Source: a virus
IMG/VR virus record: IMGVR_UViG_3300034069_000822
Reading direction: 5' to 3' (one strand)
Length of the DNA: 64,000 bases
This document shows positions 1-64,000 of this stretch, one piece after another. The notes below the pieces were generated by a model that was given only the letters and a program-made list of their open reading frames with translations, did not search any database and was not told the DNA's origin. The position numbers and the translations under genes were made by a program. How positions within the stretch are numbered: the stretch's first letter is position 1; each line of letters starts with the position of its first letter.

Positions 1-10
1 ATCAGTCGGC

Positions 11-397
11 TTGGATGTAATCCCGGCCGAACCAGGAGAGGAAACGTTGGGCGTTTTGACCGTCGACAGCGACCGGGGCATCGTGGAATACATGATCACG
101 GCAGAAAGTGCCCGAGCGTTCCGCACCACAATGGACCAGTTCCTAGACTACGGAAGCGCGGTGTCCGGAGCCGGCCAACCCGGGCCACAACAGGAAGCCC
201 AAACGCTTACCGTTCCGATTTCGCCAGCATCCATCACGGTTGGCGAAGCTGAAGTGGCGGGGCAAAAGGTCGGTGTCCTTCAAATACAATCGGAGGATGG
301 CCGCGAAGCCAGCCTCTTGCTCGACGAAGGACAAGCGGAGTTCATCATCCAGGCCGCGACGCAATTGCAGGCCATTCTGAACCAGACCCGGCAATAA
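11..397 (+). CDS. Hypothetical protein, 128 aa (start may lie upstream of the window)
   Basis: ORF with TTG start, stop 8 bp before the SRAP gene. Confidence 0.55.
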   Translation: MDVIPAEPGEETLGVLTVDSDRGIVEYMITAESARAFRTTMDQFLDYGSAVSGAGQPGPQQEAQTLTVPISPASITVGEAEVAGQKVGVLQIQSEDGREASLLLDEGQAEFIIQAATQLQAILNQTRQ

Positions 398-405
398 GGT
401 TTCCC

Positions 406-1137
406 ATGTGCAACCTCTACAACCTGACCACGACGCAGCAAGCAGTACTGGAATGGACACGCGCGCTTCGAGACATCTCGGGCAACTGGATGCCGAGCAT
501 GACGGTCGGCCCGGATCGCCATGGCCCTATCGTTCGCAATGGCCTCGACGGTAAACGGGAATTGGTAAAAGTGCGCTGGGGCATGCCGTCATCCCCCTAT
601 GCAATCTTGCAGGCCACAGAGGACCGCGTGACGAAGATGCGGGCCAAGGGAAAGACCGTCAGCAAGGAAGAATTCAAGGAGTTGATGAAGGTCGAGCCCG
701 ACGCGGGCACAACCAATGTGCGCACGCTCAAGAGCGAACATTGGGCGCAGTGGTACGATCTTCAGAACCGATGCGTCGTACCGATCACCAGCTTTGCTGA
801 GTGGGATAAGGAAAACAGGCGGAACCAGTGGTTTTCTGTCACGGAGGAAAGGCCGCTAGCCTTCTTCGCCGGGCTGTGGGTTCCGCAACACACCAGCATC
901 CGCAAAAAGACCGAAGGACCGGTGACGATCGATGTGTATGGCTTTCTGACCACCGAACCGAACAACGTCGTCAAGCCTATCCACTTCAAGGCCATGCCCG
1001 TCCTTCTCACCACACAGGAAGAAACCGAGACCTGGCTAACCGCACCGTGGGATGAGGCGAAGAAGCTGCAGCGCTCTCTGCCTGACAGCATGACAGCCTT
1101 GGTTGATGCACCGAAGGACGCGATCAGCGTTCAATAG
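406..1137 (+). CDS. SOS response-associated peptidase (SRAP/YedK/HMCES) abasic-site protein
   Basis: N-terminal MCNLY (Cys2), RCVVPITSFAEW, FFAGLW, PIHFKAMPVLL motifs. Confidence 0.92.
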   Translation: MCNLYNLTTTQQAVLEWTRALRDISGNWMPSMTVGPDRHGPIVRNGLDGKRELVKVRWGMPSSPYAILQATEDRVTKMRAKGKTVSKEEFKELMKVEPDAGTTNVRTLKSEHWAQWYDLQNRCVVPITSFAEWDKENRRNQWFSVTEERPLAFFAGLWVPQHTSIRKKTEGPVTIDVYGFLTTEPNNVVKPIHFKAMPVLLTTQEETETWLTAPWDEAKKLQRSLPDSMTALVDAPKDAISVQ

Positions 1138-1158
1138 GCGCTGTTCTAGGAGGTTCGA

Positions 1159-1356
1159 ATGGACCGGATTGTTCGTCTCGATACACGGCAGGAAGCAGCG
1201 CTACAGCGCGTCGCTGACCGATTTGTGGCCAGCCACAAGGGCGACGTGATGATGGCGCTGAAGCAGATGATCGTACTCAACGGCGAACTGCAGCAGCGCA
1301 TTGAGACGTTGGGAGACGGCTCGCTGTTCGACCAGGAGCATCGCAACCACCATTGA
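1159..1356 (+). CDS. Small hypothetical protein, 65 aa
   Basis: AGGAGG ribosome-binding site upstream; helical composition. Confidence 0.7.
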   Translation: MDRIVRLDTRQEAALQRVADRFVASHKGDVMMALKQMIVLNGELQQRIETLGDGSLFDQEHRNHH

Positions 1357-1363
1357 GCGATGA

Positions 1364-1391
1364 TTGACCGCGCTGCAATCGCAGCTACACT
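1364..1391 (+). promoter_or_regulatory. Candidate sigma70 promoter TTGACC-N16-TACACT; leaderless start of the ORF at 1398
   Basis: Hexamers read directly; ATG 6 nt after the -10; no Shine-Dalgarno. Confidence 0.4.
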
Positions 1392-1397
1392 ATCTCC

Positions 1398-1640
1398 ATG
1401 TGGTTCAACCCGCCAAAGCGACAGGACCCCTACCCCGACCGGCAGATAGACTGCCAGGAGGCGCTTGAACCGGGGTTTCAAATCCTCGTTGAAGAAATGA
1501 TGGCCGTTGGCTGGAGCTGTGACGAAATCCGGCAAGCGTTCGTCGGCCTGATGTCGGCACACGATCTCGCTCAGGAATCGAATGCTGCGCTTGAAGTAGA
1601 GCTTGCCTTCATGCGCGCTCAAATGAGGTTGCCGAAATAG
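1398..1640 (+). CDS. Hypothetical protein, 80 aa
   Basis: CQEALE...GWSCDEI pattern resembles small rhizobial phage proteins; candidate promoter directly upstream. Confidence 0.65.
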   Translation: MWFNPPKRQDPYPDRQIDCQEALEPGFQILVEEMMAVGWSCDEIRQAFVGLMSAHDLAQESNAALEVELAFMRAQMRLPK

Positions 1641-1649
1641 CGGGGGATC

Positions 1650-1796
1650 ATGGCCAGCAAAGACAGTCGCGAGTATTTCGCCTGGGCCTACGGCCAGCAG
1701 GCCCGCAAGGATGGCCGCCCGCGCGAGGTGCCAGATGCGTGGAAAGACCATGCTACGGGCTGGTTGAAGGGCTACGACGGAGAGCCGGCGCCGTGA
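1650..1796 (+). CDS. 48-aa micro-ORF with a ribosome-modulation-factor-like pattern (not in the ORF track)
   Basis: Translated by hand: MASKDSREYFAWAYGQQARKDGRPREVPDAWKDHATGWLKGYDGEPAP; GGGGG purine run upstream. Confidence 0.6.
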   Translation: MASKDSREYFAWAYGQQARKDGRPREVPDAWKDHATGWLKGYDGEPAP

Positions 1797-1836
1797 TGAC
1801 ATACCGGGCTGCTGGCGCCATCAACGCTTTAGCGGC

Positions 1837-2055
1837 CTACTTCTTGCTGATCGACTGAATCTGGGGCGCGAGCGAAGCCAGCGCATCGACCGTCGGCTGG
1901 TAAGTATGGGCGTATGCGGGATAGCGTTGCTGCTGCTCCCGGTAAAAACCGACCCATTTCGCATGGTCTGAAATCGGATACGTGCCAATCCAGCCGCCGG
2001 CTTCGGAGAGCGTGAAGGTGCCGGCATCGGAATCAATTGTCGTCTTGGTTGTCAT
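1837..2055 (-). CDS. Hypothetical protein, 72 aa
   Basis: ORF with plausible composition just downstream of the late terminator. Confidence 0.6.
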   Translation of the reverse strand: MTTKTTIDSDAGTFTLSEAGGWIGTYPISDHAKWVGFYREQQQRYPAYAHTYQPTVDALASLAPQIQSISKK

Positions 2056-2093
2056 GCCGGCGGTCTAGCTCTTTTTGGGTGGCCGCCAAACGC

Positions 2094-2126
2094 AAAAAAA
2101 GCCCGCCCCGGCGAACCGGAGCGGGC
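2094..2126 (-). terminator. Rho-independent terminator ending the lysis/late operon
   Basis: Minus strand GCCCGCTCCGG-TTCG-CCGGGGCGGGC followed by T7. Confidence 0.85.
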
Positions 2127-2220
2127 CTATTGCCTGAGTGCGCTCGCCAACGGACAAGCGCGCAGCCGATTAGCTGCTGGGAATGGGCTAGGCAAGCATA
2201 CGGAACATTCGATGACTCTG

Positions 2221-2580
2221 TCAGAGATACATCACGCGATGCCCCAGGGCTTCGGAGAGAGCAAGCTCCGCTTTTGCGCCTTTGCTACGTTCCCATCCCG
2301 GAAGCAGAGCGATCGTATCGGCCTGACGACATATCCACGCCGTATCGTCAGCCAATGCCTCCCTTAGTGAAAAGCCATGTTCGCGAGCGGCGGCTTCCTC
2401 ACACCCGGTTAGGTTGCCCTTGGAAATATCCTTACCATGGCGCTCGTTGTCGCGTTCGGCGGGATTGAAAACCTCGTGCCCTTGTCCCCGCAGAATGGCC
2501 GTCGCCGCATTGAAGGCCGGAAAGTTGAATTCCGGTATCCCCCGCATCGGGCCGGCTACATAGATACGCATCCTGTTCAT
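2221..2580 (-). CDS. DUF4406 family, nucleoside 2-deoxyribosyltransferase-like protein
   Basis: IYVAGPMRG..FNFPAF, VFNPAE, LLPGWERSKGAKAE motifs. Confidence 0.85.
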   Translation of the reverse strand: MNRMRIYVAGPMRGIPEFNFPAFNAATAILRGQGHEVFNPAERDNERHGKDISKGNLTGCEEAAAREHGFSLREALADDTAWICRQADTIALLPGWERSKGAKAELALSEALGHRVMYL

Positions 2581-2885
2581 GGCCGATCATCCTCGCCAAT
2601 CTGACGTGTTTCGTACGCAATGAGAAATGAGATGCAGCACGCGGCGTGCCAGAGATGGGAGCATCCGGTTTCCGGGTCGGCTCTCTCTTTGCGCCACCAT
2701 GCCCACAAATGCCGCATGAGCGCTCCGAACACTCGGCCCCACTTCATGCCTTTTTCCCAGTTTCGATCCTCATATTTTTGAGCACCGAAGGTCAGGATTG
2801 TTGCGGTTGCTTCGAGCAATTCCGGCGGCAGCAGCTCCATCCGGATTTTGCCGGAATCGTCCTTGCGACCTTCTTGTGGGTTCAT
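2577..2885 (-). CDS. dATP/dGTP diphosphohydrolase domain protein (DUF5664-like), 102 aa
   Basis: GRKDDSGKIRMELLP, FGAQKY..RNW.KG, DPETGCSHLWHAACC; true start MNPQ at 2885 with ATGA overlap. Confidence 0.85.
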   Translation of the reverse strand: MNPQEGRKDDSGKIRMELLPPELLEATATILTFGAQKYEDRNWEKGMKWGRVFGALMRHLWAWWRKERADPETGCSHLWHAACCISFLIAYETRQIGEDDRP

Positions 2886-3907
2886 CGACGCAACCACGCC
2901 AGATAGTCCGCGCCCTGCTCCACATCGGCGAAGCATTGGACCTTCCCTGTCTGCGGAAACACGACTGACAACACCGCCGCGCCGCGATTGGACTGGGCAT
3001 AGCCATTCACGAGGGCATGGCGATCGCCCATCTTGTAGCCCGATATCTGAGCCAGCCACGCGTTCGACTTCTTTTCAGGAAACTCGATATCGAATAGCCC
3101 GAACGAATGGATATGGCCGGTAACGAAAAGTGCCGCGTCCTGGCCGAACTTGGCATCTCTCAGCGTGCCATGGGTCGGATTGTAGATCGATGAGCCCTTA
3201 CGGCCGTGGGCGGCATCGACACGCGTTTCCGACCCGTTCTTGTGGCAAAGTGTGAACTGTGCCCGCCAATCGATCACGGGGATCTGCGAAGCGCCGAGAA
3301 GCTTGTAGAACTCGGTGCCACCGTTCCATTCGTCGTGATTACCGCCGAGCCAGAGAAGCCATTTGATCCCGGCTTCCATCATGAACCAAGTCGCTAGACG
3401 CCGCTCGGTCTTGGATGAAATGTCGGCCTCGGCCCATAGCCGCGCCAACCTCCCGGTCCATGGCCAATTGTCTGAGGTGTCACCTATGTTCCCGCCATAG
3501 ACGCCGGGATGTCTGGCGATGGCGATATGGCTTTCTAGCGTCTTCCAGTCACAATGGACGCCGAGATGAGGATCGCCGAACCAGAGAATTCCGTAGGGCT
3601 TCTCATCCTTGATCTTGATCGGGAACCAAGATCGAGCCTCGATTGCCTTCTGCTTGCGGTCGTGGGCTTTGCGAAATCGATCGAGGATGTCGTCAATCGG
3701 TTCTTCTTCATCGCCGTGGACGAAAGCGGGGAACTCCACCGCTTCATCCTTTTCGACGTGGATGCTACGGCGTTCCGCAGCCGCAAACTGACTTTTTAAT
3801 GTTGATGCTGGTAGCCCTAAAGCCTTTGCAGCGGCCGCCTTTGATCCGTGTTCCTGTACTGCACAGAGCACGGCTCGCAGTTGTGCCTCATCGGTTGATA
3901 CGACCAT
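2882..3907 (-). CDS. Calcineurin-like metallophosphoesterase with N-terminal Fis-like HTH
   Basis: GDPHLG, GDTSDN, GGNHD, AAHG, GHIH motifs; GSKAAAAKALGLPASTL HTH. Confidence 0.85.
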   Translation of the reverse strand: MVVSTDEAQLRAVLCAVQEHGSKAAAAKALGLPASTLKSQFAAAERRSIHVEKDEAVEFPAFVHGDEEEPIDDILDRFRKAHDRKQKAIEARSWFPIKIKDEKPYGILWFGDPHLGVHCDWKTLESHIAIARHPGVYGGNIGDTSDNWPWTGRLARLWAEADISSKTERRLATWFMMEAGIKWLLWLGGNHDEWNGGTEFYKLLGASQIPVIDWRAQFTLCHKNGSETRVDAAHGRKGSSIYNPTHGTLRDAKFGQDAALFVTGHIHSFGLFDIEFPEKKSNAWLAQISGYKMGDRHALVNGYAQSNRGAAVLSVVFPQTGKVQCFADVEQGADYLAWLRR

Positions 3908-3922
3908 ATGTGAGCCTCTGAA

Positions 3923-4354
3923 TTATTGGAAAGCTGGGGTTTCGGGCCGTTTTTCAACGTTCCTCGAAACAGGAGGCGGTCCGTCAAAGGACACGCCTTC
4001 GTCATTGCGGCCGCGCTTTATGTGCGCTGAAACCCCATCGCCGTTACCGGCGTCGAGGGCATCTTGAAGTTGGTTGGCCGCAGCGGTCGAATAGGGAAGG
4101 ACGTAGAAGGTCGGAACATCGCCAGCATCGAGCAGGACATAGATGGCCTTGTCGACCACAATCTTTGCCCCGACGACGGCATAATCACCTTGTGGTGGGG
4201 TTGTGAAGCGAGGCGAACCCGTTGGAACCCACAACGCAGCAGCGGCGACAAGACAAGAGATCGGTAGCGTGAGTAGGACCAGACGGCGATTAATGAACCA
4301 TCCCATTGCGCATAGGATGAATGCTAGGCAAAGCCATGTTGTTGCGATGATCAT
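3923..4354 (-). CDS. Membrane protein (2 N-terminal TM helices plus soluble domain), third gene of the MotA/B-like cassette
   Basis: Two hydrophobic segments; ATGA overlap with the upstream gene. Confidence 0.75.
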   Translation of the reverse strand: MIIATTWLCLAFILCAMGWFINRRLVLLTLPISCLVAAAALWVPTGSPRFTTPPQGDYAVVGAKIVVDKAIYVLLDAGDVPTFYVLPYSTAAANQLQDALDAGNGDGVSAHIKRGRNDEGVSFDGPPPVSRNVEKRPETPAFQ

Positions 4355-4896
4355 TTGCCAACCTCGCGCAGAGGTTTGAACACCCTGTTCTCGCTGCCCT
4401 CGATCAGGCGCCCCTCGCCGTCGAGCCGGAACCGAATGACGGTCCTCTCCTGCTTGGGCTGGAGATCAATATTGGTTTTCACCAAAAGCCGGCCGTTGAG
4501 AGAGGCCTCGACATAGACCGGAACCGGACCTGTCGGCAGGGAATACCCATGGACGTTGACGACATACTCGCCGGCCGGTGTCGCGCGGGCGAAGGCGTTT
4601 TCCATGTTGATGGGAGACACGTCACCGGTGGTTCCCATATCGTCACGCAGAAGGCTCCAAAGCTTCCCCTGCTTGTTGCTATAGCCGACGGCGACAGGTT
4701 CGCCCGGACCAGTTACCCAAAGATCGACATCAATTGGTCCAACGGGCCACGAGATCATGACCGCGATGTTGCCGGGTGGCTTTGTTTCTTCGTTCGATTT
4801 GGCGGCTGGATTGATCTGCGCCAGCACGAGCACGACCAGCGCAGTGAGCCCAAGAAGCATATTCATGAGCAGGTCGCGCGTGAGGATCGGTATCAT
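4351..4896 (-). CDS. MotB/ExbD-like single-TM protein with a YfaP/DUF2135-like periplasmic domain, 181 aa
   Basis: TRDLLMNMLLGLTALVVLVLA (Asp at the start of the TM); ISWP..IDVDLWV, GEYVVNVHGY; true start MIPIL at 4896. Confidence 0.65.
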   Translation of the reverse strand: MIPILTRDLLMNMLLGLTALVVLVLAQINPAAKSNEETKPPGNIAVMISWPVGPIDVDLWVTGPGEPVAVGYSNKQGKLWSLLRDDMGTTGDVSPINMENAFARATPAGEYVVNVHGYSLPTGPVPVYVEASLNGRLLVKTNIDLQPKQERTVIRFRLDGEGRLIEGSENRVFKPLREVGK

Positions 4897-5291
4897 TTCG
4901 AAACGATCCAGGCGTTGACGTTCAGCCAAAGGGCACAGACCGCGCCGACGAGGGTCGAACAAAACGCGACACCCATGCCGGCCAAAAGAGACGCAGCGAC
5001 CTTCTGCACACCCTCGGCAGTTCCAAGAGAGTTCATATCGATGTGATGCAGGGCAAGCACGAAACCCACGACGTTGCCGATGAGGCCCAGCGTCACGAGC
5101 CACACTTCATAGCGATCGAGATGATTGGTTCGTCCTGCAAAGACGCCGACCATCACAGCAAGGAAGATGGCGGTGATGAGATAGCTGAGACGGGAAATAT
5201 CATGGCTGTAAACGAAACCGAGATATCCCATCCACCACGTCCATGCGAGAAAACACAGGGCCGCGAAGTTTAGAACAGCGAGCCTGATCAT
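4893..5291 (-). CDS. MotA/TolQ/ExbB proton-channel family protein (minimal, 4 TM)
   Basis: LGLIGNVVGFVLAL ... LLAGMGVAFCSTLVGAVCALWL matches the LGLLGTV..G...AL.TT..G family signature. Confidence 0.75.
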   Translation of the reverse strand: MIRLAVLNFAALCFLAWTWWMGYLGFVYSHDISRLSYLITAIFLAVMVGVFAGRTNHLDRYEVWLVTLGLIGNVVGFVLALHHIDMNSLGTAEGVQKVAASLLAGMGVAFCSTLVGAVCALWLNVNAWIVSK

Positions 5292-5638
5292 GGCGTTTCC
5301 GTCCCCGGAACGACTTCCTTGGGCGGGATGACATCAAGCCAATCCTGACCTGTCGCCACGACGCAGGCCTGCCCTTTCTGGTCGAGGATCGCGACGGTCC
5401 AGGTAGCTCCGGCTGGCGACGCGAATACAATCAGTGCAGCACTTCCCTGCCCCGTGATGCCGGAACCGGCGGGAACTTCGTGATATTTGTCAGCGAGACC
5501 CTTGGCGAGTTTCTGGAACTCGAGACAGGCCATCGACTGAGCATGTGCCTGCGAAAGGCTTAACGCGATGAGCGCAGCAACGATGCCGGCCAGCCACAAC
5601 AATGTGAACCAGATGCGAAAACGAAATGCGGTACCCAT
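5288..5638 (-). CDS. Secreted/periplasmic hypothetical protein, 116 aa, two Cys
   Basis: Signal peptide ending AHA-Q; C...KY.E.P...VFAS..G.TWTV...ACVVATG. Confidence 0.75.
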   Translation of the reverse strand: MGTAFRFRIWFTLLWLAGIVAALIALSLSQAHAQSMACLEFQKLAKGLADKYHEVPAGSGITGQGSAALIVFASPAGATWTVAILDQKGQACVVATGQDWLDVIPPKEVVPGTETP

Positions 5639-5703
5639 GGCCAGAGTCCTTTCCGGCGTGCGAGGGAACGAAATTTCGATGCGAATGAGAGAGGCGAAGC
5701 GCC

Positions 5704-5988
5704 CTATGGTGGATTGCGGCCGCGTCGGCCGCCTTGGTCGTAGAGCCGGTCCAGGCGCTCGTGGAGACCATCCATCCGGCCGGCGACGCCTTCAATGGCG
5801 CGCATGATCGCGGTGGTCTGTTCCTGCATGCCGGCCTTCGTCGAATACGTCTCGGCAACGTGCGTTTTGTATTCCGAGAGTTCCTTGTCGACCTTGGCGA
5901 TCGCCTGAGAAAATCGCCAATAGGCCGCGCCAACAGCGCCAACGACCGTCGCGATGAACAGGATGGCGCGCATGAGTTCTTCGCTCAT
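5704..5988 (-). CDS. Small membrane protein (TM plus coiled coil) in the lysis module
   Basis: One TM helix then heptads; ATGA overlap with the o-spanin. Confidence 0.7.
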   Translation of the reverse strand: MSEELMRAILFIATVVGAVGAAYWRFSQAIAKVDKELSEYKTHVAETYSTKAGMQEQTTAIMRAIEGVAGRMDGLHERLDRLYDQGGRRGRNPP

Positions 5989-6254
5989 TTGGCGGCTCCC
6001 GTACCGGCATTCCAGCGCCGAACCCCGTCGACCTGCGCTGCACAGACCCTCAGCGATGCCTCATTGGCCGTTGCTGTGCCCACGATGTCCTTCACCGTTG
6101 ACCATTTGCGGCGATCAGCCTTCGGGCATGGGACCGTGAACGCCTCTGGTACCCGCAACTGCTCGACCTTCGGCGCAACCACGGTCTCAGTGCTGATACA
6201 ACTTGCCAAGGTCACTGGGCACAGGACGATTGAGAAAATCGCGCACCACTTCAT
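5985..6254 (-). CDS. o-spanin (Rz1-like lipoprotein), 89 aa
   Basis: Lipobox LASC; Pro/Cys pattern VPEAFTVPCP; overlaps the i-spanin 3' end. Confidence 0.8.
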   Translation of the reverse strand: MKWCAIFSIVLCPVTLASCISTETVVAPKVEQLRVPEAFTVPCPKADRRKWSTVKDIVGTATANEASLRVCAAQVDGVRRWNAGTGAAK

Positions 6255-6555
6255 TTGACTTTTCCAGTTCGGAGAGTTTTTGGGATTGATCTTCGACCGA
6301 CGCACCGATGTTGCGCATTTCTTGGACCAGCGAGGAGACAAGGCGGCTATCTAGCCGCGCCTGTTCCTGCAGAGCGTCGATAGTGCTGTTTGCGGCCTTG
6401 TTGGCATCGACGGCCACGGACAGCTGTTTCTGCGCGTCCCTGGCCTCGGCGGAGGCGCTTATGGCCTGCCCGCGATACCAGAGCGCCGTCGCGATAAGTC
6501 CGGCGAGCAAGACAGCGATTACCAGCGCTGCATAGAGCTTGGCTTGGGTGAACAT
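6187..6555 (-). CDS. i-spanin (Rz-like), 122 aa
   Basis: N-terminal TM, long coiled coil, C-terminal FLNRPVPSDL; follows the endolysin. Confidence 0.8.
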   Translation of the reverse strand: MFTQAKLYAALVIAVLLAGLIATALWYRGQAISASAEARDAQKQLSVAVDANKAANSTIDALQEQARLDSRLVSSLVQEMRNIGASVEDQSQKLSELEKSNEVVRDFLNRPVPSDLGKLYQH

Positions 6556-7067
6556 CACAGCCCCGCCAGGCACAGTTCGAGTTCGCCAAGGCGACTTGCG
6601 TCGCCAAACTGCCGACGGTTCTTCAACCCCTGTATCTCTTTGCCATTCGCTTTATCGAACCAGGTCATCGCGTAGCAGGAGCCGGTGTAATCACCGACAC
6701 GGGCGCGCTTCGCCGCGGTCGAATTGCAAACTGCCCCGACGCCCACGTTGTAGGAAAGGTCGAGCGTAGCGGCCTGCCAACTCAGTGGTTTGCCGTCGAA
6801 CCCTTTGATGCAGCGGGTGAGCGGCTGGTGAAAATCGACCTCGAGGCGGCGATACAGCATGGCGCTGCACTGCTGGTCGGACATCACCATGTCGGGCTTC
6901 ACGCCCTTGGTTTCGCCCGTGCAGATCGTCCACACCTTACCCAGCCTATCCCAATAGGCGCGGTTTACCGTCCCCTCCCAAGGCTGCGTCAAATAGGTCG
7001 CAGTCATCGCGACAAGGCCAAGACCGGAGGCGAGCGCCGCTTTTGCGCGCTTACTCATTGTCGTCAT
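6555..7067 (-). CDS. SAR endolysin, GH24 (T4/P21-like) lysozyme
   Basis: Ala/Gly-rich SAR helix; E-x8-D-x5-T triad (WEGTVNRAYWDRLGKVWTIC); GLKNRR. Confidence 0.9.
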   Translation of the reverse strand: MTTMSKRAKAALASGLGLVAMTATYLTQPWEGTVNRAYWDRLGKVWTICTGETKGVKPDMVMSDQQCSAMLYRRLEVDFHQPLTRCIKGFDGKPLSWQAATLDLSYNVGVGAVCNSTAAKRARVGDYTGSCYAMTWFDKANGKEIQGLKNRRQFGDASRLGELELCLAGL

Positions 7068-7281
7068 CCTTCAGGTTGGATTGGTCGATGATGCGGACCA
7101 CCGGAACGGCAACAGCTAGAACGCCGTTGAGTGCAGCGAGCCACATCGGGGCGACTGGCAATGATCCGGTGATGATGGAGACGGTCACGGCAGCGCCGTT
7201 GAGTATAGCGGCCAAAAGCGCCAGACGGACGGTCCATGCATAGCGCAGGACCGCTCGCCAGTTCGTAACGAGACGAGGCAC
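7051..7281 (-). CDS. Putative holin/pinholin, 2 TM
   Basis: NWRAVLRYAWTVRL start, two TM helices, position upstream of the SAR endolysin. Confidence 0.7.
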   Translation of the reverse strand: MPRLVTNWRAVLRYAWTVRLALLAAILNGAAVTVSIITGSLPVAPMWLAALNGVLAVAVPVVRIIDQSNLKDDDNE

Positions 7282-7319
7282 GGTCTTTCCTTTCCGGCGT
7301 TATTCGATTAGTTTCCCGG

Positions 7320-7506
7320 CATCTCACCGAAATGAGGTGGGATGGGGCGTGAGAACCCCTCCAAGCGACGCTCTCCGGCACAGGCTGGGGAGCGTTTCAT
7401 ACCCTCCCGATTACCGTTCGGGTCGGGGAGGCATACGCGTATGTCCAGGGCGAAAGTCTAAAGGCGTATGCGGTCGTCGCTTGGCGGCTTCTCAACTCCC
7501 CGATCC
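7320..7506 (+). ncRNA. Candidate structured RNA (multibranch junction)
   Basis: Long-range pairs 7361-7370/7475-7484 (10 bp), 7350-55/7489-94 and 7340-47/7498-7506 enclose three hairpins; GAAA loop. Confidence 0.5.
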
Positions 7507-7524
7507 AGATTTGGGGAGATGGGT

Positions 7525-7785
7525 ATGTTCGAAAACCTCTATGAACTTTCCTGCCAGTGGCTGGACCATTGGCAGCTAACGCATCCGAAGCACTGGTGGA
7601 CGTGGTGGCGGACCGACCCTTTCGAGTGGTCGCCCTATATGCCGTTCGGACGAAAAATCCGCGATGAAGCTGGCAACCTGATCGAAGGCAACTGCATGAG
7701 GCGGTTTCGTGATGGCTCTTGGACCTACCGGCCGTTTACCGAAAAAGAATCAGCTGACGACGACATGTGGCACGGGGTCCGCTGA
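7525..7785 (+). CDS. Trp-rich hypothetical protein, 86 aa (moron)
   Basis: GGAG 6 nt upstream of ATG 7525; opposite to the late operon. Confidence 0.6.
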   Translation: MFENLYELSCQWLDHWQLTHPKHWWTWWRTDPFEWSPYMPFGRKIRDEAGNLIEGNCMRRFRDGSWTYRPFTEKESADDDMWHGVR

Positions 7786-7947
7786 CGCCGGATCGTCTCC
7801 CCCTGCTATGCAGATCGCGCCGAAGCGGGTGGTTATGAGTTCCAGATATTAAGCCGGGTCAACGAAAGTACATCTCCGCTGGAATTGCCCAATGGCGATG
7901 TTCCCATCTACTTTGTCGCTAGGGCAAAAAAACAATGGGACTGGGGA

Positions 7948-8469
7948 ATGAAAAAAACCATTGCATGCGTCGTCGCCATAACGCTCACATTCTTGTTGTC
8001 GCCTGTGGCGGCAGATGAGTTTCGCGGTGCTCTGGTTCACAAGAATACCGATGCCGAGCAGATCGTTCCGAATAGCTATTCGCACGCACAGTGGGTGCAG
8101 GTTGAATTTCCTGAGGTCGAATACGACACGAGCGGCTTATGGGACGCGGCAAACCATCAATTCGTAATTCCTGACGGCGTACATTTTGTTCGTCTCTCAG
8201 GACAAATAGTATGGGACCACGACGCTAAGGGCTCGCGGCAGACACTCATTACCAAAAACAATGCCCTTTTCGACGGTTATGCCGCCCAGAACGGGCGAGC
8301 AACTTTTGGTACCACTCCCGATCAAAACGTAGCGACAGCCGTCATTCCGGTAAAAGCAGGAGACACGTTTCAGTTGCAGGCGTGGCATATACGCCAAAAA
8401 CCAACAGGTGCGCCAACTAAGATTTACGGAAATCACGGAACGTGGTTTTCCATAGAAGTAATTGATTGA
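7948..8469 (+). CDS. Secreted C1q/TNF-like jelly-roll protein (moron), 173 aa
   Basis: Signal peptide MKKTIAC...PVAA; WDAANHQFVIPDG..VRLSGQIVW, IPVKAGDTFQLQAWH. Confidence 0.7.
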   Translation: MKKTIACVVAITLTFLLSPVAADEFRGALVHKNTDAEQIVPNSYSHAQWVQVEFPEVEYDTSGLWDAANHQFVIPDGVHFVRLSGQIVWDHDAKGSRQTLITKNNALFDGYAAQNGRATFGTTPDQNVATAVIPVKAGDTFQLQAWHIRQKPTGAPTKIYGNHGTWFSIEVID

Positions 8470-8478
8470 TGACAAGAG

Positions 8479-8506
8479 GCGACCTACGGGCGTCCCAGTA
8501 GGTCGC
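8479..8506. terminator. Hairpin between convergent genes, probable terminator
   Basis: GCGACCTAC/GTAGGTCGC 9-bp stem; no U tract. Confidence 0.5.
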
Positions 8507-8582
8507 ACCATCCCATCATATCGACGGTATGCATCTGAGCATGGCGGGGGTTGCCAATCGTTCCCGTTGTTCTCGGCCGCTA

Positions 8583-9380
8583 CTACGCAAGAACAAGCTG
8601 CAGAGCAGCCTTGATCGAAGCGCACTGAATGTCGTCCCCCGCCATGCTCAGATGCATACCGTCGATATGATTGGCATCGGCTAAGTTCCCCGAATTATCC
8701 ACCAGTTGAGCCTTCGGACGCGCGAACTCCACGCGGGCCGTGCTGCTTGCCCAAGCTAAGCGGATGCGCGCGTTCACAGCATCGACCTGGGCATTGAACC
8801 CGGCGTAATTGGAGCTGACATTGGCAACCAACACCGGCTCATTGACCGGCAAGATTTCGCGGATCACCCATTTGCCAGTGGCCTGAGCCGCAACGCACTG
8901 ATGCATGACGGCGATGTTGTTCAGCTTCGCTTCAAGCGGGTAGGCGTTGTAATAAGCGAAATTCGCCAGTTCATTCACGCCTGATGCCAGCACGACAGCC
9001 CCGGCCCTGTGGATCAGGCCGCCCCTGGAAAGCCGGTTCAGGCATCTGCGAAGGCTCTCACCACCAACGCCGAAGCCCTCGACAAATGGCCCAATCTTCC
9101 ACGTCACCATGTCCTGCACGATGGAATCGCCCAAGACCATGATCGTGCCATTGAGGCAATGCGCCATCTTCCGATCATAATAGCCCAGATCCACCGCCGT
9201 GGGGACGGTGTCATTTGACGTATATCCGAGCGGATAAGGGAGGAGCGCCGTAGGCCACACACCGCCGAGACAATCAACCCCGGTTGGCATGGTGTAGGTC
9301 GACAGGCCGCCGCCGGGAATATTATCGAAAGCAGTAGCGATCGAGCGGAAGGTATCTCCAAGGGAGGTCATGCATTCCAT
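8583..9380 (-). CDS. SGNH/GDSL hydrolase, tail-associated
   Basis: Blocks GDSI, G, GVNE, DGMH. Confidence 0.85.
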   Translation of the reverse strand: MECMTSLGDTFRSIATAFDNIPGGGLSTYTMPTGVDCLGGVWPTALLPYPLGYTSNDTVPTAVDLGYYDRKMAHCLNGTIMVLGDSIVQDMVTWKIGPFVEGFGVGGESLRRCLNRLSRGGLIHRAGAVVLASGVNELANFAYYNAYPLEAKLNNIAVMHQCVAAQATGKWVIREILPVNEPVLVANVSSNYAGFNAQVDAVNARIRLAWASSTARVEFARPKAQLVDNSGNLADANHIDGMHLSMAGDDIQCASIKAALQLVLA

Positions 9381-10969
9381 CCATCAATTGGTACTGAGAA
9401 GCGAAGTTCCACCGGGACGGCGGAGCCAATAACCGTCCCAGGCACAGGGGTCACGCTATCGCGGCCGGCCGAGGCATAGCTGAGATTCACGACGTTCGAA
9501 CCACCAAGCGCCAGAACATAGATGCTCTGCGTGCCGGCAACCTGGGATACTCCCACACCAACAACAGGCCTAAACGTATTCCAGTATGTATCGCAGACGA
9601 CACCGCCACTGAGCCCGTTAAACCCCATCGTCATATCGAACGTCGTCGCAGTAACGGTACCGGTCATAAATGCCACTTCCACTTCCAGATTGGCGCCGAC
9701 ACGTCTTGATCGACATTGAATGCCGGTAGCGGTGCCGATCCCATTAAACGTTGGCGTGTAAGCCACCCACGGGGTCATGAATGAAACCGTGGGTAACGCG
9801 ACGGCGACCTGATACGAGATCACCTTCCAATTGCCCGAGCCGAGTGATTGAACGACTGCACTATCACCGGCGGCGGTCGTGATATTGGCGCGCCCGGGCA
9901 AGATCATGGAAGTGGCATTGTAGGTTAGCGTCAACGCGGCCGAAAACGTCAGGAACCGCAGGGCACCGGCAGGGAGCGTACCAAAGGACGCGATTGTTGT
10001 CGTGCCGGTAATCGTAACCTCGGATGCAGCTACGATTGAAAGATTCGTCGTCGAGGCCGAGGCTATTGTTCCAGTGGACAACGCCAGCGTGGTTGCAGTT
10101 AATGCCTTGGGCGTACTGGCGCCGATAACCATGTTGTCTATGGTGCCAACGGTCGCCGGGTACACGGACACGAGGCCCGAGCCAGTCGGTGACACAATCA
10201 CATTGTAGTTGGCCGGCGAGAGTGTAATAGCACTGCTTGCGGTCAGTGTAGTAAAAGCACCGCTTCCAGCGACAGTCGCCCCGACACTCATGTTATCCAT
10301 GGCACCGGCTGTTGCCGGATTGATGGTGACCACACCGGAGCCTGTCGGCGACAGCGCAACGTTGGCGTTGGCTGGAGAAAGGGTTGTTGCGCCGCTGGCT
10401 GTAAGGGCCCCCGTTACCGTGAACGCTTTTGAGATCGTCAGCAGGTTGTTTGAGTGGGTTACGGTGACGTTGCCGTTGGCGAAGTTGATGGCTGCCCCAC
10501 TGGCCAAGAATAGGCCCGACCATTGCAGGGTCGTTGACCCGAGCGATCCACCATTGTTAGAGACTGGCGTGATCCCTCCCGACGCGGAAAGGCTTGTAAA
10601 GGTTCCAGCCCTCGCCGTAGTCCCTCCGATGACCATATTGTCGATCGTGCCGGGACTCACCGGATTGATGTTGGTGATGCTGTTGCCGGCAACCAGCGGT
10701 CCAACGCTGACATTGTTCACCTGGATGAACAATCCGGTGGATGCCAACCACATATCGCCGTTATTGGGATTGGCTGGCGCGACACCTTGGTAGAGGCGAA
10801 AGCCGGAACTCTGTGCCGTTGACGCAGCGATAGACAGCTTCCCGACCATCGTGCCGCCCGCCTGATTGAGGGGCGTGTAGTCGAGATTGTCCTGCTTGTT
10901 GCCGAAGGCGTTGTTCCATTGGGCAGTCGTCGGAACAAAGCCGTAAGACCAGTTTGGATTCCAGCTCAT
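9368..10969 (-). CDS. Tail fibre/spike-like protein with internal repeats, 533 aa
   Basis: Thr/Gly/Ser-rich; repeats TLSPAN.NV..SPTGSG.V...PAT.G..DNM; position in the fibre region. Confidence 0.75.
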   Translation of the reverse strand: MSWNPNWSYGFVPTTAQWNNAFGNKQDNLDYTPLNQAGGTMVGKLSIAASTAQSSGFRLYQGVAPANPNNGDMWLASTGLFIQVNNVSVGPLVAGNSITNINPVSPGTIDNMVIGGTTARAGTFTSLSASGGITPVSNNGGSLGSTTLQWSGLFLASGAAINFANGNVTVTHSNNLLTISKAFTVTGALTASGATTLSPANANVALSPTGSGVVTINPATAGAMDNMSVGATVAGSGAFTTLTASSAITLSPANYNVIVSPTGSGLVSVYPATVGTIDNMVIGASTPKALTATTLALSTGTIASASTTNLSIVAASEVTITGTTTIASFGTLPAGALRFLTFSAALTLTYNATSMILPGRANITTAAGDSAVVQSLGSGNWKVISYQVAVALPTVSFMTPWVAYTPTFNGIGTATGIQCRSRRVGANLEVEVAFMTGTVTATTFDMTMGFNGLSGGVVCDTYWNTFRPVVGVGVSQVAGTQSIYVLALGGSNVVNLSYASAGRDSVTPVPGTVIGSAVPVELRFSVPIDGWNA

Positions 10970-10980
10970 TCAGATCAACC

Positions 10981-12105
10981 TCAGACAGTCGTGAGACGTT
11001 GGAATGCAACACGATTGACGAGCGTCATGGGTTGTGTTGCCCCTGAAACTTGGAAGCCCCACAGGTCGAAAACATCTCCGACCAAAACATCCTTGATTTC
11101 AGCGGCACCGCCGAAGAGCTGGCTAATAACCGTCGTGCTCAAGCGGAGAGAGCTCGAAGATAGTTCGTTGCCATTGTAATGGAGCCCAAAGGTAAGAGCC
11201 GTAGCTTGGGCTGAAACCATAGTGCCCCCAAGGGTGGCGAAGATGTTGTAGCGCCCAGCCCGCTGGCAAACCACGGTGTTCCCAGTCTGAACAAAATCGC
11301 CTTGGCCGTCGTCGGAAAACGACGTGATTGGCAACGTCGTGATGGTATTGTCCGCCATGCTGAAGGGCGAACCAAAGCTATACGCGGATGCGAAACGAGT
11401 GACGGATGTTAGTGAGATGTTTCCCGCGTCGACCCCTTGGAGCAGGAAGTTCGTGCCATCATAGACCGCGCCGTAAATCTTGCCGGTTTTGAGCCGGATG
11501 AGCGGCAAAAGGTTTTTGTTACCGAGCCCATTGGCGTTGAGGGTAAGTGCGCCGGTGCTGTCAGCCGTCGCCTTGAAGTAGATCACCGTACCGGCCGTGT
11601 AGGCAGGAAGCGCTGGCGCCAATGCCACCGTCAGGGCATTGGCTGTCCCGCCCGCGACGGCATAATTCCACTTTCCGGACTGCACATCAGTGGATATCGC
11701 GATCTGAACCCAGTTCACCCCCCCGGAATCCGGGTTCGTGATGTTGTCGTCGACTAGATTGAGCCACACCACACCTGCCGTCGAAGCACTGGCAAGCAGG
11801 GCTGATTTTGGATACCCGCCAACGGTTGTCGAGAATGTCCCGTCGTAGGTCGCAAGACCACCAGCACCCTGCCACTGACTCCAAAGCGTGATCTGCTTCA
11901 GAATGCCGTTCATATCCTGACCGAAGGGGGGCACGCCGCCCGCGCCAACGGGAAGGAAATTCATCGGCGGGAACCCCGTCGTAAGCGAGGCGGCACCGTC
12001 CTGAACACCGATCTGGGATGCCTCCGGTACTGGCCGCACGTAGCCGCCGCCAGCGCCGTTCGCAAAAGGGATGTTGAACCTTGCGGGAAGGTTGGAAAGT
12101 TTCAT
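10981..12105 (-). CDS. Baseplate-attached tail fibre protein with a C-terminal C1q-like domain
   Basis: Conserved N-terminus IPFA...SQIG..DGAASLTTGFPP..GGVPPFGQDMNGIL; C-terminus CQRAGRYNIFA...VGDVFDLWG. Confidence 0.8.
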   Translation of the reverse strand: MKLSNLPARFNIPFANGAGGGYVRPVPEASQIGVQDGAASLTTGFPPMNFLPVGAGGVPPFGQDMNGILKQITLWSQWQGAGGLATYDGTFSTTVGGYPKSALLASASTAGVVWLNLVDDNITNPDSGGVNWVQIAISTDVQSGKWNYAVAGGTANALTVALAPALPAYTAGTVIYFKATADSTGALTLNANGLGNKNLLPLIRLKTGKIYGAVYDGTNFLLQGVDAGNISLTSVTRFASAYSFGSPFSMADNTITTLPITSFSDDGQGDFVQTGNTVVCQRAGRYNIFATLGGTMVSAQATALTFGLHYNGNELSSSSLRLSTTVISQLFGGAAEIKDVLVGDVFDLWGFQVSGATQPMTLVNRVAFQRLTTV

Positions 12106-12121
12106 GACTGCCTCGAGGAGT

Positions 12122-12871
12122 TCAGAGAATGACGATGGCGGCCGCGACGCCGGTAGGCTTCGGCAAAACGCCTGAATTCTGGACGATGGCGAGTTCGACA
12201 GGGCTAAGCGGGAACTCGAACGTGTATGTCATCGTCATGGTTGTAATCGGCGAACCCGAGTAGAATGCCGCTTGATTGAAACCTTGGGCATTGACGGATT
12301 CCGCAAACCCGAACCACGTACCTTGCTGCTTGCCTTCGGTGACGTATGTGTTGCCACGATGAGGAAACAGATCCATCAGAATGCGGTTGATCGCCGGGAT
12401 TGATCCGCTTGTGATGTTGGCTGCGGCCTTGGCAATGATCAGCGTTCGATAGGACGCATCGGATAGCGCGAAGTTATCGGTGAGCGTCTGACCTGAGTAG
12501 AGCGCTGACTGTCCGAAGGTGAATGAGCCTGGCAGCGCCTCGTCGTATCCGAACCAGTCGCCATTGACGACCTTCAGGACGCGATTGACACCAACAATTC
12601 GCCCCCAGCAATCTAAGCCGTATCCTTGGGCGGTATCGAGGTTCATCACCAGATCGAAGAAGGCTTCGATGTTTTGGGTCTGATCGACGTATTCGAAGAT
12701 GTTTTCGATCAGCGTCGTAAGCACTGGTGAATTTGCGTACTGGCTGATGATTGTCTGCCAGACATCGAAGCTCGAAATGCCCCCGATCTGGCTAACGCCA
12801 ATCTTGAAGAGCCCAACGCCATTCGACCCGGGAAGCGGCCCAGGCGGGTAATCCGGTCCTGTATCTGCCAT
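12122..12871 (-). CDS. Baseplate wedge protein, DUF2612 family
   Basis: IISQYANSP, NLDTAQGYGLD.WGRIVG, LSD..YR.LI..KA motifs. Confidence 0.85.
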   Translation of the reverse strand: MADTGPDYPPGPLPGSNGVGLFKIGVSQIGGISSFDVWQTIISQYANSPVLTTLIENIFEYVDQTQNIEAFFDLVMNLDTAQGYGLDCWGRIVGVNRVLKVVNGDWFGYDEALPGSFTFGQSALYSGQTLTDNFALSDASYRTLIIAKAAANITSGSIPAINRILMDLFPHRGNTYVTEGKQQGTWFGFAESVNAQGFNQAAFYSGSPITTMTMTYTFEFPLSPVELAIVQNSGVLPKPTGVAAAIVIL

Positions 12872-12875
12872 GAGA

Positions 12876-14312
12876 TCAGCTCAGCGTGACCGCAACATCG
12901 GCAGCCGTCACCGTTGGGATTTGGTTGATGTTGATACCGATCTCAAACAGGTTCGCTGCTACGGTCTGCATGGTTTCGGTCGCAACGGTCAGGCTGTTGC
13001 TCAGCGTGTAAGTGCCTGTGCCTCCTGTGCCCGTGCCCAAGGCGATGATGGATGTGCCAGCCACCACGGCACCCGAAGCATCAAGCACGTTTTGCCCAAC
13101 GGCCAAGGTTCCCGATGAGATAGCCGAGACCGTCAACGTGTTGCCATTGATCGATCCCGTGAACGTGGCTGCCGCCGCATTTGTGGATCCGATCCTGATC
13201 GAGACAATCTGTGCCCACGGTCCAAGAAGTGAGATCGGAGCGTAGAACCGGCTCGCAAAGACTGGAGCACCGATCTTTGCTCGCAGACCGCCGTCGAGCC
13301 CGGCGAAAGCACCAACAATGGCATTTCGAATTTGTGTCGCGGCATCGGCCGGTACCAGCGTCGAGTTGTTGATGTTGACGTTGAAGATGATCCGAAGCGG
13401 GTTCGGAATTTGATATGAGACGGAGTATGCCGGATAGGGCGGCACATATCCGGGGCTCTGATCGAGGACGACGACCGAAGTATTGCCGTTATAAGCGCAT
13501 CCCGGCGACTTCTTCGACCAGATGGCACGAACAATGTCATTGGGCGCTCCGCCCGCTGCCGCGACATAGAGCGAGTTCGGTAGCAACGACACTCCGCCAA
13601 TCACCTGCGGGGCGTTGCTGGTGTTCTCGGTAACGTAGGCGTCAATAACGCCAGGAACCGTCAGAACAGCACCCAGAACCGATGGAAGAGTTCCGATGGA
13701 ATTGTGAGCGACAGATGCGGCGCGCCTTGCTTCGAACGCGGCTCGTGATTCCACATTGTTGCCAAGCACGCCGGCACTTGGATTGTTGATCGAATCCCAA
13801 CCAGGAATAGATTGATAGACCTGATTGAGCGTATCGGCGGGGCATGGGATCGGACCCGGAAGAACGCAATCGAACGGCAACGTGATCTGTCCCGAAACCG
13901 GGATGACCCCGTCTTGGGTGCAGACATAGCGATTGCCGTCCGCCGCAACTGCCAAGGCCCCCTGCGGGATCAGCACGCCCTGTAGGCCGGTGCAGAGACA
14001 TTGAACCGTTGTTGGCTGCGCCGGATTGCGCGAGATGAAGTAGATGCGCGCCAGCGCGTCCTGATAGCGGCCAAAGGCGAAGGCCGGATCGAACATCTGG
14101 GTCAGAAAGAGAAAATCGGCATCGGTGTTAAGAACAACAGCCGCTTCGCTCGATGCAAGCTGCCCTTGAGGCGTCTCCAGGGACGGATTGAGGCCGCCGC
14201 CAAAGGCAGAGTTGATATCCGCCTGCACGCCGTCCAACACTTGCTGCGAGGACGGAATGACAAAACCCCGCGGCCCGAACGTCGGGCGCGGCACATTGGA
14301 CGTTGTTGCCAT
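12876..14312 (-). CDS. Baseplate J-like protein
   Basis: [37 protein letters not shown]. Confidence 0.85.
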
Positions 14313-14662
14313 CAGAACGAAGCTGCCGTGACGTTGCCGTTGCTGTCTTTGACCTGAACCTGGCCCCGGACGGTTCGGTCAGTCCATTCCGAGATGTAGG
14401 CGACTGCCGAGACGACGCCCGGCACGGTCATTGCCGACCGGACGAACCACGCCTTCATCAAAGAGATCGGCGGAGCCTGCCCCAAAATCTGATCGAAATA
14501 CGGAATGCCCGGTCGGGTATCGAAGTAGAGTTCACCCTGAAACAGGCGGATTGCGCTCGCCGCATCTTGGGCCAAAGCGTAGGGTTCAGCGGCCAGTGCG
14601 ATATTGCCCGACGCATCAATCTTCAAATCCCATGCGCTGGGCTCAAGCATCAGCGTCTTCAT
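14312..14662 (-). CDS. Baseplate gp25/W-like wedge subunit, 116 aa
   Basis: WDL..D..GNIA....PYA.AQD, LFQGE.Y.D...GIPY; true start MKTLM. Confidence 0.8.
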
Positions 14663-14663
14663 C

Positions 14664-15323
14664 TCAGGTTCCCGGAACAGGCTGTGCCGTATTGCCACCA
14701 CCCGGAACGACACCGGAGTGGAGATGATTAAGCAAGGAAACGTAGCCGCCACCGAAGCCCGCGACAACGTCGCCGGTCACGTGTAGCGTGCCGGTGATCT
14801 TGATGATGCCGCCAGAGTTCATCTCGATCACGTTCCCGTTCTTGTCGGCCACAGTCACGCCATCGGCGCGGAAGTGAACGAATTGATCCGGATTGTTCGG
14901 ATTGAGCATCCCGCGCTGGTAGACGCTGTCGGCTAGATTGTGGCGCCGCTTGCTGCCCGGATTCGACTGAGCACCATCGTTCGATTTCAGTGCGGAGATG
15001 TCACGATCAGCGACCGATACCAGACCGACATCGCCGACGACCGGATCATTGATGATGGCGTTGCCGCCACCCTGGTTTCTGGAGACGGCGACGCCATAGA
15101 TGATGCCGTGATCGGTCTTCTTGCCAACACCATCGGTCTGATTGACCATGATTTGCACGTCGACTGTCGGGGGCTTGCCGACGCCACCACCATGTTTGGC
15201 AATGACCTTGACGGGAATGTTTGTCCGGACTTGTGCCAGTGCCTGTCGAATTTGAAACTCGACAGTGTTGCTGTCGCCGGCAGCGTCGGAAACGCCCTGT
15301 TGACCGAAAAAGCTCTCACTCAT
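14664..15323 (-). CDS. Baseplate central spike (Gp138-like N-terminus), 219 aa
   Basis: OB-fold-like N-terminus; C-terminal HxH metal tip SLLNHLHSGV. Confidence 0.85.
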   Translation of the reverse strand: MSESFFGQQGVSDAAGDSNTVEFQIRQALAQVRTNIPVKVIAKHGGGVGKPPTVDVQIMVNQTDGVGKKTDHGIIYGVAVSRNQGGGNAIINDPVVGDVGLVSVADRDISALKSNDGAQSNPGSKRRHNLADSVYQRGMLNPNNPDQFVHFRADGVTVADKNGNVIEMNSGGIIKITGTLHVTGDVVAGFGGGYVSLLNHLHSGVVPGGGNTAQPVPGT

Positions 15324-16186
15324 CCGACCGTCTCCGACATTTGATAGCAGCTCACGATCGTGAACCATTTGCCTTTCGGCACCTCGGCGTCGAGGTAGTG
15401 GAATAGCTGACCGACCTTCCACTTCCCGCGTGCCGATGTGAGATCAGACTGGATTTCGACCTGCCCGCCCATCTTGTACGCCGGGTTGAAGAGACACTGA
15501 CAAATGACCTGGGCCTCATTAAACATCGGATATCCGACGAGACCGGTGGTCGGAGAAATCAGTACCGCCTCGCCCTGTCTCGGTTTTCCGGGCGGGGAGA
15601 TTGCGAGTGTTCCGCGATCAATGATCCATTCGATGCCAGCATCTCGGGCGATATTGGCGGCTTGTTGGAATGGCGTTCCCGCATAATACGGGTTGGCCAG
15701 TTTCACACTGACGCCGTTGCTCTCGAAGGTGAGGTTCATCTGGCCGGCGATCTGGCTCATCATCTGAGCGACATCGCCACTGCCGTTGATCGACATCGGC
15801 GTCGCCGGTTTGACCTTGTCAAATCCACCAGGTACGGCCTGGATACGAAACGCCACTTCCGGCATTGCTCGCGCATCGACGAATGCTCGAAAAATCTGGC
15901 CTTGGAAGACAAGATGCATTCCCATCTCATCATCGCCAGCCTGCACAGTAATTGTGTTCAGTAGCGACTTATTCAGATCCCTGCCGACGTTGCTCAGTTG
16001 GTTCATCAGGCTAAGGGGAAGCCCGTAGATTGCCATCTGCATATTGGACTGGCTGAAGCCGCCGTTGACTTCGATGATGCACGACGTGCGCAGGCCTTTC
16101 AGCGCTGCAGTGTTACCGCCGCCGATGCTGAATTGTCCGCTCGCCAGCGAGATGTCCGTCACGATGCGCTTTTTCGTGAAGGACAT
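15320..16186 (-). CDS. Baseplate hub protein
   Basis: Position upstream of the spike; IYGL...LMNQLS, LISPTTGL.GYP. Confidence 0.8.
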   Translation of the reverse strand: MSFTKKRIVTDISLASGQFSIGGGNTAALKGLRTSCIIEVNGGFSQSNMQMAIYGLPLSLMNQLSNVGRDLNKSLLNTITVQAGDDEMGMHLVFQGQIFRAFVDARAMPEVAFRIQAVPGGFDKVKPATPMSINGSGDVAQMMSQIAGQMNLTFESNGVSVKLANPYYAGTPFQQAANIARDAGIEWIIDRGTLAISPPGKPRQGEAVLISPTTGLVGYPMFNEAQVICQCLFNPAYKMGGQVEIQSDLTSARGKWKVGQLFHYLDAEVPKGKWFTIVSCYQMSETVG

Positions 16187-16217
16187 ATGGAGTTCCGATC
16201 AATGAGCGTGGCTATTT

Positions 16218-16261
16218 TGTAAGGTAGTGCTTGACATATTTCCGTAAGCTGGTACCTTACA
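16218..16261 (+). promoter_or_regulatory. higBA promoter and palindromic operator
   Basis: TTGACA 16231-36 and TACCTT 16253-58; 9-bp inverted repeat TGTAAGGTA (16218-26) / TACCTTACA (16253-61); inner GTAAG-N7-CTTAC. Confidence 0.7.
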
Positions 16262-16264
16262 GAA

Positions 16265-16543
16265 ATGATCGTGTCGTTCCGAAACAAAGCCCTGCAACGG
16301 TTCTTCGAGACCGGAAACCCACGCGGTCTGAGTGTTCAGGATGACAAGCGAGTGTCCCGCATCCTGCGCGCGCTTGAAGCTGCGTCTGCACCGGAAGACA
16401 TGGACCTTCCTGGCTATCGTTTTCACGGCCTCTCAGGTCAGGACAAGGGCCGCTATTCGGTCCGCGTTACCGGCAATTGGCGCATCACATTCGGCTGGGA
16501 CGGCGAACACGTCACCAACGTTGAATTAGAGGATTACCACTGA
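16265..16543 (+). CDS. higB: HigB-family toxin (plasmid maintenance system killer)
   Basis: MIVSFRNKAL.RFF..G, PGYRFH.L.G...YSVRVTGNWRITF; toxin precedes antitoxin. Confidence 0.93.
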   Translation: MIVSFRNKALQRFFETGNPRGLSVQDDKRVSRILRALEAASAPEDMDLPGYRFHGLSGQDKGRYSVRVTGNWRITFGWDGEHVTNVELEDYH

Positions 16544-16851
16544 TGACTACATCATCTCCTATCAAGCGCGGGCTTCCCCCGATGCATCCGGGGGAACTTC
16601 TGCGCGAAGACATCATTCCTGCGCTGGATAAGTCCAAGACTGAGATCGCAAAGATGCTCGGCATCAGCAGACAGACGCTCTACGACATTATCGACGAGAA
16701 GCAGCCCGTGACCGTCACGATGGCCCTCCGGTTCGGAAAATTGCTCGGAAACAGCCCGTTCTTCTGGCTGAATCTCCAGCAGGCATATGATCTGGAACGG
16801 GCCGAACGCGAGGTTGATGTCTCGGCAATTCCGACTCTTAAGGTCGCCTAG
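16543..16851 (+). CDS. higA: HigA-family antitoxin (XRE HTH)
   Basis: HPGELLREDI, MALRFGKLLGNSPFFWLNLQQAYDL. Confidence 0.93.
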   Translation: MTTSSPIKRGLPPMHPGELLREDIIPALDKSKTEIAKMLGISRQTLYDIIDEKQPVTVTMALRFGKLLGNSPFFWLNLQQAYDLERAEREVDVSAIPTLKVA

Positions 16852-16914
16852 CCCGACTACTTCAGAATCTCCAATCCAACGGATATGGTTGTCCCCATCT
16901 CAACGGGGGCAACC

Positions 16915-17334
16915 ATGGTTTTTGCTCGGATTCTGACTACTCTTCTCGCGATCGTAGCAGGCGTACTGTCCGCCGCTGCAACCGAAATCCCGCCTGGCAA
17001 GGTGGGAAACTATGAATACTGCCTTCGAATGCTTGGCGGCGCCACACCCGAGGCAGCCATAGTCAACTGCAATGGCACCTTCAGCCCTTATGTTTCCATA
17101 TGCCAGAGCAAGGGCCACACCCAGTTCGCTTGCACTCAAGACGCGACTGCAATGGCCTATGCCGTGTTCTGGGAAGGCGCAAATGAGCGCTGCCGAGGTG
17201 GAACTGAAGAACCGGCGACTTCCGACGCATGTGACGAACGGCAGGTCTATTCTGAAAAGCTCCAAAGCATGCACTGGTGTGAAGGACATGCCCCAAACCA
17301 GCGATCGATGCTTAACTGGTCCCGCTGTGACTGA
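16915..17334 (+). CDS. Secreted Cys-rich hypothetical protein (8 Cys), moron
   Basis: Signal peptide MVFARILTTLLAIVAGVLSAAA; GGGGG purine run upstream. Confidence 0.65.
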   Translation: MVFARILTTLLAIVAGVLSAAATEIPPGKVGNYEYCLRMLGGATPEAAIVNCNGTFSPYVSICQSKGHTQFACTQDATAMAYAVFWEGANERCRGGTEEPATSDACDERQVYSEKLQSMHWCEGHAPNQRSMLNWSRCD

Positions 17335-17338
17335 TCAA

Positions 17339-17644
17339 TCAGGGCCCGATTTCATCGGGAAAGAGGTACGCCAGCACATACCTCGATCCGATGCCTGAGT
17401 ATTCCGGATCGTTCGTTCCCTGGGTATCGATCCACATCAGATCACCCAGGAAGCCGAGATACGCATCTCGCACGATCCGGTTGGCACGTTGGCAAATCAC
17501 GCCCATCACCATCGGTGAGTTGTCAACCAGAAGGTCGAGGAACAAGCCTTGATCCTTTTGATAAATGTTGAACTGGCATTGCTGGTTGTTGAGTTGCACC
17601 CGGACCGCCTGGTTAGGCACGGCTTGAAGCGGAACAATCAGCAT
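17339..17644 (-). CDS. Baseplate plug-like small protein
   Basis: IVPLQAVPNQ...VQL..Q.C, GFLGDL...D..G..DP...GIGSRY.L.Y. Confidence 0.75.
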   Translation of the reverse strand: MLIVPLQAVPNQAVRVQLNNQQCQFNIYQKDQGLFLDLLVDNSPMVMGVICQRANRIVRDAYLGFLGDLMWIDTQGTNDPEYSGIGSRYVLAYLFPDEIGP

Positions 17645-18198
17645 CAGAATGGCCCTGCTGGAAGTCCGCTAGCACCGAATTGTGCTGCGGTTGGCGCAAC
17701 GGGCTGAACCGGCCCTCCATTGACCAGCCCCGCAACTGTCGGGCTTTTCGTTGCGGAGAACATGCCACCACCGGCTTCTCTGATTTCGATCACGGTCACA
17801 TCGACCTGCATCAGACCAACACCGTTCGTTGCGGTCTGCGCATAGTCGTAGCGTTCGATATTTGCGTTCAGATAGACCCTTGCCGGGGTCACGATGTTAT
17901 AGAGCTGCAGATCGCCTGCTATCGCCGATATCGAAGATAGCAATGCCTGCTGCCGAGCTTCATTGCCGCCGGCGGCGAACCGGAGCCTCGTGCCATAGGG
18001 CACTTCGACCTTGTCGTAGCTCTCGAATGAACCGCGCTCGACGGGATAGTCAGAGATCGCCCACTGCTTCCGGAAGTCGAACGCGGTGATGCTGTCGGCA
18101 ATCACGACCGGAATGCCACCGCGATAGATGCCCCATGCCGATGCCCTGCCTCGAAATATCAGGGAAAGCGCGTCGGCGAGGAGGAGTTCAAGAGCCAT
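17644..18198 (-). CDS. Dit-like tail tip/baseplate protein, 184 aa
   Basis: YPVERGSFESYDKV; follows the tape measure; true start MALEL. Confidence 0.75.
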   Translation of the reverse strand: MALELLLADALSLIFRGRASAWGIYRGGIPVVIADSITAFDFRKQWAISDYPVERGSFESYDKVEVPYGTRLRFAAGGNEARQQALLSSISAIAGDLQLYNIVTPARVYLNANIERYDYAQTATNGVGLMQVDVTVIEIREAGGGMFSATKSPTVAGLVNGGPVQPVAPTAAQFGASGLPAGPF

Positions 18199-20459
18199 CA
18201 GGTCGGACCAAAGTTCGCCGCCGTGGCATTGGCGGAATGTTTCATGCGCTTGTCGATATCGCCCCAAATGGCATCGGCAATGCCGTGCGGATCAGAGGCT
18301 TGGGTATGGATGTTCATGTTGCCGATCGATGTGTTCGAAGACACGCTGTTGGCGTAACGACGGTTGTCGTTGTTCGCTGAAGAGATTGCCGCCGAGCCTT
18401 TGGCGCCCGTGGCAATCCCCGGCTGTTCCGGTCTCAACAGATATGAATCCATTCCGCGCATACCGCCGGCCGTCCTGCCGGTGAAATTGTCTACGCCAGT
18501 TCGCGGATTGTAACCCTCAGCTCGTTCAAACCGGGAGGCGGCAATAGCGCCCTCGCGATCATTGCGAGCCGTGCGAAGTGCTGATTCAGACCCACCGCCA
18601 GCCTTGCCAGAGTTGATCTCCTTCAGCACATATTTGACTTGCGTCTCGAAATCGCGCCAATCCTTGCCGAGTTCGCGAGCGTGCTGAAGCATTCCGGCTT
18701 TCCGAGAGCCGAGCCATTGGGCAATCCCAGTTGCGCCGATAGAATTAACCGACGACGGACCACCAGAGGCCTCGACATTCATCCACCGCGAGATAAGTCC
18801 TTTTGCACCATGAGGCGACACGCCGCCCTCTGTCAGCATCTGGTAGGCTTGACGCTGCCGGTCCTTCGTCCACCAACCTCGTTCACCGGCACTTCGACCG
18901 CTGACGGCAAAATCGCTGCCACCGGCGAGGCCTCCGCCGCTCGCCCCAGCCGAAATCAGACTGCCACCAGAACCCATGGGGCCAGCGGACGCGCCAGACA
19001 TGGCTCCGGTGATCCCCTTCCAGAGATTTGACCAGAAACCACCGCCGCCAACTTCGTTGGAGACCGGCATGACCGGAAGCGGGTTTGACTTCGAAACCGG
19101 GCGACCGTCGACTGGACCGTTCAAGAAGCCGTCGAGTGAGTTTTGTCGCTCTCGATCACCACGATCGCGGCCGGGACCACGCCCATGGGGACCAGAACCT
19201 GGTCCCTCCGGAATGCCGCGCATCTTCGCCCATTGGGCGACCCATTCGTCGGCGCGCGGATCATCACGCCAGCTACCCGCATTCTTTGCACTGTCACCCG
19301 ATAGGCTGAGCATAGCTATCCATGGGGAAACACGGCCAAGAAGGCCGCGCGCTAAGCCACCAATACCTGCACCACCGGCCGCGGCAGCCCCTCCACCCGC
19401 TGCGGCAGCACCGGCACCACTCGCAATGGCCCCGCCGAACAGGAACTTTGCCGCCTTGCCACCAGCCCATAGGCCGAACATGATTTCGAGCGCGTTGGTG
19501 AGACCACCAACGGCATCGGCGGCAGACTTGGCGCCGTCACCGAAACTCTTCAAACCAGCGCCGACGGCGTTCCAGTCGATCTTCGCCAGATAGTCAGCGA
19601 ACTTGGCAACCTTGTCGGAAATTTCGCTGGCGAGCCAATCCTTGTTGGCACCCAACCAGGCCGTCATCTTGTTGATGAGATCGGTGATCGGTGGTCCGGC
19701 CAACTCATAGAGCTTGTTGATCAGCGAACCGACCTGTTGGGTCAGCGTGAACCAGGCATTCTGAAGGTCTTGCGCTGCCTTGATCGCCCGGCCGGACGGC
19801 GAAATCGATTTTTCGATTTCGGCGACGTAAGCCCCAACGGCTGCACCTTGATCCTTCATCAGGGCAAATGTGCCGGGGTCGATGCCAAGTTCTTGCGCGA
19901 TGTTGAATGCGCGGGCTGGATCGGTTGCCGCCAAATTCTTCAGCGCGGCCGAAGTCTGCTCTAGAAAAGCGATCGGGCCCTTATCGGTCGAGATCAGCCG
20001 GCCGGTAGCTGCTTCAAGCTGGTAGAACGCCTGCGGCAGTGCTTTGCCTTGAAACCGCAAGTCATACAGCGCCTTGCCCATGCGCTGGATGGTTTCGGCC
20101 GTGACCTGCCCAGTACCGCCGAAACGCTGCGCCGCAGCCTGCCACGCCGCGACTTGCTGCGGCGATTCCGCCATGTTGGCGGAGAACCGGCCCAACTCAG
20201 AATTGGCCAGGGTAAGGCCGCTGATGAGATCGGCAAGCGAACGAGAGCCCGCAATGACGGCAAAGAGCGTGATGACTTCGCGGGCCATCTTCTGGATGCT
20301 GGCGGCAACTTTGTTCGAAGCCGCTTCGACATCCTTGCCCGATTTGACGGCCTGATCCCGTGTCTTGAGAAATGCGGAAGCAGCTTCCTTTTCGCCCTTT
20401 TTGAAGTCCTTCGGATCGAGCCGCAAGGCCACGATGAGTTCGTCGATCAAAACGCCCAT
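18198..20459 (-). CDS. Tape measure protein with a C-terminal tail-lysozyme domain
   Basis: Helical Ala-rich body; ISRWMNVEASGG...GATGIAQWLGSR...DFETQVKYVLKE. Confidence 0.9.
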   Translation of the reverse strand: MGVLIDELIVALRLDPKDFKKGEKEAASAFLKTRDQAVKSGKDVEAASNKVAASIQKMAREVITLFAVIAGSRSLADLISGLTLANSELGRFSANMAESPQQVAAWQAAAQRFGGTGQVTAETIQRMGKALYDLRFQGKALPQAFYQLEAATGRLISTDKGPIAFLEQTSAALKNLAATDPARAFNIAQELGIDPGTFALMKDQGAAVGAYVAEIEKSISPSGRAIKAAQDLQNAWFTLTQQVGSLINKLYELAGPPITDLINKMTAWLGANKDWLASEISDKVAKFADYLAKIDWNAVGAGLKSFGDGAKSAADAVGGLTNALEIMFGLWAGGKAAKFLFGGAIASGAGAAAAGGGAAAAGGAGIGGLARGLLGRVSPWIAMLSLSGDSAKNAGSWRDDPRADEWVAQWAKMRGIPEGPGSGPHGRGPGRDRGDRERQNSLDGFLNGPVDGRPVSKSNPLPVMPVSNEVGGGGFWSNLWKGITGAMSGASAGPMGSGGSLISAGASGGGLAGGSDFAVSGRSAGERGWWTKDRQRQAYQMLTEGGVSPHGAKGLISRWMNVEASGGPSSVNSIGATGIAQWLGSRKAGMLQHARELGKDWRDFETQVKYVLKEINSGKAGGGSESALRTARNDREGAIAASRFERAEGYNPRTGVDNFTGRTAGGMRGMDSYLLRPEQPGIATGAKGSAAISSANNDNRRYANSVSSNTSIGNMNIHTQASDPHGIADAIWGDIDKRMKHSANATAANFGPT

Positions 20460-20701
20460 CAGGTTTCCGTTTTCTTGTGAGAATTGATGATGCGTCGGTT
20501 ATGGCCGTCTACCGTCGCGACCTCGAGCAAGTCGTAGACGTCCTCGACGCCAAGCCACTCATCAAGGTCGCGCAGCGTGGCCAGCTTCTGGGAAAGAACC
20601 GCGCCTATCACTCGTGAAACGTTGGCGTACTCAATCAGGCCTTCGTCGTAGGCGTCGCGTCCGAGGTCGGCTTCGATGCGGCGCCGCCAAGCGAAAAACC
20701 C
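20459..20701 (-). CDS. -1 frameshift extension of the tail assembly chaperone (gpT-like), 80 codons
   Basis: Open -1 frame from the slippery G GGT TTT to a TGA overlapping the tape-measure ATG; contains LATLRDLDEWLGVEDVYDLLE. Confidence 0.7.
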   Translation of the reverse strand, partial: GFFAWRRRIEADLGRDAYDEGLIEYANVSRVIGAVLSQKLATLRDLDEWLGVEDVYDLLEVATVDGHNRRIINSHKKTET

Positions 20702-21114
20702 ACATGCAATTCAAGCACCTCCCGGCGCAGATTGATGCGGGTCATCACTTCCTCGATGTCGTCTTCTATGAGGTTGCGCACGACATTGACGTTGGCTGGA
20801 TCAGGCCTGATCTGGATGCAAGACATCATTTCGTCGAGCAGGGGTTCGGCATCATCCCAGTTGGATGACAGCAAAGCGCTGACGCCCATGACGGCGATGC
20901 CCTGCATGCCCTGCCCGGCTGCCTGCCCAATGTCGATACCAGAACGGGCCACGCTGAGAAGCGCACGCATGGCCCACTTCTCGGCCTGGCTGGCCGGCAT
21001 CTCCCGAATGACGAACACCTTGCCAGCATCACGGCTGATCTCGCCGATTGGTTTCCCGTCGGCATCAATCTGGCGATCATCTGAGATCGTAACTGCTTTG
21101 ACCTTACGCGCCAT
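20635..21114 (-). CDS. Tail assembly chaperone (gpG-like)
   Basis: RDAGKVF.I.EMPA.QAEKWAMRAL; sits between tube and tape measure. Confidence 0.8.
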   Translation of the reverse strand: MARKVKAVTISDDRQIDADGKPIGEISRDAGKVFVIREMPASQAEKWAMRALLSVARSGIDIGQAAGQGMQGIAVMGVSALLSSNWDDAEPLLDEMMSCIQIRPDPANVNVVRNLIEDDIEEVMTRINLRREVLELHVGFSLGGAASKPTSDATPTTKA

Positions 21115-21124
21115 GGATCAAGCC

Positions 21125-21556
21125 TCAGATCGGGTTTGCCGTGACCCGCTCCCAGCGGATCATGTAGCGCCGGGGCTGCAAAATCCGCGCCGCTGTCGGG
21201 AGTGGCGATTTGTTGACCAGATACCCTTTGGTCGAGACATAGGTACGATTGACCGATGTCAGAGTAGTCTGACCATTGGCAGTGAACACATCCCGGTTGT
21301 TGATCATTGCCGCCGCCCATTGCTCGAAGATGAAGTTCGAAACGGAATCAGCTTGCAGCGAGAAATTCTGCTCAACCGGGGTGAAGACAAAACCGCCAGA
21401 GAGAAGGCCGTCTACACCCATTGCAGTTTCGACGACTTCCTGCTCGGCAGCGTCATAGATGTTGTCGGCCGAGAAGCCTTGGATGCGCTGCGGTACCGGG
21501 AACAACCCCGGAATGGTAAGCATGATGATGGCGTTGGCCGCCGTAATGGAGGACAT
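21125..21556 (-). CDS. Tail tube protein
   Basis: SITAANA..L....LFP.P..IQGFSAD, MGVDG.LSGG; follows the sheath. Confidence 0.85.
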   Translation of the reverse strand: MSSITAANAIIMLTIPGLFPVPQRIQGFSADNIYDAAEQEVVETAMGVDGLLSGGFVFTPVEQNFSLQADSVSNFIFEQWAAAMINNRDVFTANGQTTLTSVNRTYVSTKGYLVNKSPLPTAARILQPRRYMIRWERVTANPI

Positions 21557-21584
21557 GCGAAATCTCCCGATCTAGGGCGGTTGG

Positions 21585-23537
21585 TTACTGGACGAGGATA
21601 GATGCAAGGTCGATGTGCTGGACCGAGCCGCCGTCCATATACCAGAAGGAAATCGGCGGCGATTGGCGGGCCTGCCTGACGATCGGAGCGGCGTCCTTGA
21701 CCTGCAGATACCAGCCCTGGATTTGCAGCGTGTCGCTGACAGGAAGGCCGGCGGCAGTGTTCACAAGCGAGGCCTGCTGGGCCGACAGAGTGACATTGGG
21801 CCGTATCGCGCCGAAGTTCAGTCCGGCGTTGATCGGGTCCATGCAGGCCTGCCGGATCAGTGCGTACCCATCAGGGTTGTATGGGACAGATTTCGCATTC
21901 GCGAGCAGGTTCATCAGGGCTAGCTGGAGCGCATTGTTCAGCCAGATCTGATTCTCATAGCTGTCCAGCCACTGGAAGATGCCTGAGACAGTACCGTTCT
22001 GGAACTGGCGGAATTGCTGGTTCGCCGTCGCGTAAGCGCCGTAAAAATTGTACGAGTTCGCGATCAGATTGCTGGCGACCGTCGCTGTGGTGACACCGGC
22101 GACAAGACCGCCCTGCCCCTTGAAGGCGAAGGTGATCCGGCCATTGGTAGCCTGGAAATCGATCGATGCCGCGGCACCGCACACGAAGGCGTCGATGCGC
22201 TGCACATCGGTTGCCAAGACATAGATCGGGCACGTGCCGTTGTAGCCAGCCTGAGCCAGTAAGTACCCGAAGCTCGTGGTGGCCTGAGCGGAAAGCGTCG
22301 GCGTCACATCGGTATCGAGAGAGACATAACCCCAGCGCTTGTTCTGTGCGTTGGTCCACTGGGCGAAAGCCAATTTCTGCTGGCAGCCGTTACCACCATC
22401 AGGATCGAAGATCGTCATGAAGTTCGCCCAGTTCTGGGTGAGATTGATGGTGTTCGTCATGAAGGCGGCAGGTGCCTGCGGAGCGCTACCCTGCGAAAGG
22501 ATGGCACCGGTGTCGACAGTCAGGAAAACCTGCGGGGCTAGCGAGCCAGTTGCGAAAGCCACAGTAGAGCCGATGCCGACTGACCCGGAGGTGATGATGA
22601 AGCCACCGGAGATCGTGTCATAGGAAACGCTCAGCGGTGCGCCTGTGGCCGTGATCGTGGTGCTTGCGGCGGTCTGGGTCAGGTTGACGTAGTAGGTACC
22701 GACAAGGCCTGTGCCAGTGCCAAGACCCGTGATCTGCGTGTTGGCGGTCACACCGGTGCCACTAATCGCCTGCCCGACGGACAGAGTACCAGACGAGACG
22801 GCCGAGACGGTCAACGTGCCATAGGCTGCCGTGACAACGGTGCCATCGGGAACTGACTGGGCCTTCGACACTGCATAGGTGCCGAGCCCACCGGTGGTGC
22901 CCGAAAGCTGAGACACGATCACCGTGCCAACCGTCACGCCGGTGCCACTGATCGCCGCGCCGGGCACCAGATTGCCCGACCCGATAGCGGTCACTGTCAG
23001 CACGTTGCCAGCGATGTTGCCGGTCACGGTAGCGGTGCCGGCAGCAATGGCGCCGGTCACGCTCGCCGCCGAAGGCAGAGTGTTGTTCAGCGCGGTTGCG
23101 ATGATGGCGGCAGCCGACGAATAGCTCGTCGCGGCAGCCAGACTCACCGATGCATTCGAATAGGTATAACCATCCACGACCACCGAAAGAGCGCCAGTGA
23201 GCGCCTGAAGCTTAGGAATGGTCAATGTGTTGACCGGACCACCGCGCAAATAGGCCGAGGCACCAGCGGCGGGGAACCGGGTGAACAGGATGGCCGCAGG
23301 CTTCTGGGTCGAGTTATCGAAGCCCTGGAAATAGACGTTCGCGATCCCGACTTCGTCCGACGACGGGCCGAAATACTTTGATACGGAAGTGCCATCATTC
23401 GGGAACGACAGCACTTGGCCGACGGGTACGCGGGTGTTCAGGGTCAGCACCAGCCCGTTCATCACGAGCGAGTTGCCGCCGGCGTTGAGAACGTTCGGAA
23501 TCACGTTCACAAGAAGGCTTGCAGGTATCGACGACAA
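21585..23537 (-). CDS. Tail sheath protein, DUF3383 family, with two inserted beta-repeat modules
   Basis: [42 protein letters not shown]. Confidence 0.9.
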
Positions 23538-23551
23538 GGGTTTGTTCCTTC

Positions 23552-24280
23552 TCAGGTGGCCGGATAGGCCGCTTCGACGTTGATGAGTGTGGGCTGCAAC
23601 TGATCCGCGAAGTCCTGCGGCGTTTGCAGTGTGATGTTGGCTTGTAGCCGCGCATCGATGACCCAGCGGTCATCGACTTGCTGCTCGCCGGTCCAGAACG
23701 GGATTTGCTTCGGATCGTCCGCATGGATCGGGGCGACGCCGGTGTTCAATGCAGCAAAAGCCGCGACTGCATATTGGTCTCTAAATAGCGTCGTGATGGT
23801 CTGAGCGTTGTCGGCGGAGTTGTCGCCGTGGACGTCCAGTTGAATAGTGATTTCAGTTGGTTGTAGAAAAGTCTCAAAGCCCGATGCGAGTTTGCCAGAG
23901 CCAACCGTTTGCGCCGGGCTGACTTGGTAGGTTCCGATGCCACCTGTCCCTGAAACGATTGCCGCGACTGTAGTGCCGGCGGCAACACCGACGCCAAAGA
24001 CGGTCTGCCCTACGGCTATCGTGCCGAATTGAACGGCCGTCACGGTCATGACTTGGCCGGCAATCAATCCGGTGAAACTGACATCGGTATAGGTATCGAC
24101 GTTGGTCGAGAGCCGGCGACGTCCGATTGGGTTCATCACTACGTAATCGGGTGCCTTCGGCGGCGGCACTCGGTTCACCTGTGCCCGCACGACTTCAACG
24201 CCAGAAGGCAGGATCGAGATCAGGAACGACCGTAGCGCGGTCAGTACCGCCGTCTCGGTCAGCGCTGGCGCGATGCTCAC
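23552..24280 (-). CDS. Tail terminator/neck protein with one inserted beta-repeat module
   Basis: [25 protein letters not shown]...E.Q...RW. Confidence 0.8.
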
Positions 24281-24572
24281 CCGGCCAGCCTGTAGAAGGC
24301 GACGTTCAGTTTTGCGCCGGCCGTCTGCTCGATGAAGCGCAGTGCGCCCAGATTGGCCGAGAACAGAAGTGGCGCATCAGCCACCGCCATGGTCATGCCG
24401 ATTGCCGCCGTGGGAGCCGTGCCATCGTCCCGCCAACGGACCGCCAACGGACCGCCTGAGCTTCGCAGTCGATGAGCGCAACATTCGCGCCTGGAGGCAC
24501 GGTAAGTGCTGTAGACGCGGCAAGGCTCGTGATCTGCTGATATCCGAGCGGCGCGTAGGATTGAGAGAACAT
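24277..24572 (-). pseudogene. Small virion-region gene (94 aa if restored) frameshifted by an 11-bp tandem duplication
   Basis: MFSQSYAPLGYQQITSL...EAQAVRWR continues as DDGTAPTAAIG...AFYRLAG only if one AACGGACCGCC copy (24435-45 or 24446-56) is removed; 296-11=285 nt. Confidence 0.8.
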
Positions 24573-24581
24573 GTGCCGTTC

Positions 24582-24968
24582 CTATGGTGAGACCTGGAGC
24601 GTCAGAGCCACTTTTGACCAATCGGGCCAGCGTTCGAGGACGTGCGCAGCGAGCCACACATTGCCCTCGGGTAACGTTCCGTTTGGGAATACGAAGAGAT
24701 CGCCGCCAGCCCCGACATTGCGAACGACACCCATAGCCACACCGTTGAGATAAACGGCACGGTCAACGCCCTGGATGTTGAGACCGTCGAGCAAACGAAG
24801 ATCCGAGGACGTTAGAGCTTGGACCTGAACAGAGATGGCGAAATCGGAGTAAGCCGGAATCTGCGATCCGTCGGGCGCCGTGGTGTATCCCGTTGAACGT
24901 CGCAACGTCGCGGGGACAAACGGGTTCACCGCACCAATTGCCGGCGCTACAATCCCATGAAGGTTCAT
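24582..24968 (-). CDS. Head closure/head-tail adaptor protein
   Basis: MNLHGIV..AIGAVNP, QVQAL...DL..LDGLNIQG, VLE.WPDW.K. Confidence 0.75.
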   Translation of the reverse strand: MNLHGIVAPAIGAVNPFVPATLRRSTGYTTAPDGSQIPAYSDFAISVQVQALTSSDLRLLDGLNIQGVDRAVYLNGVAMGVVRNVGAGGDLFVFPNGTLPEGNVWLAAHVLERWPDWSKVALTLQVSP

Positions 24969-24976
24969 TGCTTGGC

Positions 24977-25414
24977 CTACTTCACGCGCCAGTCGACGCT
25001 GTTCAGCATGTGGCTGGTTTCGATGAGCTGCTTGTCGTTGCCTTTGCGGGCGATGGTCGCCTCGCTGAGCGGAGGCCCGACATATTCGACAATCGCGCCT
25101 TGAAGCTGGCCCTTGATCGCTGCACCGGTCTGCCCGAGGGTCTTGTCGGCGTTATAGCCGTTTTCGACGAGCAACCCGCCGATGGCGTCCGGCCATTCCT
25201 CAGACTTCGCCTCGATCATGCCTCGGAAGAACGGGCGCGGCGGTGACTTCTCATTGCCGAATTCGTTCATCGCCGCCACGAAGGGAACGGAGGTGCCATC
25301 CGGATAAGTCGCTCCGGCGAGGAAGCCGATCTCGACGCTCGACGCATTGCTGACGCTCTGCGCGATTTCGGCCAGCTTGGCGGCGAGTTTGTTGCCGCCG
25401 CTGAACGCGACCAT
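24977..25414 (-). CDS. Tail completion/neck protein
   Basis: GF..GATYPDGT.V..VAAMNEFG, PPRPFFR, PPLS.ATI.RKG.DK.LI.T. Confidence 0.8.
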   Translation of the reverse strand: MVAFSGGNKLAAKLAEIAQSVSNASSVEIGFLAGATYPDGTSVPFVAAMNEFGNEKSPPRPFFRGMIEAKSEEWPDAIGGLLVENGYNADKTLGQTGAAIKGQLQGAIVEYVGPPLSEATIARKGNDKQLIETSHMLNSVDWRVK

Positions 25415-25842
25415 CAGCTCTTGGCCTTGGAGCCCTTCAGCGGCAGCACCTGTAGTTCTTCGGGCTTAGCCGGTTCTTCGGATTTCGCTTCGGCCTTCAA
25501 TAGATCGGCAGTGGCGAGAGCGTCATCAGAAGCGGGCTCCTCGGAGGCCGGCGCCACAGATGCTGCGGCAGCCGCAGGCTCATCGCCGGCATGACCCGCT
25601 GGATCAGTTGCGCCCCCGTCATCTGCGACGGGCTGATGATCGGGCTCTGTCACTGCCGCCGGTTCAACTGGGGCCGCAACGGTCACATTTGCGATGTTCA
25701 TCACCTGGGCACCGCCAGCGAGAGCTTCATCGATACGATCGAGGCGAGCCTCGACGATGGAAAGCCGATCCTCAGTCTCGATCTTGAAATCGCGCACTTC
25801 CTTGCGAAGCGCATTGAACATCTGTTCGTCCATGATCTTCAT
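25414..25842 (-). CDS. Hypothetical acidic, Ala/Pro-rich protein with an N-terminal coiled coil
   Basis: In-operon ORF overlapping both neighbours. Confidence 0.65.
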   Translation of the reverse strand: MKIMDEQMFNALRKEVRDFKIETEDRLSIVEARLDRIDEALAGGAQVMNIANVTVAAPVEPAAVTEPDHQPVADDGGATDPAGHAGDEPAAAAASVAPASEEPASDDALATADLLKAEAKSEEPAKPEELQVLPLKGSKAKS

Positions 25843-25848
25843 CCTGAT

Positions 25849-26262
25849 TTACCGATAGGGGAACGGCGTTGGCGGCGGCGCTGGATAGCTGAACCCGCCA
25901 AGCCAGTACGGACGGGCAAGCTGCCAGAACAGCGCGCCGTATGTGGTTTGGGCGTACCAGGCCTGGGCCAGGCTCGTGGTGAACTCGACGTCCACCGAGA
26001 CACTGCCCTCGGTCGCACTGGAGATGCGGCCGACCAGACCCGTTGCCGGGCTACCGACTACGCCAAAGTTGAGTTTGCAGAGATGCGCAACCATCAGCCA
26101 CAGGAAGTTGGTCTGTTGCTGAGGATCGATCACATTTCCGATGAAGCCGGCAATGGCTTGCTGGGCACTCGGCAGAATTCTCGCCGTGATCTGAGGTTCT
26201 GTCACGTTCGAGAACTCAGGATAGGCCGCAGCCCATGCTGCATAATCGAACGTGATAGCCAT
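25849..26262 (-). CDS. Head-tail connector, DUF4054 family, 137 aa
   Basis: FDY..W...YPEFS, L.LMVAHL..L, VGRISSA.EGSVSV, W..QT.YG. Confidence 0.85.
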   Translation of the reverse strand: MAITFDYAAWAAAYPEFSNVTEPQITARILPSAQQAIAGFIGNVIDPQQQTNFLWLMVAHLCKLNFGVVGSPATGLVGRISSATEGSVSVDVEFTTSLAQAWYAQTTYGALFWQLARPYWLGGFSYPAPPPTPFPYR

Positions 26263-26270
26263 GTCAGACC

Positions 26271-26696
26271 TCAGGCCGCAGCGGTTTCGACGCGGCGCTT
26301 GAACTCGGGGATCGGGTTCTTCGGATCGTGCGGCTCGAAACCGACACGTTCGCCGACATGATCCTGGGTGCGGGCCTTGATGTCGCCTGCCCGGGTCATG
26401 ACCATGATGTTGCCCGACTTCACGGCCGGATGATCGGCGTTCTGCTCCATCCATTTGTCCATGAAGTCGGCATCGACGTTGTAGGTCAGCGCGTAGCCGT
26501 TCATGATCAGGTTCGGCGCGGCGCGGTCGACAGCGTGAGACCATCCGTTCAGGGTGATGGTATCACCCACCTTCTCCCACACCGGCACGTCTCGCGAGCC
26601 GCCGCCCATGACGGGCTCCGGACGGCTCGTTTGACGCTGGAGTTGGAGAACCAGCCCATGCGGGAGGCGGCAAGCCACGGTTACCGTTTTCGCCAT
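26271..26696 (-). CDS. Conserved post-capsid hypothetical protein, 141 aa
   Basis: TVTVACRLPHGL.L, GYALT.NVDADF..KW. Confidence 0.75.
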   Translation of the reverse strand: MAKTVTVACRLPHGLVLQLQRQTSRPEPVMGGGSRDVPVWEKVGDTITLNGWSHAVDRAAPNLIMNGYALTYNVDADFMDKWMEQNADHPAVKSGNIMVMTRAGDIKARTQDHVGERVGFEPHDPKNPIPEFKRRVETAAA

Positions 26697-26718
26697 GGTG
26701 AGTTTCCTTTTTACGATA

Positions 26719-27531
26719 CTAGATGCCTTCCGGCATCGAATTGGACTTCGCAAGGTTGATAGACGCGGGGACTACTCTCAAATTCGTGTGAACGTGCAGA
26801 CCGCTGCAAGTCTTTCCTCGAAGAGGATAGATATGATCCACATGATGCGAGATGCCGGTTTCGCGAGTAAGGCGATCAGCTTCCGCATAGATCTCTGCGA
26901 TCGCATTCATATCAGCCCAAGAGGGTGTTCTTGCCTTTAGGTCAAATTCACGTTGCCTAGCGTTGGCAATGTAACAAGCTCGATTTTTTCGGTAGTCATT
27001 ACGCCGTCTTTCACGGATTATGTCGCCGTTGCGAGCCCGTGAATTCTTTCGCCACTGCTTGAATTTTTCAGGATTGCTCACGCGATCCGCTTTGGCCCTG
27101 ATTTTTCGATCGGCAGCAGTTTCTTGGTAGGCAGATCTTTGCTTTTCCCGAATTCTCGGTCGGTGTTTGGCATAACCTTGCCGTTGAGAGAGCTTTTTTC
27201 TCTCGATTTTCTCACTTTCGGAGAAAGCGAACTCCCGACGATTTTCAATGGAGGCTGCCCTGATCTTATTCCCATGATACCGGAGCGTGTTGGCTCCAGT
27301 GCATTCGAGAGAACAAAATCTGGACTTCTTTTCTCGGCATGTCGGCACATCGTATGGCGATCCACATTCCGCACAAACCAACGAAACAGTGGTTGTGCGA
27401 CGAGGTTGAATACGGCGCCATTCGTATAAGCAAGCCATTGAACAGAAATTGCTAGGCTCTCGCCATGCCGGGACATAGTACGAATTAGAGCAGTTCTGAC
27501 ATGATTTATCTGTTCCAGACTTCTTTGACAT
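26719..27531 (-). CDS. Free-standing HNH endonuclease with two N-terminal CxxC zinc-finger repeats
   Basis: HHVDHIYPL.G..CSGLHV..NL......N..KSN; lower GC than neighbours. Confidence 0.85.
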   Translation of the reverse strand: MSKKSGTDKSCQNCSNSYYVPAWREPSNFCSMACLYEWRRIQPRRTTTVSLVCAECGSPYDVPTCREKKSRFCSLECTGANTLRYHGNKIRAASIENRREFAFSESEKIERKKLSQRQGYAKHRPRIREKQRSAYQETAADRKIRAKADRVSNPEKFKQWRKNSRARNGDIIRERRRNDYRKNRACYIANARQREFDLKARTPSWADMNAIAEIYAEADRLTRETGISHHVDHIYPLRGKTCSGLHVHTNLRVVPASINLAKSNSMPEGI

Positions 27532-27587
27532 TGATATACTCGGAAATCAATCTTTGAACTCCGAGTATACCATATTCGTTTTCCCGT

Positions 27588-28634
27588 TCAAACGCCCAAT
27601 AGCTGCGCTACTGCCGCTGGGTATCTAATGACCGCACCCCAACTACCCGCCGTCTTCTTCTGCTTCCAGGCCGAGAGCTCGCGAACGATGGCATGATCCC
27701 GGGATTTTTCATTGAAGGAGCAGAAGCCGGTGTCCTGACCGTCGAAACGATCGGCGATGAGCTGGACGACATTGCCGGCACCGGTGGCATAGCGCGGCGA
27801 GGTCTTCACCTTCAGCTTGGGGAAGTTCTTGGCCAGAAGATCGGTGACATTGACGCCGAACGAGTTGGTCGAGGTCATGGCCACGGCAGAGCCCGGAGGC
27901 AGCGCCAGGGTCATGTCATCAGTCGCCTCAACACGGCCGGCGGTCTGTGCCACCAACTTGTTGAAGATGGCCTGGATGTCCGCGAACACTTCATTGGCCG
28001 TGGCATTGATGACGCCGGCGCCCGTGATCCAGGTCACGCCACCCGCTGCCTTCGTGGCCGGGGTCAGCGGAGCCGACAGGGCCGGATCATTGAGCAGGCC
28101 ATAGTTCTGCAGACCAGCAACACCGTTGTGATAGGTGTAATCCTGGAACTTGCTCAGCGTTAGTGCGGCCGACATCTGCTTTTCAGCAACCCAGTTCAGC
28201 TTTGCCGTCGCCATGCGAGCCTGTTCAAGATCGCCATATTCGATGATGGTCTGGAACAGATAGGACTGGCGCTGCGGGAACGTGGCATTCGCGTCCGACA
28301 TGCCGACATTGTTCTGGTCGCCGTAGCTGGACACCTCACCGGTGTTTTCCACGACGAGGAACATGGCTGTCTGGGTCGTCCAGTCGCCTTCCTTGCGTTC
28401 GCCGAGGATGTCAGCGCCCTTGTTGGGAGACTGAAGAACCCGGATCACTTCCGGATCGACATAGGTCGTGAACAGCGCCGGGACACCGCTGGAGCCGGGA
28501 CCAACGGCGAGCGTCGGCTGGGCATCCAGTGCGACCTGATAGTTTCGCTTGTAATCGAGCGGAAGGTAGTCCTGAGCGAGGACGACAATACCCCAGTCCT
28601 GCTCAAGGCGGGTGAAATCAACGTGCTTGATCAT
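27588..28634 (-). CDS. Major capsid protein (DUF2184-like)
   Basis: G.W......F...E.TG....YGD, GVAGLQNYGLLNDP, FNEK.R.H...Q.K..G.WG..IR.P. Confidence 0.9.
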   Translation of the reverse strand: MIKHVDFTRLEQDWGIVVLAQDYLPLDYKRNYQVALDAQPTLAVGPGSSGVPALFTTYVDPEVIRVLQSPNKGADILGERKEGDWTTQTAMFLVVENTGEVSSYGDQNNVGMSDANATFPQRQSYLFQTIIEYGDLEQARMATAKLNWVAEKQMSAALTLSKFQDYTYHNGVAGLQNYGLLNDPALSAPLTPATKAAGGVTWITGAGVINATANEVFADIQAIFNKLVAQTAGRVEATDDMTLALPPGSAVAMTSTNSFGVNVTDLLAKNFPKLKVKTSPRYATGAGNVVQLIADRFDGQDTGFCSFNEKSRDHAIVRELSAWKQKKTAGSWGAVIRYPAAVAQLLGV

Positions 28635-28645
28635 GGCTGCCTCGC

Positions 28646-29146
28646 TTAGATCGTGTCGGTCATTTTGATGAGTTCCGACGCAGCACCAGCGGTGGCCGCA
28701 TAGAACTTGGTCTCGATGCTGCCGGCGACAGTGGCGCCAGCGGCTGCGAAGGAGATCACACCAGTCGTGAGATTGGCGAACGCCTTCATGCCGACCGTGG
28801 CCGCACCGGCGCCGGCATTGTTCACCCAGACATCACCGCCGTTGATGATATCGCCGGCCGGGAAGCCGGATGGGATCGTGTTGCCGAACTCGGTCAGATA
28901 CGTCGTGATGATGGCCTGTTCGGTCCGGATCACGATACCAGTGGGCAAACCCGAACCGGTGTTGTTCAGGAGCCGCGGAACGCCATTGGTGTCATTGGCC
29001 GTCCATGCGAACAGACCGACGGTGACGCCATTGGCACCGGCGCAAAAGCCGCCTTCCACGGTAAGAGCCGAATGGCGCGGATTGACGGAGGCGACCTGAC
29101 CGGCAACGGCCGGCGCCTGGGTGAGATTGACCTGCCTCTGGAACAT
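28646..29146 (-). CDS. Head decoration/cement protein
   Basis: FQRQVN..QAPAVAG..AS.NP; lies between scaffold and capsid. Confidence 0.8.
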   Translation of the reverse strand: MFQRQVNLTQAPAVAGQVASVNPRHSALTVEGGFCAGANGVTVGLFAWTANDTNGVPRLLNNTGSGLPTGIVIRTEQAIITTYLTEFGNTIPSGFPAGDIINGGDVWVNNAGAGAATVGMKAFANLTTGVISFAAAGATVAGSIETKFYAATAGAASELIKMTDTI

Positions 29147-29158
29147 TGCTGGATCTCC

Positions 29159-30904
29159 TTACTTGAGGCGGCCGGCGTTCGGGAAACGCTGCGAATAAGC
29201 GTCCTGAGCGGCGGCATCCATGGCAGTGGTGACGGGAGCGGCGGAAGTCGAAGGCACGGGGAGAGCCTTCAACAGGGAGCGATATGCCGAGGGGTGAAGA
29301 CCCGCGATATCGATCTTCATGGCATCCAGGGCGTGACGATAGACCTTGTCGGCGCTGTCGCAGGCCACGGCGATTTTGCCGACGTAGGGGCGAACCTCGT
29401 CCTCGGCGATGCGGATGTCGTTGAACTGTTTCCGAACACGCTTCTCGACGGCTTCGGCAGAGGTTCGGATCGCTTCATCCATGGCGGACTTGCTGACCTT
29501 CTCCTCCTTGTCGTCCTCATCATCCTCGTCTTCGGCGACTTCCTCGCCGTCGTCCTTGGCGCCCTTGGCCTTTTCGTCTTCTTCTTCGTCCTCGGCCTTC
29601 TTGTCTTCATGCTCCTCGTCTTCGCCGCGAGGCTCCATTTCGTCCTGGGCGATGAGCGTCTTGATCACCTCGTCGATATTGGCGTCTGCCGCCAGTTTAC
29701 CGTCGAGGGCAGTTTTGAACGCCGCGACCCTCGCCGCGCGCGCCTTTGCTTTCGGCGAAGTCGCCATTGTGATGTTCTCCATGGGACGTGGGGTGAGTGC
29801 GCTATCTTGGACAAGAACGTCCGGGCCTGCGCGGCCCTGCTCAACGAGGGCTAAATGATTACCCCCGATGTCTCTCATCGTGCCGTCAAAAGCTTCCCCA
29901 TCCGGCGTAGTGCCCGGTGTCATATCCGGGCGGTATCGATACCCGGCTGAAAGCTCTCGTTGTTCGTCGGTCTCGATCAACTCGATTGCCTTGCCATCCC
30001 ACACCGTCAACGGCGCGGTGAGATAGGGCGCGTCGAAGCTGACCGGGCTTCCGATTGTGCCGACGGTTAGTTCCTTGGGATGATCATCGGCGTTGACCGG
30101 CTTGTGGCGGATCAAGAGCGGCTTGCCCTCAAAGCTCGACGCGGCACGCGCCAGTTCCTTGGGATCACGATACAGCCGGTAGATGTGCTCTGGATCGAGG
30201 CCAAGCCGTTCGAAATCTGGAACCTCACGGCCATAGTATGGGTTGACCACCGCCTTGCTAATCGGGGTCCGCTCGACGTGGAGGTGGCCGTCGGCATCGA
30301 TCGAGCGAACCGTGGCCCGGTCCAACGCGATGCAATCCTGCGCACCCTTCACGCGATCCAACCAGTTGTCATCGATTTCCTCGAAGACCTCGGGTCCGAA
30401 TTCCAAGGGGCCGTCATATGGCGCGACCTTGGTCAGATCGACGCCCGCTCCGAAATAGGTAATCGTGACGTGCGGCCTATATTGCGGCCAATCCCAAGAT
30501 GCGCCGCCGTCCTCAAAGGTGCGGTGGCGTTCCGCGAGTTCGTCACTCTGAAACAGAAGGCAGACCGCTCCCTTGTCACCAAGCTCCTCGACCGATCGGG
30601 GGCCGAGGATGGCGACGGCAGTGTTCTCGCGCGGCTTGAACCGGTCCCAATCGACCGGCTCGTTGCTGTAGGCCACTGTCACATGGAGATCGTCGGCCTT
30701 CAGCGTCTCGTCGAAGCCCTGCAGGATCGCCCATGCCAGGAATTCACGGGTGTTCAGCAACGAGCGGCGAACATAGAGCGGGCGTGCTTCGGCCGCGTCC
30801 TTTCCAACGAACTCTTCGCCAACGGCCCTTGGGATGCCGAGCGTAGATTTGCCAGCGGCGGCGGCAAACATCGCCTTCCGCTGAGCCTCAGAGACAGCCG
30901 GCAT
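29159..30904 (-). CDS. DUF2213 prohead protease/scaffold with an N-terminal Acb1-like 2H phosphodiesterase domain
   Basis: DUF2213 core (R..D.DG.L.V, ELSAGY, NHLALV..GRAG) from aa ~195; two HxT motifs LHVTVAYS (aa 74) and PHVTITY (aa 145); acidic scaffold tail. Confidence 0.85.
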   Translation of the reverse strand: MPAVSEAQRKAMFAAAAGKSTLGIPRAVGEEFVGKDAAEARPLYVRRSLLNTREFLAWAILQGFDETLKADDLHVTVAYSNEPVDWDRFKPRENTAVAILGPRSVEELGDKGAVCLLFQSDELAERHRTFEDGGASWDWPQYRPHVTITYFGAGVDLTKVAPYDGPLEFGPEVFEEIDDNWLDRVKGAQDCIALDRATVRSIDADGHLHVERTPISKAVVNPYYGREVPDFERLGLDPEHIYRLYRDPKELARAASSFEGKPLLIRHKPVNADDHPKELTVGTIGSPVSFDAPYLTAPLTVWDGKAIELIETDEQRELSAGYRYRPDMTPGTTPDGEAFDGTMRDIGGNHLALVEQGRAGPDVLVQDSALTPRPMENITMATSPKAKARAARVAAFKTALDGKLAADANIDEVIKTLIAQDEMEPRGEDEEHEDKKAEDEEEDEKAKGAKDDGEEVAEDEDDEDDKEEKVSKSAMDEAIRTSAEAVEKRVRKQFNDIRIAEDEVRPYVGKIAVACDSADKVYRHALDAMKIDIAGLHPSAYRSLLKALPVPSTSAAPVTTAMDAAAQDAYSQRFPNAGRLK

Positions 30905-31134
30905 AGAATTCTCGCAGTGTTAGGAGTGCGGTCTATTCGACCGTGAGACGCAAGCGGTCGAGTATCCAACGCGCCAATCTGTCGTAGTCGGCTTCTGAAG
31001 GTTGCCAACCGAAGAGAGCACAAAGCTTCCAGAAGACCATGCGGGCCCGTAGTTTCGCCCGGAGCGCCAATGGCACGGCTATTCGGATTTCGCTGACAAT
31101 CATCACGAAACCCTCTTTTCACTCGGCGTCTGGG

Positions 31135-31329
31135 CTACCAGCCCATCGCGACAGCGGACCAAATGGCGAAACAAATGCCAAAGATCATGATCATGCCAGG
31201 ACTGCGGAACGAGCCACCGGGCAGATCGTAGTTTGTTCGACGATCGATGGAGCGCATTACCTTCAAGGCGCGGGCCCTTTCAGCCGGGTCTTTTGGAAGA
31301 ACCGGTGGGGGCGATGCAATCAATCCCAT
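31135..31329 (-). CDS. Small membrane protein, 64 aa
   Basis: TGATG coupling to the upstream gene; C-terminal TM. Confidence 0.55.
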   Translation of the reverse strand: MGLIASPPPVLPKDPAERARALKVMRSIDRRTNYDLPGGSFRSPGMIMIFGICFAIWSAVAMGW

Positions 31330-32156
31330 CACGAAAATCCCTTGATCACCGGCCTGCCGACGCATCTGCAGTTGATCAGTTCGCCGGGCTGAATGAATTG
31401 CTTCACAGCGGGATCGTACCAACCTTTCGAAACCTGATAGCGTGTCTTTTCGCGCCCGGCCTTCAGATGTGTATGGCGGGGCTCCCTGGCGGCACCGCTG
31501 TGCGTCCAGATGGCCTCGTCGATCCCGACTTCCTGCAACCTGACCCGATTGAAAGCCGCCGTAGCCTTGTTGTTCTGATCCAAGGATATAAACGCGGCCC
31601 GGCGCTTGGTGACGCCCAGCCTTGTCTCCAGATCGGACGCCAGTTGCCCGAGATCGCGGCCGGTCTGCACCGATCGCATCACCATTCCCTCGACCTGGTC
31701 CAGATACTGGGCGGGGATCGATTTGATCAGGGCAACATTCTGGTGAACCGTGGCGTCGACAACATCCCGCATCACCGGCGTCATCTTGAACTCGACCGAC
31801 ATGCCGCCGTCGCGAAGAATCTTCTTCAGCGCCGCGGTGGATCGTTTCTCAACCGATTGCGCGAAGTAGGCTGCCAAGTTCTCGGCTGCGGTATCGAACT
31901 TCTTCAGCCACTGCGCCGAAAGTTGTTTCATGGTGCGCCGAAGCACATCCGCCGGCGTCTCGTCCATTGCAACACGTGGCTCGTTCGCTCGATACGACGC
32001 CTTGACCCAGTACATCACACTGACGTGCATGGCCTCGACGAGACGATCAAGCTTCTTCCGGTATGCTTCAGCGATCCCGACGTTTGGTCGAACCGGGCGA
32101 AGCACCTTTTCCGTCTTGCTCCGGGGCGCTCGCTTCCGGCTTTGCAGGCTCGACAT
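31329..32156 (-). CDS. Minor head morphogenesis protein (SPP1 gp7/Mu gpF family)
   Basis: LIKSIP.QY, RA..I..DQ..K, W.HS....PR..H, PGELINCRC. Confidence 0.88.
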   Translation of the reverse strand: MSSLQSRKRAPRSKTEKVLRPVRPNVGIAEAYRKKLDRLVEAMHVSVMYWVKASYRANEPRVAMDETPADVLRRTMKQLSAQWLKKFDTAAENLAAYFAQSVEKRSTAALKKILRDGGMSVEFKMTPVMRDVVDATVHQNVALIKSIPAQYLDQVEGMVMRSVQTGRDLGQLASDLETRLGVTKRRAAFISLDQNNKATAAFNRVRLQEVGIDEAIWTHSGAAREPRHTHLKAGREKTRYQVSKGWYDPAVKQFIQPGELINCRCVGRPVIKGFS

Positions 32157-32234
32157 CGCGATCCTTCAGCGTATCAGCGATTGGCCGATCTTTCGGCGTT
32201 CTCGCGTTGATGACATCCCAGAGATCAAGCTTGA

Positions 32235-33800
32235 TCACGCCGCGGCCTTTTTCCCGTCGTCGAATAGCCCATTTATAGGATGGCCGCCCTTCGGCTCAAG
32301 GCCTTCTTCCTCCTCAATGAGGAGGTCCGGCACTTCGTCCGGATCGAGGTTTTGATACATGCTGTCTGGATCGCTTGCTAGGCTACTGCGCGCTTCCTCT
32401 GGCGAGACAACACCGGAATCGATATCAATCTGGCGGGTTTCGGCCTTCGTCTTCTCGACTTCAGCCAGGCCCTTCTCGTCGAGAGACCACAGCGGCTCGA
32501 ATTCGAAATCGATGCCATCGTCGGTTTCACCCCACAGCGAAAGCATCACCAAACCTAAGAGGGCATGCAAGTTCTGGCGATAAAGGTCCTCCTGGAAGCT
32601 GTGTGTCCAGTCATAAAACGACCGCAACTCACCTTCCGACGATGCGTTCAGGCCCGCCGGCTGGACGCCGAGCAGCTTCACCGTTGGGATATGGCTAACG
32701 GATGCCATATGCTCCTGTGATTGAGCCTGGAGCGCGTCGAGGCCACTGAGTGGCGACGAGACATTCTCGAACTCCTCCGCCTCTTTGTCGATCATCAGCA
32801 AACCGCGATTGGATCGCGTATTGTTGAACATCGCCGCGCGGGCCAGCATGCTGTCAGCCGAACCACCGCTCAGAACGGCATCCATTCCTGTCTTCAGAAC
32901 GAACTGCGTAAACGACGTGATGATGTCGTTGACGCCCTGCCGAGTTTTCAACCAGTTCTCGACATAGGGATACGCCATCTGTGACAGCGAGATGCCCCCG
33001 AACGAATAGGCCGGTTTCAGCAGATCCGGCACCGGGCGGCCGATAAACGTCAGCAACCGTGTCTTGTGGACGCTCCTGCCCATCACGTTCCAGGATTGTG
33101 GGTCGTACCAGCCATCCTCAAAAGGATCGGCCGCATTGTAGCCCGTCGGGTATATCCAGACCGGCTCGATGAGCTTCAACTTCTTGATGCTGCCCTTTCC
33201 AATTTTGGCTGCCGAAACCTTGTCCCAGCCATCGCCGATACTCTTGGCCATCTCTTCGGGATTTTTGGAATCGCCGGTATCGATGCTGATATGAGCTCGC
33301 CCGAAGTACCCGTCGGTCTCGGCGACCTTTTTGAACACCGCCCTGACATTGAGGCGCTTGAACTCCGCCTCGAGTTCAGTGATCCGCTCAGCCTTGTCCT
33401 TCTCTTGGGCCTTATTCTTGGCCGTAAATCTGATCCAGCGGCGAGTGCATTCCCCGGCGATGATCTCCGACATCATCCGATATTCCGGACGCTGCGCGAG
33501 TTCGGCCAGGACCGGGTAGCCCATGAAGGCCGAACCCTGGTAGCCGAACGTTGCCGCAGCGCTGGCATAGGCATTGGCGGCCCAGCCGTTGATGCTGTCC
33601 ATCGCCGTATCCATGGCGATGGCTTTGTCATGCGTTCCAACCAACGGGGGATGGACTGCAGCCTTGAACGGCCGGACTTCCGCCTGAACGACGCGCGTCG
33701 CGGCAACAGCCTCCTGCGATACCTTCATGACCTGTTGAGCAGGTTGCGCCACCTCGGCCGTTACTATTTCGGCCTTCCGGCGCCAGAACCAAGACAACAT
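32235..33800 (-). CDS. Portal protein, DUF1073 family
   Basis: FMGYP.LAELAQ.PEYR, IP.VKLLG..P.GLNASSEGE.R.FYD. Confidence 0.9.
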   Translation of the reverse strand: MLSWFWRRKAEIVTAEVAQPAQQVMKVSQEAVAATRVVQAEVRPFKAAVHPPLVGTHDKAIAMDTAMDSINGWAANAYASAAATFGYQGSAFMGYPVLAELAQRPEYRMMSEIIAGECTRRWIRFTAKNKAQEKDKAERITELEAEFKRLNVRAVFKKVAETDGYFGRAHISIDTGDSKNPEEMAKSIGDGWDKVSAAKIGKGSIKKLKLIEPVWIYPTGYNAADPFEDGWYDPQSWNVMGRSVHKTRLLTFIGRPVPDLLKPAYSFGGISLSQMAYPYVENWLKTRQGVNDIITSFTQFVLKTGMDAVLSGGSADSMLARAAMFNNTRSNRGLLMIDKEAEEFENVSSPLSGLDALQAQSQEHMASVSHIPTVKLLGVQPAGLNASSEGELRSFYDWTHSFQEDLYRQNLHALLGLVMLSLWGETDDGIDFEFEPLWSLDEKGLAEVEKTKAETRQIDIDSGVVSPEEARSSLASDPDSMYQNLDPDEVPDLLIEEEEGLEPKGGHPINGLFDDGKKAAA

Positions 33801-33809
33801 GAAGCTTCC

Positions 33810-35273
33810 TCAGATTCCAGGCATTGCCGTCTGTGTCACCGCCGTCGGGCTGATGATCATCGGGCGCTTGGCATGCGAATTGTCCGCAGCGATCACAGCA
33901 TCCGCCAGGTTGTGAGACTTCACGCCCAGGTCCTTCTTGAGCTTCACCTTCGGCACGACCCGTTTTTTGCCCTCGGTTTCAACCCACCACGGCACGCATA
34001 GCTCGGTGAATAGTGCGTCGAGTTTGGCAACACCCATCCCCGAAGAGAACGATAGAACGTCCTCAGGCTTGATGGCGTGGCCCCGCGTCACCGCATTGAA
34101 CGTCAACATCGCGCGGCGAGCCGTGTTGGCCCACGCCTGTGCCTTGCGGTTCAGATACTCGTCCTTGTTGAGCGGGCTTTGCCGATTGTAGGGATCGCTC
34201 GGCTTATCAGGATCTTCCACCGCGCCGCCGGCATGGAATGCGTAGTGCTGAACCTTCGCTTGGTTTTCACGGTTCTGCTCATCGATGTAGCCACCGACGA
34301 AAGCACCCACACCGATCGTGTCGTAAGAGACTGTCGCTCCCATGAGTTTGGCTTTGGCCCAAACCCGCTTGGCGTTCTGAACAAGTTCATCCTTGCCAGA
34401 TGCCCAGTCTTCGGCGTCGAAGAATATGCCTCCGATCTTGTCGGCAGTGGCGCAATTATCCTCGCCGTCATCGGCAGGATCGAAGCCGATCGTATTCCGG
34501 CCGGTCAACGTGACATTCAGGACGGTATGCGCATCAACGCAGGCATCCAGCCAACGCCGCTTGAAGATCGAAAGCTCGCTATCGCCGAGTGGTACGCCAC
34601 CGTAAACGTGCTCGAACTTCTCAGGCTCGCGCTCTTGCATTGCCGCAATGTCGCGCTTGGCCTTGTCCGAGAGGAACGGGTTTTCCGAGTAGTCGATCTT
34701 GTGGACTAGGCAGTGCTCGGGGGTGCTTACAACGAAATTCTTCCACACATAGTCCGTAACGAATTTCGGATTGAAGAGCAGGATCGTGAGGCTGTCCTCT
34801 TTGCGGATCGTCGGCGCGATAACGACCCACTGCTCTTCCGTAAGTTTCTCCGCCTCCTCCACCCAAAGGATGTCGATGTCCGACGTGCCTTTGATGTCGT
34901 CGAGGTTTCGCTCGATCCCGTAGAAGATGAACTCGGAACCGGTCGCCTTGTGGACGATCGTCGTCTTCATGACGTCGAACGCGGCACTGAGCCCGAGATG
35001 ATTTATGGCCCACTTCAGTTCAGTGTAGACCGATTCCTGAATGCGATTCTGAAAGCGCCGGATGCAAAGAACGCGCATCTTGACAGTCAGGTGATTGATC
35101 AGCCTCACCAACTGGCAGGCGGTATCCCTCGTCTTCGAACTGGATCGACCACCGTGCAGGACAGCAATGTCGACGCTGCCGAGGAACACCTCTTCCCAAA
35201 AGTCATAAAGCGCCGGGTTGGTGAGGTGCGTGCTGTCCTCTAACTCTTCTCGCTGCGCAGCACGTCGCGCCAT
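33810..35273 (-). CDS. terL: Terminase large subunit (PBSX family)
   Basis: HGGRSSSKT Walker A, CIRRFQNRI.ESV, LWVEEA, FNP, GFDPAD. Confidence 0.93.
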   Translation of the reverse strand: MARRAAQREELEDSTHLTNPALYDFWEEVFLGSVDIAVLHGGRSSSKTRDTACQLVRLINHLTVKMRVLCIRRFQNRIQESVYTELKWAINHLGLSAAFDVMKTTIVHKATGSEFIFYGIERNLDDIKGTSDIDILWVEEAEKLTEEQWVVIAPTIRKEDSLTILLFNPKFVTDYVWKNFVVSTPEHCLVHKIDYSENPFLSDKAKRDIAAMQEREPEKFEHVYGGVPLGDSELSIFKRRWLDACVDAHTVLNVTLTGRNTIGFDPADDGEDNCATADKIGGIFFDAEDWASGKDELVQNAKRVWAKAKLMGATVSYDTIGVGAFVGGYIDEQNRENQAKVQHYAFHAGGAVEDPDKPSDPYNRQSPLNKDEYLNRKAQAWANTARRAMLTFNAVTRGHAIKPEDVLSFSSGMGVAKLDALFTELCVPWWVETEGKKRVVPKVKLKKDLGVKSHNLADAVIAADNSHAKRPMIISPTAVTQTAMPGI

Positions 35274-35641
35274 GTCCGGCTTTCTGTCTGGATCGGGCCA
35301 CCTTCTGGACCTGAGACCTCAGTCTTCGTCGGGGCATGACTGCCCTGCATCTTGTTGGCCTCAGCGATGGCAGAGACGGCCACTCGGGCGTCGTTCTTCT
35401 CGGCGGCATCGGAGATACGCTTGAGGGCCGCAAGCCTGTCCACGGCCGTCCATTCGGCTTTCTCGGCGACTCTTTCCTGCTTCTTTCGGATCAAATCCGC
35501 GATGTCAGGTTTCGTCAGGTTTTCGGACCCGACACTCCGCGCCGTCTTCTCGCTGTACCCAGCGCGTATCGCTGCCTGGGTAGCATTCAGATCCACTAGG
35601 TATTCCGCGACGAAGCGCTGCTGCTTGTCAGTGAGATTCAT
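35240..35641 (-). CDS. terS: Terminase small subunit
   Basis: LT.KQ..FV.EYL.DLNATQAAIRAGYS.KTA...G.ENL.KP. Confidence 0.93.
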   Translation of the reverse strand: MNLTDKQQRFVAEYLVDLNATQAAIRAGYSEKTARSVGSENLTKPDIADLIRKKQERVAEKAEWTAVDRLAALKRISDAAEKNDARVAVSAIAEANKMQGSHAPTKTEVSGPEGGPIQTESRTWRDVLRSEKS

Positions 35642-35762
35642 TTCACAATCTCGGGCCAGTGGATGCTGAAACCATCTCCCGCCTATAGGAACAAAAGGAG
35701 CGGCTGTTCCTGACAGAAAGCCATGTCCCGACTAATTAGCCTTGGAAAGGAGGGCACTCGAA

Positions 35763-35822
35763 ATGCGCGACGCACTGCTGGCAATCGCTTACGCGATCAT
35801 TGCCATTCTACATCTGATATGA
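35763..35822 (+). CDS. 19-aa hydrophobic micropeptide MRDALLAIAYAIIAILHLI
   Basis: AGGAGG at 35748-53, 9 nt upstream of the ATG. Confidence 0.5.
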   Translation: MRDALLAIAYAIIAILHLI

Positions 35823-35908
35823 CGAGCGAGCCGCCTCAGTTTACGCTGGGGCGGCATATCCTGTTCCTCAGCATCGCCAGTCTTCTTGCCTGTCTGCATC
35901 TAACCTGA
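35819..35908 (+). CDS. 29-aa hydrophobic micropeptide MTSEPPQFTLGRHILFLSIASLLACLHLT
   Basis: ATGA coupling to the 19-aa ORF; TM-like C-terminus. Confidence 0.4.
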   Translation: MTSEPPQFTLGRHILFLSIASLLACLHLT

Positions 35909-35953
35909 TCTATCTTTTGTCTACTTTAGAGGGGGCTGAAGTGCGCAAAGTCG

Positions 35954-36496
35954 ATGGATGAGAACGATTTTTTCATGACGATCCAAGGACAGTTTGTTGC
36001 AGGTGCGCAGCGCTATCTTACAGCCGCCCAAGTGCTGTGCGATTCAACGGAATGGAGAACGAGAGGCAGATTGCTGCAGACGCCGGCGTTACATCTGCTA
36101 GCGCACGGAGCCGAGTTACTTTTCAAATACCCACTCATACGCCATGGCGCGAACCAAGATGAAGTGCGGTCCACCTACGGGCACGATTTGTTGAAGCTGT
36201 GGTCGGCTGACGCCAATGAAATTCTTAGACGGGAATCGCTCCAAGCCGCTGAATTGGTTTGGTCGGCGGCAAGAGACGGCGGGAAATGGCCTAACGACGA
36301 CTTTTCGGAGAATCCTCGCGACGTTCTAGTTGGAGCATTAGGTGTTCTCTCCCACCTGCACGGCCGCTCCAGTTCATTTGCCCTGCGCTATATCATCCAG
36401 AAGGAAACTCGTGCACCAAGGCCGCCATTCCTGATTGAGGCCTTCGGGAGTATTGCCGAGCGCACATGCATGAACCCCGGCTTTCTCGATTACTAG
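35954..36496 (+). CDS. HEPN-like helical protein (moron)
   Basis: LLAHGAELLFK...GHDLLKLW...ALRY pattern. Confidence 0.55.
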   Translation: MDENDFFMTIQGQFVAGAQRYLTAAQVLCDSTEWRTRGRLLQTPALHLLAHGAELLFKYPLIRHGANQDEVRSTYGHDLLKLWSADANEILRRESLQAAELVWSAARDGGKWPNDDFSENPRDVLVGALGVLSHLHGRSSSFALRYIIQKETRAPRPPFLIEAFGSIAERTCMNPGFLDY

Positions 36497-36559
36497 ATGC
36501 CCCTAGGTGACGCCGTCTTGCCCTTTGCCAGTGCCTGGGCGAAGCTCTCATGACGGGCC

Positions 36560-36940
36560 TTGGGGAGAATGGGCATGGAGTTTTGGGTTCCGCTGGTATC
36601 AGCTTTGGCCGGCGCGCTGATCGGTTCCGCAACTTCCATCATCACGATATGGATTCAAGGCAGGAGAGATGAAAGGCGACACCTCCGCGAAAAGGCGGTT
36701 GAGCTCGCCCTTTCCGACTACAAGTACCGATCTGATGTGATCTCTAAGATAGGTGGCAGCCTCTATCCGATTTCACTTCACTTCGCCTACCACCTTGAAC
36801 TTCTCGAAGAGGCATCGAAGGGCAAACTGACACCAGAAGCGATGCAGCGGATTTCTGATAACCACACCGCGCTTCGCGATTTCATCGACCGAAGAGGACG
36901 AGAAGTATCTGATGCAGCAGCCCATCAAACGAAGAAGTAG
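36560..36940 (+). CDS. Membrane-anchored hypothetical protein (moron)
   Basis: N-terminal TM LVSALAGALIGSATSIITIWI. Confidence 0.75.
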   Translation: MGRMGMEFWVPLVSALAGALIGSATSIITIWIQGRRDERRHLREKAVELALSDYKYRSDVISKIGGSLYPISLHFAYHLELLEEASKGKLTPEAMQRISDNHTALRDFIDRRGREVSDAAAHQTKK

Positions 36941-37003
36941 AACGCCACCGCCGCTCTGAGCATTGCAGGGGGATCGTTACTGGCATGATGACCCCGCATT
37001 GGT

Positions 37004-37400
37004 ATCAGGAACGGACTGGACCGCTCGCTTCCCACCCCGCCTTGGCGATCAGGGGAGTGGTACATCGGCTTTCGCCTCCCACACTTTCCCAAGCACCTCA
37101 CGGGCCTTAGCCTCGTCCGTCCGCCGTTCCTGATTTGCTTACCCACACTGGCATCCGCTGGCACATGGCTCTTGAGGTCATGGAGCGCTGGCGCGGGCAA
37201 TTCGAATGATACAGCGAGGGCCGGCCTTTCACCGGCTGCCAGGATAGCTCCTGAGCCTCGCTACGAGACGGGCAGGCCCCGCAAGCATCTGCCGGTTCAT
37301 CTCGCATTTCTGCCGACGCCACCGCCCCCATGGTGACCTTAACGCGACCGGGCCATTATCCTGCTACCGGTGCCGGACTGTCGTTGCCGTCATGGACGGC
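37004..37400 (-). ncRNA. Candidate structured non-coding RNA downstream of the tRNA
   Basis: 11-bp closing stem 37004-14/37124-34 with GNRA-capped inner hairpins; three-way junction 37213-62; no convincing CDS. Confidence 0.5.
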
Positions 37401-37406
37401 GATGAA

Positions 37407-37483
37407 TGGCGCACATGTCTGGACTCGAACCAGAAACCTACCGATTAGAAGTCGGTCGCTCTATCCTGTTGAGCTACTTGTGC
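37407..37483 (-). tRNA. tRNA-Arg(UCU), CCA encoded
   Basis: Cloverleaf: D stem GCTC/GAGC, anticodon stem ACCGA-CTTCTAA-TCGGT, T arm TCTGG-TTCGAGT-CCAGA; one A-A mismatch in the acceptor stem. Confidence 0.93.
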
Positions 37484-37650
37484 GCGGTCCCGGTGCGCCC
37501 AACCCTGTCCGCTCTCGCGGAAACTCTATTGCTGCCTTAGTCGGCCTGCCGAAGCAGGTGCGTTGTTCACGAGGCCTTCCTGTCGCGTTCAACCGACTAC
37601 GGCTATCTTCGGCGGCCGTCGCCTACTCGCAAGATACGCTTGCGAACGAT

Positions 37651-38349
37651 CTAAGCCGCCTGCTTCTGGCGCCGCTTGGCGTTGCGCCACTCACGAAGGC
37701 TCATGCCAGTTGATTTGCTGAAGCTTGGGTCATCACGCCATGAGTATACTCGCTTGGCGTCGTATACTGCGCGATCACCTTCGACCGTAGCGAAAATATG
37801 ACTGATTTCTTGGGTATCAGGCAACACCCCTTCCGCATGATTTTTGCAATGCAAATCAGGTTTGCCGTGCATTCCTGCAAAAAGTGATGCAATGGCGCGG
37901 TTTTTTCGCCTGTGACCAGTGATTTCCGCAATCTTCTCGACATCGCGACACCAGCGCGCAAAGCTGATCCTGCTGCGCCGTCCCGGCCTGGTCAAGGTGC
38001 CCGCTTGTGCCCTCGCCCATGCCCACAATGAACGCCTCTGACCTTCGTCGGTAAGAAAGGATCGCATGATGTCCATGCACCGCTCCCAATTCTCAATCTG
38101 CCGTGTCGTCGGTCGTTTGCCCCACTCCGCCAACACGCGGCTGGCGGACTTCGACCAATCACCCAAGGGGTCGTCCCCTGGTAGGAGTTGGTCCCCAAAC
38201 TCACGCCTGCGCCCATTGATATCGCCGAGATCATGCACCCACGGCAATGTGTACCTGCCGAAGTTTTCCCGAAGCCCATTGACCTCGGGCAACTTGGCCT
38301 CGGTCTCCGCAGCGCGGATGAACAGTTCTGCGATATCGCCTTCGGTCAT
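37651..38349 (-). CDS. Putative late-gene regulator (Q-position protein)
   Basis: Last early gene before the non-coding/late region; function inferred from position. Confidence 0.55.
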   Translation of the reverse strand: MTEGDIAELFIRAAETEAKLPEVNGLRENFGRYTLPWVHDLGDINGRRREFGDQLLPGDDPLGDWSKSASRVLAEWGKRPTTRQIENWERCMDIMRSFLTDEGQRRSLWAWARAQAGTLTRPGRRSRISFARWCRDVEKIAEITGHRRKNRAIASLFAGMHGKPDLHCKNHAEGVLPDTQEISHIFATVEGDRAVYDAKRVYSWRDDPSFSKSTGMSLREWRNAKRRQKQAA

Positions 38350-38792
38350 GGCTGGAAGTTCCTGTCATCGAGAAGATCGGGTTGAATGGATCTAGGCCCA
38401 TAGGCGCGCCAGATGCGTTCGTAGATCATGCCGGCCAATGCGGGTCGCAAAGGAACGAAGCCGCGTAAATCATGCGCGATGGCCTGCAATTCAGCCACAG
38501 GGCAAATGTCCCAGACTTCCATCCATTTGGAAGGGTCATGCTCGAAGCGATCCCTGCCGTGCCTGTAGAGGTCGAAGGCCGCACCGATGCACTCCGCTTC
38601 GAGGCTGGCCTTGTTGTTGGCTGTCTCGGTCAAAGTGCGCATGACGACGCGGGCGTCATCCATTCCGCCACGTTCAATGACCTTGCGGATGGCTGCGACG
38701 GCTCGCGTCTCGCCTATGGCTGGATAGCGATGCTTCGGAACGATCGGAACGCCGAATTCATCGCATAAGCTTTGCACGTGCGGATCGATCAT
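38346..38792 (-). CDS. Conserved hypothetical protein, 148 aa
   Basis: ATGA-coupled on both sides; true start MIDPH. Confidence 0.75.
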   Translation of the reverse strand: MIDPHVQSLCDEFGVPIVPKHRYPAIGETRAVAAIRKVIERGGMDDARVVMRTLTETANNKASLEAECIGAAFDLYRHGRDRFEHDPSKWMEVWDICPVAELQAIAHDLRGFVPLRPALAGMIYERIWRAYGPRSIQPDLLDDRNFQP

Positions 38793-39190
38793 TTTTCCTC
38801 CGCCAGGACAGCCTGCAGTTTGGCGATGCTCGCCGGGTCCATATAGAACCCGCTTCCCCAATCGTTCCTTATTTCGATGCCGTGGTGGTGTAGCTTCTTG
38901 CGAATGTGATGGATGATGACATCGACCGATTTAGTCTCGTACTCGTCACCCCATTGCCGGCTGGCAGTCCTGAGCTGCTGGCGGGACTGGGTTCTGCCAT
39001 TGGTCAGACAGGCGAGCATCCGCGCTTGTGTCCGTGTCAGCCCGAGTGCTCTCAATTTGGAGAGCTCGCTATCGCTTTCGGCGGGGAGAAGGGTTTGGAG
39101 AATATCCTCCAACGCATCGATGTGGCCTATGAGGCGGTCACGGCTTGCGGTGTCGAGGTCGATAGGGGGAATACGTGGGTGGATCGTCAT
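38789..39190 (-). CDS. OmpR/PhoB-type winged-helix DNA-binding protein without a receiver domain (CtrA-like)
   Basis: KSVDVIIHHIRKKL...IRNDWGSGFYM. Confidence 0.8.
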   Translation of the reverse strand: MTIHPRIPPIDLDTASRDRLIGHIDALEDILQTLLPAESDSELSKLRALGLTRTQARMLACLTNGRTQSRQQLRTASRQWGDEYETKSVDVIIHHIRKKLHHHGIEIRNDWGSGFYMDPASIAKLQAVLAEEK

Positions 39191-39555
39191 GCCCGTGCCC
39201 TCCGGTTCCTGTATTCGACGGCTACAGTCGATCCGCTGGCATTGCGCGGCGTCATTGGTGCAGAGCCGAACACCTTGGCCTTTTCCGCGGCGGCTTCATC
39301 GGCCTTCTTGCGGCGCCATCGTTCGATTTCATCGAGTTCTGCCTCCGGCTCGACCGTGCAGGCCTGTACAGGCGAGTTGAGACGCTGCCTGACATATTCC
39401 CTGGCCACAGCCATGGCTTGTCCAGCAGTCGCCATTGGCTGATTGCCCGGAACAATATGAAGCTGCTTGCCAGTAAACAATCGATAGGCCGGAACGTAGC
39501 CGCCACCGACCGGCAGATACCAGTATTCTGGAAGGAAATCGGGTGCGTTGGGCAT
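39187..39555 (-). CDS. Hypothetical protein, 122 aa
   Basis: In-operon ORF with coupled start and stop. Confidence 0.7.
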   Translation of the reverse strand: MPNAPDFLPEYWYLPVGGGYVPAYRLFTGKQLHIVPGNQPMATAGQAMAVAREYVRQRLNSPVQACTVEPEAELDEIERWRRKKADEAAAEKAKVFGSAPMTPRNASGSTVAVEYRNRRARA

Positions 39556-41048
39556 CAGAACAGCCTCATAGGATCAGAGGAAACGGGCGTGTCGAATCTT
39601 TCGGGAAACCCGTTCTCGCCAATTTCGAAGAATGAAGTGGTGCCGCCGTCCCATCCAACGGTAACGTTTGCGGGCCATGGCAACTCACGCGACAGGGCAA
39701 GAACGAACTGTGCCCGGCCGCGCCATTCGGCGACCTTGCATTCCCATACTCCGTAGAGTTCAGAGCCAGGCGTAGGCTCGTTTTCCATCAGGAAAACCTC
39801 GGGCCGGAACGGCATGATGACGTGATCGGCATCCCGTTCGACTGCCCCTATGAGGTCGGAATACCGAGGCTTGCGGCGGATAATGTCGTTAAGGAACTTC
39901 TCGTTGAGCGGCCCTTTGTTTTCCGCGAAGGTGTTTTTCTTCAACTGGACGCAGACGACAATCGGGCAATCGAGATCGCGTGCCGTCGCCTTCAGTTCGC
40001 GGGTGACTTCCTCGCCAAACTCCCAGTTGCTCATTTTGGCCGTGGCCCTATCCCGATCGAGCAACCCGGCATGATCCAGGATCAACAGGGACTTGCCGCG
40101 TTTGCGCACGATGCGTCTCCAGCGATCCTTCAACTGCGGCAGTGTCAGACGGCGATTTTGAATGAGGATCGGTGTGTCTTTAAGTGCTTGGTGGACTTCC
40201 ACCATCTGCGCGAACTGCGCCTCGGTGAGTTCGCCGCGCTTTTGCCTGCGGACCGGAACACCGATGCGCCGCGATATTTCGCGCATGGCCAATTCCTGGG
40301 CCGTCATCTCGCCGGAATAGAAATCGACTGGGTATCCTTCCAGCGCCGCGCCGATTGACATCTGACCGACCAATCCGCTCTTGCCCTGCTTGGTCGCGCC
40401 GCCAATGATGATCAACTGCCCACCGAACAACGGCCCGATTAGGCGCTCAAGCGGCCCAACTCGATACCCGATACCGGCCGCCCGTTTGCCGTCCTTCATG
40501 AAGGCGGCGTTTGCCATGTCGATGGCGGACGTGATGGCATCGCCCATGCTGATCGCACCAAGCGTTTCCGCATCTGTCTCACAAGCAGCAGATATTTCGT
40601 CGATTGCCATGTCGCCGAGCGATTGCGGGTCCGCTTCCGCAGGGGCGTCAAATGCGGCTTCACGCAGGTGGTCTGCAGCCACGATCAGCCGTCGGCGTCG
40701 GGACATGTCTTCGATAGCGCGCGCATAGTCCACAGCATTGATGACGGTCACCGCCTCAGCTGCCAGCCGAGCTAGATATTGCGCCACCGTCATGCCGCCA
40801 ACTTTTTCATCAGCAGGCAGGAACGACTTCACCGTGACCGGGTTCGCAGTCTTTCCCAATTTGATCAATTCGATGCAGGTGTCATAGATTCTGCGGTGTA
40901 GAGGTTCGAAAAAATGGGATGGGCGCAGAAACTCCAACGATCCCACGAGATCATTGTTGGCAAACAGCGCACCCAACAGAGCCTGTTCGGCCTCGATGTT
41001 GTTCGGGGATTCACGAGGAAGGGCGAAATCGTAGCTGTGAGCGTTCAC
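39555..41048 (-). CDS. DnaB-like replicative helicase
   Basis: EAEQALLGAL, FF...H..IY, GATKQGKS Walker A, FYSGEM, ILDHAGL, DL.GA.E.DAD. Confidence 0.92.
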   Translation of the reverse strand: MNAHSYDFALPRESPNNIEAEQALLGALFANNDLVGSLEFLRPSHFFEPLHRRIYDTCIELIKLGKTANPVTVKSFLPADEKVGGMTVAQYLARLAAEAVTVINAVDYARAIEDMSRRRRLIVAADHLREAAFDAPAEADPQSLGDMAIDEISAACETDAETLGAISMGDAITSAIDMANAAFMKDGKRAAGIGYRVGPLERLIGPLFGGQLIIIGGATKQGKSGLVGQMSIGAALEGYPVDFYSGEMTAQELAMREISRRIGVPVRRQKRGELTEAQFAQMVEVHQALKDTPILIQNRRLTLPQLKDRWRRIVRKRGKSLLILDHAGLLDRDRATAKMSNWEFGEEVTRELKATARDLDCPIVVCVQLKKNTFAENKGPLNEKFLNDIIRRKPRYSDLIGAVERDADHVIMPFRPEVFLMENEPTPGSELYGVWECKVAEWRGRAQFVLALSRELPWPANVTVGWDGGTTSFFEIGENGFPERFDTPVSSDPMRLF

Positions 41049-42262
41049 TCTGCCACCTCCATCATCCGAACAAGGCGAGCTGCGCCGGCGGAGCCTCTGC
41101 CGGCAAGGCGAGCTGCGAGAGTGCGGATCGCATACGCTGCTTGAAGCGGGACAACTCCGTTGCCGAGCATGCGAAGTCGATCCACACGCCCAACGTCCAA
41201 CCGGGAGGCCAGCCCATCAGCCACTCGACGAACAGCGGGTTCAAGCTCCGGCGCTCTTTCAAGGGTACGTCGCCAACTGGAGAGGTCGCTTGGCCCGGGA
41301 GGAAAGAGGCCAACCGCATCGTCTCGTTGTATGAGCGCGAGTTCCCCGGCTGATGGCTGTCTCCGAAACTCAACGATGTCGGCGTCGGCCATTGCACCGT
41401 CTGCGCTGGTAACGGCACCCCGCCCGCTCCAAAGGCTTGGTTCGGCCCGCCCTTCTCCCCGTCCGATGCCCGCGGTGTCGACCAAAGCTGTTCCGTCGCA
41501 TAGTCCAGCCGGTCGCCTCGCATCTGGCCGTCCTTGCGCTCCAGCGTTGGGCCGCTGCCCTTCCAGTCGTTCGCAGTAGGCGTCGGCCAGGCCGACGCCT
41601 GAAACGCCTTCGCCTGCAATGTGAGTGTCCCTGTCTCCCCGGGTCGATCCGCTGGCGCCATGCGCATTCGCCGCACCTGCCAACTCTCTGGCGATTCGTC
41701 GTTCTCGTTCGCCCGCGGCGTTATCCACGCCGAGGATGAAGAGGCGTTCGCGCTCGTGGCTCGCGCCGACCTCTGCCGCCGTGAACAATCCTCCCTCAAC
41801 GTCGAAACCCAATCGCTGTAGGTCACGCCTGACCCGTAGCGCGCCCGCATCGAGGCCGGGCTTCGCCGAGAGCATTCCCGAGACATTTTCGATGAGGACA
41901 AACCAAACGCCCGATTGGACGATGATGCGGCGGGCTGTTGACCAGAGGTCGCGTTCGTCGTCGGAGCCTTCGCGCTTTCCGGCAAGGCTATGAGGCTGGC
42001 ACGGGATGCCGCCAATGAGGCCGTCCACGCATCCACGCCAGCGTCTGCCGTCGAAGGATCGGGCATCGCTCCACACAGGAGCCGGATGAAGGAGACCTTG
42101 TTCCATCGCTGAAACCAGGTGCGCGACGGCGAAGGCTTCCCTCTCGACCATGCAGACTGAGCGAGCGCCTGGAATTGCCAGCTCGACGCCGAGATCAAGT
42201 CCGGCTCCGCCTGTGCAGATGGAGAGGATGTCGAGGTGATGGGGACGAACAGCCACATTCAC
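41045..42262 (-). CDS. C5-cytosine DNA methyltransferase (motifs I, IV, VI, VIII, X)
   Basis: SICTGGAGLD, GGIPCQPHS, ENV, HERERLF, RLRMLGNGV. Confidence 0.9.
   Translation of the reverse strand: MNVAVRPHHLDILSICTGGAGLDLGVELAIPGARSVCMVEREAFAVAHLVSAMEQGLLHPAPVWSDARSFDGRRWRGCVDGLIGGIPCQPHSLAGKREGSDDERDLWSTARRIIVQSGVWFVLIENVSGMLSAKPGLDAGALRVRRDLQRLGFDVEGGLFTAAEVGASHERERLFILGVDNAAGERERRIARELAGAANAHGASGSTRGDRDTHIAGEGVSGVGLADAYCERLEGQRPNAGAQGRPDARRPAGLCDGTALVDTAGIGRGEGRAEPSLWSGRGAVTSADGAMADADIVEFRRQPSAGELALIQRDDAVGLFPPGPSDLSSWRRTLERAPELEPAVRRVADGLASRLDVGRVDRLRMLGNGVVPLQAAYAIRTLAARLAGRGSAGAARLVRMMEVAE
41062..42258 (-). CDS. Overlapping alternate-frame ORF (398 aa) carrying WPTP repeats and a motif IX-like segment
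   Basis: WITP, WPTP, WSTP, WPTP repeats; RSLNPLFVEWLMGWPPGW; ATG directly after the upstream stop codon. Confidence 0.6.
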   Translation of the reverse strand: MWLFVPITSTSSPSAQAEPDLISASSWQFQALAQSAWSRGKPSPSRTWFQRWNKVSFIRLLCGAMPDPSTADAGVDAWTASLAASRASLIALPESAKAPTTNATSGQQPAASSSNRAFGLSSSKMSRECSRRSPASMRARYGSGVTYSDWVSTLREDCSRRQRSARATSANASSSSAWITPRANENDESPESWQVRRMRMAPADRPGETGTLTLQAKAFQASAWPTPTANDWKGSGPTLERKDGQMRGDRLDYATEQLWSTPRASDGEKGGPNQAFGAGGVPLPAQTVQWPTPTSLSFGDSHQPGNSRSYNETMRLASFLPGQATSPVGDVPLKERRSLNPLFVEWLMGWPPGWTLGVWIDFACSATELSRFKQRMRSALSQLALPAEAPPAQLALFG

Positions 42263-42933
42263 GCTGCCACCTGCAGATCGAGTTTCTTTTGAGCACGCTT
42301 GGCCGATGCCTTGGCCTTCTTCTCGGCCCGCTTTTGCTCCAAAGCTTCTGGCCCGTCGTGGACAAGCCAGTACATCATGCCGAGCGCGTCAGCCTCGTTA
42401 TCGTTTTTCGGCTTGAGGTTGCGGCCAGGCGCATGACATTCGGCCAAGACCCGATCTTTCAGCCACTTGCGCCGGGCAGCATAGCGATCGTTATCTTCAA
42501 GCCCGGCCCCCACTTCCTTGGGCGCCTTGGTCGTGTGGATGAATGACGATCGCCACGTATCGGGCGGGCAAATGATCGGATAGGGACGGCCTTTGCCTGA
42601 GCACCACAATTCCAGGGCAATTCGCCACATCGCAGCCATAAGCCGCCCGGCTTCGCTCCGCTGTGAACCGTAAGATTCCCCCTCAAGCGCGATCTCGATT
42701 TCGTCGTCAGCGATATCGTGTTTGCGAAGCAGATCATTGAGGCATCGGATGAAGTGCCGGCCGTAGCTGGCGCGGTCTTTGTAGCGCGTGCCGTCGGTAT
42801 CCTTGGTCAAATCCCATGTGCCATAGGAAAGACGCTGACCTGGCGTGCGCTGCTGGTCTGCCGGCAAATGGCTATCGTCCAGCATCAAGGCCCAACCGAA
42901 TTGCGTCGAAGGATCGAGGGTGAGCTTGTGCAT
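42259..42933 (-). CDS. RuvC-like Holliday junction resolvase, 224 aa
   Basis: LDPSTQFGWA, IALEG, NEADALG acidic catalytic pattern. Confidence 0.75.
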   Translation of the reverse strand: MHKLTLDPSTQFGWALMLDDSHLPADQQRTPGQRLSYGTWDLTKDTDGTRYKDRASYGRHFIRCLNDLLRKHDIADDEIEIALEGESYGSQRSEAGRLMAAMWRIALELWCSGKGRPYPIICPPDTWRSSFIHTTKAPKEVGAGLEDNDRYAARRKWLKDRVLAECHAPGRNLKPKNDNEADALGMMYWLVHDGPEALEQKRAEKKAKASAKRAQKKLDLQVAA

Positions 42934-43205
42934 CAGGCGGCCTCCTCTCGCGACAAGCCGCCGAGCCGCAAGTCGGCTTCCGTCGGCTCTTCGATATGGT
43001 CGATGAAACAGCGGCCCCACATGCATGATGTATCGAAAATGGCGCGCTGATCATCTGTCCGGCCTTGGAGCAACATCACGCCTGTAAAGCAGTCTTTCGA
43101 CTCGGACTCGTCTGCCCAAACCTCAATACGCGAGCCGCTGTCCATGACCGCTATCATGCCGGTAGGCGGATAGAAGAGCGGGCCAGCCCATTGGACTTGC
43201 GTCAT
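42933..43205 (-). CDS. Hypothetical protein, 90 aa
   Basis: Coupled start and stop. Confidence 0.65.
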   Translation of the reverse strand: MTQVQWAGPLFYPPTGMIAVMDSGSRIEVWADESESKDCFTGVMLLQGRTDDQRAIFDTSCMWGRCFIDHIEEPTEADLRLGGLSREEAA

Positions 43206-44569
43206 GCTGCCCTCCTGATCTTCAGCATTCCGGTAGGTACGTTCGTGCCAGCCTCAGCGAAACTGCCTACGGGCAAGTCACGCCATTCGCCTTCGAGCTC
43301 GCCGTGGTCGTAGTGGGCGGTTGCCGGGAGGATCGAAACGAGCTGCCCGCCTGGCTTCAGGAACTCGAGTGCATGGCGGACGTGCTTGAGATAATGGCGA
43401 CCGCTGAAGGGCGGGTTCATCACGACCATGTCGTAGACCGGGCTGGCCGGGCATTCGAGGAAGTTAGCCGTTAGGACGTTGTGTCCCTTGGAACGTGCCT
43501 CGGCGGCGCGGACGGCGTGATATTCGACACCAAACGCCCGATGGCCGCGAACGCGGATCGCGTCCATGATCAGGCCATCACCACAGGATGGTTCCAGGAC
43601 GCGAGAAGGCTCGGGAGGATTGTTCCGCCACTCCCGTAAATTGGATAGGCCGGCAAATTCCAAAGCCCGTTCGATCACATCGGCCGGCGACCAATAGAAT
43701 TGCAGGTCTTTCGAGACGGCTGTGCCAGTGCGCGGCTTGGCGTCGTCTTCTTCGGCGTCCGGCAAAACCTCGCCGTAGAATTCGGCGAGCGCACGGTTGA
43801 TGTCGAGCAAGGTATTGGGTGCGAAGAAAACGTGGGCGTTGCCGTTGGCGAAGGTGCGAACCGTCATGCCGCGATCGAGCGTTTTGGCGACCGTCACCTT
43901 GCCGTAGCGGTCGGTTTCTGAAGCCTCTCGTCCATCAAGTATCCCATCGGCTCCGGCGCTGTGCATGATGGCAAGGGCGTTGAACTCTTCCCGTTCCATC
44001 AACGGCTGCCCGCGATAGGCCGCGAGCGCGTTCACGATGTCGCGGAACTTGTTCTTTCCATAAGTGTCGGAATAGCTGCCCCAAGAACCGATGATGACCC
44101 GCTTAGGCAGCCCCTTGACACCGATCTTGACCTTGGAGTGCGACTTATAGGCCGGGTCGAGGTCAGCAAAGGTTTCGGCGAGACCGCGAAGAATGTGCGC
44201 GCGCGGGTTCTCAAGATATGGGCCGAACGTCGCCTTGGCGTTGTCGAAGGTCAGTTCCGGCGGGTCGGCCAACGTGCGTTCAAAAAGCTTCTTGTCTTTG
44301 GCGCTGGCGATCCGGTCGATATTCAGGCGGCCGTAGATCGCCTTCCATCCCGAAGACAACAGGTTCTTGCGCATCTCGGAGGCATGCACATGGGCGCGAC
44401 CGCGCAGCACCGGGTTGACGTAGGTGCCCATGATCGTGCCCGCCATTTCCACGGCAGTGCACGCGTCGTTGTACGCTTTGATAGCCTCGTCGACATTGGC
44501 AGCCTTGCGGTTGTATTCGGCGATGATGTCGAGGACAGTGCTTTGCCGGGTGAGAGTGTGCGAGGTCAT
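43202..44569 (-). CDS. DUF4942-domain amino-methyltransferase (probably N6-adenine), 455 aa
   Basis: VLEPSCGDG, MNPPF; N-terminal region with DLQFYWSP; true start MTSH. Confidence 0.85.
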   Translation of the reverse strand: MTSHTLTRQSTVLDIIAEYNRKAANVDEAIKAYNDACTAVEMAGTIMGTYVNPVLRGRAHVHASEMRKNLLSSGWKAIYGRLNIDRIASAKDKKLFERTLADPPELTFDNAKATFGPYLENPRAHILRGLAETFADLDPAYKSHSKVKIGVKGLPKRVIIGSWGSYSDTYGKNKFRDIVNALAAYRGQPLMEREEFNALAIMHSAGADGILDGREASETDRYGKVTVAKTLDRGMTVRTFANGNAHVFFAPNTLLDINRALAEFYGEVLPDAEEDDAKPRTGTAVSKDLQFYWSPADVIERALEFAGLSNLREWRNNPPEPSRVLEPSCGDGLIMDAIRVRGHRAFGVEYHAVRAAEARSKGHNVLTANFLECPASPVYDMVVMNPPFSGRHYLKHVRHALEFLKPGGQLVSILPATAHYDHGELEGEWRDLPVGSFAEAGTNVPTGMLKIRRAA

Positions 44570-45708
44570 GCGGCCTCCCCGCCGAAGAGCGGCCCGTATT
44601 CGACTGTCTTTGGCTTCTGCGGCACACGCCATTCGGTTTCGATCCGACGGCGGGCCATCTCGGCATATTCTGGGTTGAGTTCGATCAATGTAGCGTGCCG
44701 ACCGTGGCGAAGGGCAACCAGGGCCGTTGTGCCAGCGCCGCCGAATGGGTCGAGTACCAAGCCGCCTTTCGGGCACCCGGCGAGGATGCAGCGCTCGGCT
44801 AGTTCCGGCGGGAATGTCGCGAAGTGAGCGTCAGAGAACGGCTGCGTCGCCATTGGCCACACGGTGAGCGGTGCCGGCTCGTAGTTGCGGAGATTGCGTC
44901 CTTCAATCGCCACTTCAAGATATTCAGGGTCTCCGCGTCCCTCGCGATGGATTGATCCATGCCCTCCTTCGCCTGTGTCCCACCCAGCCGGCACTTTGAC
45001 CTTGCGAGACTGGCGAACCGGCATTGTGGCGGCCATGTTCGCCTTCTTTACTTTGCCGCTACCATCATCCTCGACGTCGTTGCGGACCGTGCCGTAGGTC
45101 GTCAGGGTCTTAGGCCGTAGTCCAAAGCGAACGGCCTCTGCGTCGTACCAATAGCGGGCTGACTTGGAGAGCAGGAAGATTTTCTCGTGTGAAGTTCCAG
45201 GGCGATCTTTCGCACTGTCCGGCATGGGGTTGGTCTTGCCCCAAACGATCTCTGATCGAACCCACCATCCAGCTTCCTGCAGCGCAATGGCGAGGCGGTT
45301 CGGCATCATGCAAAGGTCTTTGGCCTTCAGCACACCGCCGATGGTCGAAAATGGCTTGTCGCGGAATGTGCGATCATCGTTGCCGGTCGCTTTCGTGTCG
45401 GCCGCAGAGCGACCGTTGGGCGTGGTAGCGTAGCAGTCGCCGTAGTTGATCCAGCAGGTGCCGGTCGGCTTCAGAACCCGCTTCACCGCTTCGAACACGC
45501 GGACCATAACGTCGAGGTGTTCTCCGAGCGTCGGCTCGAGTCCGATCTGACCGTCCACGCCGTAATCGCGGAGCCCGTAGTAAGGAGGACTGCAAACCAC
45601 ACAATCCACGCTGTCGGCCTCAATGGCTTCGAGAGCGGCGAAGCAATCTGCCGTCCAGAGCGTCACCCGCCCGTCCAAGAATTGCTGATAGTCGGGATGG
45701 ATGGACAC
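44566..45708 (-). CDS. Beta-class N4-C/N6-A DNA methyltransferase
   Basis: SPPY before HFATFP...LDPFGGAGTT. Confidence 0.92.
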   Translation of the reverse strand: MSIHPDYQQFLDGRVTLWTADCFAALEAIEADSVDCVVCSPPYYGLRDYGVDGQIGLEPTLGEHLDVMVRVFEAVKRVLKPTGTCWINYGDCYATTPNGRSAADTKATGNDDRTFRDKPFSTIGGVLKAKDLCMMPNRLAIALQEAGWWVRSEIVWGKTNPMPDSAKDRPGTSHEKIFLLSKSARYWYDAEAVRFGLRPKTLTTYGTVRNDVEDDGSGKVKKANMAATMPVRQSRKVKVPAGWDTGEGGHGSIHREGRGDPEYLEVAIEGRNLRNYEPAPLTVWPMATQPFSDAHFATFPPELAERCILAGCPKGGLVLDPFGGAGTTALVALRHGRHATLIELNPEYAEMARRRIETEWRVPQKPKTVEYGPLFGGEAA

Positions 45709-45711
45709 GCC

Positions 45712-46104
45712 CTACTCCGCCGCCTGGAGTGCGGGCTTGCGGAAGTGCCGATCGCCTCGTTTGCGTTTCGCTTCGACCGCCGCCTCGTAGGATTTCTTGG
45801 CGTCGTCGGCCGCGTCATAGCCTTCCTCCAACCTGATCAGCACAGGCGCAAAGGCATCGATCGCAACATTGGTCTGCCGCAGCCGTTCCTGCCGGTCTGC
45901 GATCTCGCCTTCCAGCCGAGCCTTTTCGGTCCTGGCATGGGATAGGAAATCGGACACAACCGATGCCGACCGATCCAAGATCGTCGGCTGGCATTTCGGA
46001 TCGAACCCGGCGAGATGCCTTTCAGCCGCCGCTTCGAACTCAGCGTCGAGGGCAGTGTCATCATCGGGGTAGTTGCGGGTGAAGAGGTTGAGGAGGATGC
46101 TCAT
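45712..46104 (-). CDS. Hypothetical coiled-coil protein, 130 aa
   Basis: In-operon ORF. Confidence 0.7.
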   Translation of the reverse strand: MSILLNLFTRNYPDDDTALDAEFEAAAERHLAGFDPKCQPTILDRSASVVSDFLSHARTEKARLEGEIADRQERLRQTNVAIDAFAPVLIRLEEGYDAADDAKKSYEAAVEAKRKRGDRHFRKPALQAAE

Positions 46105-46109
46105 GGCGT

Positions 46110-46355
46110 TTACTCCGAAACCATCTTGTCGGTGAGTTGCCCGCCGTCCGCGAGATGAGCATCGACTGCTGCGCTCGCCTGTGCCGCAGTCAGCGGTTCA
46201 TCCGTTTTGAGGTCGCGGAACGATTCCGGCTCTGCCAGCATGTCGGCGTACGTCGGCGCGCAATCCTCACAAGCGATCTCTTCCGCGCCCTGGTGATAGA
46301 GGTCGCCCTCGTTGATGGTTTTCAGGCAGAAAACGCAGTTGCCCAGTTCAGCCAT
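46110..46355 (-). CDS. Small zinc-finger protein, 81 aa
   Basis: CVFC...CEDC. Confidence 0.7.
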   Translation of the reverse strand: MAELGNCVFCLKTINEGDLYHQGAEEIACEDCAPTYADMLAEPESFRDLKTDEPLTAAQASAAVDAHLADGGQLTDKMVSE

Positions 46356-46605
46356 GCTCGCCTCCCGCAAACGACAATTTTTCGAGACGCGCGAGCTGCT
46401 TTTTGAGGGAGAAAATTCTCCTCGACCGCATCGTGTTTGCGGCGAAGACAGCATCTTCTCGCGAGTGATGGGCATCAATGCCAAGCTTGAAGTGCTGCCG
46501 ATATGGGGCGCTGGCATAGACATATTCGGGATACGACGAACTGATTTCGCCCTCGATCTCAGTGATCCCAGTGCTCAGCGCATACTTGCTGATATAGACC
46601 TTCAT
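46348..46605 (-). CDS. Hypothetical protein, 85 aa
   Basis: KVYISKYALSTGI...SLKKQL..LE pattern seen in phage proteins. Confidence 0.7.
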   Translation of the reverse strand: MKVYISKYALSTGITEIEGEISSSYPEYVYASAPYRQHFKLGIDAHHSREDAVFAANTMRSRRIFSLKKQLARLEKLSFAGGEHG

Positions 46606-46610
46606 CGCCG

Positions 46611-47183
46611 TTACTCCGTCTCGTCGCTCTGATCTGCGAATGGATCGGCACCGGCGATCAACTCGTCTGCCTCCGCCTTGATCCGCATCTGGCGGATCGA
46701 GAAAATGGCACCCTGCCCGCGATGCCATGCCTCGGCATAGGCCTGCCCCTCCGGCGATGCTTCGTTGAAGGGATTGGACAGCGTGTCGCCGCGCATGCCG
46801 GCTTCTTCGCCGTCGCGAGCCGCTCGCTCGACCACAGGGGCACGATCTTCGAGCAGATCAAGCTGAGTGCCGACAGGCATGCCCGCGAAACTCATCGCCT
46901 GCATCTTGGCGTCGATCTCAGCCTTGAGCCTGGCTTGACCTTCCGGCGTCTGTGCCGTGTCGTAGTCCTTGATCTGGCTGAGACCAAATTCGCCGAGATC
47001 GGCCTTGATGGTCTTGCCGACCAGTTTCATCTTGGCGTCAGCGGCCTTCTTCGCCGCAAGCGCCTCGTGGTAGTCGGACCTGTTCATGAAGAACAGAACA
47101 CGCTTGCTGTCGTCGCTCACACCGCTGTTGTGGCCTTCTCCGGCCGCCATTTCTGCATGCTTTGCCATGTCACTCTCCTTCAT
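46611..47183 (-). CDS. Hypothetical protein with a C-terminal RMF-like segment
   Basis: GEEAGMRG...NPF...AWHRGQ; start may be 47168. Confidence 0.7.
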   Translation of the reverse strand: MKESDMAKHAEMAAGEGHNSGVSDDSKRVLFFMNRSDYHEALAAKKAADAKMKLVGKTIKADLGEFGLSQIKDYDTAQTPEGQARLKAEIDAKMQAMSFAGMPVGTQLDLLEDRAPVVERAARDGEEAGMRGDTLSNPFNEASPEGQAYAEAWHRGQGAIFSIRQMRIKAEADELIAGADPFADQSDETE

Positions 47184-47218
47184 GTTCGATCATCTCGGGC
47201 ACGACCCACTCGGCTAGA

Positions 47219-47614
47219 TCAGCGCCCCGATCCCGCAGCCACTTCGCCAGTGCGATCCGGGTCTCGACGGAGAGCCATCGCAACAAGACGGGTGGTTTCC
47301 TGCTTGAAAGCCGCATGTTCTTTCCTTGCCTGGACGACCGCGCGCATTTCTTCGATTTCACGGTGGTCAATCCTGTTTGCTTCCTGGTTGAAGACGGCGC
47401 GCACACGCCGCCTCGTCCACGCATTGTTACGCTTGCGCAAATCGCTAAAGGCACGCTCCAACATGGATTTGACGGGCTCGCGAATACCGCGAATACCGAT
47501 CACTTCATCCATAAGACTTGCCGCAAGTTCACCGTCCTGCATAGCTGATCTTTCCAAGTCCTTGGCTGATTTTTCCACGTTCATGGACAACTCCTTCGAT
47601 ACTGTCGTGAGCAT
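47219..47614 (-). CDS. Putative phage regulatory (cII-position-like) protein
   Basis: WTRRRVRAVF..EA.RID..E pattern; start uncertain (47614 or 47584). Confidence 0.6.
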   Translation of the reverse strand: MLTTVSKELSMNVEKSAKDLERSAMQDGELAASLMDEVIGIRGIREPVKSMLERAFSDLRKRNNAWTRRRVRAVFNQEANRIDHREIEEMRAVVQARKEHAAFKQETTRLVAMALRRDPDRTGEVAAGSGR

Positions 47615-47806
47615 CGAAAGAGTTTCCCCGGTACGCGAAACCTGGGCCGGAGAAATTCGGGTAGACGGTCGGCAAAGCCGGCCACAGTGGAAGGAAGGGA
47701 ATGTCAAATGGATCGAACACGGAACCGCCAAGAACAGCGTTCGACCCAGCTTGAGTTGTTTGGGAAACGGAGCCGGCTTCGGCCGGCGAATGAAAATTGC
47801 CCATTC

Positions 47807-47974
47807 TCAGCCCCCCACCCGACGCGCCGCGTCTTCAATGGACTGGGGAGCGGTCGAAGAGACCTCAGCATCGCGGATGCAATTGCCAGAAGCGGCCCGG
47901 CCCAAGGCATAGCCGACCATGCCCGTTGCGAACGGTAGAAGAGCGAAGATGAGATCGGCAAAGGTCGAGATCAT
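47807..47974 (-). CDS. 55-aa membrane micro-protein (not in the ORF track)
   Basis: Translated by hand: MISTFADLIFALLPFATGMVGYALGRAASG...; ATGA overlap with the upstream stop. Confidence 0.55.
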   Translation of the reverse strand: MISTFADLIFALLPFATGMVGYALGRAASGNCIRDAEVSSTAPQSIEDAARRVGG

Positions 47975-48276
47975 ATCGACACCTTCAGAACGATGGAGCG
48001 TGCTTTGCCTGGGACGCGATCGATAAAACCGCGCTCGGCGAGAGCCACGACGAGCCGATGAACGCCAGCCTTTGAGTTGAGACCGATGCCGTCCTTGATC
48101 TCGTCGAAGGTCGGCGTCCTTCCGTCGTGGCCGCGCACGTACCGCTTGATGAACTCCAACGCGTCGACCTGACGATCCGTCATCCCACCGGTGCTTGGCG
48201 CCAGCTGCCTGACAACTTCATTCGCCAGTGCAGGATCGGTGCGGATCAGTTCGGCTGCGGTTTTGGAGAGGGTCAT
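47971..48276 (-). CDS. LexA N-terminal DNA-binding-domain-only protein, 101 aa
   Basis: MTDRQ..ALEFI......G.TPTF.EI...GL.S..GVHR...L.ERGFI.R..GKARSI; no peptidase domain. Confidence 0.85.
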   Translation of the reverse strand: MTLSKTAAELIRTDPALANEVVRQLAPSTGGMTDRQVDALEFIKRYVRGHDGRTPTFDEIKDGIGLNSKAGVHRLVVALAERGFIDRVPGKARSIVLKVSI

Positions 48277-48638
48277 GCGGACTTCCTGGGCAAATGAACC
48301 ACATTCCCTTCGACCTTCGGTGTGGGGAGAGGCTTGCGAGGCTTCGGTTTTGGGCTGGTTGGTCCATCGGAATAGCCGAGTGGAGGAACCGGACCGCCAG
48401 CAAGCCAAACCTCAACCATTGCAAAGCGATGGAGGGCGTATGGGGAATTGCCAGCGGTGCCGATCTTTGATGCCGAACGTTGTCCGGCTAACTCGGTCAA
48501 AATCCAGTAGCCATCATGGCGATAGCGCTCGACACCGTCCTCATCAGTGACGTGAGAAATCCCATGAACGAAGCCGACATACTTCTGCTTTGGCTTTGGC
48601 AGGTGCGGTGGAAACAATCTCCGAAGGAACCAGCGCAT
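48273..48638 (-). CDS. Hypothetical protein, 121 aa
   Basis: Coupled ORF. Confidence 0.65.
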   Translation of the reverse strand: MRWFLRRLFPPHLPKPKQKYVGFVHGISHVTDEDGVERYRHDGYWILTELAGQRSASKIGTAGNSPYALHRFAMVEVWLAGGPVPPLGYSDGPTSPKPKPRKPLPTPKVEGNVVHLPRKSA

Positions 48639-49034
48639 CTATGCCGCCCTCCCCTGGATGCTCAAGCGAGGCAGCGAGACCCAATGACACTCGGCCTTTT
48701 CAGTCAGGAAATTGGTGCCGAGCGCCGTCCGGTTCGGAACGCGCATTGCGTAGGGCCTGATCGAATAGGTCTCGGTGAGCGCGATAGGATCGCGTTCCTG
48801 AATGCGCTCCTCGGGCTTTTCCCTCACCGGCGGCACAATGATGTAGCCGCGGGCGCGGTCGCGGTTGAAGTTGACGCGTTCGCGTCGATGCTCCGCATAG
48901 ACCGGATCGATGGCGCAACGGACCGTGCTGCCCGTGAAGCCGAACTTCTTGCCTATTCCAGTGAAGGAGGCGCCCTCATTACGGAGCCGCTTCATTTCGG
49001 CCCGCATGGCTTCGGTGACGTGATTGGGTTTCAT
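48639..49034 (-). CDS. HTH protein, 131 aa
   Basis: RLRNEGASFTGIGKKFGFTGSTV N-terminal HTH. Confidence 0.65.
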   Translation of the reverse strand: MKPNHVTEAMRAEMKRLRNEGASFTGIGKKFGFTGSTVRCAIDPVYAEHRRERVNFNRDRARGYIIVPPVREKPEERIQERDPIALTETYSIRPYAMRVPNRTALGTNFLTEKAECHWVSLPRLSIQGRAA

Positions 49035-50545
49035 GCCGCCCTCGCAGCTTCATTCGCTTCCGCCCACAGACGGATTTGCTCGGTTTTCGGACGCCGCGAC
49101 CAAGCCATCAGACAGTCGTGGCAGGCATCCCGGCTATGAGACAGATGACAGGTGTATGGCTGCAAGCAGCGTGGATTTTCGAAAGTGGTGCCCGATGCTG
49201 GGGAGAAGGTCAGCACCGGGCTATCCGCGATCACCGGGGAGGAGTTTGGCTCTTGCGGATTGGAAACTTCGGCCGTGGCTGGATCACGGGGGGCTTGGGG
49301 GTTACCAGCCACGGCCTCGACTGCGGGGGCAGTCGATTGGGAAGTGAGTGCCGTCTCTCCGGCTGTCACGCCTGCCCTTTCGGGGCCACTGACGTTTGTG
49401 CCGGGGAACTGCCCGGTCAGAGCTGGGATCACCTCAGGTTGCCCCGATACTCCAGCCTCAGCCGAACCCGTTGCCGGGCCGACCAGATTTGCGGTCCTTT
49501 CGGATACCGCCTCACATGGCCCATTTGCCAAGGATGCTTGTGCCCCATCGGGCGAATTGGTTGCGCCGACTTCCACGGCGCTGCTGGCGCGCTCTGCGCT
49601 GCGGTCTACATCGTCGCCTCCCGTGCCAGGGGCTGGATTGCTCTCTTGCCTGAGATTGAGTTTGGCGACGGCCTCGCTGCCCGTGATGTAGGCCTTGAAG
49701 TCTTGGCGGACGCCGGCGTCGGCTTCTTTCCAGAGTCTGACAAGCTCGTCGAAGATGTTGCGCGGGGAAATGGTGGGGAGGTCGACCGAAGCTGCCTCCC
49801 CTTCGTGGCGGCCCTCACGATCCGCAAGCGTCCCGGCACCTGTACCCTGGCTTTGGAAGGCTTCGGCTTGCGGACCTGCCTCCGGGGATGGCTCATCGTT
49901 TACGAGGGCCTCTCGTGCATTCTTGCGACCGGCGTTGATACCGGCGACGTTCATGACGCCGACTTTGCCGTGCTTGTTTTTGTAGAAACGAGGCGTTCCG
50001 CCTGCCGCTTCGATCTTTTCGAATCGATCCTGAACAGCGGCTGGCACTGGAGGAGGCGGTGCTGGCCTGGGTTTCTCACTTACCGCGCGGTAAGTGACTT
50101 CCTGTCGCTGCTTCTGCACGAATGCCAAGCTGACGTGGCACTTCTGGCGAATGTCGTTGTCCGACCACGCCGACCATTCCGGGTCATTCAGAAGCGTTTC
50201 GACCGCCCGGCGCTTGTCGTCGCGGGTCCGCCTCAGACCATGCATCTCATTGGCGCCGACGCTATGCAGAATTGCATCGCGGCGCGTTCCCTGGCGAACA
50301 TCGGCGGCAACATTCTCCCGGCCGAGCTTCTGATAGGCATGGAACCGGTGGAACCCGTCGGCCAGCCAGTGCTTCTTGCCGTCGTAGAAAACAACGATTG
50401 GCGGGAACGTCGCGCCGGCCTTGATGGCCTCGGCATACTCGCTGACGACGTGCTCGTTGAGCGTTGCGCGCGACTGCGTTCCGCCGTCGATCTGGATGGC
50501 GTCGAGCGCGAGACCATGATCCTCGGGAGACTGGAGGCGGATCAT
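49031..50545 (-). CDS. ParB/Srx-like N-terminal domain protein with a long disordered linker and C-terminal Cys/His cluster
   Basis: TQSR..LN...V.EY......FPPIVVF.DG...LADGFHR..A. Confidence 0.8.
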   Translation of the reverse strand: MIRLQSPEDHGLALDAIQIDGGTQSRATLNEHVVSEYAEAIKAGATFPPIVVFYDGKKHWLADGFHRFHAYQKLGRENVAADVRQGTRRDAILHSVGANEMHGLRRTRDDKRRAVETLLNDPEWSAWSDNDIRQKCHVSLAFVQKQRQEVTYRAVSEKPRPAPPPPVPAAVQDRFEKIEAAGGTPRFYKNKHGKVGVMNVAGINAGRKNAREALVNDEPSPEAGPQAEAFQSQGTGAGTLADREGRHEGEAASVDLPTISPRNIFDELVRLWKEADAGVRQDFKAYITGSEAVAKLNLRQESNPAPGTGGDDVDRSAERASSAVEVGATNSPDGAQASLANGPCEAVSERTANLVGPATGSAEAGVSGQPEVIPALTGQFPGTNVSGPERAGVTAGETALTSQSTAPAVEAVAGNPQAPRDPATAEVSNPQEPNSSPVIADSPVLTFSPASGTTFENPRCLQPYTCHLSHSRDACHDCLMAWSRRPKTEQIRLWAEANEAARAA

Positions 50546-50859
50546 GCGGGCCTCCGAAACGCGTCAAGGCTCGGCAGAAAACGCGGAGGCCTGCCGTTCC
50601 ATGCCCATGCTTCAAGCCGGCGAATGCGAGCGAGCGTTTCGTTGGCAGGATCGCTTTCGCGTTCGTCGCCTTTCAATATCCAGTCGACGGAACACCGGAG
50701 GATGATGGACAACGCCACGAGCTTGTTGACGTCTGGGAGTGTCAGATCGCCTTCCCACTGCGATATTGCAGATGGCGTGATGTTCAGAACCAAGGCGAGG
50801 TCGCTTTGCGTAATGCTCAGACCTCTACGCGCTTCCTTGATACGGGCGCCGGCGCTCAT
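50542..50859 (-). CDS. XRE-family HTH regulator
   Basis: RIKEAR...ITQSDLA..LNITPSAISQWEG. Confidence 0.85.
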   Translation of the reverse strand: MSAGARIKEARRGLSITQSDLALVLNITPSAISQWEGDLTLPDVNKLVALSIILRCSVDWILKGDERESDPANETLARIRRLEAWAWNGRPPRFLPSLDAFRRPA

Positions 50860-51071
50860 GCTGCTTCTCCCGAAGCAGGGGCGACTGCCGGCACGAAGTC
50901 ATTTGCGGTGACCGAGCCTTTGGTGACATGATCGATAGTTGCCAAGCTCTCCCACGATGGCTTCGAAATCCCACGCTTGATCCTGCTGATCTGGGATTGG
51001 GACATTCCAACCAACACGCCAAAGGCTTCGTCGGTCAGGTTGTTCACTGAGAGATATTCGGAGAGCTTCAT
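50856..51071 (-). CDS. Cro-like HTH repressor, 71 aa
   Basis: MKLSEYL...FG..VG.SQSQISRI..G...PS...T.G.VT.NDF; divergent from cI. Confidence 0.85.
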   Translation of the reverse strand: MKLSEYLSVNNLTDEAFGVLVGMSQSQISRIKRGISKPSWESLATIDHVTKGSVTANDFVPAVAPASGEAA

Positions 51072-51081
51072 GCTGCACAAA

Positions 51082-51121
51082 ATGCATTGGATGCATATGC
51101 ATGTCAAGCATGATTATGCAT
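51082..51121. promoter_or_regulatory. cro-side operator/promoter region
   Basis: Palindrome ATGCAT-tgg-ATGCAT 51082-96; further ATGCAT half-sites at 51097 and 51116; minus-strand TTGACA 51102-07. Confidence 0.75.
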
Positions 51122-51130
51122 GCCATGACA

Positions 51131-51159
51131 TTAAGCATTCAAACGGGGCGCAGTACCCT
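51131..51159 (+). promoter_or_regulatory. Candidate PRM-like promoter for leaderless cI
   Basis: TTAAGC-N17-TACCCT, then 6 nt to the ATG; no Shine-Dalgarno. Confidence 0.5.
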
Positions 51160-51165
51160 TAGAAC

Positions 51166-51588
51166 ATGGCACCCAGACCCAAACCAAAGCGCGATAGAGG
51201 CCGGCATTTCTTCCGTGCATGGCGGGAGAACGTGTTCCCAAATCAGATGGACGCCATGGAAGCTCTGGGCTGGTCACAGTCCAAGATCAGTCGTCTCGAA
51301 AACGGCGATACCCCGTACAATCAAGACGACTTGGAATTTGCCGCAGAGGTGTTCGGCTGCTCGCCGGCAGACTTGATAACGCGGCCGCCTGGTGATGCTG
51401 ATCGAACGCCAGAAATCCAACTCCGATCGGCCCTACTGGCGTTTGGTGTTGATGCTGAAGATCTCGGCCGCGCCGTTTCGTCTGTCAAAGTGTTTGTCGA
51501 CGACCTCGACGAGCAACCATCACAAGACCTTCCTGATGATCAACACGAACGCGCCAGTGGCCGCCGTGTAAAAGTGCCATCGCGGTAG
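51166..51588 (+). CDS. CI-like XRE repressor lacking an S24 autopeptidase domain
   Basis: WRE...NQ...EALGWSQSKISRLENG..PY.QD.LE..A..FGCSPADL; only 140 aa. Confidence 0.85.
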   Translation: MAPRPKPKRDRGRHFFRAWRENVFPNQMDAMEALGWSQSKISRLENGDTPYNQDDLEFAAEVFGCSPADLITRPPGDADRTPEIQLRSALLAFGVDAEDLGRAVSSVKVFVDDLDEQPSQDLPDDQHERASGRRVKVPSR

Positions 51589-51715
51589 ATATCTCTGCGG
51601 CCTTGCGCTTGATGATCATCCTTGGATCGAGCGGAGCCCCCGCACCGGCAGCATTTCTCAGGTCTGCGACTATCCCCTCATTCCGCGTCCTCTGACGCAG
51701 CGCGTTCTCGGCCAA
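51485..51715 (-). CDS. Small LexA-box-preceded protein, candidate antirepressor
   Basis: TTG start with GAGGGG upstream; SOS box 26 nt upstream; convergent with cI. Confidence 0.6.
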   Translation of the reverse strand: MAENALRQRTRNEGIVADLRNAAGAGAPLDPRMIIKRKAAEISTAMALLHGGHWRVRVDHQEGLVMVARRGRRQTL

Positions 51716-51741
51716 TTCCCCTCACTCCTTAACCAAAAATA

Positions 51742-51756
51742 GAACATAATAGGAAC
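51742..51756 (-). promoter_or_regulatory. Alphaproteobacterial LexA (SOS) box
   Basis: GAAC-ATAATAG-GAAC (GTTC-N7-GTTC on the minus strand); minus-strand TTGACA at 51772-77. Confidence 0.8.
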
Positions 51757-51863
51757 AAAATCCTTAAAGCATGTCAACCGCTGACAAACCCAGCGCTGTT
51801 TCTATGGTGGATTTTCCCCCTGCAATCACGAAAATTCATAGATAACGAAAGTGCTACAGACCG

Positions 51864-52259
51864 TTAGGTTTTGTGTCTAGGGGGCGAAGTGTCCATTTTG
51901 GACAGTTCACCAACCGCAGTGCGAAGAACTCTTTCCGCGTCTGCGAAGAAGGAATCTGTCTCATTTGATGACGATTTGAAGTAATATACGATGCGCCGAC
52001 CGACACGCGTCTGGGCAACCTTGCCTCTTACTTGCATTGCCGACAGATGCCGGAGTACCGATGTCCGGGGCAATGTCGTCACTGCTGCAATTTGGCTGGC
52101 ATCCAATGCCTTCCCCTCGTACTGGCCCAGCCGAACAGCAAATGACACAACCATTTCCTCCGTCGGTCTGCCCTGGGACGTGACCAGCGAATGAAGATCC
52201 AGCATCATCCGAACGAGAATGCCTCGGATTTGCTTCTGCTGTTCTGTTGCGTCCGGCAA
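51864..52259 (-). CDS. Winged-HTH (MarR/ArsR-like) protein
   Basis: ASQIAAVTTLPRTSVLRHLSAM...G.V...GRR..Y. Confidence 0.65.
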   Translation of the reverse strand: MPDATEQQKQIRGILVRMMLDLHSLVTSQGRPTEEMVVSFAVRLGQYEGKALDASQIAAVTTLPRTSVLRHLSAMQVRGKVAQTRVGRRIVYYFKSSSNETDSFFADAERVLRTAVGELSKMDTSPPRHKT

Positions 52260-52395
52260 TTAGGGCGATACCTCTAAGCGCCCCCACCTACTTCAAAACG
52301 AATTCCAATAGTCCCAGATTCCGGCACACAAGGCACATTTTCCGCCGAATATGGGACCATTTCAAGGGCTTAAGGATTCGGCGATAAGTCGAGGC

Positions 52396-52797
52396 ATGCC
52401 TAAGCCGAAGCCCCACGAATTCAAACTGCGCGTCTCGCCGCAGCTCTGGGACGTTATCGAGCAGATTCGTGGTAAAAAGAGCCTGAACCGTCAAATCAAT
52501 GATTGGTTATGGGCAATGGCCGATCCAGACGACGCCGACAAACTGGCTGCTGCCTTGCGGCCGATCCTGAAGACCATGAGCGAAACCGACCGATCCGCCT
52601 TCGTCGATCATGCGATGGGCGCGATTAAGGCTCTATCCGCACCGAAGCCGAAGGTGAGAAAGCGGCGCGTGAAGCCTGTCCTGTGGATCAGGCATAGCTT
52701 TCCCCTTCGCTTACTGCCCCCACCACAAGGCGGGCCGCGAACCGGGCAGGACGCTTTCAATCACGGTATAGCTGGAGTGCCGTTTACCTCTACATGA
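52396..52797 (+). CDS. Arc/ribbon-helix-helix family protein
   Basis: EFKLRVSPQL...I......SLN.QI; GAGG upstream of MPKP. Confidence 0.65.
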   Translation: MPKPKPHEFKLRVSPQLWDVIEQIRGKKSLNRQINDWLWAMADPDDADKLAAALRPILKTMSETDRSAFVDHAMGAIKALSAPKPKVRKRRVKPVLWIRHSFPLRLLPPPQGGPRTGQDAFNHGIAGVPFTST

Positions 52798-53249
52798 GGA
52801 AGATGGCCGGTCCCTGCCCCTCTACTGAGCCAAAAACCGCCGAAGATCGAGCGGCTCAGCCTGGCGTAGACCCTTCTTTCGAAAGTGGCAATTTGCACGG
52901 TATGGTTGCCGAAGCAGTCTGCCGGGTTTGTTTGCTCCAGTTACCTCTCAGCTCGCATCAGCTTTCGAGCGGTTGAACCTCTTTCGAGGAAAGACCCGCC
53001 GTGACTATCCGGTTCAGCCTGGGAACCGGTCACCGCATGGGGATTGATGCACCGGATGATCGGCGCGGCGGGGCAATCGCCCGAAAAGACCGTCGCTTTG
53101 CCGCTCCAATCACAAACTCTTGGCGGGAACCTCCGAGCAGACCCAAGATATTGCGATTTTCTGCGTCGCGACGCCGCTTTTTCGATTGCTCGTTTAGTAT
53201 CGACCTGATACATAAGCGGTGACTTATTCCTTGCCTTTTTGGGCGTCGC

Positions 53250-53285
53250 GCCTCGGTCGGATCATCCCGCCGAGGCTTTTCTTTT
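53250..53285 (+). terminator. Rho-independent terminator upstream of the early promoter
   Basis: GCCTCGG...CCGAGGC stem followed by TTTTCTTTT. Confidence 0.75.
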
Positions 53286-53316
53286 ATGCGCTCCAAAAAT
53301 GCTTCGCAAGAAATTT

Positions 53317-53367
53317 ATGCATCATATGCATTTTCCTCTTGCGCTTTGATATGCATTCGATGCATAG
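53317..53367 (+). promoter_or_regulatory. Early-operon (PL-like) promoter with two operators
   Basis: ATGCAT-cat-ATGCAT 53317-31 and ATGCAT-tcg-ATGCAT 53351-65; TTGCGC-N17-GCATAG. Confidence 0.75.
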
Positions 53368-53437
53368 TCGCCTCATCAACCCAGCGCGAAGAAGCACCCA
53401 ACGGGGCGCCGATCTGCCGGAAACGATGAGGACGACG

Positions 53438-53665
53438 ATGAACACCGCATTGCAAACCGCGACCGTGAAGACCGTTGTCGCGAAGTACGTCGACCAGCGC
53501 GACGTGGTTATTGCCGATTTGAAGGCGGCCCTTGAGCAAATCCTGATGCCGGACGTTTTCCACGTCGCAGTCAATCGGATCGAGCTCTCCTCGGAGCCTG
53601 TTCAGACCGTCATCGGAGACATCTACGAAATCGCTCGCGTTGCCCTCGCCAAGGCGGAGGCCTGA
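53438..53665 (+). CDS. Early hypothetical protein, 75 aa
   Basis: GAGGA upstream; first ORF after the early promoter. Confidence 0.65.
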   Translation: MNTALQTATVKTVVAKYVDQRDVVIADLKAALEQILMPDVFHVAVNRIELSSEPVQTVIGDIYEIARVALAKAEA

Positions 53666-53668
53666 GCC

Positions 53669-54118
53669 ATGCGCCTCTCCCAAACCAAGCCTGATCCGTC
53701 CACCGCGATCAACTCAGCCACCTTCCAGCGTGCAGCTGTGAAGCGGGTGATCGACGAAGATACCGGCGAGCGTGTCGGCTGGATGCGTCTTTGCTTCGGC
53801 GAGATCGAATGGAGCGCCTTCGACTATCAGGGCTTCTCGGCCACGGAAGCCGAAGCCCTTGCTGAAATCGAAGCCGCCGTACTCCAGCACCGCGCCAATG
53901 AAGCCGCCGACGCCGCCTATGTGGCCGAGGTCATGGCCCTGCCGGAGCCGGCTCGTACCGCCCGCCGCAATCGCGACAAGGCCGTCGTGATGGTCGAGGT
54001 CGAACGCCATCGCATCGTCATCAATGCGTACGACCTCGCCAATGCGGAGCGCGCCCTCGCGGATGCCGAGGCTGATCTCGATGCGGCGATGGCGATTGGG
54101 AACCGGAGGGCGGCGTGA
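53669..54118 (+). CDS. Early hypothetical protein, 149 aa
   Basis: In-operon ORF. Confidence 0.7.
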   Translation: MRLSQTKPDPSTAINSATFQRAAVKRVIDEDTGERVGWMRLCFGEIEWSAFDYQGFSATEAEALAEIEAAVLQHRANEAADAAYVAEVMALPEPARTARRNRDKAVVMVEVERHRIVINAYDLANAERALADAEADLDAAMAIGNRRAA

Positions 54119-54432
54119 TGGATGACGACGCGCCCAAGTCGGTCCCGTGCGGACAGGAGACACGCGGCAACATCTGCTTGACGCACGCTCTGTGGTGCCC
54201 GGTTTCGATGATCGGCCGCAGCGAACAGCCAGAAACCGGCGTTCGTCGCCTCGACATTCCGCGCGGCCAACCCGGCCATTTCGAACTGATGCAGCACGGC
54301 TGCCGGGACTGGAAATTCGTCACCGATCTCACATTCCAGGCTTTGGCCAAGGGTTGGGACACCCAGCGCATCAGCGACTTCATCCGCAATTTCGGCGAAC
54401 GCCGCCGGCCAAGAGCGAGGGTACTTTTATGA
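54115..54432 (+). CDS. Early hypothetical protein, 105 aa
   Basis: Coupled start and stop. Confidence 0.6.
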   Translation: MMDDDAPKSVPCGQETRGNICLTHALWCPVSMIGRSEQPETGVRRLDIPRGQPGHFELMQHGCRDWKFVTDLTFQALAKGWDTQRISDFIRNFGERRRPRARVLL

Positions 54433-54782
54433 CCAAGTTCCGCAAAGGTGATCGCGTGTCGATCGAAGGCGTCGTCGCCTCCAACTACGTTCTCGACGGC
54501 GGCACGATCAAAATTACCGTCTCGCCGTATCACGAGATTTTCGTGAAAAAGGTCGACCTCACCATGGTCCGGCCAGCTTTCGAGGTCGACGATCAAGTCA
54601 CTTGGTCAACGCACGATGGCGCGGATTCGTGGACCGGTCGCGTCCTGTCGATTTCCAATGATCACCTCTGGGTCAATCTGGACGACGGCTCGTTCTCAAC
54701 GGTCTGGGTCGGCCATACAATGCGCGTCGACCCCGCGCCCGAACCGGCCGTCGAGCCTGCTCCTGTCGAGGAGGCGGCGTGA
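54429..54782 (+). CDS. Tandem SH3/KOW-like small beta-barrel protein, 117 aa
   Basis: FRKGDRVSI and FEVDDQVTW repeated starts. Confidence 0.65.
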   Translation: MTKFRKGDRVSIEGVVASNYVLDGGTIKITVSPYHEIFVKKVDLTMVRPAFEVDDQVTWSTHDGADSWTGRVLSISNDHLWVNLDDGSFSTVWVGHTMRVDPAPEPAVEPAPVEEAA

Positions 54783-55213
54783 TGGAAGCGCTTGGCTATA
54801 CTGAGGGCGAGATCTGCAACCGAAGCGGTTGTACCGGCACCATCGCCACGCACCCGGCAGAAAACTGCAGCTGCCACATCAACCCGCCATGCTCGGCCTG
54901 CACGTCGCCTCGCAATTTCTGCGCGGCCTGCGACTGGCAGGAAAAAGACGATCCTCTAGTGGTCGAGGAGGTGCACACCTATCACCTCGCCATAAACGGA
55001 GGCTTCTGGGGCGAGACCCGTAAGCGTGTCCTCGATCCGACCAAGATCGACTGGATCGTTCAAAGCCACTCCAACTCTTCACAGAAGTGCATCGGGGTCT
55101 ACCCAGAGGGAACCTCGCGCGCCGAGGTCGATGCGCGTGTCAAAGGCACCTTCGGTGGCCGGTTCGACACCTTCGGGGGCGGGCATTTCCAATACATCGC
55201 CTACACGGACTAG
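54779..55213 (+). CDS. Cys-rich zinc-binding hypothetical protein
   Basis: C.RSGC.G, CSCHINPPCSAC, CAACDW. Confidence 0.75.
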   Translation: MMEALGYTEGEICNRSGCTGTIATHPAENCSCHINPPCSACTSPRNFCAACDWQEKDDPLVVEEVHTYHLAINGGFWGETRKRVLDPTKIDWIVQSHSNSSQKCIGVYPEGTSRAEVDARVKGTFGGRFDTFGGGHFQYIAYTD

Positions 55214-55222
55214 GAGCGCCTG

Positions 55223-55336
55223 ATGTCCTCCCTCGACCACATCACGAACCACCTAGCCCTTCATCCACGTTGGACCTGCGCGCTGCTTTGCGCCGCGATC
55301 CTGCTGGCGGGGCAACTCGACCTGCGACTTCCCTGA
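55223..55336 (+). CDS. 37-aa hydrophobic micro-protein (not in the ORF track)
   Basis: AGGAG upstream; MSSLDHITNHLALHPRWTCALLCAAILLAGQLDLRLP. Confidence 0.5.
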   Translation: MSSLDHITNHLALHPRWTCALLCAAILLAGQLDLRLP

Positions 55337-55360
55337 CCGTCTGACAACGAGGACACCACC

Positions 55361-55984
55361 ATGACCACTTGGCTTACCGATGCACGAGGCAACCGCTGTT
55401 CCGTTGAATACTGGGGCAGCGAGGAAGAAGCGCAGAAGGCGCTCGACAGCCTCAAGAACTGTGACAATTGCACCAACTGCTCGGACTGCTCGGACTGCTC
55501 GCGCTGCTCGGGCTGCTCGGACTGCTCGGACTGCTCGGGCTGCTCGGGCTGCTCGGACTGCTCGCGCTGCTCGGGCTGCTCGGGCTGCTCGGACTGCTCG
55601 GATGTTGCCTATGTCTGGGACAAGAAGGGCCTCAAGGGCGATCCTGACAAAGCGACCGCAACCCTTGGCCAGCCGACAATCCCTGTCATCGCGGATATCC
55701 ATCAGAAAGTATTCGAGGCGGCATCTCAGCCCGGCGCACTCAATATGAACGACTGGCACACCTGCGGCACGACGCATTGCCGCGCTGGTTGGGTCGTGCA
55801 TCTCGCAGGCGAGGCCGGATATGCGCTGGAGCGATTTCACAACACCGCGCTAGCGGCCCAACTGATCTACCGGGAAAGCGGACACCCGATCAATCCAGGC
55901 AAGTTCTACGTCAAGAATGACGAAGCGCTTGCTGACATGAAGCGCCTTGCGGAGGTCGCCCCCGCGACTGGCGGTGGCACATGA
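55361..55984 (+). CDS. Protein with a Cys-x-x tripeptide repeat tract (16 Cys) and C-terminal HTCGTTHCRAGW domain
   Basis: Repeat CS[DGR] x14 preceded by CDN CTN. Confidence 0.8.
   Translation: MTTWLTDARGNRCSVEYWGSEEEAQKALDSLKNCDNCTNCSDCSDCSRCSGCSDCSDCSGCSGCSDCSRCSGCSGCSDCSDVAYVWDKKGLKGDPDKATATLGQPTIPVIADIHQKVFEAASQPGALNMNDWHTCGTTHCRAGWVVHLAGEAGYALERFHNTALAAQLIYRESGHPINPGKFYVKNDEALADMKRLAEVAPATGGGT
55478..55603 (+). repeat. 9-bp tandem repeat x14 (TGCTCG + GAC/GGC/CGC/GAT)
   Basis: Counted directly. Confidence 0.95.
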
Positions 55985-56151
55985 GCTGCCCTGAGAACAC
56001 GGCCCTACAGCGCGCCGTTGAAGCGCTGGGCGATGACCTCGCCGCCGAGCTTCGCCAGTGCGAGGAAATCCTGAAATTCGAAGCCGACGTGGCCAAGCGT
56101 CGCGTGGCCGGCAATCGCTTCATCGAACTCACGAATAGGAGGGCAGCATGA
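55981..56151 (+). CDS. 56-aa hypothetical protein (not in the ORF track)
   Basis: ATGA overlaps at both ends. Confidence 0.6.
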   Translation: MSCPENTALQRAVEALGDDLAAELRQCEEILKFEADVAKRRVAGNRFIELTNRRAA

Positions 56152-57251
56152 ACATGCAGGCAATCGGCGTTTCGGCGCATCTCGCCGTCGCAGAAGTCGC
56201 GCCTCTCATTGCTGACGGCATTCATTTCGGCCTTGCGGAAGCCTTTTACCATGCTGACTCGGCGCTCGGTTCGACCGGGTTGAAGGATCTGATCGACAAC
56301 GCACCGGACTACTGGTGGTCGAGTTGGATGAACCCGGCGAGGGAGCCCGAGAAAGAAACGCCAGCCAAGGTTTTCGGTCGCGCTGTTCATAAGTGCGTCC
56401 TCGAAGGGCGAGACGCATTCGAGGCGGCTTACGCTCCATCTCCTGAGCCCGATGACTATCCCGAACATCTGCGAACGATGGATGATCTTCGCGCGTTCTT
56501 AGCCGATACCGGCATGTCGAAATCGGGCACCAAGGATGAGCTGATCCTTCGCGTCAAGGGCGTTTCAGGTTGCCCACCGATCTACGAGGATGTGGTCTCC
56601 GCTTTTGAAAAGTCCAAAAAGCTTCCTCTCAAGCGTGACGAGTTCAACCGCATATTGGCGGCATCGGCGTTCATTCGTGCCAATTCATATCTGCGTGACG
56701 CCTTCACCGGTGGGCAGGCCGAAGTGTCAGTCTTCTGGACCGCTGACGGCATTCGATACAAGGCACGGTTCGACTATCTCAAGATGCGGGCGATCGCGGA
56801 CCTTAAGTCGATCCGCAACCCATTGAACAAGTCCTTTGTGCAGGCTTGTCGCGAGCGTATCGCCAGCCTCGATTACGTGATTTCGGCAGCGCATTACATG
56901 GACGCGCGTCGACGGATGGCAGGATTTGTGAAGGCCGGTCTGGTCTATGGCGCGCCCGATACCGAACAGTTTCGCTCGTGGCTGATCCAAGTCTCCGGCA
57001 TCACCGAGTTCGCGTTCGTGTTTGTGTTCTGGCAGGCCGAAGGCGCGCCGATTTCCCACGGCTTCAAGATTTCCCCCGGTAACCCGCTTCTCGACAGCGC
57101 AAAGCACAGCATCGCCAAGGCCGTCTGGAACTACCAGCGCTTCATGGAGGAGTTCGGCACGTCTGCAGCTTGGGTGCCATCAACTCCCCTCGACGAACTC
57201 GACGAAACCGATCTGCCCGTCTGGTGGCAGCAGAAGCAATTGAAGGGCTGA
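56148..57251 (+). CDS. RecE/exonuclease VIII-like PD-(D/E)xK nuclease (DUF3799-like)
   Basis: YH...LGSTGLK.L, G.A.H..VLEG, AEVS.FW, KAR.DYL...I.DLKS. Confidence 0.88.
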   Translation: MNMQAIGVSAHLAVAEVAPLIADGIHFGLAEAFYHADSALGSTGLKDLIDNAPDYWWSSWMNPAREPEKETPAKVFGRAVHKCVLEGRDAFEAAYAPSPEPDDYPEHLRTMDDLRAFLADTGMSKSGTKDELILRVKGVSGCPPIYEDVVSAFEKSKKLPLKRDEFNRILAASAFIRANSYLRDAFTGGQAEVSVFWTADGIRYKARFDYLKMRAIADLKSIRNPLNKSFVQACRERIASLDYVISAAHYMDARRRMAGFVKAGLVYGAPDTEQFRSWLIQVSGITEFAFVFVFWQAEGAPISHGFKISPGNPLLDSAKHSIAKAVWNYQRFMEEFGTSAAWVPSTPLDELDETDLPVWWQQKQLKG

Positions 57252-57255
57252 TCCG

Positions 57256-58602
57256 ATGGAAGAGATTATCACCCAAGACGGCGAAGTGCTGGAGACTATG
57301 GCGCTTGTCCCGTCGTCGAGCATGGCTGTTCAGCTCCAGAAGGCCGAGATCGACCAGCTTGTGTCGACTGCCCGCGCCTTCCCGCGTTCGCTGAAGCACG
57401 TCCAGACGCGCATCATGAGCATGGCGACCCTGGACGAAGAAAGTGCCGAAGAGTGCATCTATGCCCTGCCTCGTGGCGGCAAGCCCATTCGCGGTCCTTC
57501 CATTCGGTTCGCCGAAATCCTGAAACAGTCCTACGGCAACTGCCAAGCGGCGGCTCGTGTCGTGCATGTCGACAAAGTGGACAAGTACGTCGAGGCGGAA
57601 GGAGTGTTCATCGACCTCGAGACCAACTCGAAGTCGACAGCGCGCGTTCGCCGTCGGATCAGCGGCAAAAATGGAGCCGTCTACAACGACGACATGATCA
57701 TCGTGACGGGCAACGCTGCCTGTTCGATTGCCATGCGCAATGCGATCCTGGCTGGGGTGCCTAAGCCTCTATGGCGCCGCGCCTATGATTTGGTGCAGGC
57801 AACCATCACCGGCGACATCACTACCCTTACCGAGAACCGGGAAAAGGCATTCAAAGCGCTGGCAGCGTTCGGCGTGAAGCCCGATCAGGTTTTCGTCGCT
57901 CTTGGCGTTGAAGGCGTCGAGGACATCAGCGTCGACCATATCGCAACGCTGCGCGGCATGTATTCCGCGTTGAAAAATGGCGAGGCGACAGTCGAAGAAA
58001 TGTTCGTCGGCACGGTCAGGGCTGTGTCCGATCATCAGAAGGTCGACAACCCGCTTTCGGACGAGCCAGCCTCACAGGGCGCGACGGCAGGCGCAGGCAC
58101 GGAACAGAGTGCCGAGACGACGAACACTACTGGCGAGCCTGCCAGCCTCCAAGCCGAAGACAATTCCCAATCGTCGGACAATCCCCCCTCTCCGTCCGAC
58201 GATGGCAGCGGCGGCGTCTCCTCATCCGCCGTCGCTGCCGACCTTCCCGCAACATCGGAAGATCAGAACCCCGATGAAGCGGCCTCGGAGGCCGGAGACA
58301 TTGAAGCGGCTGATGGTCAGTCCGCGTCTCCGGCTTCCGAACAATCCAGCGGCCAGCAGCTCCTGATCCGCGTCTACCAGACCATGCAAGATTGCGTCGG
58401 CCCGTCAGTCGAGGACTTCAACCAGGCGTTCAAGATATTCGACGCCGATCTGGCGGGCGCGTCCGACGACATCAAGCGCAAGGCCGAGAACATCCGAGCC
58501 TCACTCGAATTCTGCTGCGGCGAGAAGCCCATGCGGACCAAGCTGCAGGCGCGCGCGTATCTCGCCGGCATCATCGGGGTTGAAGAGCGGGAGTTGGACT
58601 GA
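57256..58602 (+). CDS. Putative single-strand annealing/recombination partner with an acidic disordered C-terminus
   Basis: Directly after the RecE-like gene; YALPRGGK.I.GPSIRFAE...YGN. Confidence 0.55.
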   Translation: MEEIITQDGEVLETMALVPSSSMAVQLQKAEIDQLVSTARAFPRSLKHVQTRIMSMATLDEESAEECIYALPRGGKPIRGPSIRFAEILKQSYGNCQAAARVVHVDKVDKYVEAEGVFIDLETNSKSTARVRRRISGKNGAVYNDDMIIVTGNAACSIAMRNAILAGVPKPLWRRAYDLVQATITGDITTLTENREKAFKALAAFGVKPDQVFVALGVEGVEDISVDHIATLRGMYSALKNGEATVEEMFVGTVRAVSDHQKVDNPLSDEPASQGATAGAGTEQSAETTNTTGEPASLQAEDNSQSSDNPPSPSDDGSGGVSSSAVAADLPATSEDQNPDEAASEAGDIEAADGQSASPASEQSSGQQLLIRVYQTMQDCVGPSVEDFNQAFKIFDADLAGASDDIKRKAENIRASLEFCCGEKPMRTKLQARAYLAGIIGVEERELD

Positions 58603-59291
58603 TGACCGACCGCCCTATCCTTTTCAGCGGCCCGATGGTTCGTGCTCTACTCGCCGGTCGAAAGACGCAAACGCGGCGCGTCTTGAGCAACGAAAGGTTT
58701 GCCAGTCTCTTCAATGGCACTTGGGCCAATGAATACGTGCTCGACCCCGGCAACCAGTCATGGCGAGATTCTGAAATCCGCTATTCTGCTGGTGACCGAT
58801 TGTGGGTGCGCGAATCCTTGTCGGTTGCAAGCAATGACCAAGGCGTTCGATGGCTCTCATATGCAGCCGACGGCAAAGACGTCTGGCCAACAACCCAGTG
58901 GCACAAGGAGCGCAACAGCGTCCCGTCTATCCACATGCCGCGCTGGGCATCGCGCCTCACCCTGCCGGTCGTCGACGTCAGGGTCCAGCGACTGCAAGAC
59001 ATTAGCGAGGAAGACGCACTCGCTGAAGGCGTTCCCACCGAGATGGAAGGCAACATCGGGGATGAAATCTACTGTTCCCTGTGTGAAGGCAACGGCGTTC
59101 ACGCCGCGTTTGGCGCCGGCTATGGCGTCACCGAGGTCGATTGCGCCGAATGTGCCACCGCAGTTCAGCGGTTCCGCAATCTATGGAACGGCATCAATGC
59201 CGCTCGCGGCTACGGTTGGGACGCCAATCCCTGGGTGACAGCCGTCACGGTAACGGTCGAGCACCGCAACATCGATCAGGTGGCGCCATGA
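58602..59291 (+). CDS. Conserved phage protein (ASCH/PUA-like)
   Basis: RPILFSGPMVRALL.G.KTQTRR, PSIHMPRWASRLTL, W..NPWV. Confidence 0.8.
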   Translation: MTDRPILFSGPMVRALLAGRKTQTRRVLSNERFASLFNGTWANEYVLDPGNQSWRDSEIRYSAGDRLWVRESLSVASNDQGVRWLSYAADGKDVWPTTQWHKERNSVPSIHMPRWASRLTLPVVDVRVQRLQDISEEDALAEGVPTEMEGNIGDEIYCSLCEGNGVHAAFGAGYGVTEVDCAECATAVQRFRNLWNGINAARGYGWDANPWVTAVTVTVEHRNIDQVAP

Positions 59292-59698
59292 GCAGGCCCG
59301 TCCCCGAATGGATCGGCAAGCACCACGGCGTGAACATCCCGCCGCGTGTCCGCCAGCGCGTCTACGACCGCGACAACGGCGTCTGCCACTTGTGCAAGAT
59401 GGCGATCAAGTCGGGCGAGACCTGGCACGCGGATCACGTCATCGCGTTGATCAACGGCGGAGAGCATCGCGAGACGAACCTCGCCCCGGCTCATGGCCAT
59501 TGCCATGTCGGCAAATCAGCTCGAGACGTGAAGGAAAAGGCCAAGGTCGCCAAGATTCGCGGCAAACACATCGGCTCTATCCGACCGAAGCAGTCGATCA
59601 AGTCTGCCGGCTTTCCAGCATCCCCGAAATCCCCGCGCATCGACAAGGCTGCATTGCCGCCCTTGCCCTTGCCGCCATTGATGAGGCTCGCACGATAA
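59288..59698 (+). CDS. HNH endonuclease, 136 aa
   Basis: CHLC...DHVIALINGGEH...NL.PAH..CH..K. Confidence 0.88.
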   Translation: MSRPVPEWIGKHHGVNIPPRVRQRVYDRDNGVCHLCKMAIKSGETWHADHVIALINGGEHRETNLAPAHGHCHVGKSARDVKEKAKVAKIRGKHIGSIRPKQSIKSAGFPASPKSPRIDKAALPPLPLPPLMRLAR

Positions 59699-59892
59699 TG
59701 GACGCCATCTACAAAATCATGACGGAAGCAAACCGCCTCCGCAGCGCTGCTGCGACTGATCGGTTCAGTGCCGATGAACTTCGTAAATTCATGAATGAGG
59801 TCGCGGACCGCCTCATCGATCAAGCTCAGTTCGTCGCTCCAAAGTGGGGCGAACTCACCGGACTTATCCGAGATCTGGAAAAGGGCCGCTGA
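59698..59892 (+). CDS. Hypothetical protein, 64 aa
   Basis: TAATG coupling. Confidence 0.6.
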   Translation: MDAIYKIMTEANRLRSAAATDRFSADELRKFMNEVADRLIDQAQFVAPKWGELTGLIRDLEKGR

Positions 59893-59893
59893 T

Positions 59894-60580
59894 ATGACAC
59901 CCGAAACCTGCCAATCCCCTGACACGATTAGCCCCATAGCGAGAACGGATCGTGATGAGACAGCGAACGTCGCGCTGGCCAACGCGTTTGCGATTTTCAG
60001 CATCGAGGAAGACGAGAACTACATCCGTCTCTCCACATTCGGCCAACAGGTCGCATGCTGGCCGGCCAACTCGCCGCAGGGCAACGCGCTGCTGAAACTG
60101 GAGGCCGAGCGCCGTGCCGCTCCCACCCTCCCGGCAGACGTAAAGGGGCTGGTGGACGAATGGCGCAAGGCCATGGAAGACGTGACGCCTGGGCCTTGGC
60201 ATACCGAGCGAATGGAAACGTCTAGGACCGTACAGCGTCTGTACGTTGCTGGCCCGAGCGAGATCGTCCATCCTCATGATGGCGTTTGCGAGCCTGATAG
60301 ACACAACGATCGGTCCTTCAAGGAAGATGACGCGAATATGCGCTTCATCGCCCGCTGTTCCCCTGACAACATCACCATCTTGCTCGAAGCCCTCACCGCC
60401 CAATCCGCCCTGCTCGAAAGGGCGAGGGAGATAGGAGACGTGACGGATTTGATCCGGGCGCTTGAAGACCTCCGCTTGGATAACGAAACAAGCCTGTTCG
60501 CCAGCGAGATCGAGACAATCAAAAAGGCTGAGGCCGCCTTGGTCGCCGCTTCCCGGTTCCTCGCAGATATGGAGGGGTGA
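59894..60580 (+). CDS. Ead/Ea22-like hypothetical protein, 228 aa
   Basis: VTPGPW...DANMRFIA.CSP..I..LL. Confidence 0.65.
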   Translation: MTPETCQSPDTISPIARTDRDETANVALANAFAIFSIEEDENYIRLSTFGQQVACWPANSPQGNALLKLEAERRAAPTLPADVKGLVDEWRKAMEDVTPGPWHTERMETSRTVQRLYVAGPSEIVHPHDGVCEPDRHNDRSFKEDDANMRFIARCSPDNITILLEALTAQSALLERAREIGDVTDLIRALEDLRLDNETSLFASEIETIKKAEAALVAASRFLADMEG

Positions 60581-60584
60581 GCAG

Positions 60585-60938
60585 ATGGCGAAGCACACAC
60601 CCGGACCGTGGCAATGCTACGCCGATCTGCCGAGTACCGAACCGAATTGGCATATCGTAACCAACGCCAGTCGCATGCGTGTGCTTGCAAACGTCCATAT
60701 CGAGACAGGCAACGATACCGACGAAGCGAACGCTCGCTTGATCACCGTCGTGCCAGAGCTTTTCGAGGAATTGAAACGGCTTCGCCTCGCCTACGTGAAC
60801 CTGCTCGAAATCGGGCGGGATCGCATCCTTGCGTTTGGCGGCTCATGCGATCCCGTTGATGTCATGGAAGCCTCTGACCCAGCCTTGCGCGCGGTGGACA
60901 TCATTATCGCCAAAGCGGAGGACCTTCCCCATGCATAA
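60585..60938 (+). CDS. HTPGPW-family phage protein, 117 aa
   Basis: KHTPGPW...EANARLI..PEL. Confidence 0.7.
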   Translation: MAKHTPGPWQCYADLPSTEPNWHIVTNASRMRVLANVHIETGNDTDEANARLITVVPELFEELKRLRLAYVNLLEIGRDRILAFGGSCDPVDVMEASDPALRAVDIIIAKAEDLPHA

Positions 60939-61740
60939 CACAGCACCGCGCGTGAAGGCGCTGATAGATGAAGGCCCGGATTTCGGCGCCTCTACCCGCG
61001 AGCCATCGTTGCGAGCCGTCCTGCGAGCCCATTACACGCCGTGGTTCGGGCGCGACGAAGCCGATGGATTGGCGGACCGCTATGTCGATGCCGTCATCGC
61101 CGCTCTTGAGCCGCAGGAGGCCGAGCCGGTGGGCGATGAACAAGCGATCATTGAAGCGGCTGCAATTCAGGCCCTGGAATGGGAACACCTAAAGACGACC
61201 ATCAGCAATGCCAAGGCAGGTACTGCTGGCCCTATCACGGGACATGAGTGGAAAGTCGCCACAACGGCGGCCCGGATCGCACTCTCTCACGCCGCATGCC
61301 TCAAACGATCTTCGGCCGTCCCCGCCTCAGAGAAGGCGGTGGACGCGGCAGTAGTTGAAGCTCTCGGCTGGCAGGACTTGCCAAACACGGTTGCCCTCGC
61401 TCGAACCGGGCAAGCTGGCCCGCGAACCAATCAGCGCTGGCTCGACGCTACTAACGCGGCCCGTATCGCCCTCTCCCATCCAGTGCAGGGCTGGCAGGAA
61501 TGCGCCACCGAGGGCTGTTGCAGCCCCGCAACCGTGCACTTCGAACGAGGAGGCATCGGCTCCCACTACTGCCATTCCTGCTACATGCGCGTTCAGGCTC
61601 TCCCCGCCGGCCCTGCCGCCAAGGAGACGGCGCAAAATCCGGAAGGGTCACTCTGCTCAGATTGCCCACCGAAGGATTATCCGACCGACAAAACGCGATG
61701 CGATCCGTGTCCACGGCGTCCCGCCAAGGAGGGCCAGTAA
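60931..61740 (+). CDS. Hypothetical protein with an internal duplication and C-terminal Cys clusters, 269 aa
   Basis: Two AL.W..L...A..G.AGP.T...W..AT.AARIALSH units. Confidence 0.7.
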   Translation: MHNTAPRVKALIDEGPDFGASTREPSLRAVLRAHYTPWFGRDEADGLADRYVDAVIAALEPQEAEPVGDEQAIIEAAAIQALEWEHLKTTISNAKAGTAGPITGHEWKVATTAARIALSHAACLKRSSAVPASEKAVDAAVVEALGWQDLPNTVALARTGQAGPRTNQRWLDATNAARIALSHPVQGWQECATEGCCSPATVHFERGGIGSHYCHSCYMRVQALPAGPAAKETAQNPEGSLCSDCPPKDYPTDKTRCDPCPRRPAKEGQ

Positions 61741-61741
61741 C

Positions 61742-62194
61742 ATGGGCATCACCTACGGCGATCATCTCATCGACAGCGGCTATTACGATATCACGCCCGA
61801 GCAAGAGCGTGAAATTGAAGCCCGCGAGGAATGCGCCCGTCGCGACATCGATCCTGATGAGATTTGCGCGGACGGCGGTGTGACGGCTTGGATGGTCGTG
61901 GACCGCGAGCGCATAGCTGACGTTCTGGACCCAGAGGTTGGATTCCCATCCGACGATCTGCTGCGCTGCATCCATGCGGACATTGAAATTCGTGGTCGGA
62001 AGAACCCGACATTCGCAGTCAGTGTTCATCATCGCAACATCGTCCTATCGGCAGTCGCAAATGCGCTTCGAAGCTCTCACCTCTTAACGTGGGGCGAGTG
62101 GCTGGAGCATTGCGACTGTCGCCACCACGGCGACTGTGACGGCTCCTGCACGCATCCCGAGCCAGCCGCCAAGGAGAATGCGCGCCATGGCTAG
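61742..62194 (+). CDS. Hypothetical protein, 150 aa
   Basis: GGAGG upstream. Confidence 0.65.
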   Translation: MGITYGDHLIDSGYYDITPEQEREIEAREECARRDIDPDEICADGGVTAWMVVDRERIADVLDPEVGFPSDDLLRCIHADIEIRGRKNPTFAVSVHHRNIVLSAVANALRSSHLLTWGEWLEHCDCRHHGDCDGSCTHPEPAAKENARHG

Positions 62195-62351
62195 GCAGGC
62201 CGAAGACCGCACCCAGGCTGAAGCGCTGCGTATTGCTGAGGCTCACCTAAAGTCCAAAGGATGGAAGTTCTCGCCGTCTGATGTCGGGACCACAGCGGCA
62301 GAGATTGTGACTGCCATGCGCGCCGCTTTAGCGAAAGAGGTGCAGGCATGA
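62187..62351 (+). CDS. Hypothetical protein, 54 aa
   Basis: AAGGAG upstream, coupled stop. Confidence 0.55.
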   Translation: MARQAEDRTQAEALRIAEAHLKSKGWKFSPSDVGTTAAEIVTAMRAALAKEVQA

Positions 62352-62545
62352 GCGCGACCGAGCCAAGCGAGCACCAGATCACCGAGGAAGATATCGCGGC
62401 TATCTGGGGGACTTTTGCCAAGTGCTATTTGGCCGAATTGCTCAACGGAAAGTACTCCGTGGAAGAAGTTCGCGGCGATGCGCTCAGCCTGATCGGCAGC
62501 AAATTTGACCCTCGCCAAGTCCTCGCCAAGGAGGCGCAGCCATGA
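62348..62545 (+). CDS. Hypothetical protein, 65 aa
   Basis: ATGA coupling. Confidence 0.6.
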   Translation: MSATEPSEHQITEEDIAAIWGTFAKCYLAELLNGKYSVEEVRGDALSLIGSKFDPRQVLAKEAQP

Positions 62546-63090
62546 GCATCACAACAGCAATTGAGCCTAAGTGCGGAAAGTGCGGTCAGCCCTTGGGTTC
62601 GTCATTCCTATACAATGGCCGGGCCGGATTTCATCACGAGTGTTTCCCGGTCTCACCGGCACAAAAACAGATAGCCGACCTCCAGCGCCAGCTATCCGAA
62701 GCCGTACAGGGACGGGATGAGATGGAGCGCGAACTGGCCATTGAGAAAACTCGTAGCCATGGCGACTGGTCAAACCAGCGCGAGAACGACGCCCTGACCA
62801 TCCGCTTCTACGAAATGAAGGAGCGAGCCGAGAAAGCAGAGCGGGAGCGGGATGCGGCACAAGCCAACGCTTTTGACGCGGCAGTGGCCCACGGCAACGC
62901 AAGACGGCACGCGGATGCCGCCGAAGCCGAGGTAGCGCGTTTGGTTCGGGCCGGGGCGGGAATGGCCAACCTTCTCTACAACGTGGCACTGACGTCTTTC
63001 GGAACGCCAGAGCTACGCACCAGCATGAAACAGGCTCAAACAGCCTGGGATGGTGCCCGCACCGCCCTTCAGCAGGGAGAGCCGAAATGA
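62542..63090 (+). CDS. Zinc-finger plus coiled-coil protein, 182 aa
   Basis: CGKC...HHEC; heptad repeats. Confidence 0.7.
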   Translation: MSITTAIEPKCGKCGQPLGSSFLYNGRAGFHHECFPVSPAQKQIADLQRQLSEAVQGRDEMERELAIEKTRSHGDWSNQRENDALTIRFYEMKERAEKAERERDAAQANAFDAAVAHGNARRHADAAEAEVARLVRAGAGMANLLYNVALTSFGTPELRTSMKQAQTAWDGARTALQQGEPK

Positions 63091-63299
63091 GCGCGACCAC
63101 GCTTCCGACTTTTGGCGACATCCGTCTTTCATGCAGCGAAATCATGCCAGACGACTGCATGGCGTTGATGCGCAACGGCAAAATCGTGTGGGTAGGCAAG
63201 TTCGGCTCACCGATCGAGGACGCCGACTTCGACGGTGTGATGCTCGCTCCGAGCAAATACGCCCTGTTCCGCGCCCTTACAGGAGGCGGGGATGACTGA
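63087..63299 (+). CDS. Hypothetical protein, 70 aa
   Basis: ATGA coupling. Confidence 0.6.
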   Translation: MSATTLPTFGDIRLSCSEIMPDDCMALMRNGKIVWVGKFGSPIEDADFDGVMLAPSKYALFRALTGGGDD

Positions 63300-63537
63300 C
63301 CTTTCAAAACTCATCAATCGTGCAGGCTCGATCCATGAAACCATTGCCGAAAGCGTGCCGCAGATTAGGCGCGGCATCGTCTGGTGCACTATTTGCGGCA
63401 GATCGCAGAAGGTAGATGGCGCCGAGTGTATGCGTTCCGGGTGGCCGGTTTGCCACGGCTACACCATGACCATCGACAGCCCCGACGAACGCGCCACGCT
63501 CAAAGCCCTCCAGACAAAGGAGGCGGGTCGTGGTTGA
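63292..63537 (+). CDS. Zinc-ribbon protein, 81 aa
   Basis: CTICG...C.RSGWP.CHG.TM. Confidence 0.7.
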   Translation: MTDLSKLINRAGSIHETIAESVPQIRRGIVWCTICGRSQKVDGAECMRSGWPVCHGYTMTIDSPDERATLKALQTKEAGRG

Positions 63538-63766
63538 ACGCGAACTCAGGACCAGCGAGTTGGCGAAACTGTTGGGAGTAGACCCGAGCCTGATTCGAAA
63601 ATGGAAGGCTCGCGGGCTGTTGAAACTTGCCCCTGGAGGTGTGGCGGGACAAGGGCGTTCAGTCGAATGCTACTGGAGCAACGCGGCGGTCGAAGAAGCC
63701 AGGCAGTTGAAAGCGTCTCTGCGTAAAACTCGTCCGCGCCGACCCCTCCCCGGAGGTGGCAAATGA
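63530..63766 (+). CDS. MerR/Xis-like HTH protein
   Basis: LRTSELAKLLGVDPSLIRKWKARGLL. Confidence 0.75.
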   Translation: MVERELRTSELAKLLGVDPSLIRKWKARGLLKLAPGGVAGQGRSVECYWSNAAVEEARQLKASLRKTRPRRPLPGGGK

Positions 63767-64000
63767 CCATCCACCCTAGGTCAGTGGAAATCGGGGAGAA
63801 CGTCTCGCACGAAGCGCCTATACGTCTGGACGTAGCGGCGAAGATCGCATTCCCTGATGGGACTATGGGTGCGGCCGGTCTGCGCAAGGAGCGCGATAAG
63901 GGCAACCTGATCACCGAGATGATCGCCGGCAAGGAGTATGTCACCCTTGCCGAGATCGAACGCATGAGGGAACGATGCCGCGTCCAGCGAAAGGCGCCCG
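63763..64000 (+). CDS. Excisionase-like protein, truncated by the window end
   Basis: PIRL..AA..AFPDG.M...GLR.E...G.L....IAGK.Y.TL..I..MR..C; open to the last base. Confidence 0.7.
   Translation, partial: MTIHPRSVEIGENVSHEAPIRLDVAAKIAFPDGTMGAAGLRKERDKGNLITEMIAGKEYVTLAEIERMRERCRVQRKAP

Follow-up and report, generated by a model that had tools for sequence, protein, structure and literature searches.

The question raised by this locus is what is encoded by three short membrane-protein genes that stand behind the lysis genes of a phage and overlap one another end to start. The genes, here termed A, B and C, lie in a 64,000-nucleotide stretch of the IMG/VR virus record IMGVR_UViG_3300034069_000822, which is called the window; its DNA is that of a prophage. 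An earlier note had read the trio as a miniature ion-driven motor of the MotA/ExbB and MotB/ExbD kind, inside a phage lysis operon. Here we set this reading against homology searches, predicted structures, gene neighbourhoods and the distribution of the three genes in phages and bacteria.

The sequence of the window bears out the gene positions that had been claimed. Read on the minus strand, A (132 aa) occupies positions 5291-4893, B (181 aa) positions 4896-4351 and C (143 aa) positions 4354-3923. The three membrane genes, proposed to be translationally coupled, have stop and start codons overlapping as ATGA at A/B (4896-4893) and again at B/C (4354-4351); both overlaps can be read straight off the sequence. 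All genes of the region are on the minus strand, in the order holin (7281-7051; DUF7940), endolysin with a SAR-like N-terminus (7067-6555; Phage_lysozyme), the spanins Rz (6573-6187) and Rz1/LysC (6341-5985), a 94-aa membrane protein (5988-5704), a 116-aa signal-peptide protein (5638-5288; phrog_25396) whose gene runs onto A through a further ATGA overlap, then A, B and C, and after C an HTH-metallophosphoesterase (3907-2882). The trio had been placed downstream of the spanins, and it does share their strand, but the genes for the 94-aa and 116-aa proteins intervene between the spanins and A.

No terminator was seen between the lysis genes (5704-7281) and the trio. The only strong terminator-like site on the minus strand from 7600 to 1900 is at 2128-2099, where a 13-bp stem is followed by a T run, as in an intrinsic terminator, and this site probably ends a transcript that includes A-B-C. 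Since it is the sole strong site of its kind, a single transcript probably spans the upstream lysis genes, the trio and the downstream nucleotide-metabolism genes. Contig-only runs that contain this DNA, from 13 unrelated studies, have flat, identical coverage over 20 kb and are uninformative on transcription. The 116-aa secreted protein was considered as a core fourth subunit and rejected, as its family is widespread in phages without a detected B: members were found in phages of Rhodobacter, Ruegeria and Roseobacter as well, and three tblastn searches of the phage collection with B matched none of these phages. A look-alike of this protein is encoded two genes upstream of A in locus L008, and we regard it as probably an accessory neighbour rather than a core member.

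What kind of protein, then, is A? The assignment of this subunit, with the motifs quoted for it, to the MotA/ExbB-like channel proteins held up. Against the Pfam model PF01618 (MotA_ExbB), A passes narrowly, at 23.8 bits with a cut-off of 22.9 (E 4e-5, residues 67-123), and ZorA models match it weakly (E 4.5e-6). When a profile of the A family, made from 24 relatives, was compared with the PDB, the top eight matches were ZorA, MotA and one further protein with a MotA/TolQ/ExbB domain, at E 0.008-0.3, with ZorA and MotA chains at 0.008-0.03, and always over the last two helices; all eight are A subunits of 5:2 motors. The Atlas clusters nearest to A are MotA_ExbB (PF01618), and a precomputed PF01618 match is present in many A relatives. 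At the level of sequence comparison, the membership of A in the MotA/ExbB/TolQ/ZorA superfamily is supported.

The protein is a minimal form for this superfamily. In A, the cytoplasmic loop between TM2 and TM3 has only ~9 residues and the protein ends 5 residues past TM4, so that a sizeable cytoplasmic domain is absent; relatives of 176-280 aa have inserts at this same TM2-TM3 point. Aligned together (alignment A4), the members of the family form a size series of ~132-150 aa (the window phage and rhizobiophages), 170-202 aa and 218-280 aa. As the forms of this series differ by the TM2-TM3 insert and by a C-terminal helix, the A protein of the window can be described as the bare four-helix core, and the insert of the longer forms, being rich in Lys and Arg, is taken to be cytoplasmic. 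Some of the A relatives carry the NCBI label 'MotA/TolQ/ExbB proton channel family protein'. With regard to the residues of the presumed pore, Asn73 aligns on the TM3 Thr of MotA and ZorA, and Thr113 on the TM4 Thr in the MotA alignment. Thr113 is nearly invariant across the A family. At position 73, Asn is shared by the window protein and the rhizobial mini clade, and phage 16-3 and the long forms have Thr.

The second subunit had been described as a single-TM protein with an Asp at the start of its helix, and its predicted structure (pLDDT 93) agrees with this, consisting of a helix at residues 2-28, a short coil and a beta-sandwich at residues 44-158, without a plug helix. Asp8 is at the cytoplasmic start of this only helix. 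Conservation of the Asp in homologues, which the motor reading would lead one to expect, is high: an acidic residue stands at the helix start in 233 of the 243 evaluable B relatives (~96%; Asp in 229, Glu in 4), usually preceded by Arg, and the ten exceptions include several that are truncated gene calls or start miscalls or that lie just below threshold. In alignment A1 the Asp8 column is at least 90% conserved, and it is invariant in alignments A2 and A3. In the motor family, the hallmark is an acidic residue that stands where a solitary helix meets the cytoplasm, in a protein encoded beside a gene of the MotA/ExbB family.

The outer domain of B was predicted to be like YfaP/DUF2135 and not like OmpA. 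Fold searches of the AlphaFold DB with the sandwich returned DUF2135 proteins at E 2.4e-13 to 2e-6, the best of them (E 2.4e-13) a 234-aa protein matched over the same overall length, and TerD-like PDB chains, which are crystal structures, were matched at E 2e-4. A D-x-D-L-[WY]...P motif is common to B and to the PPC domain of a subtilisin-like protease. More generally, DUF2135 (PF09906, the C-terminal domain of YfaP), TerD and PPC share with residues 44-158 of B both the fold and the D-x-D-L-W/Y...P and acidic motifs; unlike B, none of them has been described on a MotB-like helix beside a MotA/ExbB gene. The Pfam model for DUF2135 is matched by 4 of 47 B relatives (best E 1.3e-4) and not by the B protein of the window, which no family model in Pfam, PHROGs, PADLOC or NCBIfam matches. 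No match to ExbD, TolR, MotB or OmpA was found for the window B or among the families matched by the 47 relatives. An outer domain that is DUF2135-like, and not ExbD- or OmpA-like, is thus supported. The invariant residues of B are mostly acidic (D56, D58, D85 and E99, with D86, D92 and N97 nearly invariant), and the analogy with TerD and PPC domains suggests that this acidic cluster is a putative metal site. The B family is large, with 685 matches in a clustered collection and 1127 representative clusters at E <= 1e-3 in an exhaustive search. Both B and C are annotated as 'hypothetical' everywhere.

The third gene had been called a 2-TM partner, and two N-terminal helices are indeed present in the model of C (pLDDT 68), joined by a short Arg-rich turn and followed by a small beta-alpha domain and a disordered Pro-rich tail. 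The beta-alpha domain has a conserved core, in which Pro81 is invariant in an alignment (A5) that takes in distant members from loci L003, L004, L005, L007 and L008. By BLASTP, C finds a homologue in Rhizobium phage RHph_TM3_3_14B at E 1e-24 and one in L005 at E 4e-7. It has no match in Pfam, PHROGs, PADLOC or NCBIfam, and fold searches across the PDB and the AlphaFold DB returned helical hairpins of a generic kind and, with the same layout as C, proteins without a name; no named relative was among them. Judged by the positive-inside rule, this domain probably faces the periplasm, although the long N-terminal extension in the called sequence of one distant homologue leaves room for doubt. C as a conserved third partner is supported.

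A survey of synteny, as suggested in the earlier note, showed the A-B order in all loci examined, with C usually following. In the window, in 10 other loci from phages or metagenomes and in 13 of 13 Pseudomonadota genomes with B, A is immediately 5' of B or has only small ORFs or homing endonucleases between itself and B; C-like genes follow B in nearly all of these loci. Insertions of small ORFs and homing endonucleases interrupt the set in Rhizobium phages RHph_TM3_3_14B and RHph_X2_25, but the A-B-C order is retained. The order is the same in RHph_N3_13 and RHph_I1_18; in phage 16-3 of Sinorhizobium meliloti the trio corresponds to p038, p040 and p042; and five distant metagenomic loci, one of them a 357-kb jumbo-phage-like contig, have the trio order as well. 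Among 50,697 cultured phage records, B is found in only 10, all of them rhizobiophages and representing at least four genome types. Single-protein scans of viral contigs, and of genomes with a distant member, yielded no matches. The trio had been thought of as phage-encoded, but it is not confined to phages: 13 of 401 evenly sampled Pseudomonadota genomes carry B, with an A-like ORF before it in all 13 and a C-like ORF after it in at least 10. It thus occurs in many phages and in some bacterial chromosomes. With 1127 clusters of B, and with the A-B-C order recurring in distant phages and bacteria, chance can be excluded as an explanation for the trio.

In an unrooted maximum-likelihood tree, B proteins fall into two groups that are split with support of 100/99. 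With context labels that are rough assignments made by the analyst, one group holds most chromosomal copies together with RHph_N3_13 and RHph_I1_18, and the other holds phage and prophage copies, including that of the window. As these two phages stand among chromosomal copies, phage and cellular forms of B are interleaved. We also came across an apparent metagenomic fusion of A and B, P0255, and rejected it as strong evidence: it is a singleton, its contig is labelled with 2.26x coverage, and CAA stands at the position of the expected stop. Such a fusion is topologically possible and, if real, would be a poor fit to a 5:2 ratio.

The gene neighbourhoods bear directly on the suggestion that the trio belongs to a lysis operon and could tune lysis timing. 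The lysis-gene neighbourhood holds for the window phage and recurs in 16-3-like phages and in L003, but it is not general: the surroundings differ in RHph_N3_13, RHph_I1_18 and four bacterial chromosomes. In RHph_N3_13 the trio follows genes for DNA polymerase, exonuclease and endonuclease I, and in RHph_I1_18 its neighbours on the two sides are a metallophosphoesterase and a tRNA block. Trypsin-like peptidase and metallophosphoesterase are the commoner companions of the trio in rhizobiophages. In four large bacterial genomes the trio is divergent from an adjoining HAMP-HisKA_3 kinase, beside which a Response_reg/GerE regulator was confirmed in two of the four, and A, where it can be called, is 255-276 aa long. 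In two other bacterial genomes the trio is found among metabolic genes. With the trio among DNA-metabolism genes in one place and beside a HisKA_3/GerE two-component system in another, the comparative context does not indicate a role in lysis timing, and a lysis-specific module was rejected as unsupported by it. The variety of phage and chromosomal contexts argues instead for an autonomous module that is used by cells and phages alike.

How does this module compare with known systems? Like ExbB-ExbD-TonB and TolQ-TolR-TolA, it consists of three inner-membrane partners that are encoded together, of which A and B correspond to a PF01618 channel subunit and a partner whose only helix bears, close to the cytoplasmic face, an Asp of the kind that is essential in those motors. 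A Pro-rich region in the third subunit is common to both, and the output of Ton and Tol is periplasmic, as it would be for the trio. The differences are found in every subunit. A, at 132 aa, has four helices and no cytoplasmic domain, and the Thr of TM3 is changed to Asn; B has a DUF2135-like beta-sandwich instead of the ExbD/TolR fold; and C has two helices, whereas TonB and TolA have one N-terminal helix and a long linker. The C alignment has no conserved His, and neither the SHLS/His motif nor the TonB/TolA C-terminal domain is present. C has 143 residues, of which ~95 follow the second helix, a length that would seem insufficient to bridge the periplasm. The A-B-C trio, unlike Ton and Tol, is also phage-borne.

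The flagellar stators and the Zorya motor provide two further comparisons. MotAB and PomAB have in common with the trio a four-helix A subunit, the point between TM2 and TM3 at which a cytoplasmic domain is inserted, the pore motifs of the last two helices, save for the Asn of TM3, and the Asp on B, but the trio is without the torque-generating cytoplasmic domain, the plug helix, the OmpA-like wall-binding domain and any nearby flagellar genes. ZorAB resembles the trio in that ZorA models are the best profile matches to the last two helices of A, and both are tied to phage biology. In contrast to Zorya, the trio has no long ZorA tail, no ZorC, ZorD or ZorE and no peptidoglycan-binding domain of the ZorB type, and it is carried by the phage and not by the host. 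The earlier remark that the set is without TonB/TolA, the ZorA tail and ZorC/D/E agrees with our searches, in which no such match was found among the scanned proteins. PADLOC, run on A and five other proteins, reported a weak ZorA core for A and a weak JetC match for the 94-aa protein (E 0.003); the remaining four had no match, and no Zor family was found among the neighbours. To our knowledge, every characterised 5:2 motor, whether the flagellar stator, Ton, Tol, the gliding/T9SS motor or Zorya, combines a sizeable cytoplasmic portion with a partner of a known class.

That a channel gene of this superfamily can have an unusual partner is not without precedent. Section 8 of PMC12204202 describes TolQ-like genes that are paired with non-ExbD partners bearing an Asp-containing 'transpore helix'. 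These pairs resemble A-B in that a gene of the TolQ family has no ExbD/TolR neighbour and an unrelated periplasmic domain is carried on the Asp helix. They differ in that the domain described in that section is vWA and the pairs are often heterologous, whereas the domain of B is DUF2135-like, and the section describes neither a C-type subunit nor phage copies. In the literature searched, no paper describing an A-B-C trio was found. In our view the trio forms a new branch within the superfamily of 5:2 motors, set apart by an axle domain and a third subunit that are both new, and by a ring subunit that is extremely reduced.

Taken together, the homology of A and the conserved Asp in B make a motor driven by protons, akin to MotAB, ExbBD and TolQR, the most likely reading of the trio. 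In its fuller form, this reading makes the trio a Ton/Tol-like proton-driven motor of the inner membrane, whose axle partner and accessory are both new and which has been miniaturised in phages; we lean towards it, with some reserve. In such a motor A would form a ring, with the N-terminal helices of B in its pore, and Asp8 would take up and release protons as they pass the polar pore residues Asn73 and Thr113 of A. The beta-sandwich of B, which is probably metal-binding, may hold the axle in place or contact a component of the envelope. Rotation of the parts, in a ratio presumed to be 5:2, would follow the known motors. Because the small form of A has no cytoplasmic domain, any work would be delivered in the membrane or the periplasm. 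C is a likely adaptor, which may ride on the ring in the way that TonB and TolA do on ExbB and TolQ, and the phage copies would be miniaturised versions of a cellular system. Against this reading stand the marginal Pfam score of A, its Asn in TM3 and its missing cytoplasmic domain, the departure of B from the ExbD/TolR fold and its want of a wall-binding domain and a plug helix, and the lack of TonB/TolA motifs in C.

Four other explanations need to be weighed against this motor. The trio could be a gated proton leak, in which A and B form a channel without mechanical output; by reducing the membrane potential at a late stage of infection, it would adjust pinholin firing and the release of the SAR endolysin. 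The setting in the window fits such a role, since holin, SAR-like endolysin, spanins and trio share one strand with no terminator intervening, and so do the missing plug helix of B and an A subunit without a cytoplasmic domain to push against. We nevertheless consider a leak unlikely, for in RHph_N3_13 and RHph_I1_18 the trio is among replication and nucleotide genes, away from the lysis genes, the chromosomal copies adjoin two-component regulators and metabolic genes, and a conserved C and an elaborate domain on B would be superfluous for a leak. Rather unlikely, too, is a loosely Zorya-like guard of the envelope, which would sense or disturb the inner membrane and be directed against other phages, as in superinfection exclusion, or against envelope defences of the host. 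In its favour, the best model matches of A are ZorA, the trio of phage 16-3 is a few kb from the immX superinfection-immunity genes, a gene for an outer-membrane beta-barrel is directly upstream of the trio in one jumbo-phage-like contig, and L005 has a restriction-enzyme neighbour. However, the ZorA tail is missing, neither ZorC/D/E nor another PADLOC family is found among the neighbours, the small form of A cannot signal to the cytoplasm, and strictly lytic phages carry the trio too.

The two remaining explanations deny that the phage proteins are a motor of their own. A could be a diverged membrane scaffold that has kept the helix motifs, with the Asp of B serving assembly or metal binding; the marginal Pfam score of A and its replaced TM3 Thr would be in line with this. 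We think it improbable that the trio is no motor at all, since a helix-start acid that is encoded beside a MotA/ExbB-family gene, and, in a family of over 1000 representative clusters, is kept in ~96% of evaluable relatives, is what marks a motor. Alternatively, the phage A or B might mix with TolQR or ExbBD of the host and so disable or redirect them, without an autonomous motor being formed. Tol and Ton are common targets of phages, and A and B are reduced to little beyond the parts that contact each other in known motors, as a hijacker of this sort might be. But A, B and C travel as a set, and bacterial chromosomes hold the trio with a full-size A, which argues for a self-contained complex and makes such hijacking highly improbable.

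Returning to the proton-driven motor, a more specific form of it can be proposed tentatively, as a possibility that we hold to be somewhat doubtful in its entirety. The trio would then be the smallest self-contained 5:2 ion-motor, made of a ring built from bare four-helix subunits, an axle that bears the Asp and a metal-binding sandwich of a new type, and a two-helix adaptor that is likewise new. Diverse phages, with 60-kb rhizobiophages at one end and the 357-kb jumbo-phage-like contig at the other, would use it for PMF-driven work on the host envelope during infection (e.g. to exclude rivals, to hold or loosen the envelope or to time release), and a full-size cellular version would be under two-component control.

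If this is true, a version with nothing beyond the membrane core would establish what the smallest working unit of the 5:2 motor family is, and it would be a very tractable object for studies of structure and mechanism. Its outer domain would bring the kinds of axle domain to three, the other two being ExbD/OmpA-like and vWA. As phage 16-3 carries the trio, a cultured model phage is available for functional work. As far as we have found, the trio would also be the first motor of this kind shown as a tool of viruses, and not as a machine or a defence of the host, and the placing of chromosomal copies next to HisKA_3/GerE regulators suggests an unstudied envelope function in bacteria as well.

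DNA that is letter-identical to positions 1-20000, with identical contig cuts, is present in runs from 13 unrelated studies, which cover marine, hydrothermal vent and soil material as well as several organisms and include 'RNA' libraries in which coverage is flat. Taken together, these features suggest that the source of the DNA is a widespread contaminant organism, of laboratory or reagent origin.

Upstream of the trio in the window, at 6555-7281, a holin gene (DUF7940, 76 aa) is followed by an overlapping gene for a 170-aa endolysin. Judged from sequence, the two look like a pinholin/SAR arrangement. The N-terminus of the endolysin is a hydrophobic segment rich in Gly, Ala, Ser and Thr, as in SAR endolysins. 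Coupled to the channel-subunit gene A is a gene for a 116-aa secreted protein of the phrog_25396 family (5288-5638), and a look-alike with 36% identity is encoded two genes upstream of A in L008, a distant phage-like contig (1540-1905). The family is also present in 28 phage records of Rhodobacter, Ruegeria and Roseobacter, none of which is among the matches when the phage collection was searched by tblastn with B, the single-helix partner.

Elsewhere, a trio with a long A lies directly downstream of a gene for an 8-strand-type outer-membrane beta-barrel protein (OMP_b-brl/Opacity) in the region 8622-11202 of L010, a 357-kb contig that looks like a jumbo phage; its ORFs are small, densely packed and on the same strand. 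In four Pseudomonadota genomes (L036-L039), a divergently oriented HAMP-HisKA_3 histidine kinase gene adjoins the chromosomal trio; a Response_reg/GerE regulator was confirmed there in two of the four, and LuxR-TPR regulators lie nearby in two.

B is broken across two frames in Rhizobium ruizarguesonis Vaf-46 (L015/L017), and the copy of a Rhizobiales isolate (L016) contains an in-frame TGA; decay appears to be under way in some prophage copies. On the metagenomic contig L003, A and B form one ORF (6001-7029), a singleton on a contig labelled with 2.26x coverage; the junction reads CAA-ATG, where a TAA stop would be expected in place of CAA. Finally, two rhizobiophages carry endonuclease genes within the trio: in RHph_TM3_3_14B (L001, 5336-6094) A and B are separated by the gene for a Seg-like homing endonuclease, and in RHph_X2_25 (L002, 6240-6782) an HNH endonuclease gene separates B from C, the two-helix partner. 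The trio looks like an insertion hot spot for genes of this kind.

Follow-up and report, generated by a model that had tools for sequence, protein, structure and literature searches.

A conserved, folded leader RNA with two covarying alternative helices precedes variable cargo genes in alphaproteobacterial genomes, prophages and plasmids

The window analysed here is a stretch of viral DNA of 64,000 nucleotides (IMG/VR record IMGVR_UViG_3300034069_000822). On its minus strand lies a lysis cassette, assigned with Pfam, that comprises a Phage_lysozyme gene (6555–7067) and the gene for a DUF7940 membrane protein, the holin of the cassette (7051–7281). Next to it, on the plus strand of this prophage, a 543-bp mobile cassette ('moron', 7279–7821) is composed of a promoter, a leader RNA, an 86-residue ORF and a 3′ flank of ~36 nt. 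The cargo ORF (7525–7785, plus strand; alternative ATG at 7519) is positioned behind a GGGGAG Shine–Dalgarno (SD) motif and encodes a Trp-rich protein, for which a Pfam search matched no family; its one homologue cluster (92% identity) is a 'hypothetical protein' of Rhizobiales bacterium 3FA27D7. Comparison with the contigs L195–L199, on which this homologue is encoded, showed 89% identity over 7279–7821 only, with the homology ending at the holin start and with unrelated flanks on the two sides of the comparison (a muramidase, PF11860, in L195–L199 versus Phage_lysozyme and DUF7940 in the window). The RNA therefore belongs to the cassette and not to the lysis genes.

The segment 7320–7506 had been singled out in the initial annotation as a multibranch structured RNA, and the pairings proposed there are all present in the sequence. 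The long-range stem formed by CCAAGCGACG (7361–7370) and CGTCGCTTGG (7475–7484) is extended outward by TGAGAA/TTCTCA (7350–7355 and 7489–7494) and by GGGG/CCCC (7344–7347 and 7498–7501), and the three hairpins it was described as enclosing were found at about 7370–7394, at 7403–7431 and at 7431–7471, the last with a GAAA loop. The hairpin proposed on the 5′ side also exists (7320–7344). The minimum free energy (MFE) of 7320–7506 on the plus strand is −98.5 kcal/mol, versus −69.9 ± 4.8 kcal/mol for 200 dinucleotide shuffles (z = −5.95), and the real value was matched by none of the 200; the MFE fold is the same multibranch architecture. The order in the folded element is far beyond chance, and the minus strand of the segment folds more weakly (z = −3.83). 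No Rfam family was found at threshold in the region or in the whole window, and tests of the window element with ARAGORN, Rfam and a search for a stem plus U tract revealed no tRNA, tmRNA or intrinsic terminator.

On the plus strand, the fold begins with a 5′-terminal hairpin, P0 (7320–7344), that is seen in the window fold and directly abuts P1. The 5′ strand of P1 (GGGG C GU GAGAA, 7344–7355) is partnered by 7489–7501, and the 5′ strand of P2 (7358–7370, containing CCAAGCGACG) by the P2 3′ strand (7475–7487), the latter pairing being apparent from both the window fold and covariation. Enclosed by this closing helix are P3 (7370–7394), a long hairpin of the form GCUCUCCGGC-ACAG-GCUGGGGAGC; P4 (7403–7431), made of an A strand (7403–7411) and a B strand, GGUCGGGGAG(G) (7421–7431); and P5 (7431–7471), with a variable stem, a conserved internal loop (UAUGUCCA/CUAAAGG) and a GAAA-capped tip. 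The 3′ strand of P1 and its tail (UUCUC A AC U CCCC GAUC, 7489–7505) include the A′, or anti-SD, strand (7496–7505), and have three possible partners, namely the P1 5′ strand, the B strand (10 bp, covarying) and the SD region. The palindrome CATACGCGTATG noted earlier at 7432–7443 is present, but it is not a feature of the family; it is a by-product of the P5 stem sequence of the window copy, where this adjoins the conserved internal loop.

Alphaproteobacterial genomes, prophages and plasmids together yielded more than 120 copies of the element. A blastn search of 6500–8500 against the phage collection found nothing. A plasmid search gave a partial match in Shinella plasmids, in which the flanking strands GGGGCGUGAGAAC and UUCUCAACUCCCCGAUC are kept and the long-range stem is of other sequence with its complementarity intact. 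Scans of IMG/VR with each conserved block (15–16 nt) yielded five further copies with both blocks; the single-block matches were mostly due to chance, only 6 having both. A two-block pattern, applied to one genome per species, gave 69 matches, nearly all in Alphaproteobacteria of many orders, and some genomes contained two or three copies. One of the 69, in L193 (Thermoanaerobaculia), is a chance match of the pattern in a coding region and is missed by the covariance model. Because the pattern demanded exact B and A′ blocks, the invariance of B and A′ in the 68-copy alignment is partly ascertainment bias, and a covariance model of the junction fold (R2) was therefore built and used for searching. 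(The first model, R1, had taken the B:A′ fold, with only 27 pairs, as its default consensus and was not used for searches.) R2 detected one copy in the window (7342–7513; 117.7 bits), 1, 3, 4, 5 and 6 copies in five genomes already in hand, and 1–7 copies each in 26 of the 151 genomes of an even sample of the class (E ≤ 1e-4), a tally that includes the unpublished genome G045, on which no other result depends, and is 25 of 150 without it; many of the positive genomes in this sample are small. From these searches, 40 copies that had not been found through the exact-block pattern were taken and aligned to R2. Short forms with the 3′ half only occur in Rhizobiales (L148 and L164).

A protein-coding origin of the conservation was considered and rejected. 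An ORF (7337–7579) crosses the element and gives conserved-looking peptides, but the spacing between the blocks is not frame-preserving; it falls in all three reading frames (29/28/16), and the conservation is therefore not protein-coding. The top 'protein clusters' near the element are mere translations of the RNA.

The architecture obtained with RNAalifold from 68 copies is the same as that of the single-sequence fold of the window. On the core alignment, RNAalifold lost P2 by misalignment, and the structure was therefore assembled from per-sequence folds. In the 68-copy alignment, standard pairs occupy 91.0% of the pair cells, versus 39–51% when the 3′ partners are slid by 1–3 columns, and double-sided changes are found in 444 cells, versus 67–141 when slid; these values were reached by none of 500 shuffles. 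The covariation anticipated for a genuine structure is thus present across the 68 homologues, and it recurs in the model-found copies, with 93.7% paired cells versus 40–50% slid and double-sided changes in 41 of 49 pairs (score, 0.591 versus ≤ 0.093), values that are limited by the fact that this alignment was itself fitted to the junction structure. In the family alignment, G·U cells greatly outnumber A·C cells (348 versus 78); therefore only the plus strand folds, in the same sense as the downstream gene.

Each part of the architecture can be followed through the family. The position of P0 is occupied family-wide by a hairpin of variable sequence (mean, −11.1 versus −5.9 kcal/mol shuffled; Wilcoxon P = 5e-20 for the 30 nt before P1 versus shuffles, n = 111). 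P1 is an irregular helix built of GGGG, a C·U mismatch, GU/AC, a bulged A and GAGAA/UUCUC. In the model-found copies, 6 of its 7 inner pairs show double-sided changes, with GAGAA/UUCUC, AAGAA/UUCUU, CAGAA/UUCUG, GAUAA/UUAUC, CGAAA/UUUCG and others as variants, and L195 has a double compensatory change, GGAAA/UUUCC for GAGAA/UUCUC. The sequence of P2 (~10 bp) differs in almost every copy while the complementarity is kept, with 4–6 pair types per position. P4, with the B strand GGUCGGGGAGG, is 93.8% paired and shows many changes from C–G to U–G. In P5, 97% of the cells are paired and 8 of 8 outer pairs show double-sided changes; its internal loop is conserved though it lies outside every search pattern, and its tip is mostly GAAA. 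In the majority subtype, the P3 loop pairs with the linker before P4 to form an H-type pseudoknot, with at least 4 contiguous pairs in all 61 majority-type copies, a mean length of 5.4 bp (3.59 ± 0.11 shuffled) and at least 6 complementary sequence versions. In the minority subtype, consisting of the window copy and L018, L020, L136, L147 and L195, this pseudoknot module is replaced by the long hairpin seen in the window at 7370–7394. The element is a real, conserved, folded plus-strand RNA of ~190 bases with P0, a closing helix P1/P2 and a three-arm junction, and the earlier suggestion of an uncharacterised ncRNA or riboswitch-like leader is borne out to the extent that this covarying RNA belongs to no Rfam family at threshold.

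Since R1 had picked the B:A′ fold, the B:A′ helix was tested, using the alignment of model-found copies, which was not fitted to this helix. The 10-bp helix has 94.0% paired cells versus 31–59% slid, and 28 double-sided cells versus 1–8 (score, 0.232 versus ≤ 0.082). Where B is GGGGUG instead of GGGGAG, its P4 partner is CACCUC instead of CUCCUC and A′ is CACCCC instead of CUCCCC; the A′ nucleotide that changes with this variant is the one in the unpaired C·U mismatch of P1. Likewise, the GAUC tail, left unpaired by the junction fold, changes in concert with GGUC of B. The pair of B3 with A′ is U–A in 31 copies and C–G in 10, and that of B9 with A′ is A–U in 35 copies and U–A in 14. The B strand (7421–7430) covaries with two mutually exclusive partners, and the RNA is therefore bistable; as judged from the substitution patterns, both partners of B (the P4 A strand and A′) are evolutionarily maintained. 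The nearest-neighbour model takes no account of the pseudoknot, of tertiary contacts or of folding during transcription. Applied to the window copy with its SD, it gives three states that differ by no more than 1.5 kcal/mol: A′:SD (−107.3 kcal/mol, with an SD P(unpaired) of 0.01–0.23), B:A′ (−106.6 kcal/mol) and the fully closed P1 (−105.8 kcal/mol).

Upstream of the element in the window, a putative weak sigma-70-type promoter is located at 7286–7314 on the plus strand, with TTTCCT (7286–7291), a 17-nt spacer and TAGTTT (7309–7314). A scan of the window region for a consensus promoter or terminator found neither, and there is no U tract. In the window, 29 nt separate the end of the −10 from P1, as in the most common arrangement of the family; a strong promoter match (score ≥ 10) is present in 48 of 113 copies, versus 11.3 ± 3.3 shuffled, and in 41 of these 48 the −10 ends 25–32 nt before P1. 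On account of this fixed distance, the start site is predicted to be at the base of P0. At the other end, a canonical intrinsic terminator, its 5′ arm starting at the GAUC tail, follows the element in 23 of the 58 unbiased copies. In these terminator-type copies, the SD and start codon follow ~20–35 nt past the U tract, leaving no room for a second promoter, so that the downstream gene is expressible only by read-through. The GC-rich copies, including that of the window, are without a terminator, and their start codon is 13–25 nt past the element.

The SD region of the window, UUGGGGAG (7511–7518, plus strand; core GGGGAG at 7513–7518), is complementary to the leader segment CUCCCCGA (7496–7503), as is characteristic of a c4-type leader. 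Some complementarity of a C-rich strand to any SD is to be expected anyway. Over the family, the complementarity between the SD and this segment averages 5.4 nt versus 4.1 nt for control genes at the same loci, and it extends to at least 6 nt in 43% of cases versus 10% of the controls (Mann–Whitney P = 1e-14). The SD follows the A′ variant in 8 of 12 cases versus 9 of 77, a difference that is partly paralogue-based; this apparent joint variation is weak and, being confounded by paralogues, only suggestive.

No protein family recurs beside the element across the family loci. The 84 cargo proteins were assigned to 47 different Pfam families, and most proteins match none. Among them are outer-membrane β-barrels, autotransporters, BamE-like lipoproteins, XRE regulators and MCP, as well as DNA methylase, AntA antirepressor and nucleases. 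A signal peptide, lipobox or membrane segment was recognized by simple heuristics in ~42 of 68 downstream genes. Judged by Pfam, the 84 proteins do not make up the functionally coherent set that would mark the genes behind a riboswitch. Metabolite riboswitches do not usually precede genes that lack a common function, and such a mix of cargo would be just as compatible with a constitutive role.

The element thus has a defined structure and strand and two covarying alternative helices, is positioned from promoter to SD or terminator, and travels with variable cargo. We infer that the alternative pairings regulate expression. On balance, we lean towards a bistable leader RNA that acts in cis, with the A′ anti-SD strand, or in relatives the terminator, serving as the gate on the cargo gene. 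The designation 'riboswitch-like leader' in the initial annotation agrees with this in that the RNA is preceded by the promoter and followed by the SD of the Trp-rich ORF, and in that it can form alternative pairings of the sort seen in switches. In the proposed mechanism, the promoter would fire at ~7320, making the leader the 5′ part of its own small transcription unit; P0 would fold first, and P1/P2 would then close around the three-arm junction of P3, P4 and P5. The gate would be the C-rich A′ strand CUCCCCGAUC (7496–7505) at the 3′ end of P1. It could pair with the P1 5′ strand, giving the closed junction; with the B strand GGUCGGGGAG of P4, giving a fold like that of sRNA-Xcc1; or with the SD region UUGGGGAG of the cargo gene. 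Whichever partner wins would set whether the ribosome-binding site is free and, in the terminator-bearing relatives, whether the terminator starting at GAUC forms.

A further proposal is a new riboswitch class, in which the junction and pseudoknot would sense a global signal (an alarmone, for instance, or a second messenger) and gate horizontally acquired surface and accessory genes in Alphaproteobacteria and in the phages and plasmids of these bacteria. The family does possess a conserved, covarying aptamer-like domain and a mutually exclusive expression platform, given by the two partners of B, by a terminator or SD that overlaps the A′ tail and by the nearly equal energies of the three states of the window copy. 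We nevertheless consider a new class unlikely, and the label 'riboswitch' is offered for the element as a hypothesis.

The cis-acting gate has to be weighed against other readings, of which a trans-acting sRNA like sRNA-Xcc1 is possible, if doubtful. The folded RNA or its processed 3′ half would then be the product and the ORF would merely be read through, and the targets of the C-rich anti-SD strands (CUCCUC, CUCCCC) would be ribosome-binding sites on other mRNAs. Among the Rfam models, only sRNA-Xcc1 (RF02221) gives matches to the family, in 15 copies, always in the 3′ half and always below its gathering score of 53 bits; the window scores 18.9 bits (E = 5) and the best relatives 43.8, 42.7, 38.6, 37.8, 37.1 and 36.8 bits. 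Xcc1 itself is a detected RNA, an 88-nt species of Xanthomonas campestris shown by Northern blot and RACE (PMC2996969). These repeated matches, together with the conserved B:A′ fold, the 3′-half-only forms L148 and L164 (which themselves gave no match to RF02221 at E ≤ 1) and the canonical terminator of 23 of 58 copies, which would release a discrete RNA, speak for a product of this kind. The arrangement at the 3′ end speaks against it, since a terminator is missing from the window copy and from most GC-rich copies, which instead reach an SD within 13–25 nt, and since the ORFs of the terminator type have no room for a promoter of their own, which makes leader and ORF one unit. Moreover, the anti-SD strands sit in helices and not in loops.

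Less probable still is a constitutive processing or stability module without sensing, in which the 5′ structure would be cut or would shield the 5′ end of the mRNA. Cleavage would be by RNase III on the ~22-bp P1/P2 helix, by RNase E or P, or by the RNA itself, and the result would be a defined, stable and translatable leader for horizontally acquired genes. Such a module would leave unexplained both the B:A′ covariation, which implies a mutually exclusive second helix, and the terminators between leader and ORF in many copies, and no known ribozyme family in Rfam was matched in the window or the related loci. It would, on the other hand, suit a structure that is predicted to open the transcript with a terminal hairpin, the long and irregular closing helix, the complex core of junction and pseudoknot, and the unrelated cargo on mobile elements, as for a generic portable leader.

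We regard as very improbable a DNA-level element, that is, an inverted-end miniature transposable element or a structured recombination site like integron attC. The P1 strands do resemble terminal inverted repeats, if imperfect ones, members of the family occur in multiple copies and on mobile DNA, and sRNA-Xcc1 is found in integron cassettes. However, the internal helices differ fully in sequence among copies with complementarity kept, the excess of G·U over A·C cells (348 versus 78) means that one strand folds, and a promoter on the 5′ side and an SD or terminator on the 3′ side are in fixed register; helices that covary instead of being identical, folding on one strand, are not those of MITE, REP or attC repeats. 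In addition, what moves in the window is the complete 543-bp cassette and not the 160-nt element, and no transposase or integrase recurring nearby was found across the loci. A regulator timing the divergent holin/endolysin cassette, a suggestion of the initial annotation that is favoured by the position of the element 39 nt from the start of the opposite-strand DUF7940/lysozyme operon, is hardly credible, because homology in the related contigs stops at the holin start, where a different endolysin family adjoins the cassette, lysis genes occur at only 3 loci family-wide without any association, the cargo is diverse throughout the family, and the folded strand is opposite to that of the holin.

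Returning to the cis-acting gate, the leader family is placed, probably as an on/off gate, before accessory and surface-protein genes in many Alphaproteobacteria. Roughly one-sixth of the alphaproteobacterial genomes sampled carry the RNA, often more than once, and it also occurs on prophages and plasmids. Its long form, which combines a four-way junction with a pseudoknot and two conserved folds that compete, is absent from Rfam; a literature search turned up no earlier account of this long form, although one may exist. Through the family, sRNA-Xcc1, which is poorly understood, would be linked to a definite cis-regulatory architecture, and the family offers a general answer by which 'moron' and other accessory genes carry their own expression control. 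If a ligand or protein partner exists, the leader would define a new cell-surface regulatory circuit in Rhizobiales, Caulobacterales, Rhodobacterales and small-genome relatives, and the portable promoter–leader unit could serve as a compact expression part.

Among known systems, riboswitches with heterogeneous regulons and with transcriptional as well as translational expression platforms, such as the c-di-GMP classes, are alike in having a covarying multi-helix domain with a pseudoknot in the 5′ UTR and a closing-helix 3′ strand that is common to terminator or anti-SD pairing, with both platforms occurring in one family. The c-di-GMP-type riboswitches are likewise multi-copy, precede surface and accessory genes and occur in phages. 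Unlike riboswitches, the present family has cargo without a functional theme and gene associations that give no hint of a ligand, and its most conserved nucleotides are inside helices and not in junction loops. Neither by sequence nor by model was similarity to any Rfam riboswitch class found in the window.

The C4 leader of P1/P7 immI shares a principle with the family, namely that co-transcribed C-rich segments are complementary to a downstream ribosome-binding region. Target-like copies upstream can mask these segments, the setting is that of prophages, and the cargo is occasionally an antirepressor or XRE gene. The family differs from the C4 leader in its junction and pseudoknot and in that its cargo is mostly not immunity genes. 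The models of C4 (RF01695), c4-a1b1 (RF03163) and IsrK (RF01394) gave no match at E ≤ 10 in 6500–8500 of the window and 33 related loci and no match at gathering score in the whole window; kinship with the c4 antisense leader of phage P1 thus receives no support from the Rfam models. What the element has in common with the c4 leader is the way it would work; it is not a member of that family.

The closest likeness is to sRNA-Xcc1, which has since been annotated in integron cassettes before symE, in APSE phages before an ORF6N gene and in Xylella islands. The B strand, P5, the A′ strand and a CACC tail of the family align to the whole Xcc1 model. The outer stem of Xcc1, GGCCGGGGG/CCCCCGGCC, corresponds to the covarying 10-bp B:A′ helix of the family, and the first hairpin that it encloses corresponds to P5; in place of the second enclosed hairpin, the family has the P2 3′ strand. 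Both are found on mobile DNA, directly 5′ of a gene in the same orientation. Xcc1 ends in a U-tract terminator, whereas the window copy is without a U tract and 23 of 58 relatives have a terminator, and Xcc1 has been described as a trans-acting sRNA, whereas the layout of the family points to action in cis. The family element is about twice as long as Xcc1, owing to a 5′ extension of its own that consists of P0, the 5′ strands of P1 and P2, the P3/pseudoknot module and the A strand, and this extension can take up both strands of the Xcc1-like stem to form the four-way junction. The family element looks like a long, bistable elaboration of the Xcc1 core.

The cargo proteins encoded directly downstream of related copies of the leader RNA include a recurrent family of small proteins (~80–95 residues), found behind leader copies in several genomes (loci L207, L224, L227, L229, L235, L240, L242, and L245), that have the motif K-x-x-H/Y-x-P-T/S-x-x-E/D-L in common. 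The 68-residue cargo protein of a Shinella metagenome-assembled genome (L183:1392–1595) has the C-terminal motif DGxW.YR.P...E in common with the Trp-rich protein of the window, and its gene is adjoined by a lysozyme-type gene, as is also the case at locus L147. This arrangement suggests that the same cassette type is carried in related prophages.

In the window, the cargo ORF is followed in the same orientation by a 194-residue ORF (7885–8469, +), which matches no Pfam family and lies outside the conserved cassette, the homology of which ends at position 7821; it may be a second moron gene that was acquired independently. Behind this plus-strand unit, an inverted repeat with 48-nt arms (8512–8559 and 8627–8674; 90% complementary, 67-nt gap) is placed at the convergent junction and overlaps the 3′ end of a GDSL-like ORF (8583–9380, −), so that the peptide MHLSMAG is encoded on both strands. 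This repeat could terminate transcription from both directions or be left over from an invertible segment. Elsewhere, ~20 copies of the 9-nt unit CTGCTCGGR are arrayed in tandem at 55450–55628, probably as an intragenic tripeptide repeat. The sole Rfam or ARAGORN match in the window is a tRNA-Arg (TCT) on the minus strand (37407–37483), which may be carried by a prophage or may mark an attachment site.

The 15-nt conserved 3′ block occurs three times in a viral contig (L052; IMG/VR 2724679360_000010), at positions 3388, 5681, and 7943 with a spacing of ~2.3 kb; the covariance model found no leader RNA in this contig, and the triplicate probably reflects a repeated gene, not the leader RNA. Both strands of a long near-perfect palindrome directly after the cargo gene of L130 (1840–1934) match numerous unrelated microRNA models; this palindrome probably represents a terminator or REP-like hairpin. 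A sub-threshold Hammerhead type II match (L227:980–1077, −; 28 bits against a gathering score of 37) is positioned between a leader–cargo unit and a 16S rRNA gene. On a contig that also carries a short-form leader copy, containing the 3′ half only, the alphaproteobacterial sRNA ar14 is matched just below threshold (L148:3269–3380, −; 52.4 bits against a gathering score of 58.8), adjoining a tRNA gene; ar14 and the leader RNA both contain CCUCCUCCC anti-SD motifs.

Follow-up and report, generated by a model that had tools for sequence, protein, structure and literature searches.

An Acb1-family phosphodiesterase module, predicted to be anti-CBASS, in an exchangeable N-terminal slot of a DUF2213 prohead protease-scaffold

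Why should the best-known anti-CBASS enzyme lie inside a protease-scaffold of a family implicated as a CBASS trigger, at a site where near-identical phages have another enzyme? CBASS ranks among the most common defences of bacteria, and recent studies locate its activation at the stage of prohead assembly: phages with prohead protease mutations escape it, and T4 gp21 activates a CD-NTase by cleavage. In the Drexlerviridae (T1-like phages), the protease-scaffold is a determinant of type I CBASS; mutations in it allow escape from this defence, and the scaffold domain by itself is enough to induce CBASS toxicity (Richmond-Buccola et al. 2023/2024). Acb1 cuts the cyclic di- and trinucleotides of CBASS on the 3' side of adenosine and rescues phages from this defence. 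The T4 and FBB1 enzymes hydrolyse 3'-5' cyclic di- and trinucleotide CBASS signals (PMC9117128).

We analyzed a window of 64,000 nucleotides, the whole stretch of virus record IMGVR_UViG_3300034069_000822 studied here, in which a prophage head-assembly gene (29159-30904, on the minus strand like all features given below) appears in the list of open reading frames as a protein of 581 aa (translation of 29162-30904). The protein is a fusion of four parts: a 40-aa leader, an Acb1 module, a DUF2213 protease core, and an acidic/helical scaffold tail. It matched PHROG 2229 'head maturation protease' (E=8e-131). On public contigs the same gene is annotated as 570 aa, with its start at M12. We favour M1 as the start, because the first 11 residues are conserved in three homologues (P0006, P0009, and P0013). 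The leader (aa 1-40; 30785-30904) begins MPAVSEAQRKAMFAAAAGKSTLGIPRAVGEEF in the translation. A Pfam search with aa 1-45 at E<=0.01 returned no family, and a resemblance of the leader to DUF3008 is no more than a tentative suggestion.

The preliminary description of this locus had proposed an Acb1-like 2H phosphodiesterase fused ahead of an intact DUF2213 core, and the profile searches bore out both halves of the proposal. PF23474 matched aa 42-183 (model positions 2-143 of 144, E=1.4e-35; 122.6 bits against a Pfam cut-off of 27), and PF09979 matched aa 200-368 (model positions 1-167 of 167, E=3.9e-51; 173.8 bits against a cut-off of 22). Both matches are far beyond chance. The Acb1-family module (aa 41-187; 30344-30784) was delimited by PF23474, PDB sequence matches, and AF2/Foldseek; the interval first given, 30347-30784, corresponds to aa 41-186. 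As described earlier, the translation contains two HxT motifs, DLHVTVAYS and YRPHVTITY, with histidines 71 residues apart, together with GASWDWPQY and GPLEFGPE. The first motif, read from the sequence as H74-V-T76 (30677-30685), aligns with the first HxT of FBB1 Acb1, and the second, H145-V-T147 (30464-30472), inside GASWDWPQYRPHVTITY, aligns with GASYDYPDYRPHITLSY of the same enzyme. Across 40 homologous modules with ~50% identity, T76 and H145 never vary, and conservation of H74 and T147 is 90% or higher. The HxT/HxT tetrad is intact, and the module is predicted to be catalytically competent.

Searches of the PDB by sequence matched the module to the C-terminus of the portal 8HDS (E=2e-22) and to Acb1 itself (7T26, E=1.4e-9). 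The AF2 model of the module, a folded 17-kDa domain, had a pLDDT of 88.5. When this model was compared with Acb1 and LigT by Foldseek, the top matches were the Acb1 structures 7T26/7T27 (E=2e-9, TM 0.61/0.72), in agreement with the earlier assignment; the next nearest solved structure was another lid-bearing phage phosphodiesterase, and LigT matches followed behind, starting at E=9e-5. In the Pfam search of the fusion protein, 2_5_RNA_ligase2 reached 19 bits, below its cut-off of 27, and no match to the LigT_PEase profile was reported. Identity between the module and characterised Acb1 proteins is only ~26-31%.

Acb1 closes over its substrate with a lid, which in the solved structures is the free C-terminus; Hobbs et al. 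name residues Y12, W74, F107, E141, and W147, the last being a lid Trp that stacks on the substrate (PMC9117128). In our module, W181 (30362-30364) is at least 90% conserved among the 40 modules and aligns with the near-C-terminal Trp of FBB1 Acb1. It is a candidate equivalent of W147; on the printed alignment, the residue numbers of the paper did not reconcile with the 144-residue PDB chain. Here the lid segment has no free C-terminus and leads directly into the protease domain. Tethered in this way, the lid might close less readily, unless the junction is flexible or is cleaved. By eye, the alignment of homologous modules showed no conserved cleavage motif at the junction, and we know of no cleavage site for DUF2213 proteases.

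The DUF2213 prohead protease core (aa 188-372; 29789-30343) was delimited by PF09979, AF2, and VIA-align. Its AF2 model (pLDDT 89.5) aligned in VIA-align with T4 gp21 (5JBL; Z=10.7, rmsd 2.9 over 129 aa) and with herpesvirus assemblins (Z 7-10); Foldseek returned weak matches, the best at E=1.7e-3. Three residues, H267 (30104-30106), S319 (29948-29950), and H350 (29855-29857), show no variation among 55 sequences. The counterpart of S319 in a T1-like protease is S121, the residue named catalytic for Bas11 (Richmond-Buccola et al.). By its model, the core has a T4 gp21/assemblin-type protease fold and is a predicted serine prohead protease, with H267, S319, and H350 as candidate catalytic residues. 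The remaining, scaffold-like C-terminal region, as read from the sequence (aa 373-581; 29162-29788), includes an acidic tract (aa 428-468; 29501-29623), and the T1-like counterpart of this tail half is an alpha-helical scaffolding domain (Richmond-Buccola et al.). Another member of the DUF2213 family, Pa193 gp24, binds the capsid interior and was found in virions by mass spectrometry; the Pa193 paper treats it as a putative scaffold and does not use the term 'protease'.

The fusion gene belongs to a head gene module (27588-35273) that was defined by Pfam and has the same order on public contigs. The module comprises terL (33810-35273; Terminase_3), a DUF1073 portal without Acb1 (32235-33800; Phage_portal_3), MuF (31329-32156; Phage_Mu_F), a cement protein (28646-29146; XM1_gp53/Phage_cement), and a putative major capsid gene (27588-28634). 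The fusion gene is flanked by MuF on one side and by the cement and capsid genes on the other, as expected for a DUF2213 protease-scaffold.

We then compared the window with a sister phage contig (L002) by blastn. Identity was 95.7% from 30343 down to 25694, similarity was undetectable across 30343-31327, and identity was 81% across 31327-35302. The sister phage holds NUDIX where the window has Acb1, and the similarity begins at codon A188 (30341-30343), a mosaic breakpoint that coincides with the Acb1/DUF2213 domain junction. Protein P0263, whose cargo is NUDIX, has a core 99% identical to ours. Our leader shares 85% identity with the leader of P0264, a NUDIX-DUF2213 protein, and another leader type is common to P0003 (Acb1) and P0263 (NUDIX), suggesting that the leader assorts independently of the cargo. 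The relationships of leader, cargo, and core are discordant; therefore, this part of the gene is an exchangeable cargo slot for Acb1, NUDIX, or ADP-ribosyltransferase. The last of these fills the slot in Klebsiella prophages, some DUF2213 proteins bear NUDIX plus Acb1, and bare DUF2213 proteins without the leader also occur. Acb1 and NUDIX are thus exchanged as modules on a 99%-identical backbone. This near-isogenic exchange and the leader/cargo/core mosaic are what the present analysis adds.

Members of this Acb1 subfamily nearly always occur as fusions to proteins of the head interior. Across 80 species genomes that carry the subfamily, we counted 72 fusions to portal C-termini (about 90%) and 4 to DUF2213, with no standalone member; in a second count, portal fusions made up 101/120. 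The modules occur on the proteases DUF2213, S78, and S78_2 and on three portal families. Their polarity is fixed: proteases carry the module at the N-terminus, portals at the C-terminus. Acb1, NUDIX, and ADP-ribosyltransferase also occur behind portals within single polypeptides, and Portal+Acb1+NUDIX+ART and ART-PolyVal proteins exist. The protease-borne and portal-borne Acb1 lineages split with 99/98 support, and the protease-borne lineage, kept down to ~46-50% identity, is old and cohesive. Acb1-like domains on DUF1073 portals, named in the preliminary description as a possible precedent, proved to be real: the module matched aa 466-619 of the Pam3 portal (8HDS, E=2e-22), and many NCBI records bear the name 'anti-CBASS protein Acb1 family protein'. 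The search of 50,697 phage records yielded no DUF2213-Acb1 fusion. A full-text literature search found no paper describing an Acb1-head protein fusion, and none in which BCSR5 appears together with a phosphodiesterase. As for cultured phage proteins labelled 'prohead protease' that match the Acb1 module, these are standalone Acb1-like proteins and not fusions; such labels in some records are an annotation artefact, arising because Acb1 is built into the protease-scaffold.

Taken together, these findings make it probable that the gene encodes a late head-assembly protein with exchangeable enzyme cargo, in which the Acb1 module, predicted to be anti-CBASS, is loaded into the head. The backbone would be a DUF2213 serine prohead protease with an acidic/helical scaffold tail, working inside the procapsid, onto whose N-terminus the leader and the Acb1-family 2H phosphodiesterase have presumably been grafted. 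Like Acb1 of T4 and FBB1, the module would hydrolyse CBASS signals that are 3'-5' cyclic di- and trinucleotides. Through the fusion, the enzyme would be made late in infection at scaffold copy number, and the protease would carry it into the procapsid interior. There it might be freed by maturation cleavage near residue 188, or it might stay in the head and enter the next cell with the DNA. By either route, Acb1 would be present at or before the time at which prohead-protease activity triggers CBASS.

A different account, the first of the two options in the preliminary description, makes packaging irrelevant: the protease-scaffold sets off CBASS, and Acb1 in cis ensures one-to-one timing and amount of the antidote in the cytoplasm. 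This account draws on the facts that T1-like protease-scaffolds belong to DUF2213 and share the aligned serine (S319 with S121), that their mutants escape type I CBASS and their scaffold domain alone is toxic, that the closest solved fold, T4 gp21, activates a CD-NTase by cleavage, and that Acb1 is found on three protease families. However, about 90% of the subfamily fusions are on portals and not on proteases, the DUF2213 slot also takes NUDIX and ADP-ribosyltransferase, neither of which is known to be connected with CBASS signals, and a near-identical phage has no Acb1 in the slot. We therefore consider this account unlikely; the portal-dominated fusions and the other enzymes in the slot fit a general head-interior cargo better than a protease-specific reading. 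The slot is strongly prone to recombination, DUF2213 proteins that lack a cargo are functional, and standalone Acb1, such as T4 57B, is fully functional, all of which would also suit a mobile anti-defence cassette inserted at a permissive gene start for convenience of expression. In that case the join would be mechanistically meaningless, and the domain would be cut off or work anywhere. Yet the subfamily stands alone in 0 of the 80 species genomes, its partners are restricted to head-interior proteins with fixed polarity, and the protease-borne lineage has persisted down to the identities given above, and we regard mere convenience as very improbable.

The module might instead be a head-borne effector that is not an anti-CBASS enzyme, with another substrate such as RNA 2',3'-cyclic phosphate ends (LigT/ThpR-like repair), 2'-5' oligoadenylates, or type III CRISPR cyclic oligoadenylates. 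HxT/HxT chemistry is common to 2H enzymes, and this possibility is in keeping with the sub-threshold 2_5_RNA_ligase2 score (19 bits), the LigT-type fold matches at E ~1e-4, the low identity to tested Acb1 enzymes, and the name 'RNA ligase' that PHROG 755 gives to the group; Iyer et al. 2017 (PMC5512222) list RNase-like action as an alternative. Against it, the Acb1 model scores 100 bits above the LigT-type models, the nearest solved structures are Acb1 and the other lid-bearing phage phosphodiesterase, the GASWDWPxYRPH block and the C-terminal Trp correspond to those of Acb1, and Iyer et al. 2017 (PMC5512222) describe these 2H versions as lacking an association with RNA ligases. Activity on such a substrate is, in our estimate, quite improbable, and loading of a predicted anti-CBASS module into the head remains the reading that we prefer.

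As to its broader meaning, we suggest tentatively, and with considerable doubt, that the DUF2213 family evolved a recombination-bounded N-terminal cargo slot, and that with Acb1 in this slot a single molecule both sets off the alarm and degrades its signal. If so, trigger and antidote would share place, time, and copy number, and near-isogenic phages with Acb1 or NUDIX in the slot would be natural swap experiments that reveal which defence each cargo answers. The locus offers a natural system for asking whether head-fused effectors are really packaged and delivered, whether fusing a countermeasure to its trigger matters for protection, and what the NUDIX and ADP-ribosyltransferase cargoes counter.

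Among known systems, Acb1 (T4 gene 57B; Erwinia phage FBB1, 7T26/7T27; PF23474; PMC9117128) is the best sequence-family and fold match to the module. It likewise has the 2H fold and the HxT/HxT tetrad, and shares the GAS-aromatic-D-aromatic-P-x-Y-R-P-H block and the C-terminal Trp. Acb1 itself is a ~150-aa standalone protein whose C-terminal lid is free, whereas our module lies within a head protein of 581 aa. The same subfamily, at 46-58% identity, forms the portal-Acb1 fusions of cyanophage Pam3 (portal gp3, 8HDS), Pseudomonas phages phiPSA1, MR15, and psageB2, and Rhizobium phages RHEph04-06, in which the fused end faces the capsid interior; the Pam3 cryo-EM paper does not describe the C-terminal domain of the portal. 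These portals carry the module at the C-terminus, where its lid is free, and at ~12 copies per virion; by contrast, our module is N-terminal on a protease-scaffold that has a much higher copy number and is normally processed.

That such effectors are packaged is an idea already in the literature. Iyer et al. 2017 and 2022 (PMC5512222, PMC9503650) described effector domains (2H, Nudix, and ART) fused to MuF, the portal, or a capsid-processing peptidase. For head-fused 2H and Nudix domains they predicted packaging into the head and injection, and for 2H domains the breakdown of immune signals made of nucleotides. The fusion gene fits their 'polyvalent' effector scheme: its effector lies in one polypeptide with a head protein and recurs on other head proteins and alongside other effectors. 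In the accessible text of these authors, peptidase fusion is mentioned for Nudix but not for 2H, and that of the 2017 paper (PMC5512222) has no occurrence of DUF2213.

The T1-like protease-scaffolds (Bas04, Bas05, Bas11, and Bas13) belong to the same PF09979 family (95 bits in phage haarsle) and have the same layout of N-terminal protease and C-terminal helical scaffold. They differ in being ~370 aa long, without N-terminal cargo, and only ~29% identical to the fusion protein, and their known role is that of CBASS determinant or trigger, not that of carrier of a countermeasure. T4 Alt and the internal proteins, like the Acb1 cargo proposed here, are takeover or counter-defence enzymes loaded into the head; as summarised in PMC5512222, they enter the prohead, are processed by its protease, and travel with the DNA into the cell. 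In T4, a short capsid-targeting sequence is carried by separate proteins, whereas in our fusion the cargo lies covalently within the protease-scaffold.

The fusion gene (29159–30904, minus strand) was translated as an ORF of 581 aa. It lies in a head module ordered, according to Pfam and the public contig, as terL, DUF1073 portal, MuF, fusion gene, cement protein and capsid. All motifs that the preliminary description had read in the front part of the DUF2213 protein were present at aa 41–187: DLHVTVAYS (H74, T76), GASWDWPQY, YRPHVTITY (H145, T147) and GPLEFGPE. In Pfam, the whole PF23474 (Acb1) model covered aa 42–183 (E = 1.4e-35; 122.6 bits against a cut-off of 27), and the LigT-type model 2_5_RNA_ligase2 stayed sub-threshold for the 581-aa protein (19 bits against a cut-off of 27). 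The DUF2213 core behind the Acb1-like domain was intact, as had been claimed, with PF09979 (renamed Pa193_gp24 in newer Pfam) covering aa 200–368 (E = 3.9e-51). In PHROGs, the back part belonged to phrog_2229, 'head maturation protease' (E = 8e-131), and the front part matched phrog_755 and the C-terminal end of portal family phrog_146.

Among PDB sequences, the module matched the C-terminal end (aa 466–619) of the Pam3 portal from a cyanophage (8HDS; E = 2e-22) and FBB1 Acb1 (7T26; E = 1.4e-9); the two HxT motifs align, as does the GAS(Y/W)D(Y/W)PxYRPH block. In an alignment of 40 homologous modules, taken from various carrier proteins and ~50% identical to the window module, T76 and H145 were invariant and H74, T147 and W181 were at least 90% conserved. 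An AlphaFold2 model built on this alignment (mean pLDDT 88.5) gave as top Foldseek PDB matches FBB1 Acb1 in its apo and 3'3'-cGAMP-bound forms (7T26/7T27; E = 2e-9; TM 0.61/0.72), followed by the Burkholderia phage BCSR5 phosphodiesterase, which has been solved with lids open and closed. E. coli LigT ranked below both (E ~1e-4). The proposed Acb1-family identity of the N-terminal domain held in both profile and predicted fold. It is near-certain that the gene joins a catalytically intact Acb1-family module, in frame, to a DUF2213 protease-scaffold. Hobbs et al. 2022 (PMC9117128) characterise Acb1 by its HxT/HxT tetrad, its C-terminal lid and aromatic residues that stack; alignment confirmed the tetrad and a C-terminal Trp. 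The lid of solved Acb1 is formed by a free C-terminus, whereas in the window protein the protease domain starts seven residues after W181, and this tethering may be a functionally relevant difference. In P0059, a Pseudomonas aeruginosa DUF1073 portal–Acb1 protein (alignment A1), Arg replaces the first catalytic His (AEDLRVTVAYS), suggesting that some head-fused Acb1 copies may be inactive.

The model of the carrier core (aa 188–385; pLDDT 89.5) gave weak Foldseek matches, every one of which was a herpesvirus assemblin or T4 gp21. VIA-align superposed it on T4 gp21 (5JBL) with Z = 10.7 and rmsd 2.9 over 129 residues, and on herpesvirus assemblins with Z 7–10. H267, S319 and H350 showed no variation in 55 diverse DUF2213 sequences. 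Together with the head-module position, the modelled fold and these invariant residues indicate that the carrier is a predicted protease-scaffold fusion working within the procapsid.

Using only the DUF2213 and scaffold part as query recovered P0263, a sister-phage protein with 99% identity over this part and NUDIX in place of Acb1. When compared with the sister contig (L002), window DNA was 95.7% identical from 30343 down to 25694, had no detectable similarity from 30343 to 31327, and was 81% identical from 31327 to 35302 (terL, portal, MuF). Codon A188, which marks the Acb1/DUF2213 junction, begins at position 30343. Taken segment by segment, the identities were mutually discordant: the leader of the window protein (P0001) was nearest to that of the NUDIX protein P0264 (85%), and that of P0003 to that of P0263 (93%); the P0001 cargo was nearest to that of P0003 (86%, both Acb1); and its core was 99% identical to P0263 and only 52% to P0003. 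Other DUF2213 proteins carried an ADP-ribosyltransferase (many Klebsiella prophages), NUDIX alone, NUDIX and Acb1 in tandem (P0156), or no cargo. The breakpoint at the junction, the discordant segments and the varied cargoes indicate that the protease-scaffold N-terminus is a slot for enzyme cargo, bounded by recombination. The head module as a whole is mosaic relative to L002, with ~96% identity from the DUF2213 core through the tail genes against the 81% zone, and the Acb1/NUDIX junction thus also separates two larger modules.

The N-terminal leader (30785–30904; aa 1–40; containing …SEAQRKAMFAAAAGKSTLGIP…EF) shows a possible resemblance to the DUF3008 signature but had no Pfam match at E ≤ 0.01. 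It exists as two variants, each occurring with both Acb1 and NUDIX cargo; bare DUF2213 proteins and S78-protease fusions are without it. MuF and the fusion gene are separated by 424 nt (30905–31328), where no gene is called on the public contig; this gap lies inside the segment without DNA similarity to L002. It holds a possible 57-aa ORF (30933–31106, minus strand) preceded by a Shine-Dalgarno-like AGAGGG motif; an unrelated 77-aa gene occupies the matching position in the sister phage (L002:5702–5935).

Searched alone, the Acb1 module had matches in 2053 cluster representatives, 437 of them at E ≤ 1e-30, and almost all of the best 150 of the 2053 matches lay within larger proteins, up to 3794 aa. 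Among the architectures found, the module formed the C-terminal part of portals from three families (PF06381, PF04860 and PF06074) and the N-terminal part of DUF2213, HK97-type S78 and XkdF-type S78_2 proteases, and it also occurred within polyvalent proteins, for example portal+Acb1+NUDIX+ART, or with ART-PolyVal. Acb1-like domains on DUF1073 portals, mentioned in the preliminary description, do exist: P0059 is one, and many portal fusions already carry the NCBI name 'anti-CBASS protein Acb1 family protein'. In 80 species-representative genomes with this Acb1 subfamily, the carriers were portals (72), DUF2213 (4) and other large proteins (4), with no standalone module of the subfamily; no DUF2213–Acb1 fusion occurred among 50,697 phage records. 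In the module tree, a split supported at 99/98 set the N-terminal, protease-borne modules apart from the C-terminal, portal-borne ones; there were 6 carrier-type changes against 22 expected from shuffled labels.

Two cultured-phage 'prohead proteases' matching the Acb1 module were actually standalone Acb1-like proteins: Roseobacter phage DSS3P8 gp129 (L087:2507–2959, 150 aa) and Edwardsiella phage vB_EpM_ZHS ZHS_4 (L086:2116–2715, 199 aa). Their label, 'prohead protease (HK97 family)', was probably carried over from Acb1–protease fusions. Very large carriers included P0251 (3794 aa), P0261 (2659 aa), P0246 (2061 aa) and P0131 (1836 aa); in P0131 and P0128, Acb1 was the sole Pfam domain detected at E ≤ 1e-4. 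P0034, P0038 and P0102 (515–582 aa) have an N-terminal Acb1 module followed by about 350–420 residues, a stretch without a Pfam family in P0034 and P0038; P0102 was covered by precomputed Pfam calls. Since their modules cluster with protease-borne ones on the tree, these carriers may represent an unrecognised protease/scaffold family.

The 370-aa 'head maturation protease' of T1-like phages (Drexlerviridae) scored 95 bits to PF09979, and its S121 aligned with S319 of the window protein; S121 is the named catalytic serine of the Bas11 protease-scaffold (Richmond-Buccola et al.). Substitutions in the protease-scaffold allow Bas04, Bas05, Bas11 and Bas13 to evade type I CBASS, and the scaffold domain of Bas13 is by itself enough to induce CBASS-dependent toxicity (Richmond-Buccola et al.). 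In a 2026 preprint, Hobbs and Kranzusch report that T4 gp21, whose solved fold came nearest to our model of the core, activates a CD-NTase of type II CBASS by cutting a disordered loop. Neither paper mentions an Acb1–protease fusion.

We weighed four readings, and favour, with moderate confidence, an anti-CBASS phosphodiesterase carried as cargo, whose functional steps we infer. The fusion protein would be produced late and at scaffold copy number, and the Acb1 cargo would enter the procapsid with the protease-scaffold, to be either freed by maturation cleavage or kept and delivered alongside the DNA. That the antidote is tethered to its trigger, an arrangement specific to the protease, seems unlikely, because the predominance of portals among the carriers and the alternative NUDIX and ADP-ribosyltransferase cargoes both speak for a general head-interior logic. 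We give still less weight to a 2H module working on a different substrate, and least to a fusion without mechanistic meaning.

Iyer et al. (2017, PMC5512222) describe 2H phosphoesterase domains on MuF or portal proteins and propose that such domains reach the host by packaging and injection, where they may break down nucleotide signals used in its defence. Iyer et al. (2022, PMC9503650) repeat the 2H proposal, naming SMODS (CBASS) explicitly, and report Nudix on MuF, portal and a capsid-processing serine peptidase. Taken with the NCBI naming, these predictions indicate that head-fused Acb1 is already known in kind, as a computational prediction. Particular to the window locus are DUF2213 as the carrier, the near-isogenic exchange of Acb1 and NUDIX exactly at the domain junction, and the family tie of the carrier to an experimentally implicated CBASS determinant.

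Follow-up and report, generated by a model that had tools for sequence, protein, structure and literature searches.

What, if anything, is encoded in the roughly 470 nt without a credible gene that follow a phage tRNA gene in the IMG/VR virus record IMGVR_UViG_3300034069_000822? The 64,000-nt window, i.e. the whole stretch of DNA that was analyzed, is phage or prophage DNA with a GC content of about 59%, and it is read here on the minus strand. In this direction, a DnaB-like helicase and a methyltransferase (39.5-42.3 kb) are followed by small unknown genes, by tRNA-Arg(TCT), and then by the gene-free region. Beyond it lie two cargo genes on the plus strand (35954-36940), and terS and terL come next. 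For the two cargo genes, which thus separate the region from terS, no PHROG matches were found. According to the original prediction, about 400 nt downstream of the tRNA form an undescribed, densely structured, tRNA-associated noncoding RNA in the late leader.

Conserved and lineage-specific parts of the gene-free region

All of the stems that had been proposed were found in the sequence at the proposed positions. Three elements, namely a hairpin shortly after the tRNA, a three-way junction, and a 131-nt domain closed by an 11-bp stem, also had strongly negative fold z values (Table 1), and 4 of 200 shuffled versions of the three-way junction folded as well as the native sequence. The view that the region is densely structured as a whole did not hold: when 417 nt were folded together, the z value was -1.09, and 12 of 100 dinucleotide shuffles were as good. 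The prediction that the region is noncoding was borne out. The 74-aa ORF 37107-37331 and the other small ORFs were considered as genes and rejected; they are unconserved, there is no room for them in a close relative, the 1-kb contig L090 (collected loci are referred to by L numbers), and the reading frames across the motif are inconsistent between loci.

Sequence comparisons delimited the conserved part. A sensitive blastn search against 50,697 phage records yielded a single match, to the Microcystis phage Mwe-JY13, which covered exactly the 131-nt domain with 74.5% identity. For a wider retrieval, two 16-mers out of the blocks in common, a degenerate pattern for the 5' half, and a pattern for the 3' half were used as seeds. 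These patterns recovered the motif in IMG/VR contigs, in 31 species genomes, and in at least 119 metagenome contigs. The viral and genome collections contained 94 unique full instances, at least 66 further instances were obtained from metagenomes, and a broader pattern yielded at least 154 unique instances. As exact patterns served as seeds for the collections, the seeded blocks seem more conserved than they are; at least one seed left the covarying positions free, and a separate collection replicated the result. The covariance model R1, which was built from the alignment A4 described below, matched the window at 37007-37131 with 95.8 bits (E 2.9e-20), and its search of the window revealed no second copy of the motif. 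The plasmid database contained no match to the motif.

The instances stem from IMG/VR phage contigs, metagenomes, prophages of Hyphomicrobiales, some actinomycete MAGs, and the cultured phage Mwe-JY13, and the phages infect Alphaproteobacteria, Actinomycetota, Chloroflexi, and CPR bacteria. Apart from Mwe-JY13, culturable carriers are available in the form of prophages of Mesorhizobium sp. ANAO-SY3R2, Aminobacter carboxidus DSM 1086, Aureimonas flava, Agaricicola taiwanensis CCM 7684, and Enterovirga rhinocerotis DSM 25903. When the region from 35.5 to 39.5 kb of the window was compared with all collected loci by blastn, similarity was confined to 37004-37135 and the tRNA. A search for additional conserved flanking modules gave, apart from tRNAs, few pairwise matches only.

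The remainder of the region proved to be of a different nature. L090 contains both the hairpin and the three-way junction, and it lacks both spacers that surround the latter in the window. In the three-way junction of L090, the closing pair shows a compensatory change from A-U to U-A, the hairpin stands after a permuted tmRNA (tmRNA_permuted, 100 bits), and the motif has a hybrid P1. A search for the three-way junction in the IMG/VR contigs resulted in 0 matches. Because only 37004-37135 is conserved, and because the hairpin and the junction were found elsewhere only in L090, the presumed 400-nt RNA consists of one widespread RNA, a lineage-specific hairpin and three-way junction, and unconserved spacers. 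About one third of the 400 bases belongs to the conserved RNA, and the other 270 nt are not part of it. One stretch of spacer 2, at 37195-37212 on the minus strand, contains UCAUUCGAAUUGC, which is almost the same as the sequence leading up to and into the 5' arm of P1 in L021 and L050; it may be the remnant of an earlier, differently armed copy of the motif.

Rfam 15 was searched with the motif of the window and with 15 other loci, and no family matched at E <= 10. The same scans of the loci did recover neighboring tRNAs, permuted tmRNAs, and a DUF3800-VIII RNA. Also in the ARAGORN and Rfam calls of tRNAs and tmRNAs, the neighbors were recognized and the motif never was. A literature search with words and sequence strings found no description of the motif, which could be included among the 10,006 anonymous candidates of PMC10690425. 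Together, these results identify 37004-37134 on the minus strand as a member of a widespread family of small, structured phage RNAs that Rfam does not contain. Of the predicted undescribed, tRNA-associated RNA, the structure, the noncoding nature, the absence from Rfam, and the choice of strand were upheld, and the extent had to be revised from 400 nt to about 125-131 nt.

Table 1. Features of the gene-free region and of the conserved RNA (coordinates of the 64,000-nt window)
Feature	Position	Strand	Observations
tRNA-Arg(TCT)	37407..37483	-	ARAGORN; Rfam tRNA, 65 bits; upstream neighbor, same strand as motif
6-bp hairpin GCCGUC-CAU-GACGGC	37386..37400	-	6 nt after tRNA; fold z -2.81; elsewhere only in L090
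Spacer 1	37263..37385	-	z +1.36, i.e. chance; unconserved; missing from L090
Three-way junction, AGCGAGG/CCUCGCU closing two hairpins	37213..37262	-	z -2.85; lineage-restricted
Spacer 2	37135..37212	-	z +0.16, i.e. chance; unconserved; missing from L090
Conserved RNA motif, whole unit	37004..37134	-	z -2.87; covariance model match; blastn similarity to >50 loci limited to this span
P1, 5' strand	37119..37134	-	outer stem 37124-37134, C 37123, GGAC 37119-37122; u-4:e3 CG 34, GC 30, AU 21; also u-3:e2, u-2:e1
Invariant GG (37117-37118) and P2 hairpin AC-G-A-GGC-UAAG-GCC-C-GU	37100..37118	-	invariant columns; P2 = 37100-37116
P3, variable arm	37044..37097	-	closing pair G37097:C37044; b9:c-6 GC in 70/93
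P3, distal module GUGG-GA-GGC-GAAA-GCC-GAUGUA-CCAC	37057..37082	-	GYRG/CYRC covaries: UA 44, CG 15
Near-invariant junction strand AAGGC-GGGGUGGGAAGCGAG-C-G	37022..37043	-	contains C37023, 3' partner in the long-range pair
P1, 3' strand	37004..37021	-	GUCC 37018-37021, bulged A 37017, G 37016, extra U 37015, outer stem 37004-37014
Long-range pair	G37114:C37023	-	a5:d16 GC 54, AU 38, other 1 (n=93)

Fold and covariation of the RNA

The family has a common architecture, which comprises a long closing helix P1 with usually one bulged A, a short hairpin P2, an optional variable arm P3, and a near-invariant purine-rich junction with the consensus GG ... GA ... AAGCC-GGGGUGGGAAGCGAG. About 40 nt, mostly unpaired purines that are surrounded by P1, P2, and P3, are nearly invariant. 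The typical size is about 125-131 nt, and minimal forms have about 65 nt. The junction is locked by a long-range Watson-Crick pair, which joins the R in GGAC-R-AGGC to the Y in GCGAG-Y-GG. In one respect the fold differs from that originally proposed, in which CCAC..CCCC was paired with GGGGTGG: in the family, CCAC pairs with GTGG inside P3, where GYRG and CYRC covary, and GGGGUGG is an invariant unpaired strand of the junction.

Covariation strongly supported the fold of 37004-37134. In block-anchored alignments, the top pairs by mutual information were all Watson-Crick pairs, and they included the neighbor of the bulged A in P1 (CG 34, GC 30, AU 21), two more pairs of P1, the closing pair of P3, and the long-range pair. 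In the MAFFT alignment A4 (n=93), the proposed structure paired 82.6% of the cells, compared with 71.9 +/- 0.6% for shuffled partners. The covariation score was 0.290, a value that was reached by none of 500 shufflings (0.125 +/- 0.007), and it dropped to 0.06-0.14 when the partners were slid by 1-3 columns. Double changes were present at 17 of the 24 pairs. The metagenome instances, which had no part in defining the structure, gave the same picture: among the matches listed, the long-range pair was GC in 42 cases, AU in 22, and AC in 2, and the P1 pair was CG in 32, GC in 15, and AU in 11. At covarying pairs, G-U combinations outnumbered A-C combinations (39 versus 18), which agrees with folding of the strand that is shared with the tRNAs. 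The bases near the junction are invariant, so that the lower stem of P2 and alternative pairings of 2-3 bp are not distinguishable.

The arms vary considerably between members. P2 is longer in L066, where it contains a self-complementary insert, and in the actinomycete form, where a U:A pair is added. The size of P3 ranges from near nothing to well over 100 nt (with cores of 42-45 nt to 164 nt), and it reaches about 1 kb in one contig. P3 is dispensable, as it is almost absent from the minimal members L038, L042, L079, and L153 and from the actinomycete form. In the contig with the longest insert (IMGVR_UViG_3300048852_000112, 1-2776, comprising L115 and L067), the two halves of the motif are split at the position of P3 by the insert of about 1 kb, which is spanned by a 422-codon ORF on the opposite strand; no Pfam domain was found in it. 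A second subtype of the 5' half, GCCCGG-U...AAUCC-GGG(A/G)UGGGUAGCGAG, is represented by L178, L193, L205, L210, L217, L244, L200, and L281; it has a G after GCCCG, and a short hairpin or P3 follows directly. Downstream of the 3' strand of P1, C is enriched in the tail: among the 93 members with enough flank, it is present at position 2 in 39 and at position 3 in 38, and the tail reads ACCA in the window. A tRNA-like 3' tail as a general property was rejected, as NCC(A) is present in only roughly one third of the members.

Genomic context

Association with tRNA genes was quantified for both collections with regard to distance and strand. With ARAGORN, a same-strand tRNA or tmRNA gene was located no further than 500 nt from the core in 22 of the 94 instances, in 15 of them at 60 nt or less, whereas an opposite-strand gene was located at this distance in none. 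For the metagenome instances, the respective numbers among the matches listed were 11 of 66 and 1. Pooled, the orientation was thus the same in 33 cases and opposite in one (the metagenome part again among the matches listed). About three quarters of the instances have no tRNA within 500 nt. In L030, L133, L137, L148, and L153, the motif occupies a gap of the size of a tRNA, and it is flanked on each side by a spacer of 1-8 nt. The slots lie between tRNA-Phe and tRNA-Gln (L030), Ala and Gly (L133), Val and Asp (L137), and two tRNA-Arg genes (L148), in arrays of 19-25 tRNAs, and one copy of the motif was present in each array examined. The motif is thus not specific to a late leader, as had been assumed: in addition to the window, it stands flush between tRNAs in the arrays of jumbo phages, and also downstream of dnaE in a few actinomycete MAGs.

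Several further RNA genes were noted near the motif. The order tRNA-Met (CAU), motif, tRNA-Gly (UCC) recurs in L011, L088, L128, and L133 (and in L016, L139, L147, and L078), i.e. in phages of different hosts, and tRNA-Met is the most common upstream neighbor (6 of 17). Phage or prophage tmRNA genes are located 30 nt to about 1.1 kb from the motif in L090 (700-924, minus strand), L034 (1421-1616, plus strand), and L039 (6771-7103, plus strand); two of the three are permuted (Rfam RF04321, 100 and 96 bits) and one is standard (ARAGORN). In the viral contig L075, the motif is closely preceded by a DUF3800-VIII RNA (3491-3558, minus strand), which exceeded the gathering score of Rfam RF03075 with 44 bits.

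A linked protein partner was sought by clustering about 2000 neighboring ORFs, and no family was present in more than 7 of the 94 loci. The genes downstream of the motif are heterogeneous and include ADH, DUF402, MFS, DUF1326, and SIMPL genes as well as tRNAs and a tmRNA. In the window, the motif lies between the replication and the terminase modules, 1.4 kb away from terS, and the genes next to it are convergent, i.e. encoded on the other strand. A location between replication and packaging modules is also usual for the Hyphomicrobiales prophages.

In the Gaiellales-like actinomycete MAGs (L097, L102, L104, L106, L108, L113, and L114), a short form of the motif is found 75-450 nt downstream of dnaE; the genes that follow it differ, and two of the MAGs contain two copies each. 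The motif was detected in 4 of 401 genomes of this actinomycete order. The idea that the actinomycete copies might be a housekeeping RNA, in particular the SRP RNA, was rejected, based on this low frequency and on the presence of RF00169 elsewhere in all three genomes tested. In an Infernal scan of 121 genomes, which addressed the housekeeping role, few candidates were scored.

Truncated copies share a common end. All 5'-truncated copies (L084, two in L091, L099, L105, and L107) begin at (C)CAAGCC|GGGG, the 3' base of P3, which looks like an insertion or recombination hotspot. The copy of L084 is located 1.8 kb upstream of terL, and that of L099 is located 0.3 kb from a large serine recombinase.

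Possible functions and comparison with known RNA classes

The motif is probably an independent, processed RNA that acts in trans and contains a specific pocket. We infer solely from the arrangement of the genes that it may be stable, processed, and trans-acting. In the proposed course of events, the motif would be co-transcribed with tRNAs on the same strand, within a cluster of stable RNA genes of the phage, and the enzymes that excise the neighboring tRNAs would also release the motif, as a separate RNA of about 65-190 nt. RNase P would free one of its ends by acting on the following tRNA, the other end would arise when the 3' end of the preceding tRNA is processed, and the long P1 helix may protect the released RNA. 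The RNA would then act in trans, with the invariant junction as its putative binding pocket or catalytic core and with P3 as a peripheral add-on, which in many members resembles the L1 stalk that binds uL1 and the tRNA elbow. Invariant unpaired junctions that are locked by a tertiary pair are a feature of aptamers and of small ribozymes, and simple protein-binding hairpins do not show them. As the hosts belong to several phyla, a universal partner is to be expected; among the partners that very different bacteria could share, a small molecule or a part of the translation or tRNA machinery would be the most plausible. Within the trans-acting reading, a partner related to tRNAs or the ribosome is a tentative option that we hold with low confidence. 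Trans action agrees with the lack of a recurrent protein neighbor, the heterogeneous downstream genes, and the convergent next genes in the window; the counterpoints are the many instances that have no tRNA within 500 nt, the occurrence of 5'-truncated copies, and an RBS and a start codon 15-40 nt after the motif in several loci, which would also fit a leader acting in cis.

A more specific version, namely a new functional RNA class with a universal target, seems unlikely on the present data. It would comprise either a tRNA binder that acts in trans, or an aptamer "sponge" or ribozyme that acts on a conserved small molecule or RNA. In the case of a tRNA binder, the L1-stalk-like P3 would dock onto the tRNA elbow and the invariant GGGGUGGG strand would pair with the NCCA end, and phages would thus use in trans a recognition logic like that of T-boxes and RNase P. 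A sponge or ribozyme would act during infection.

It is doubtful that the motif is instead a self-cleaving ribozyme of a new class, which would cut a polycistronic tRNA transcript or a late transcript in the way of theta ribozymes. The anatomy is that of small ribozymes: the minimal core has about 65 nt, about 40 nucleotides are nearly invariant, a long-range pair is present, and one arm is optional. Moreover, the motif stands flush with tRNAs, its genomic contexts are as scattered as those of twister and hammerhead ribozymes, and theta ribozymes show that ribozymes occupy the niche next to tRNAs (PMC10879173). However, no ribozyme family of Rfam matched the motif: the models for twister, twister-sister, pistol, hatchet, hammerhead, and HDV-like ribozymes gave no match on 37004-37134 or on the 15 loci at E <= 10. 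A twister-sister match at 37171-37268, which covers the three-way junction and not the motif, was rejected as being at chance level (E 8.6, 14.9 bits versus a gathering score of 34). An HDV-like fold is also unsuited. By reasoning from the covariation-supported fold, the nested double-pseudoknot order P1-P2-P3-P1'-P1.1-P4-P2' is not formed, because the 5'-most strand pairs with the 3' end, leaving none for P1 or P1.1, and only 2-3 nt lie between P2 and P3. In addition, a single copy per array of about 20 tRNAs, where examined, would be odd for a general processing device.

A cis-acting leader for downstream genes, in the window for the late packaging operon, is improbable. Such a leader could be a riboswitch, a protein-binding leader, or a put-like antiterminator, and it would suit the position of the window copy, the riboswitch-like degree of conservation of the junction, and the RBS and start codon 15-40 nt further on in L005, L012, L021, L048, L050, L051, and the actinomycete loci. 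In contrast, the downstream genes do not share a function or are tRNAs, and an expression platform would find no space at the copies that directly adjoin a tRNA on either side. In the window, the two genes that come next are encoded on the opposite strand, terS is 1.4 kb away, and no terminator-like switch, i.e. no terminator/anti-terminator alternative, was found.

Still less probable is a site of recombination or insertion at the DNA level, i.e. an att- or attC-like hairpin that marks a cargo hotspot and is not a functional RNA. The shared breakpoint of the truncated copies, the nearby serine recombinase of L099, the 1-kb insertion at P3, the hybrid P1 of L090, and the morons adjoining the window copy would all agree with it. 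However, the most conserved bases form the unpaired junction and not the stems, the long-range covarying pair and the tolerance of G-U point to a folded single strand, the co-orientation with tRNAs is strict (33 to 1, the metagenome part among the matches listed), and most copies have no recombinase nearby. Small RNA genes such as those for tRNA and tmRNA are classic targets of integration, and therefore the breaks are compatible with an RNA gene. The weakest explanation, a single large and ornate tRNA-associated RNA of 400 nt like GOLLD or ROOL, is largely refuted and hardly credible, as the noncoding, GC-rich character of the stretch, its location downstream of a phage tRNA, its several local stems, and the location of the Mwe-JY13 copy within about 0.7 kb without an annotated gene are outweighed by a chance-level fold of the whole region, by the lack of conservation of two thirds of it including both spacers missing from its nearest relative L090, by the lack of a GOLLD or ROOL match, and by the occurrence of the motif on its own in slots of 65-130 nt.

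The family is unusually tractable, as the RNA is small, its fold is well defined, about 40 of its bases are invariant, and culturable carriers exist. If the junction is an aptamer, a ribozyme core, or a module that binds tRNAs or ribosomes, the family would be a new RNA class and would show how phages manipulate translation or host signaling. The family deserves an Rfam entry, which would enable the annotation of such "empty" intergenic regions.

The motif can be compared with several known systems. Like GOLLD and ROOL, it is borne by phages and prophages and is often near tRNAs; however, those RNAs are 5-10 times larger than the unit of 65-130 nt, and neither sequence nor structure matches. 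With cmscan, no GOLLD (RF01998) or ROOL (RF03087) was found in the window at the gathering threshold or in 36500-38000 at E <= 10. HDV-like theta ribozymes occur beside the tRNAs of gut phages (Kienbeck et al. 2024, PMC10879173). They and the motif are compact, lie directly beside phage tRNAs, and have an optional variable stem and a conserved core, whereas the junction strand of the motif has at least 20 nt in contrast to the short J4/2, its topology is unlike the nested double pseudoknot, and it did not match an HDV-like family of Rfam.

Two resemblances, both tentative, point towards the translation apparatus. The L1 stalk of 23S rRNA (H76-H78) binds uL1 and the tRNA elbow. The concept of mRNA mimics of the L1 stalk that bind uL1 has been described (PMC2175363). 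In many members, the distal part of P3, GUGG-(G/U)AG-GC...GC-(N)UGAA-CCAC, parallels the GGUGG(U/G)AGGC...GCC...UUGAAAUACCACC of the stalk; the likeness is confined to the optional P3, and nothing in the 23S locus that was searched corresponds to the invariant core. A search of the Mesorhizobium rRNA locus (23S, flanking spacers, and 5S region) with the model of the whole motif gave no match, and short-word blast against the same locus gave 7-9-mers only. With the model R2, built from 47 P3 modules, the best sense-strand match in 23S rRNA was the L1 stalk (L167, 3545-3607), at a non-significant 10.1 bits (E 0.85). The second resemblance concerns the T-box discriminator AANNNGGGUGGNACCGCG, whose GGGUGG core pairs with the NCCA end of the tRNA. 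The junction strand of the motif, AAGCC-GGGGUGGG-AAGCG, has the same GGGUGG core, which is regarded as a lead only. The motif lacks Stem I, the specifier, and the terminator/antiterminator, and no T-box family of Rfam matched.

That stable RNAs without an assigned function are hidden in the tRNA clusters of phages has been known for 50 years. The T4 species 1 and species 2 RNAs (rnaC, rnaD) are stable non-tRNA RNAs of such a cluster. In its gene arrangement, the motif resembles them as a small structured RNA gene in or beside a tRNA array, on the strand of the tRNAs, and its spacing suggests that it could likewise be released by tRNA-processing enzymes. In contrast to them, it has no T-arm, tRNA-like elbow, or cloverleaf and has an invariant purine-rich junction of its own, and it also occurs alone in prophages and downstream of dnaE in the few actinomycete MAGs. 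As a structured non-tRNA RNA in or beside tRNA arrays of the same strand, the motif belongs with the unexplained stable RNAs of phage tRNA clusters, a kind that is known in general; its fold and its sequence family appear to be new.
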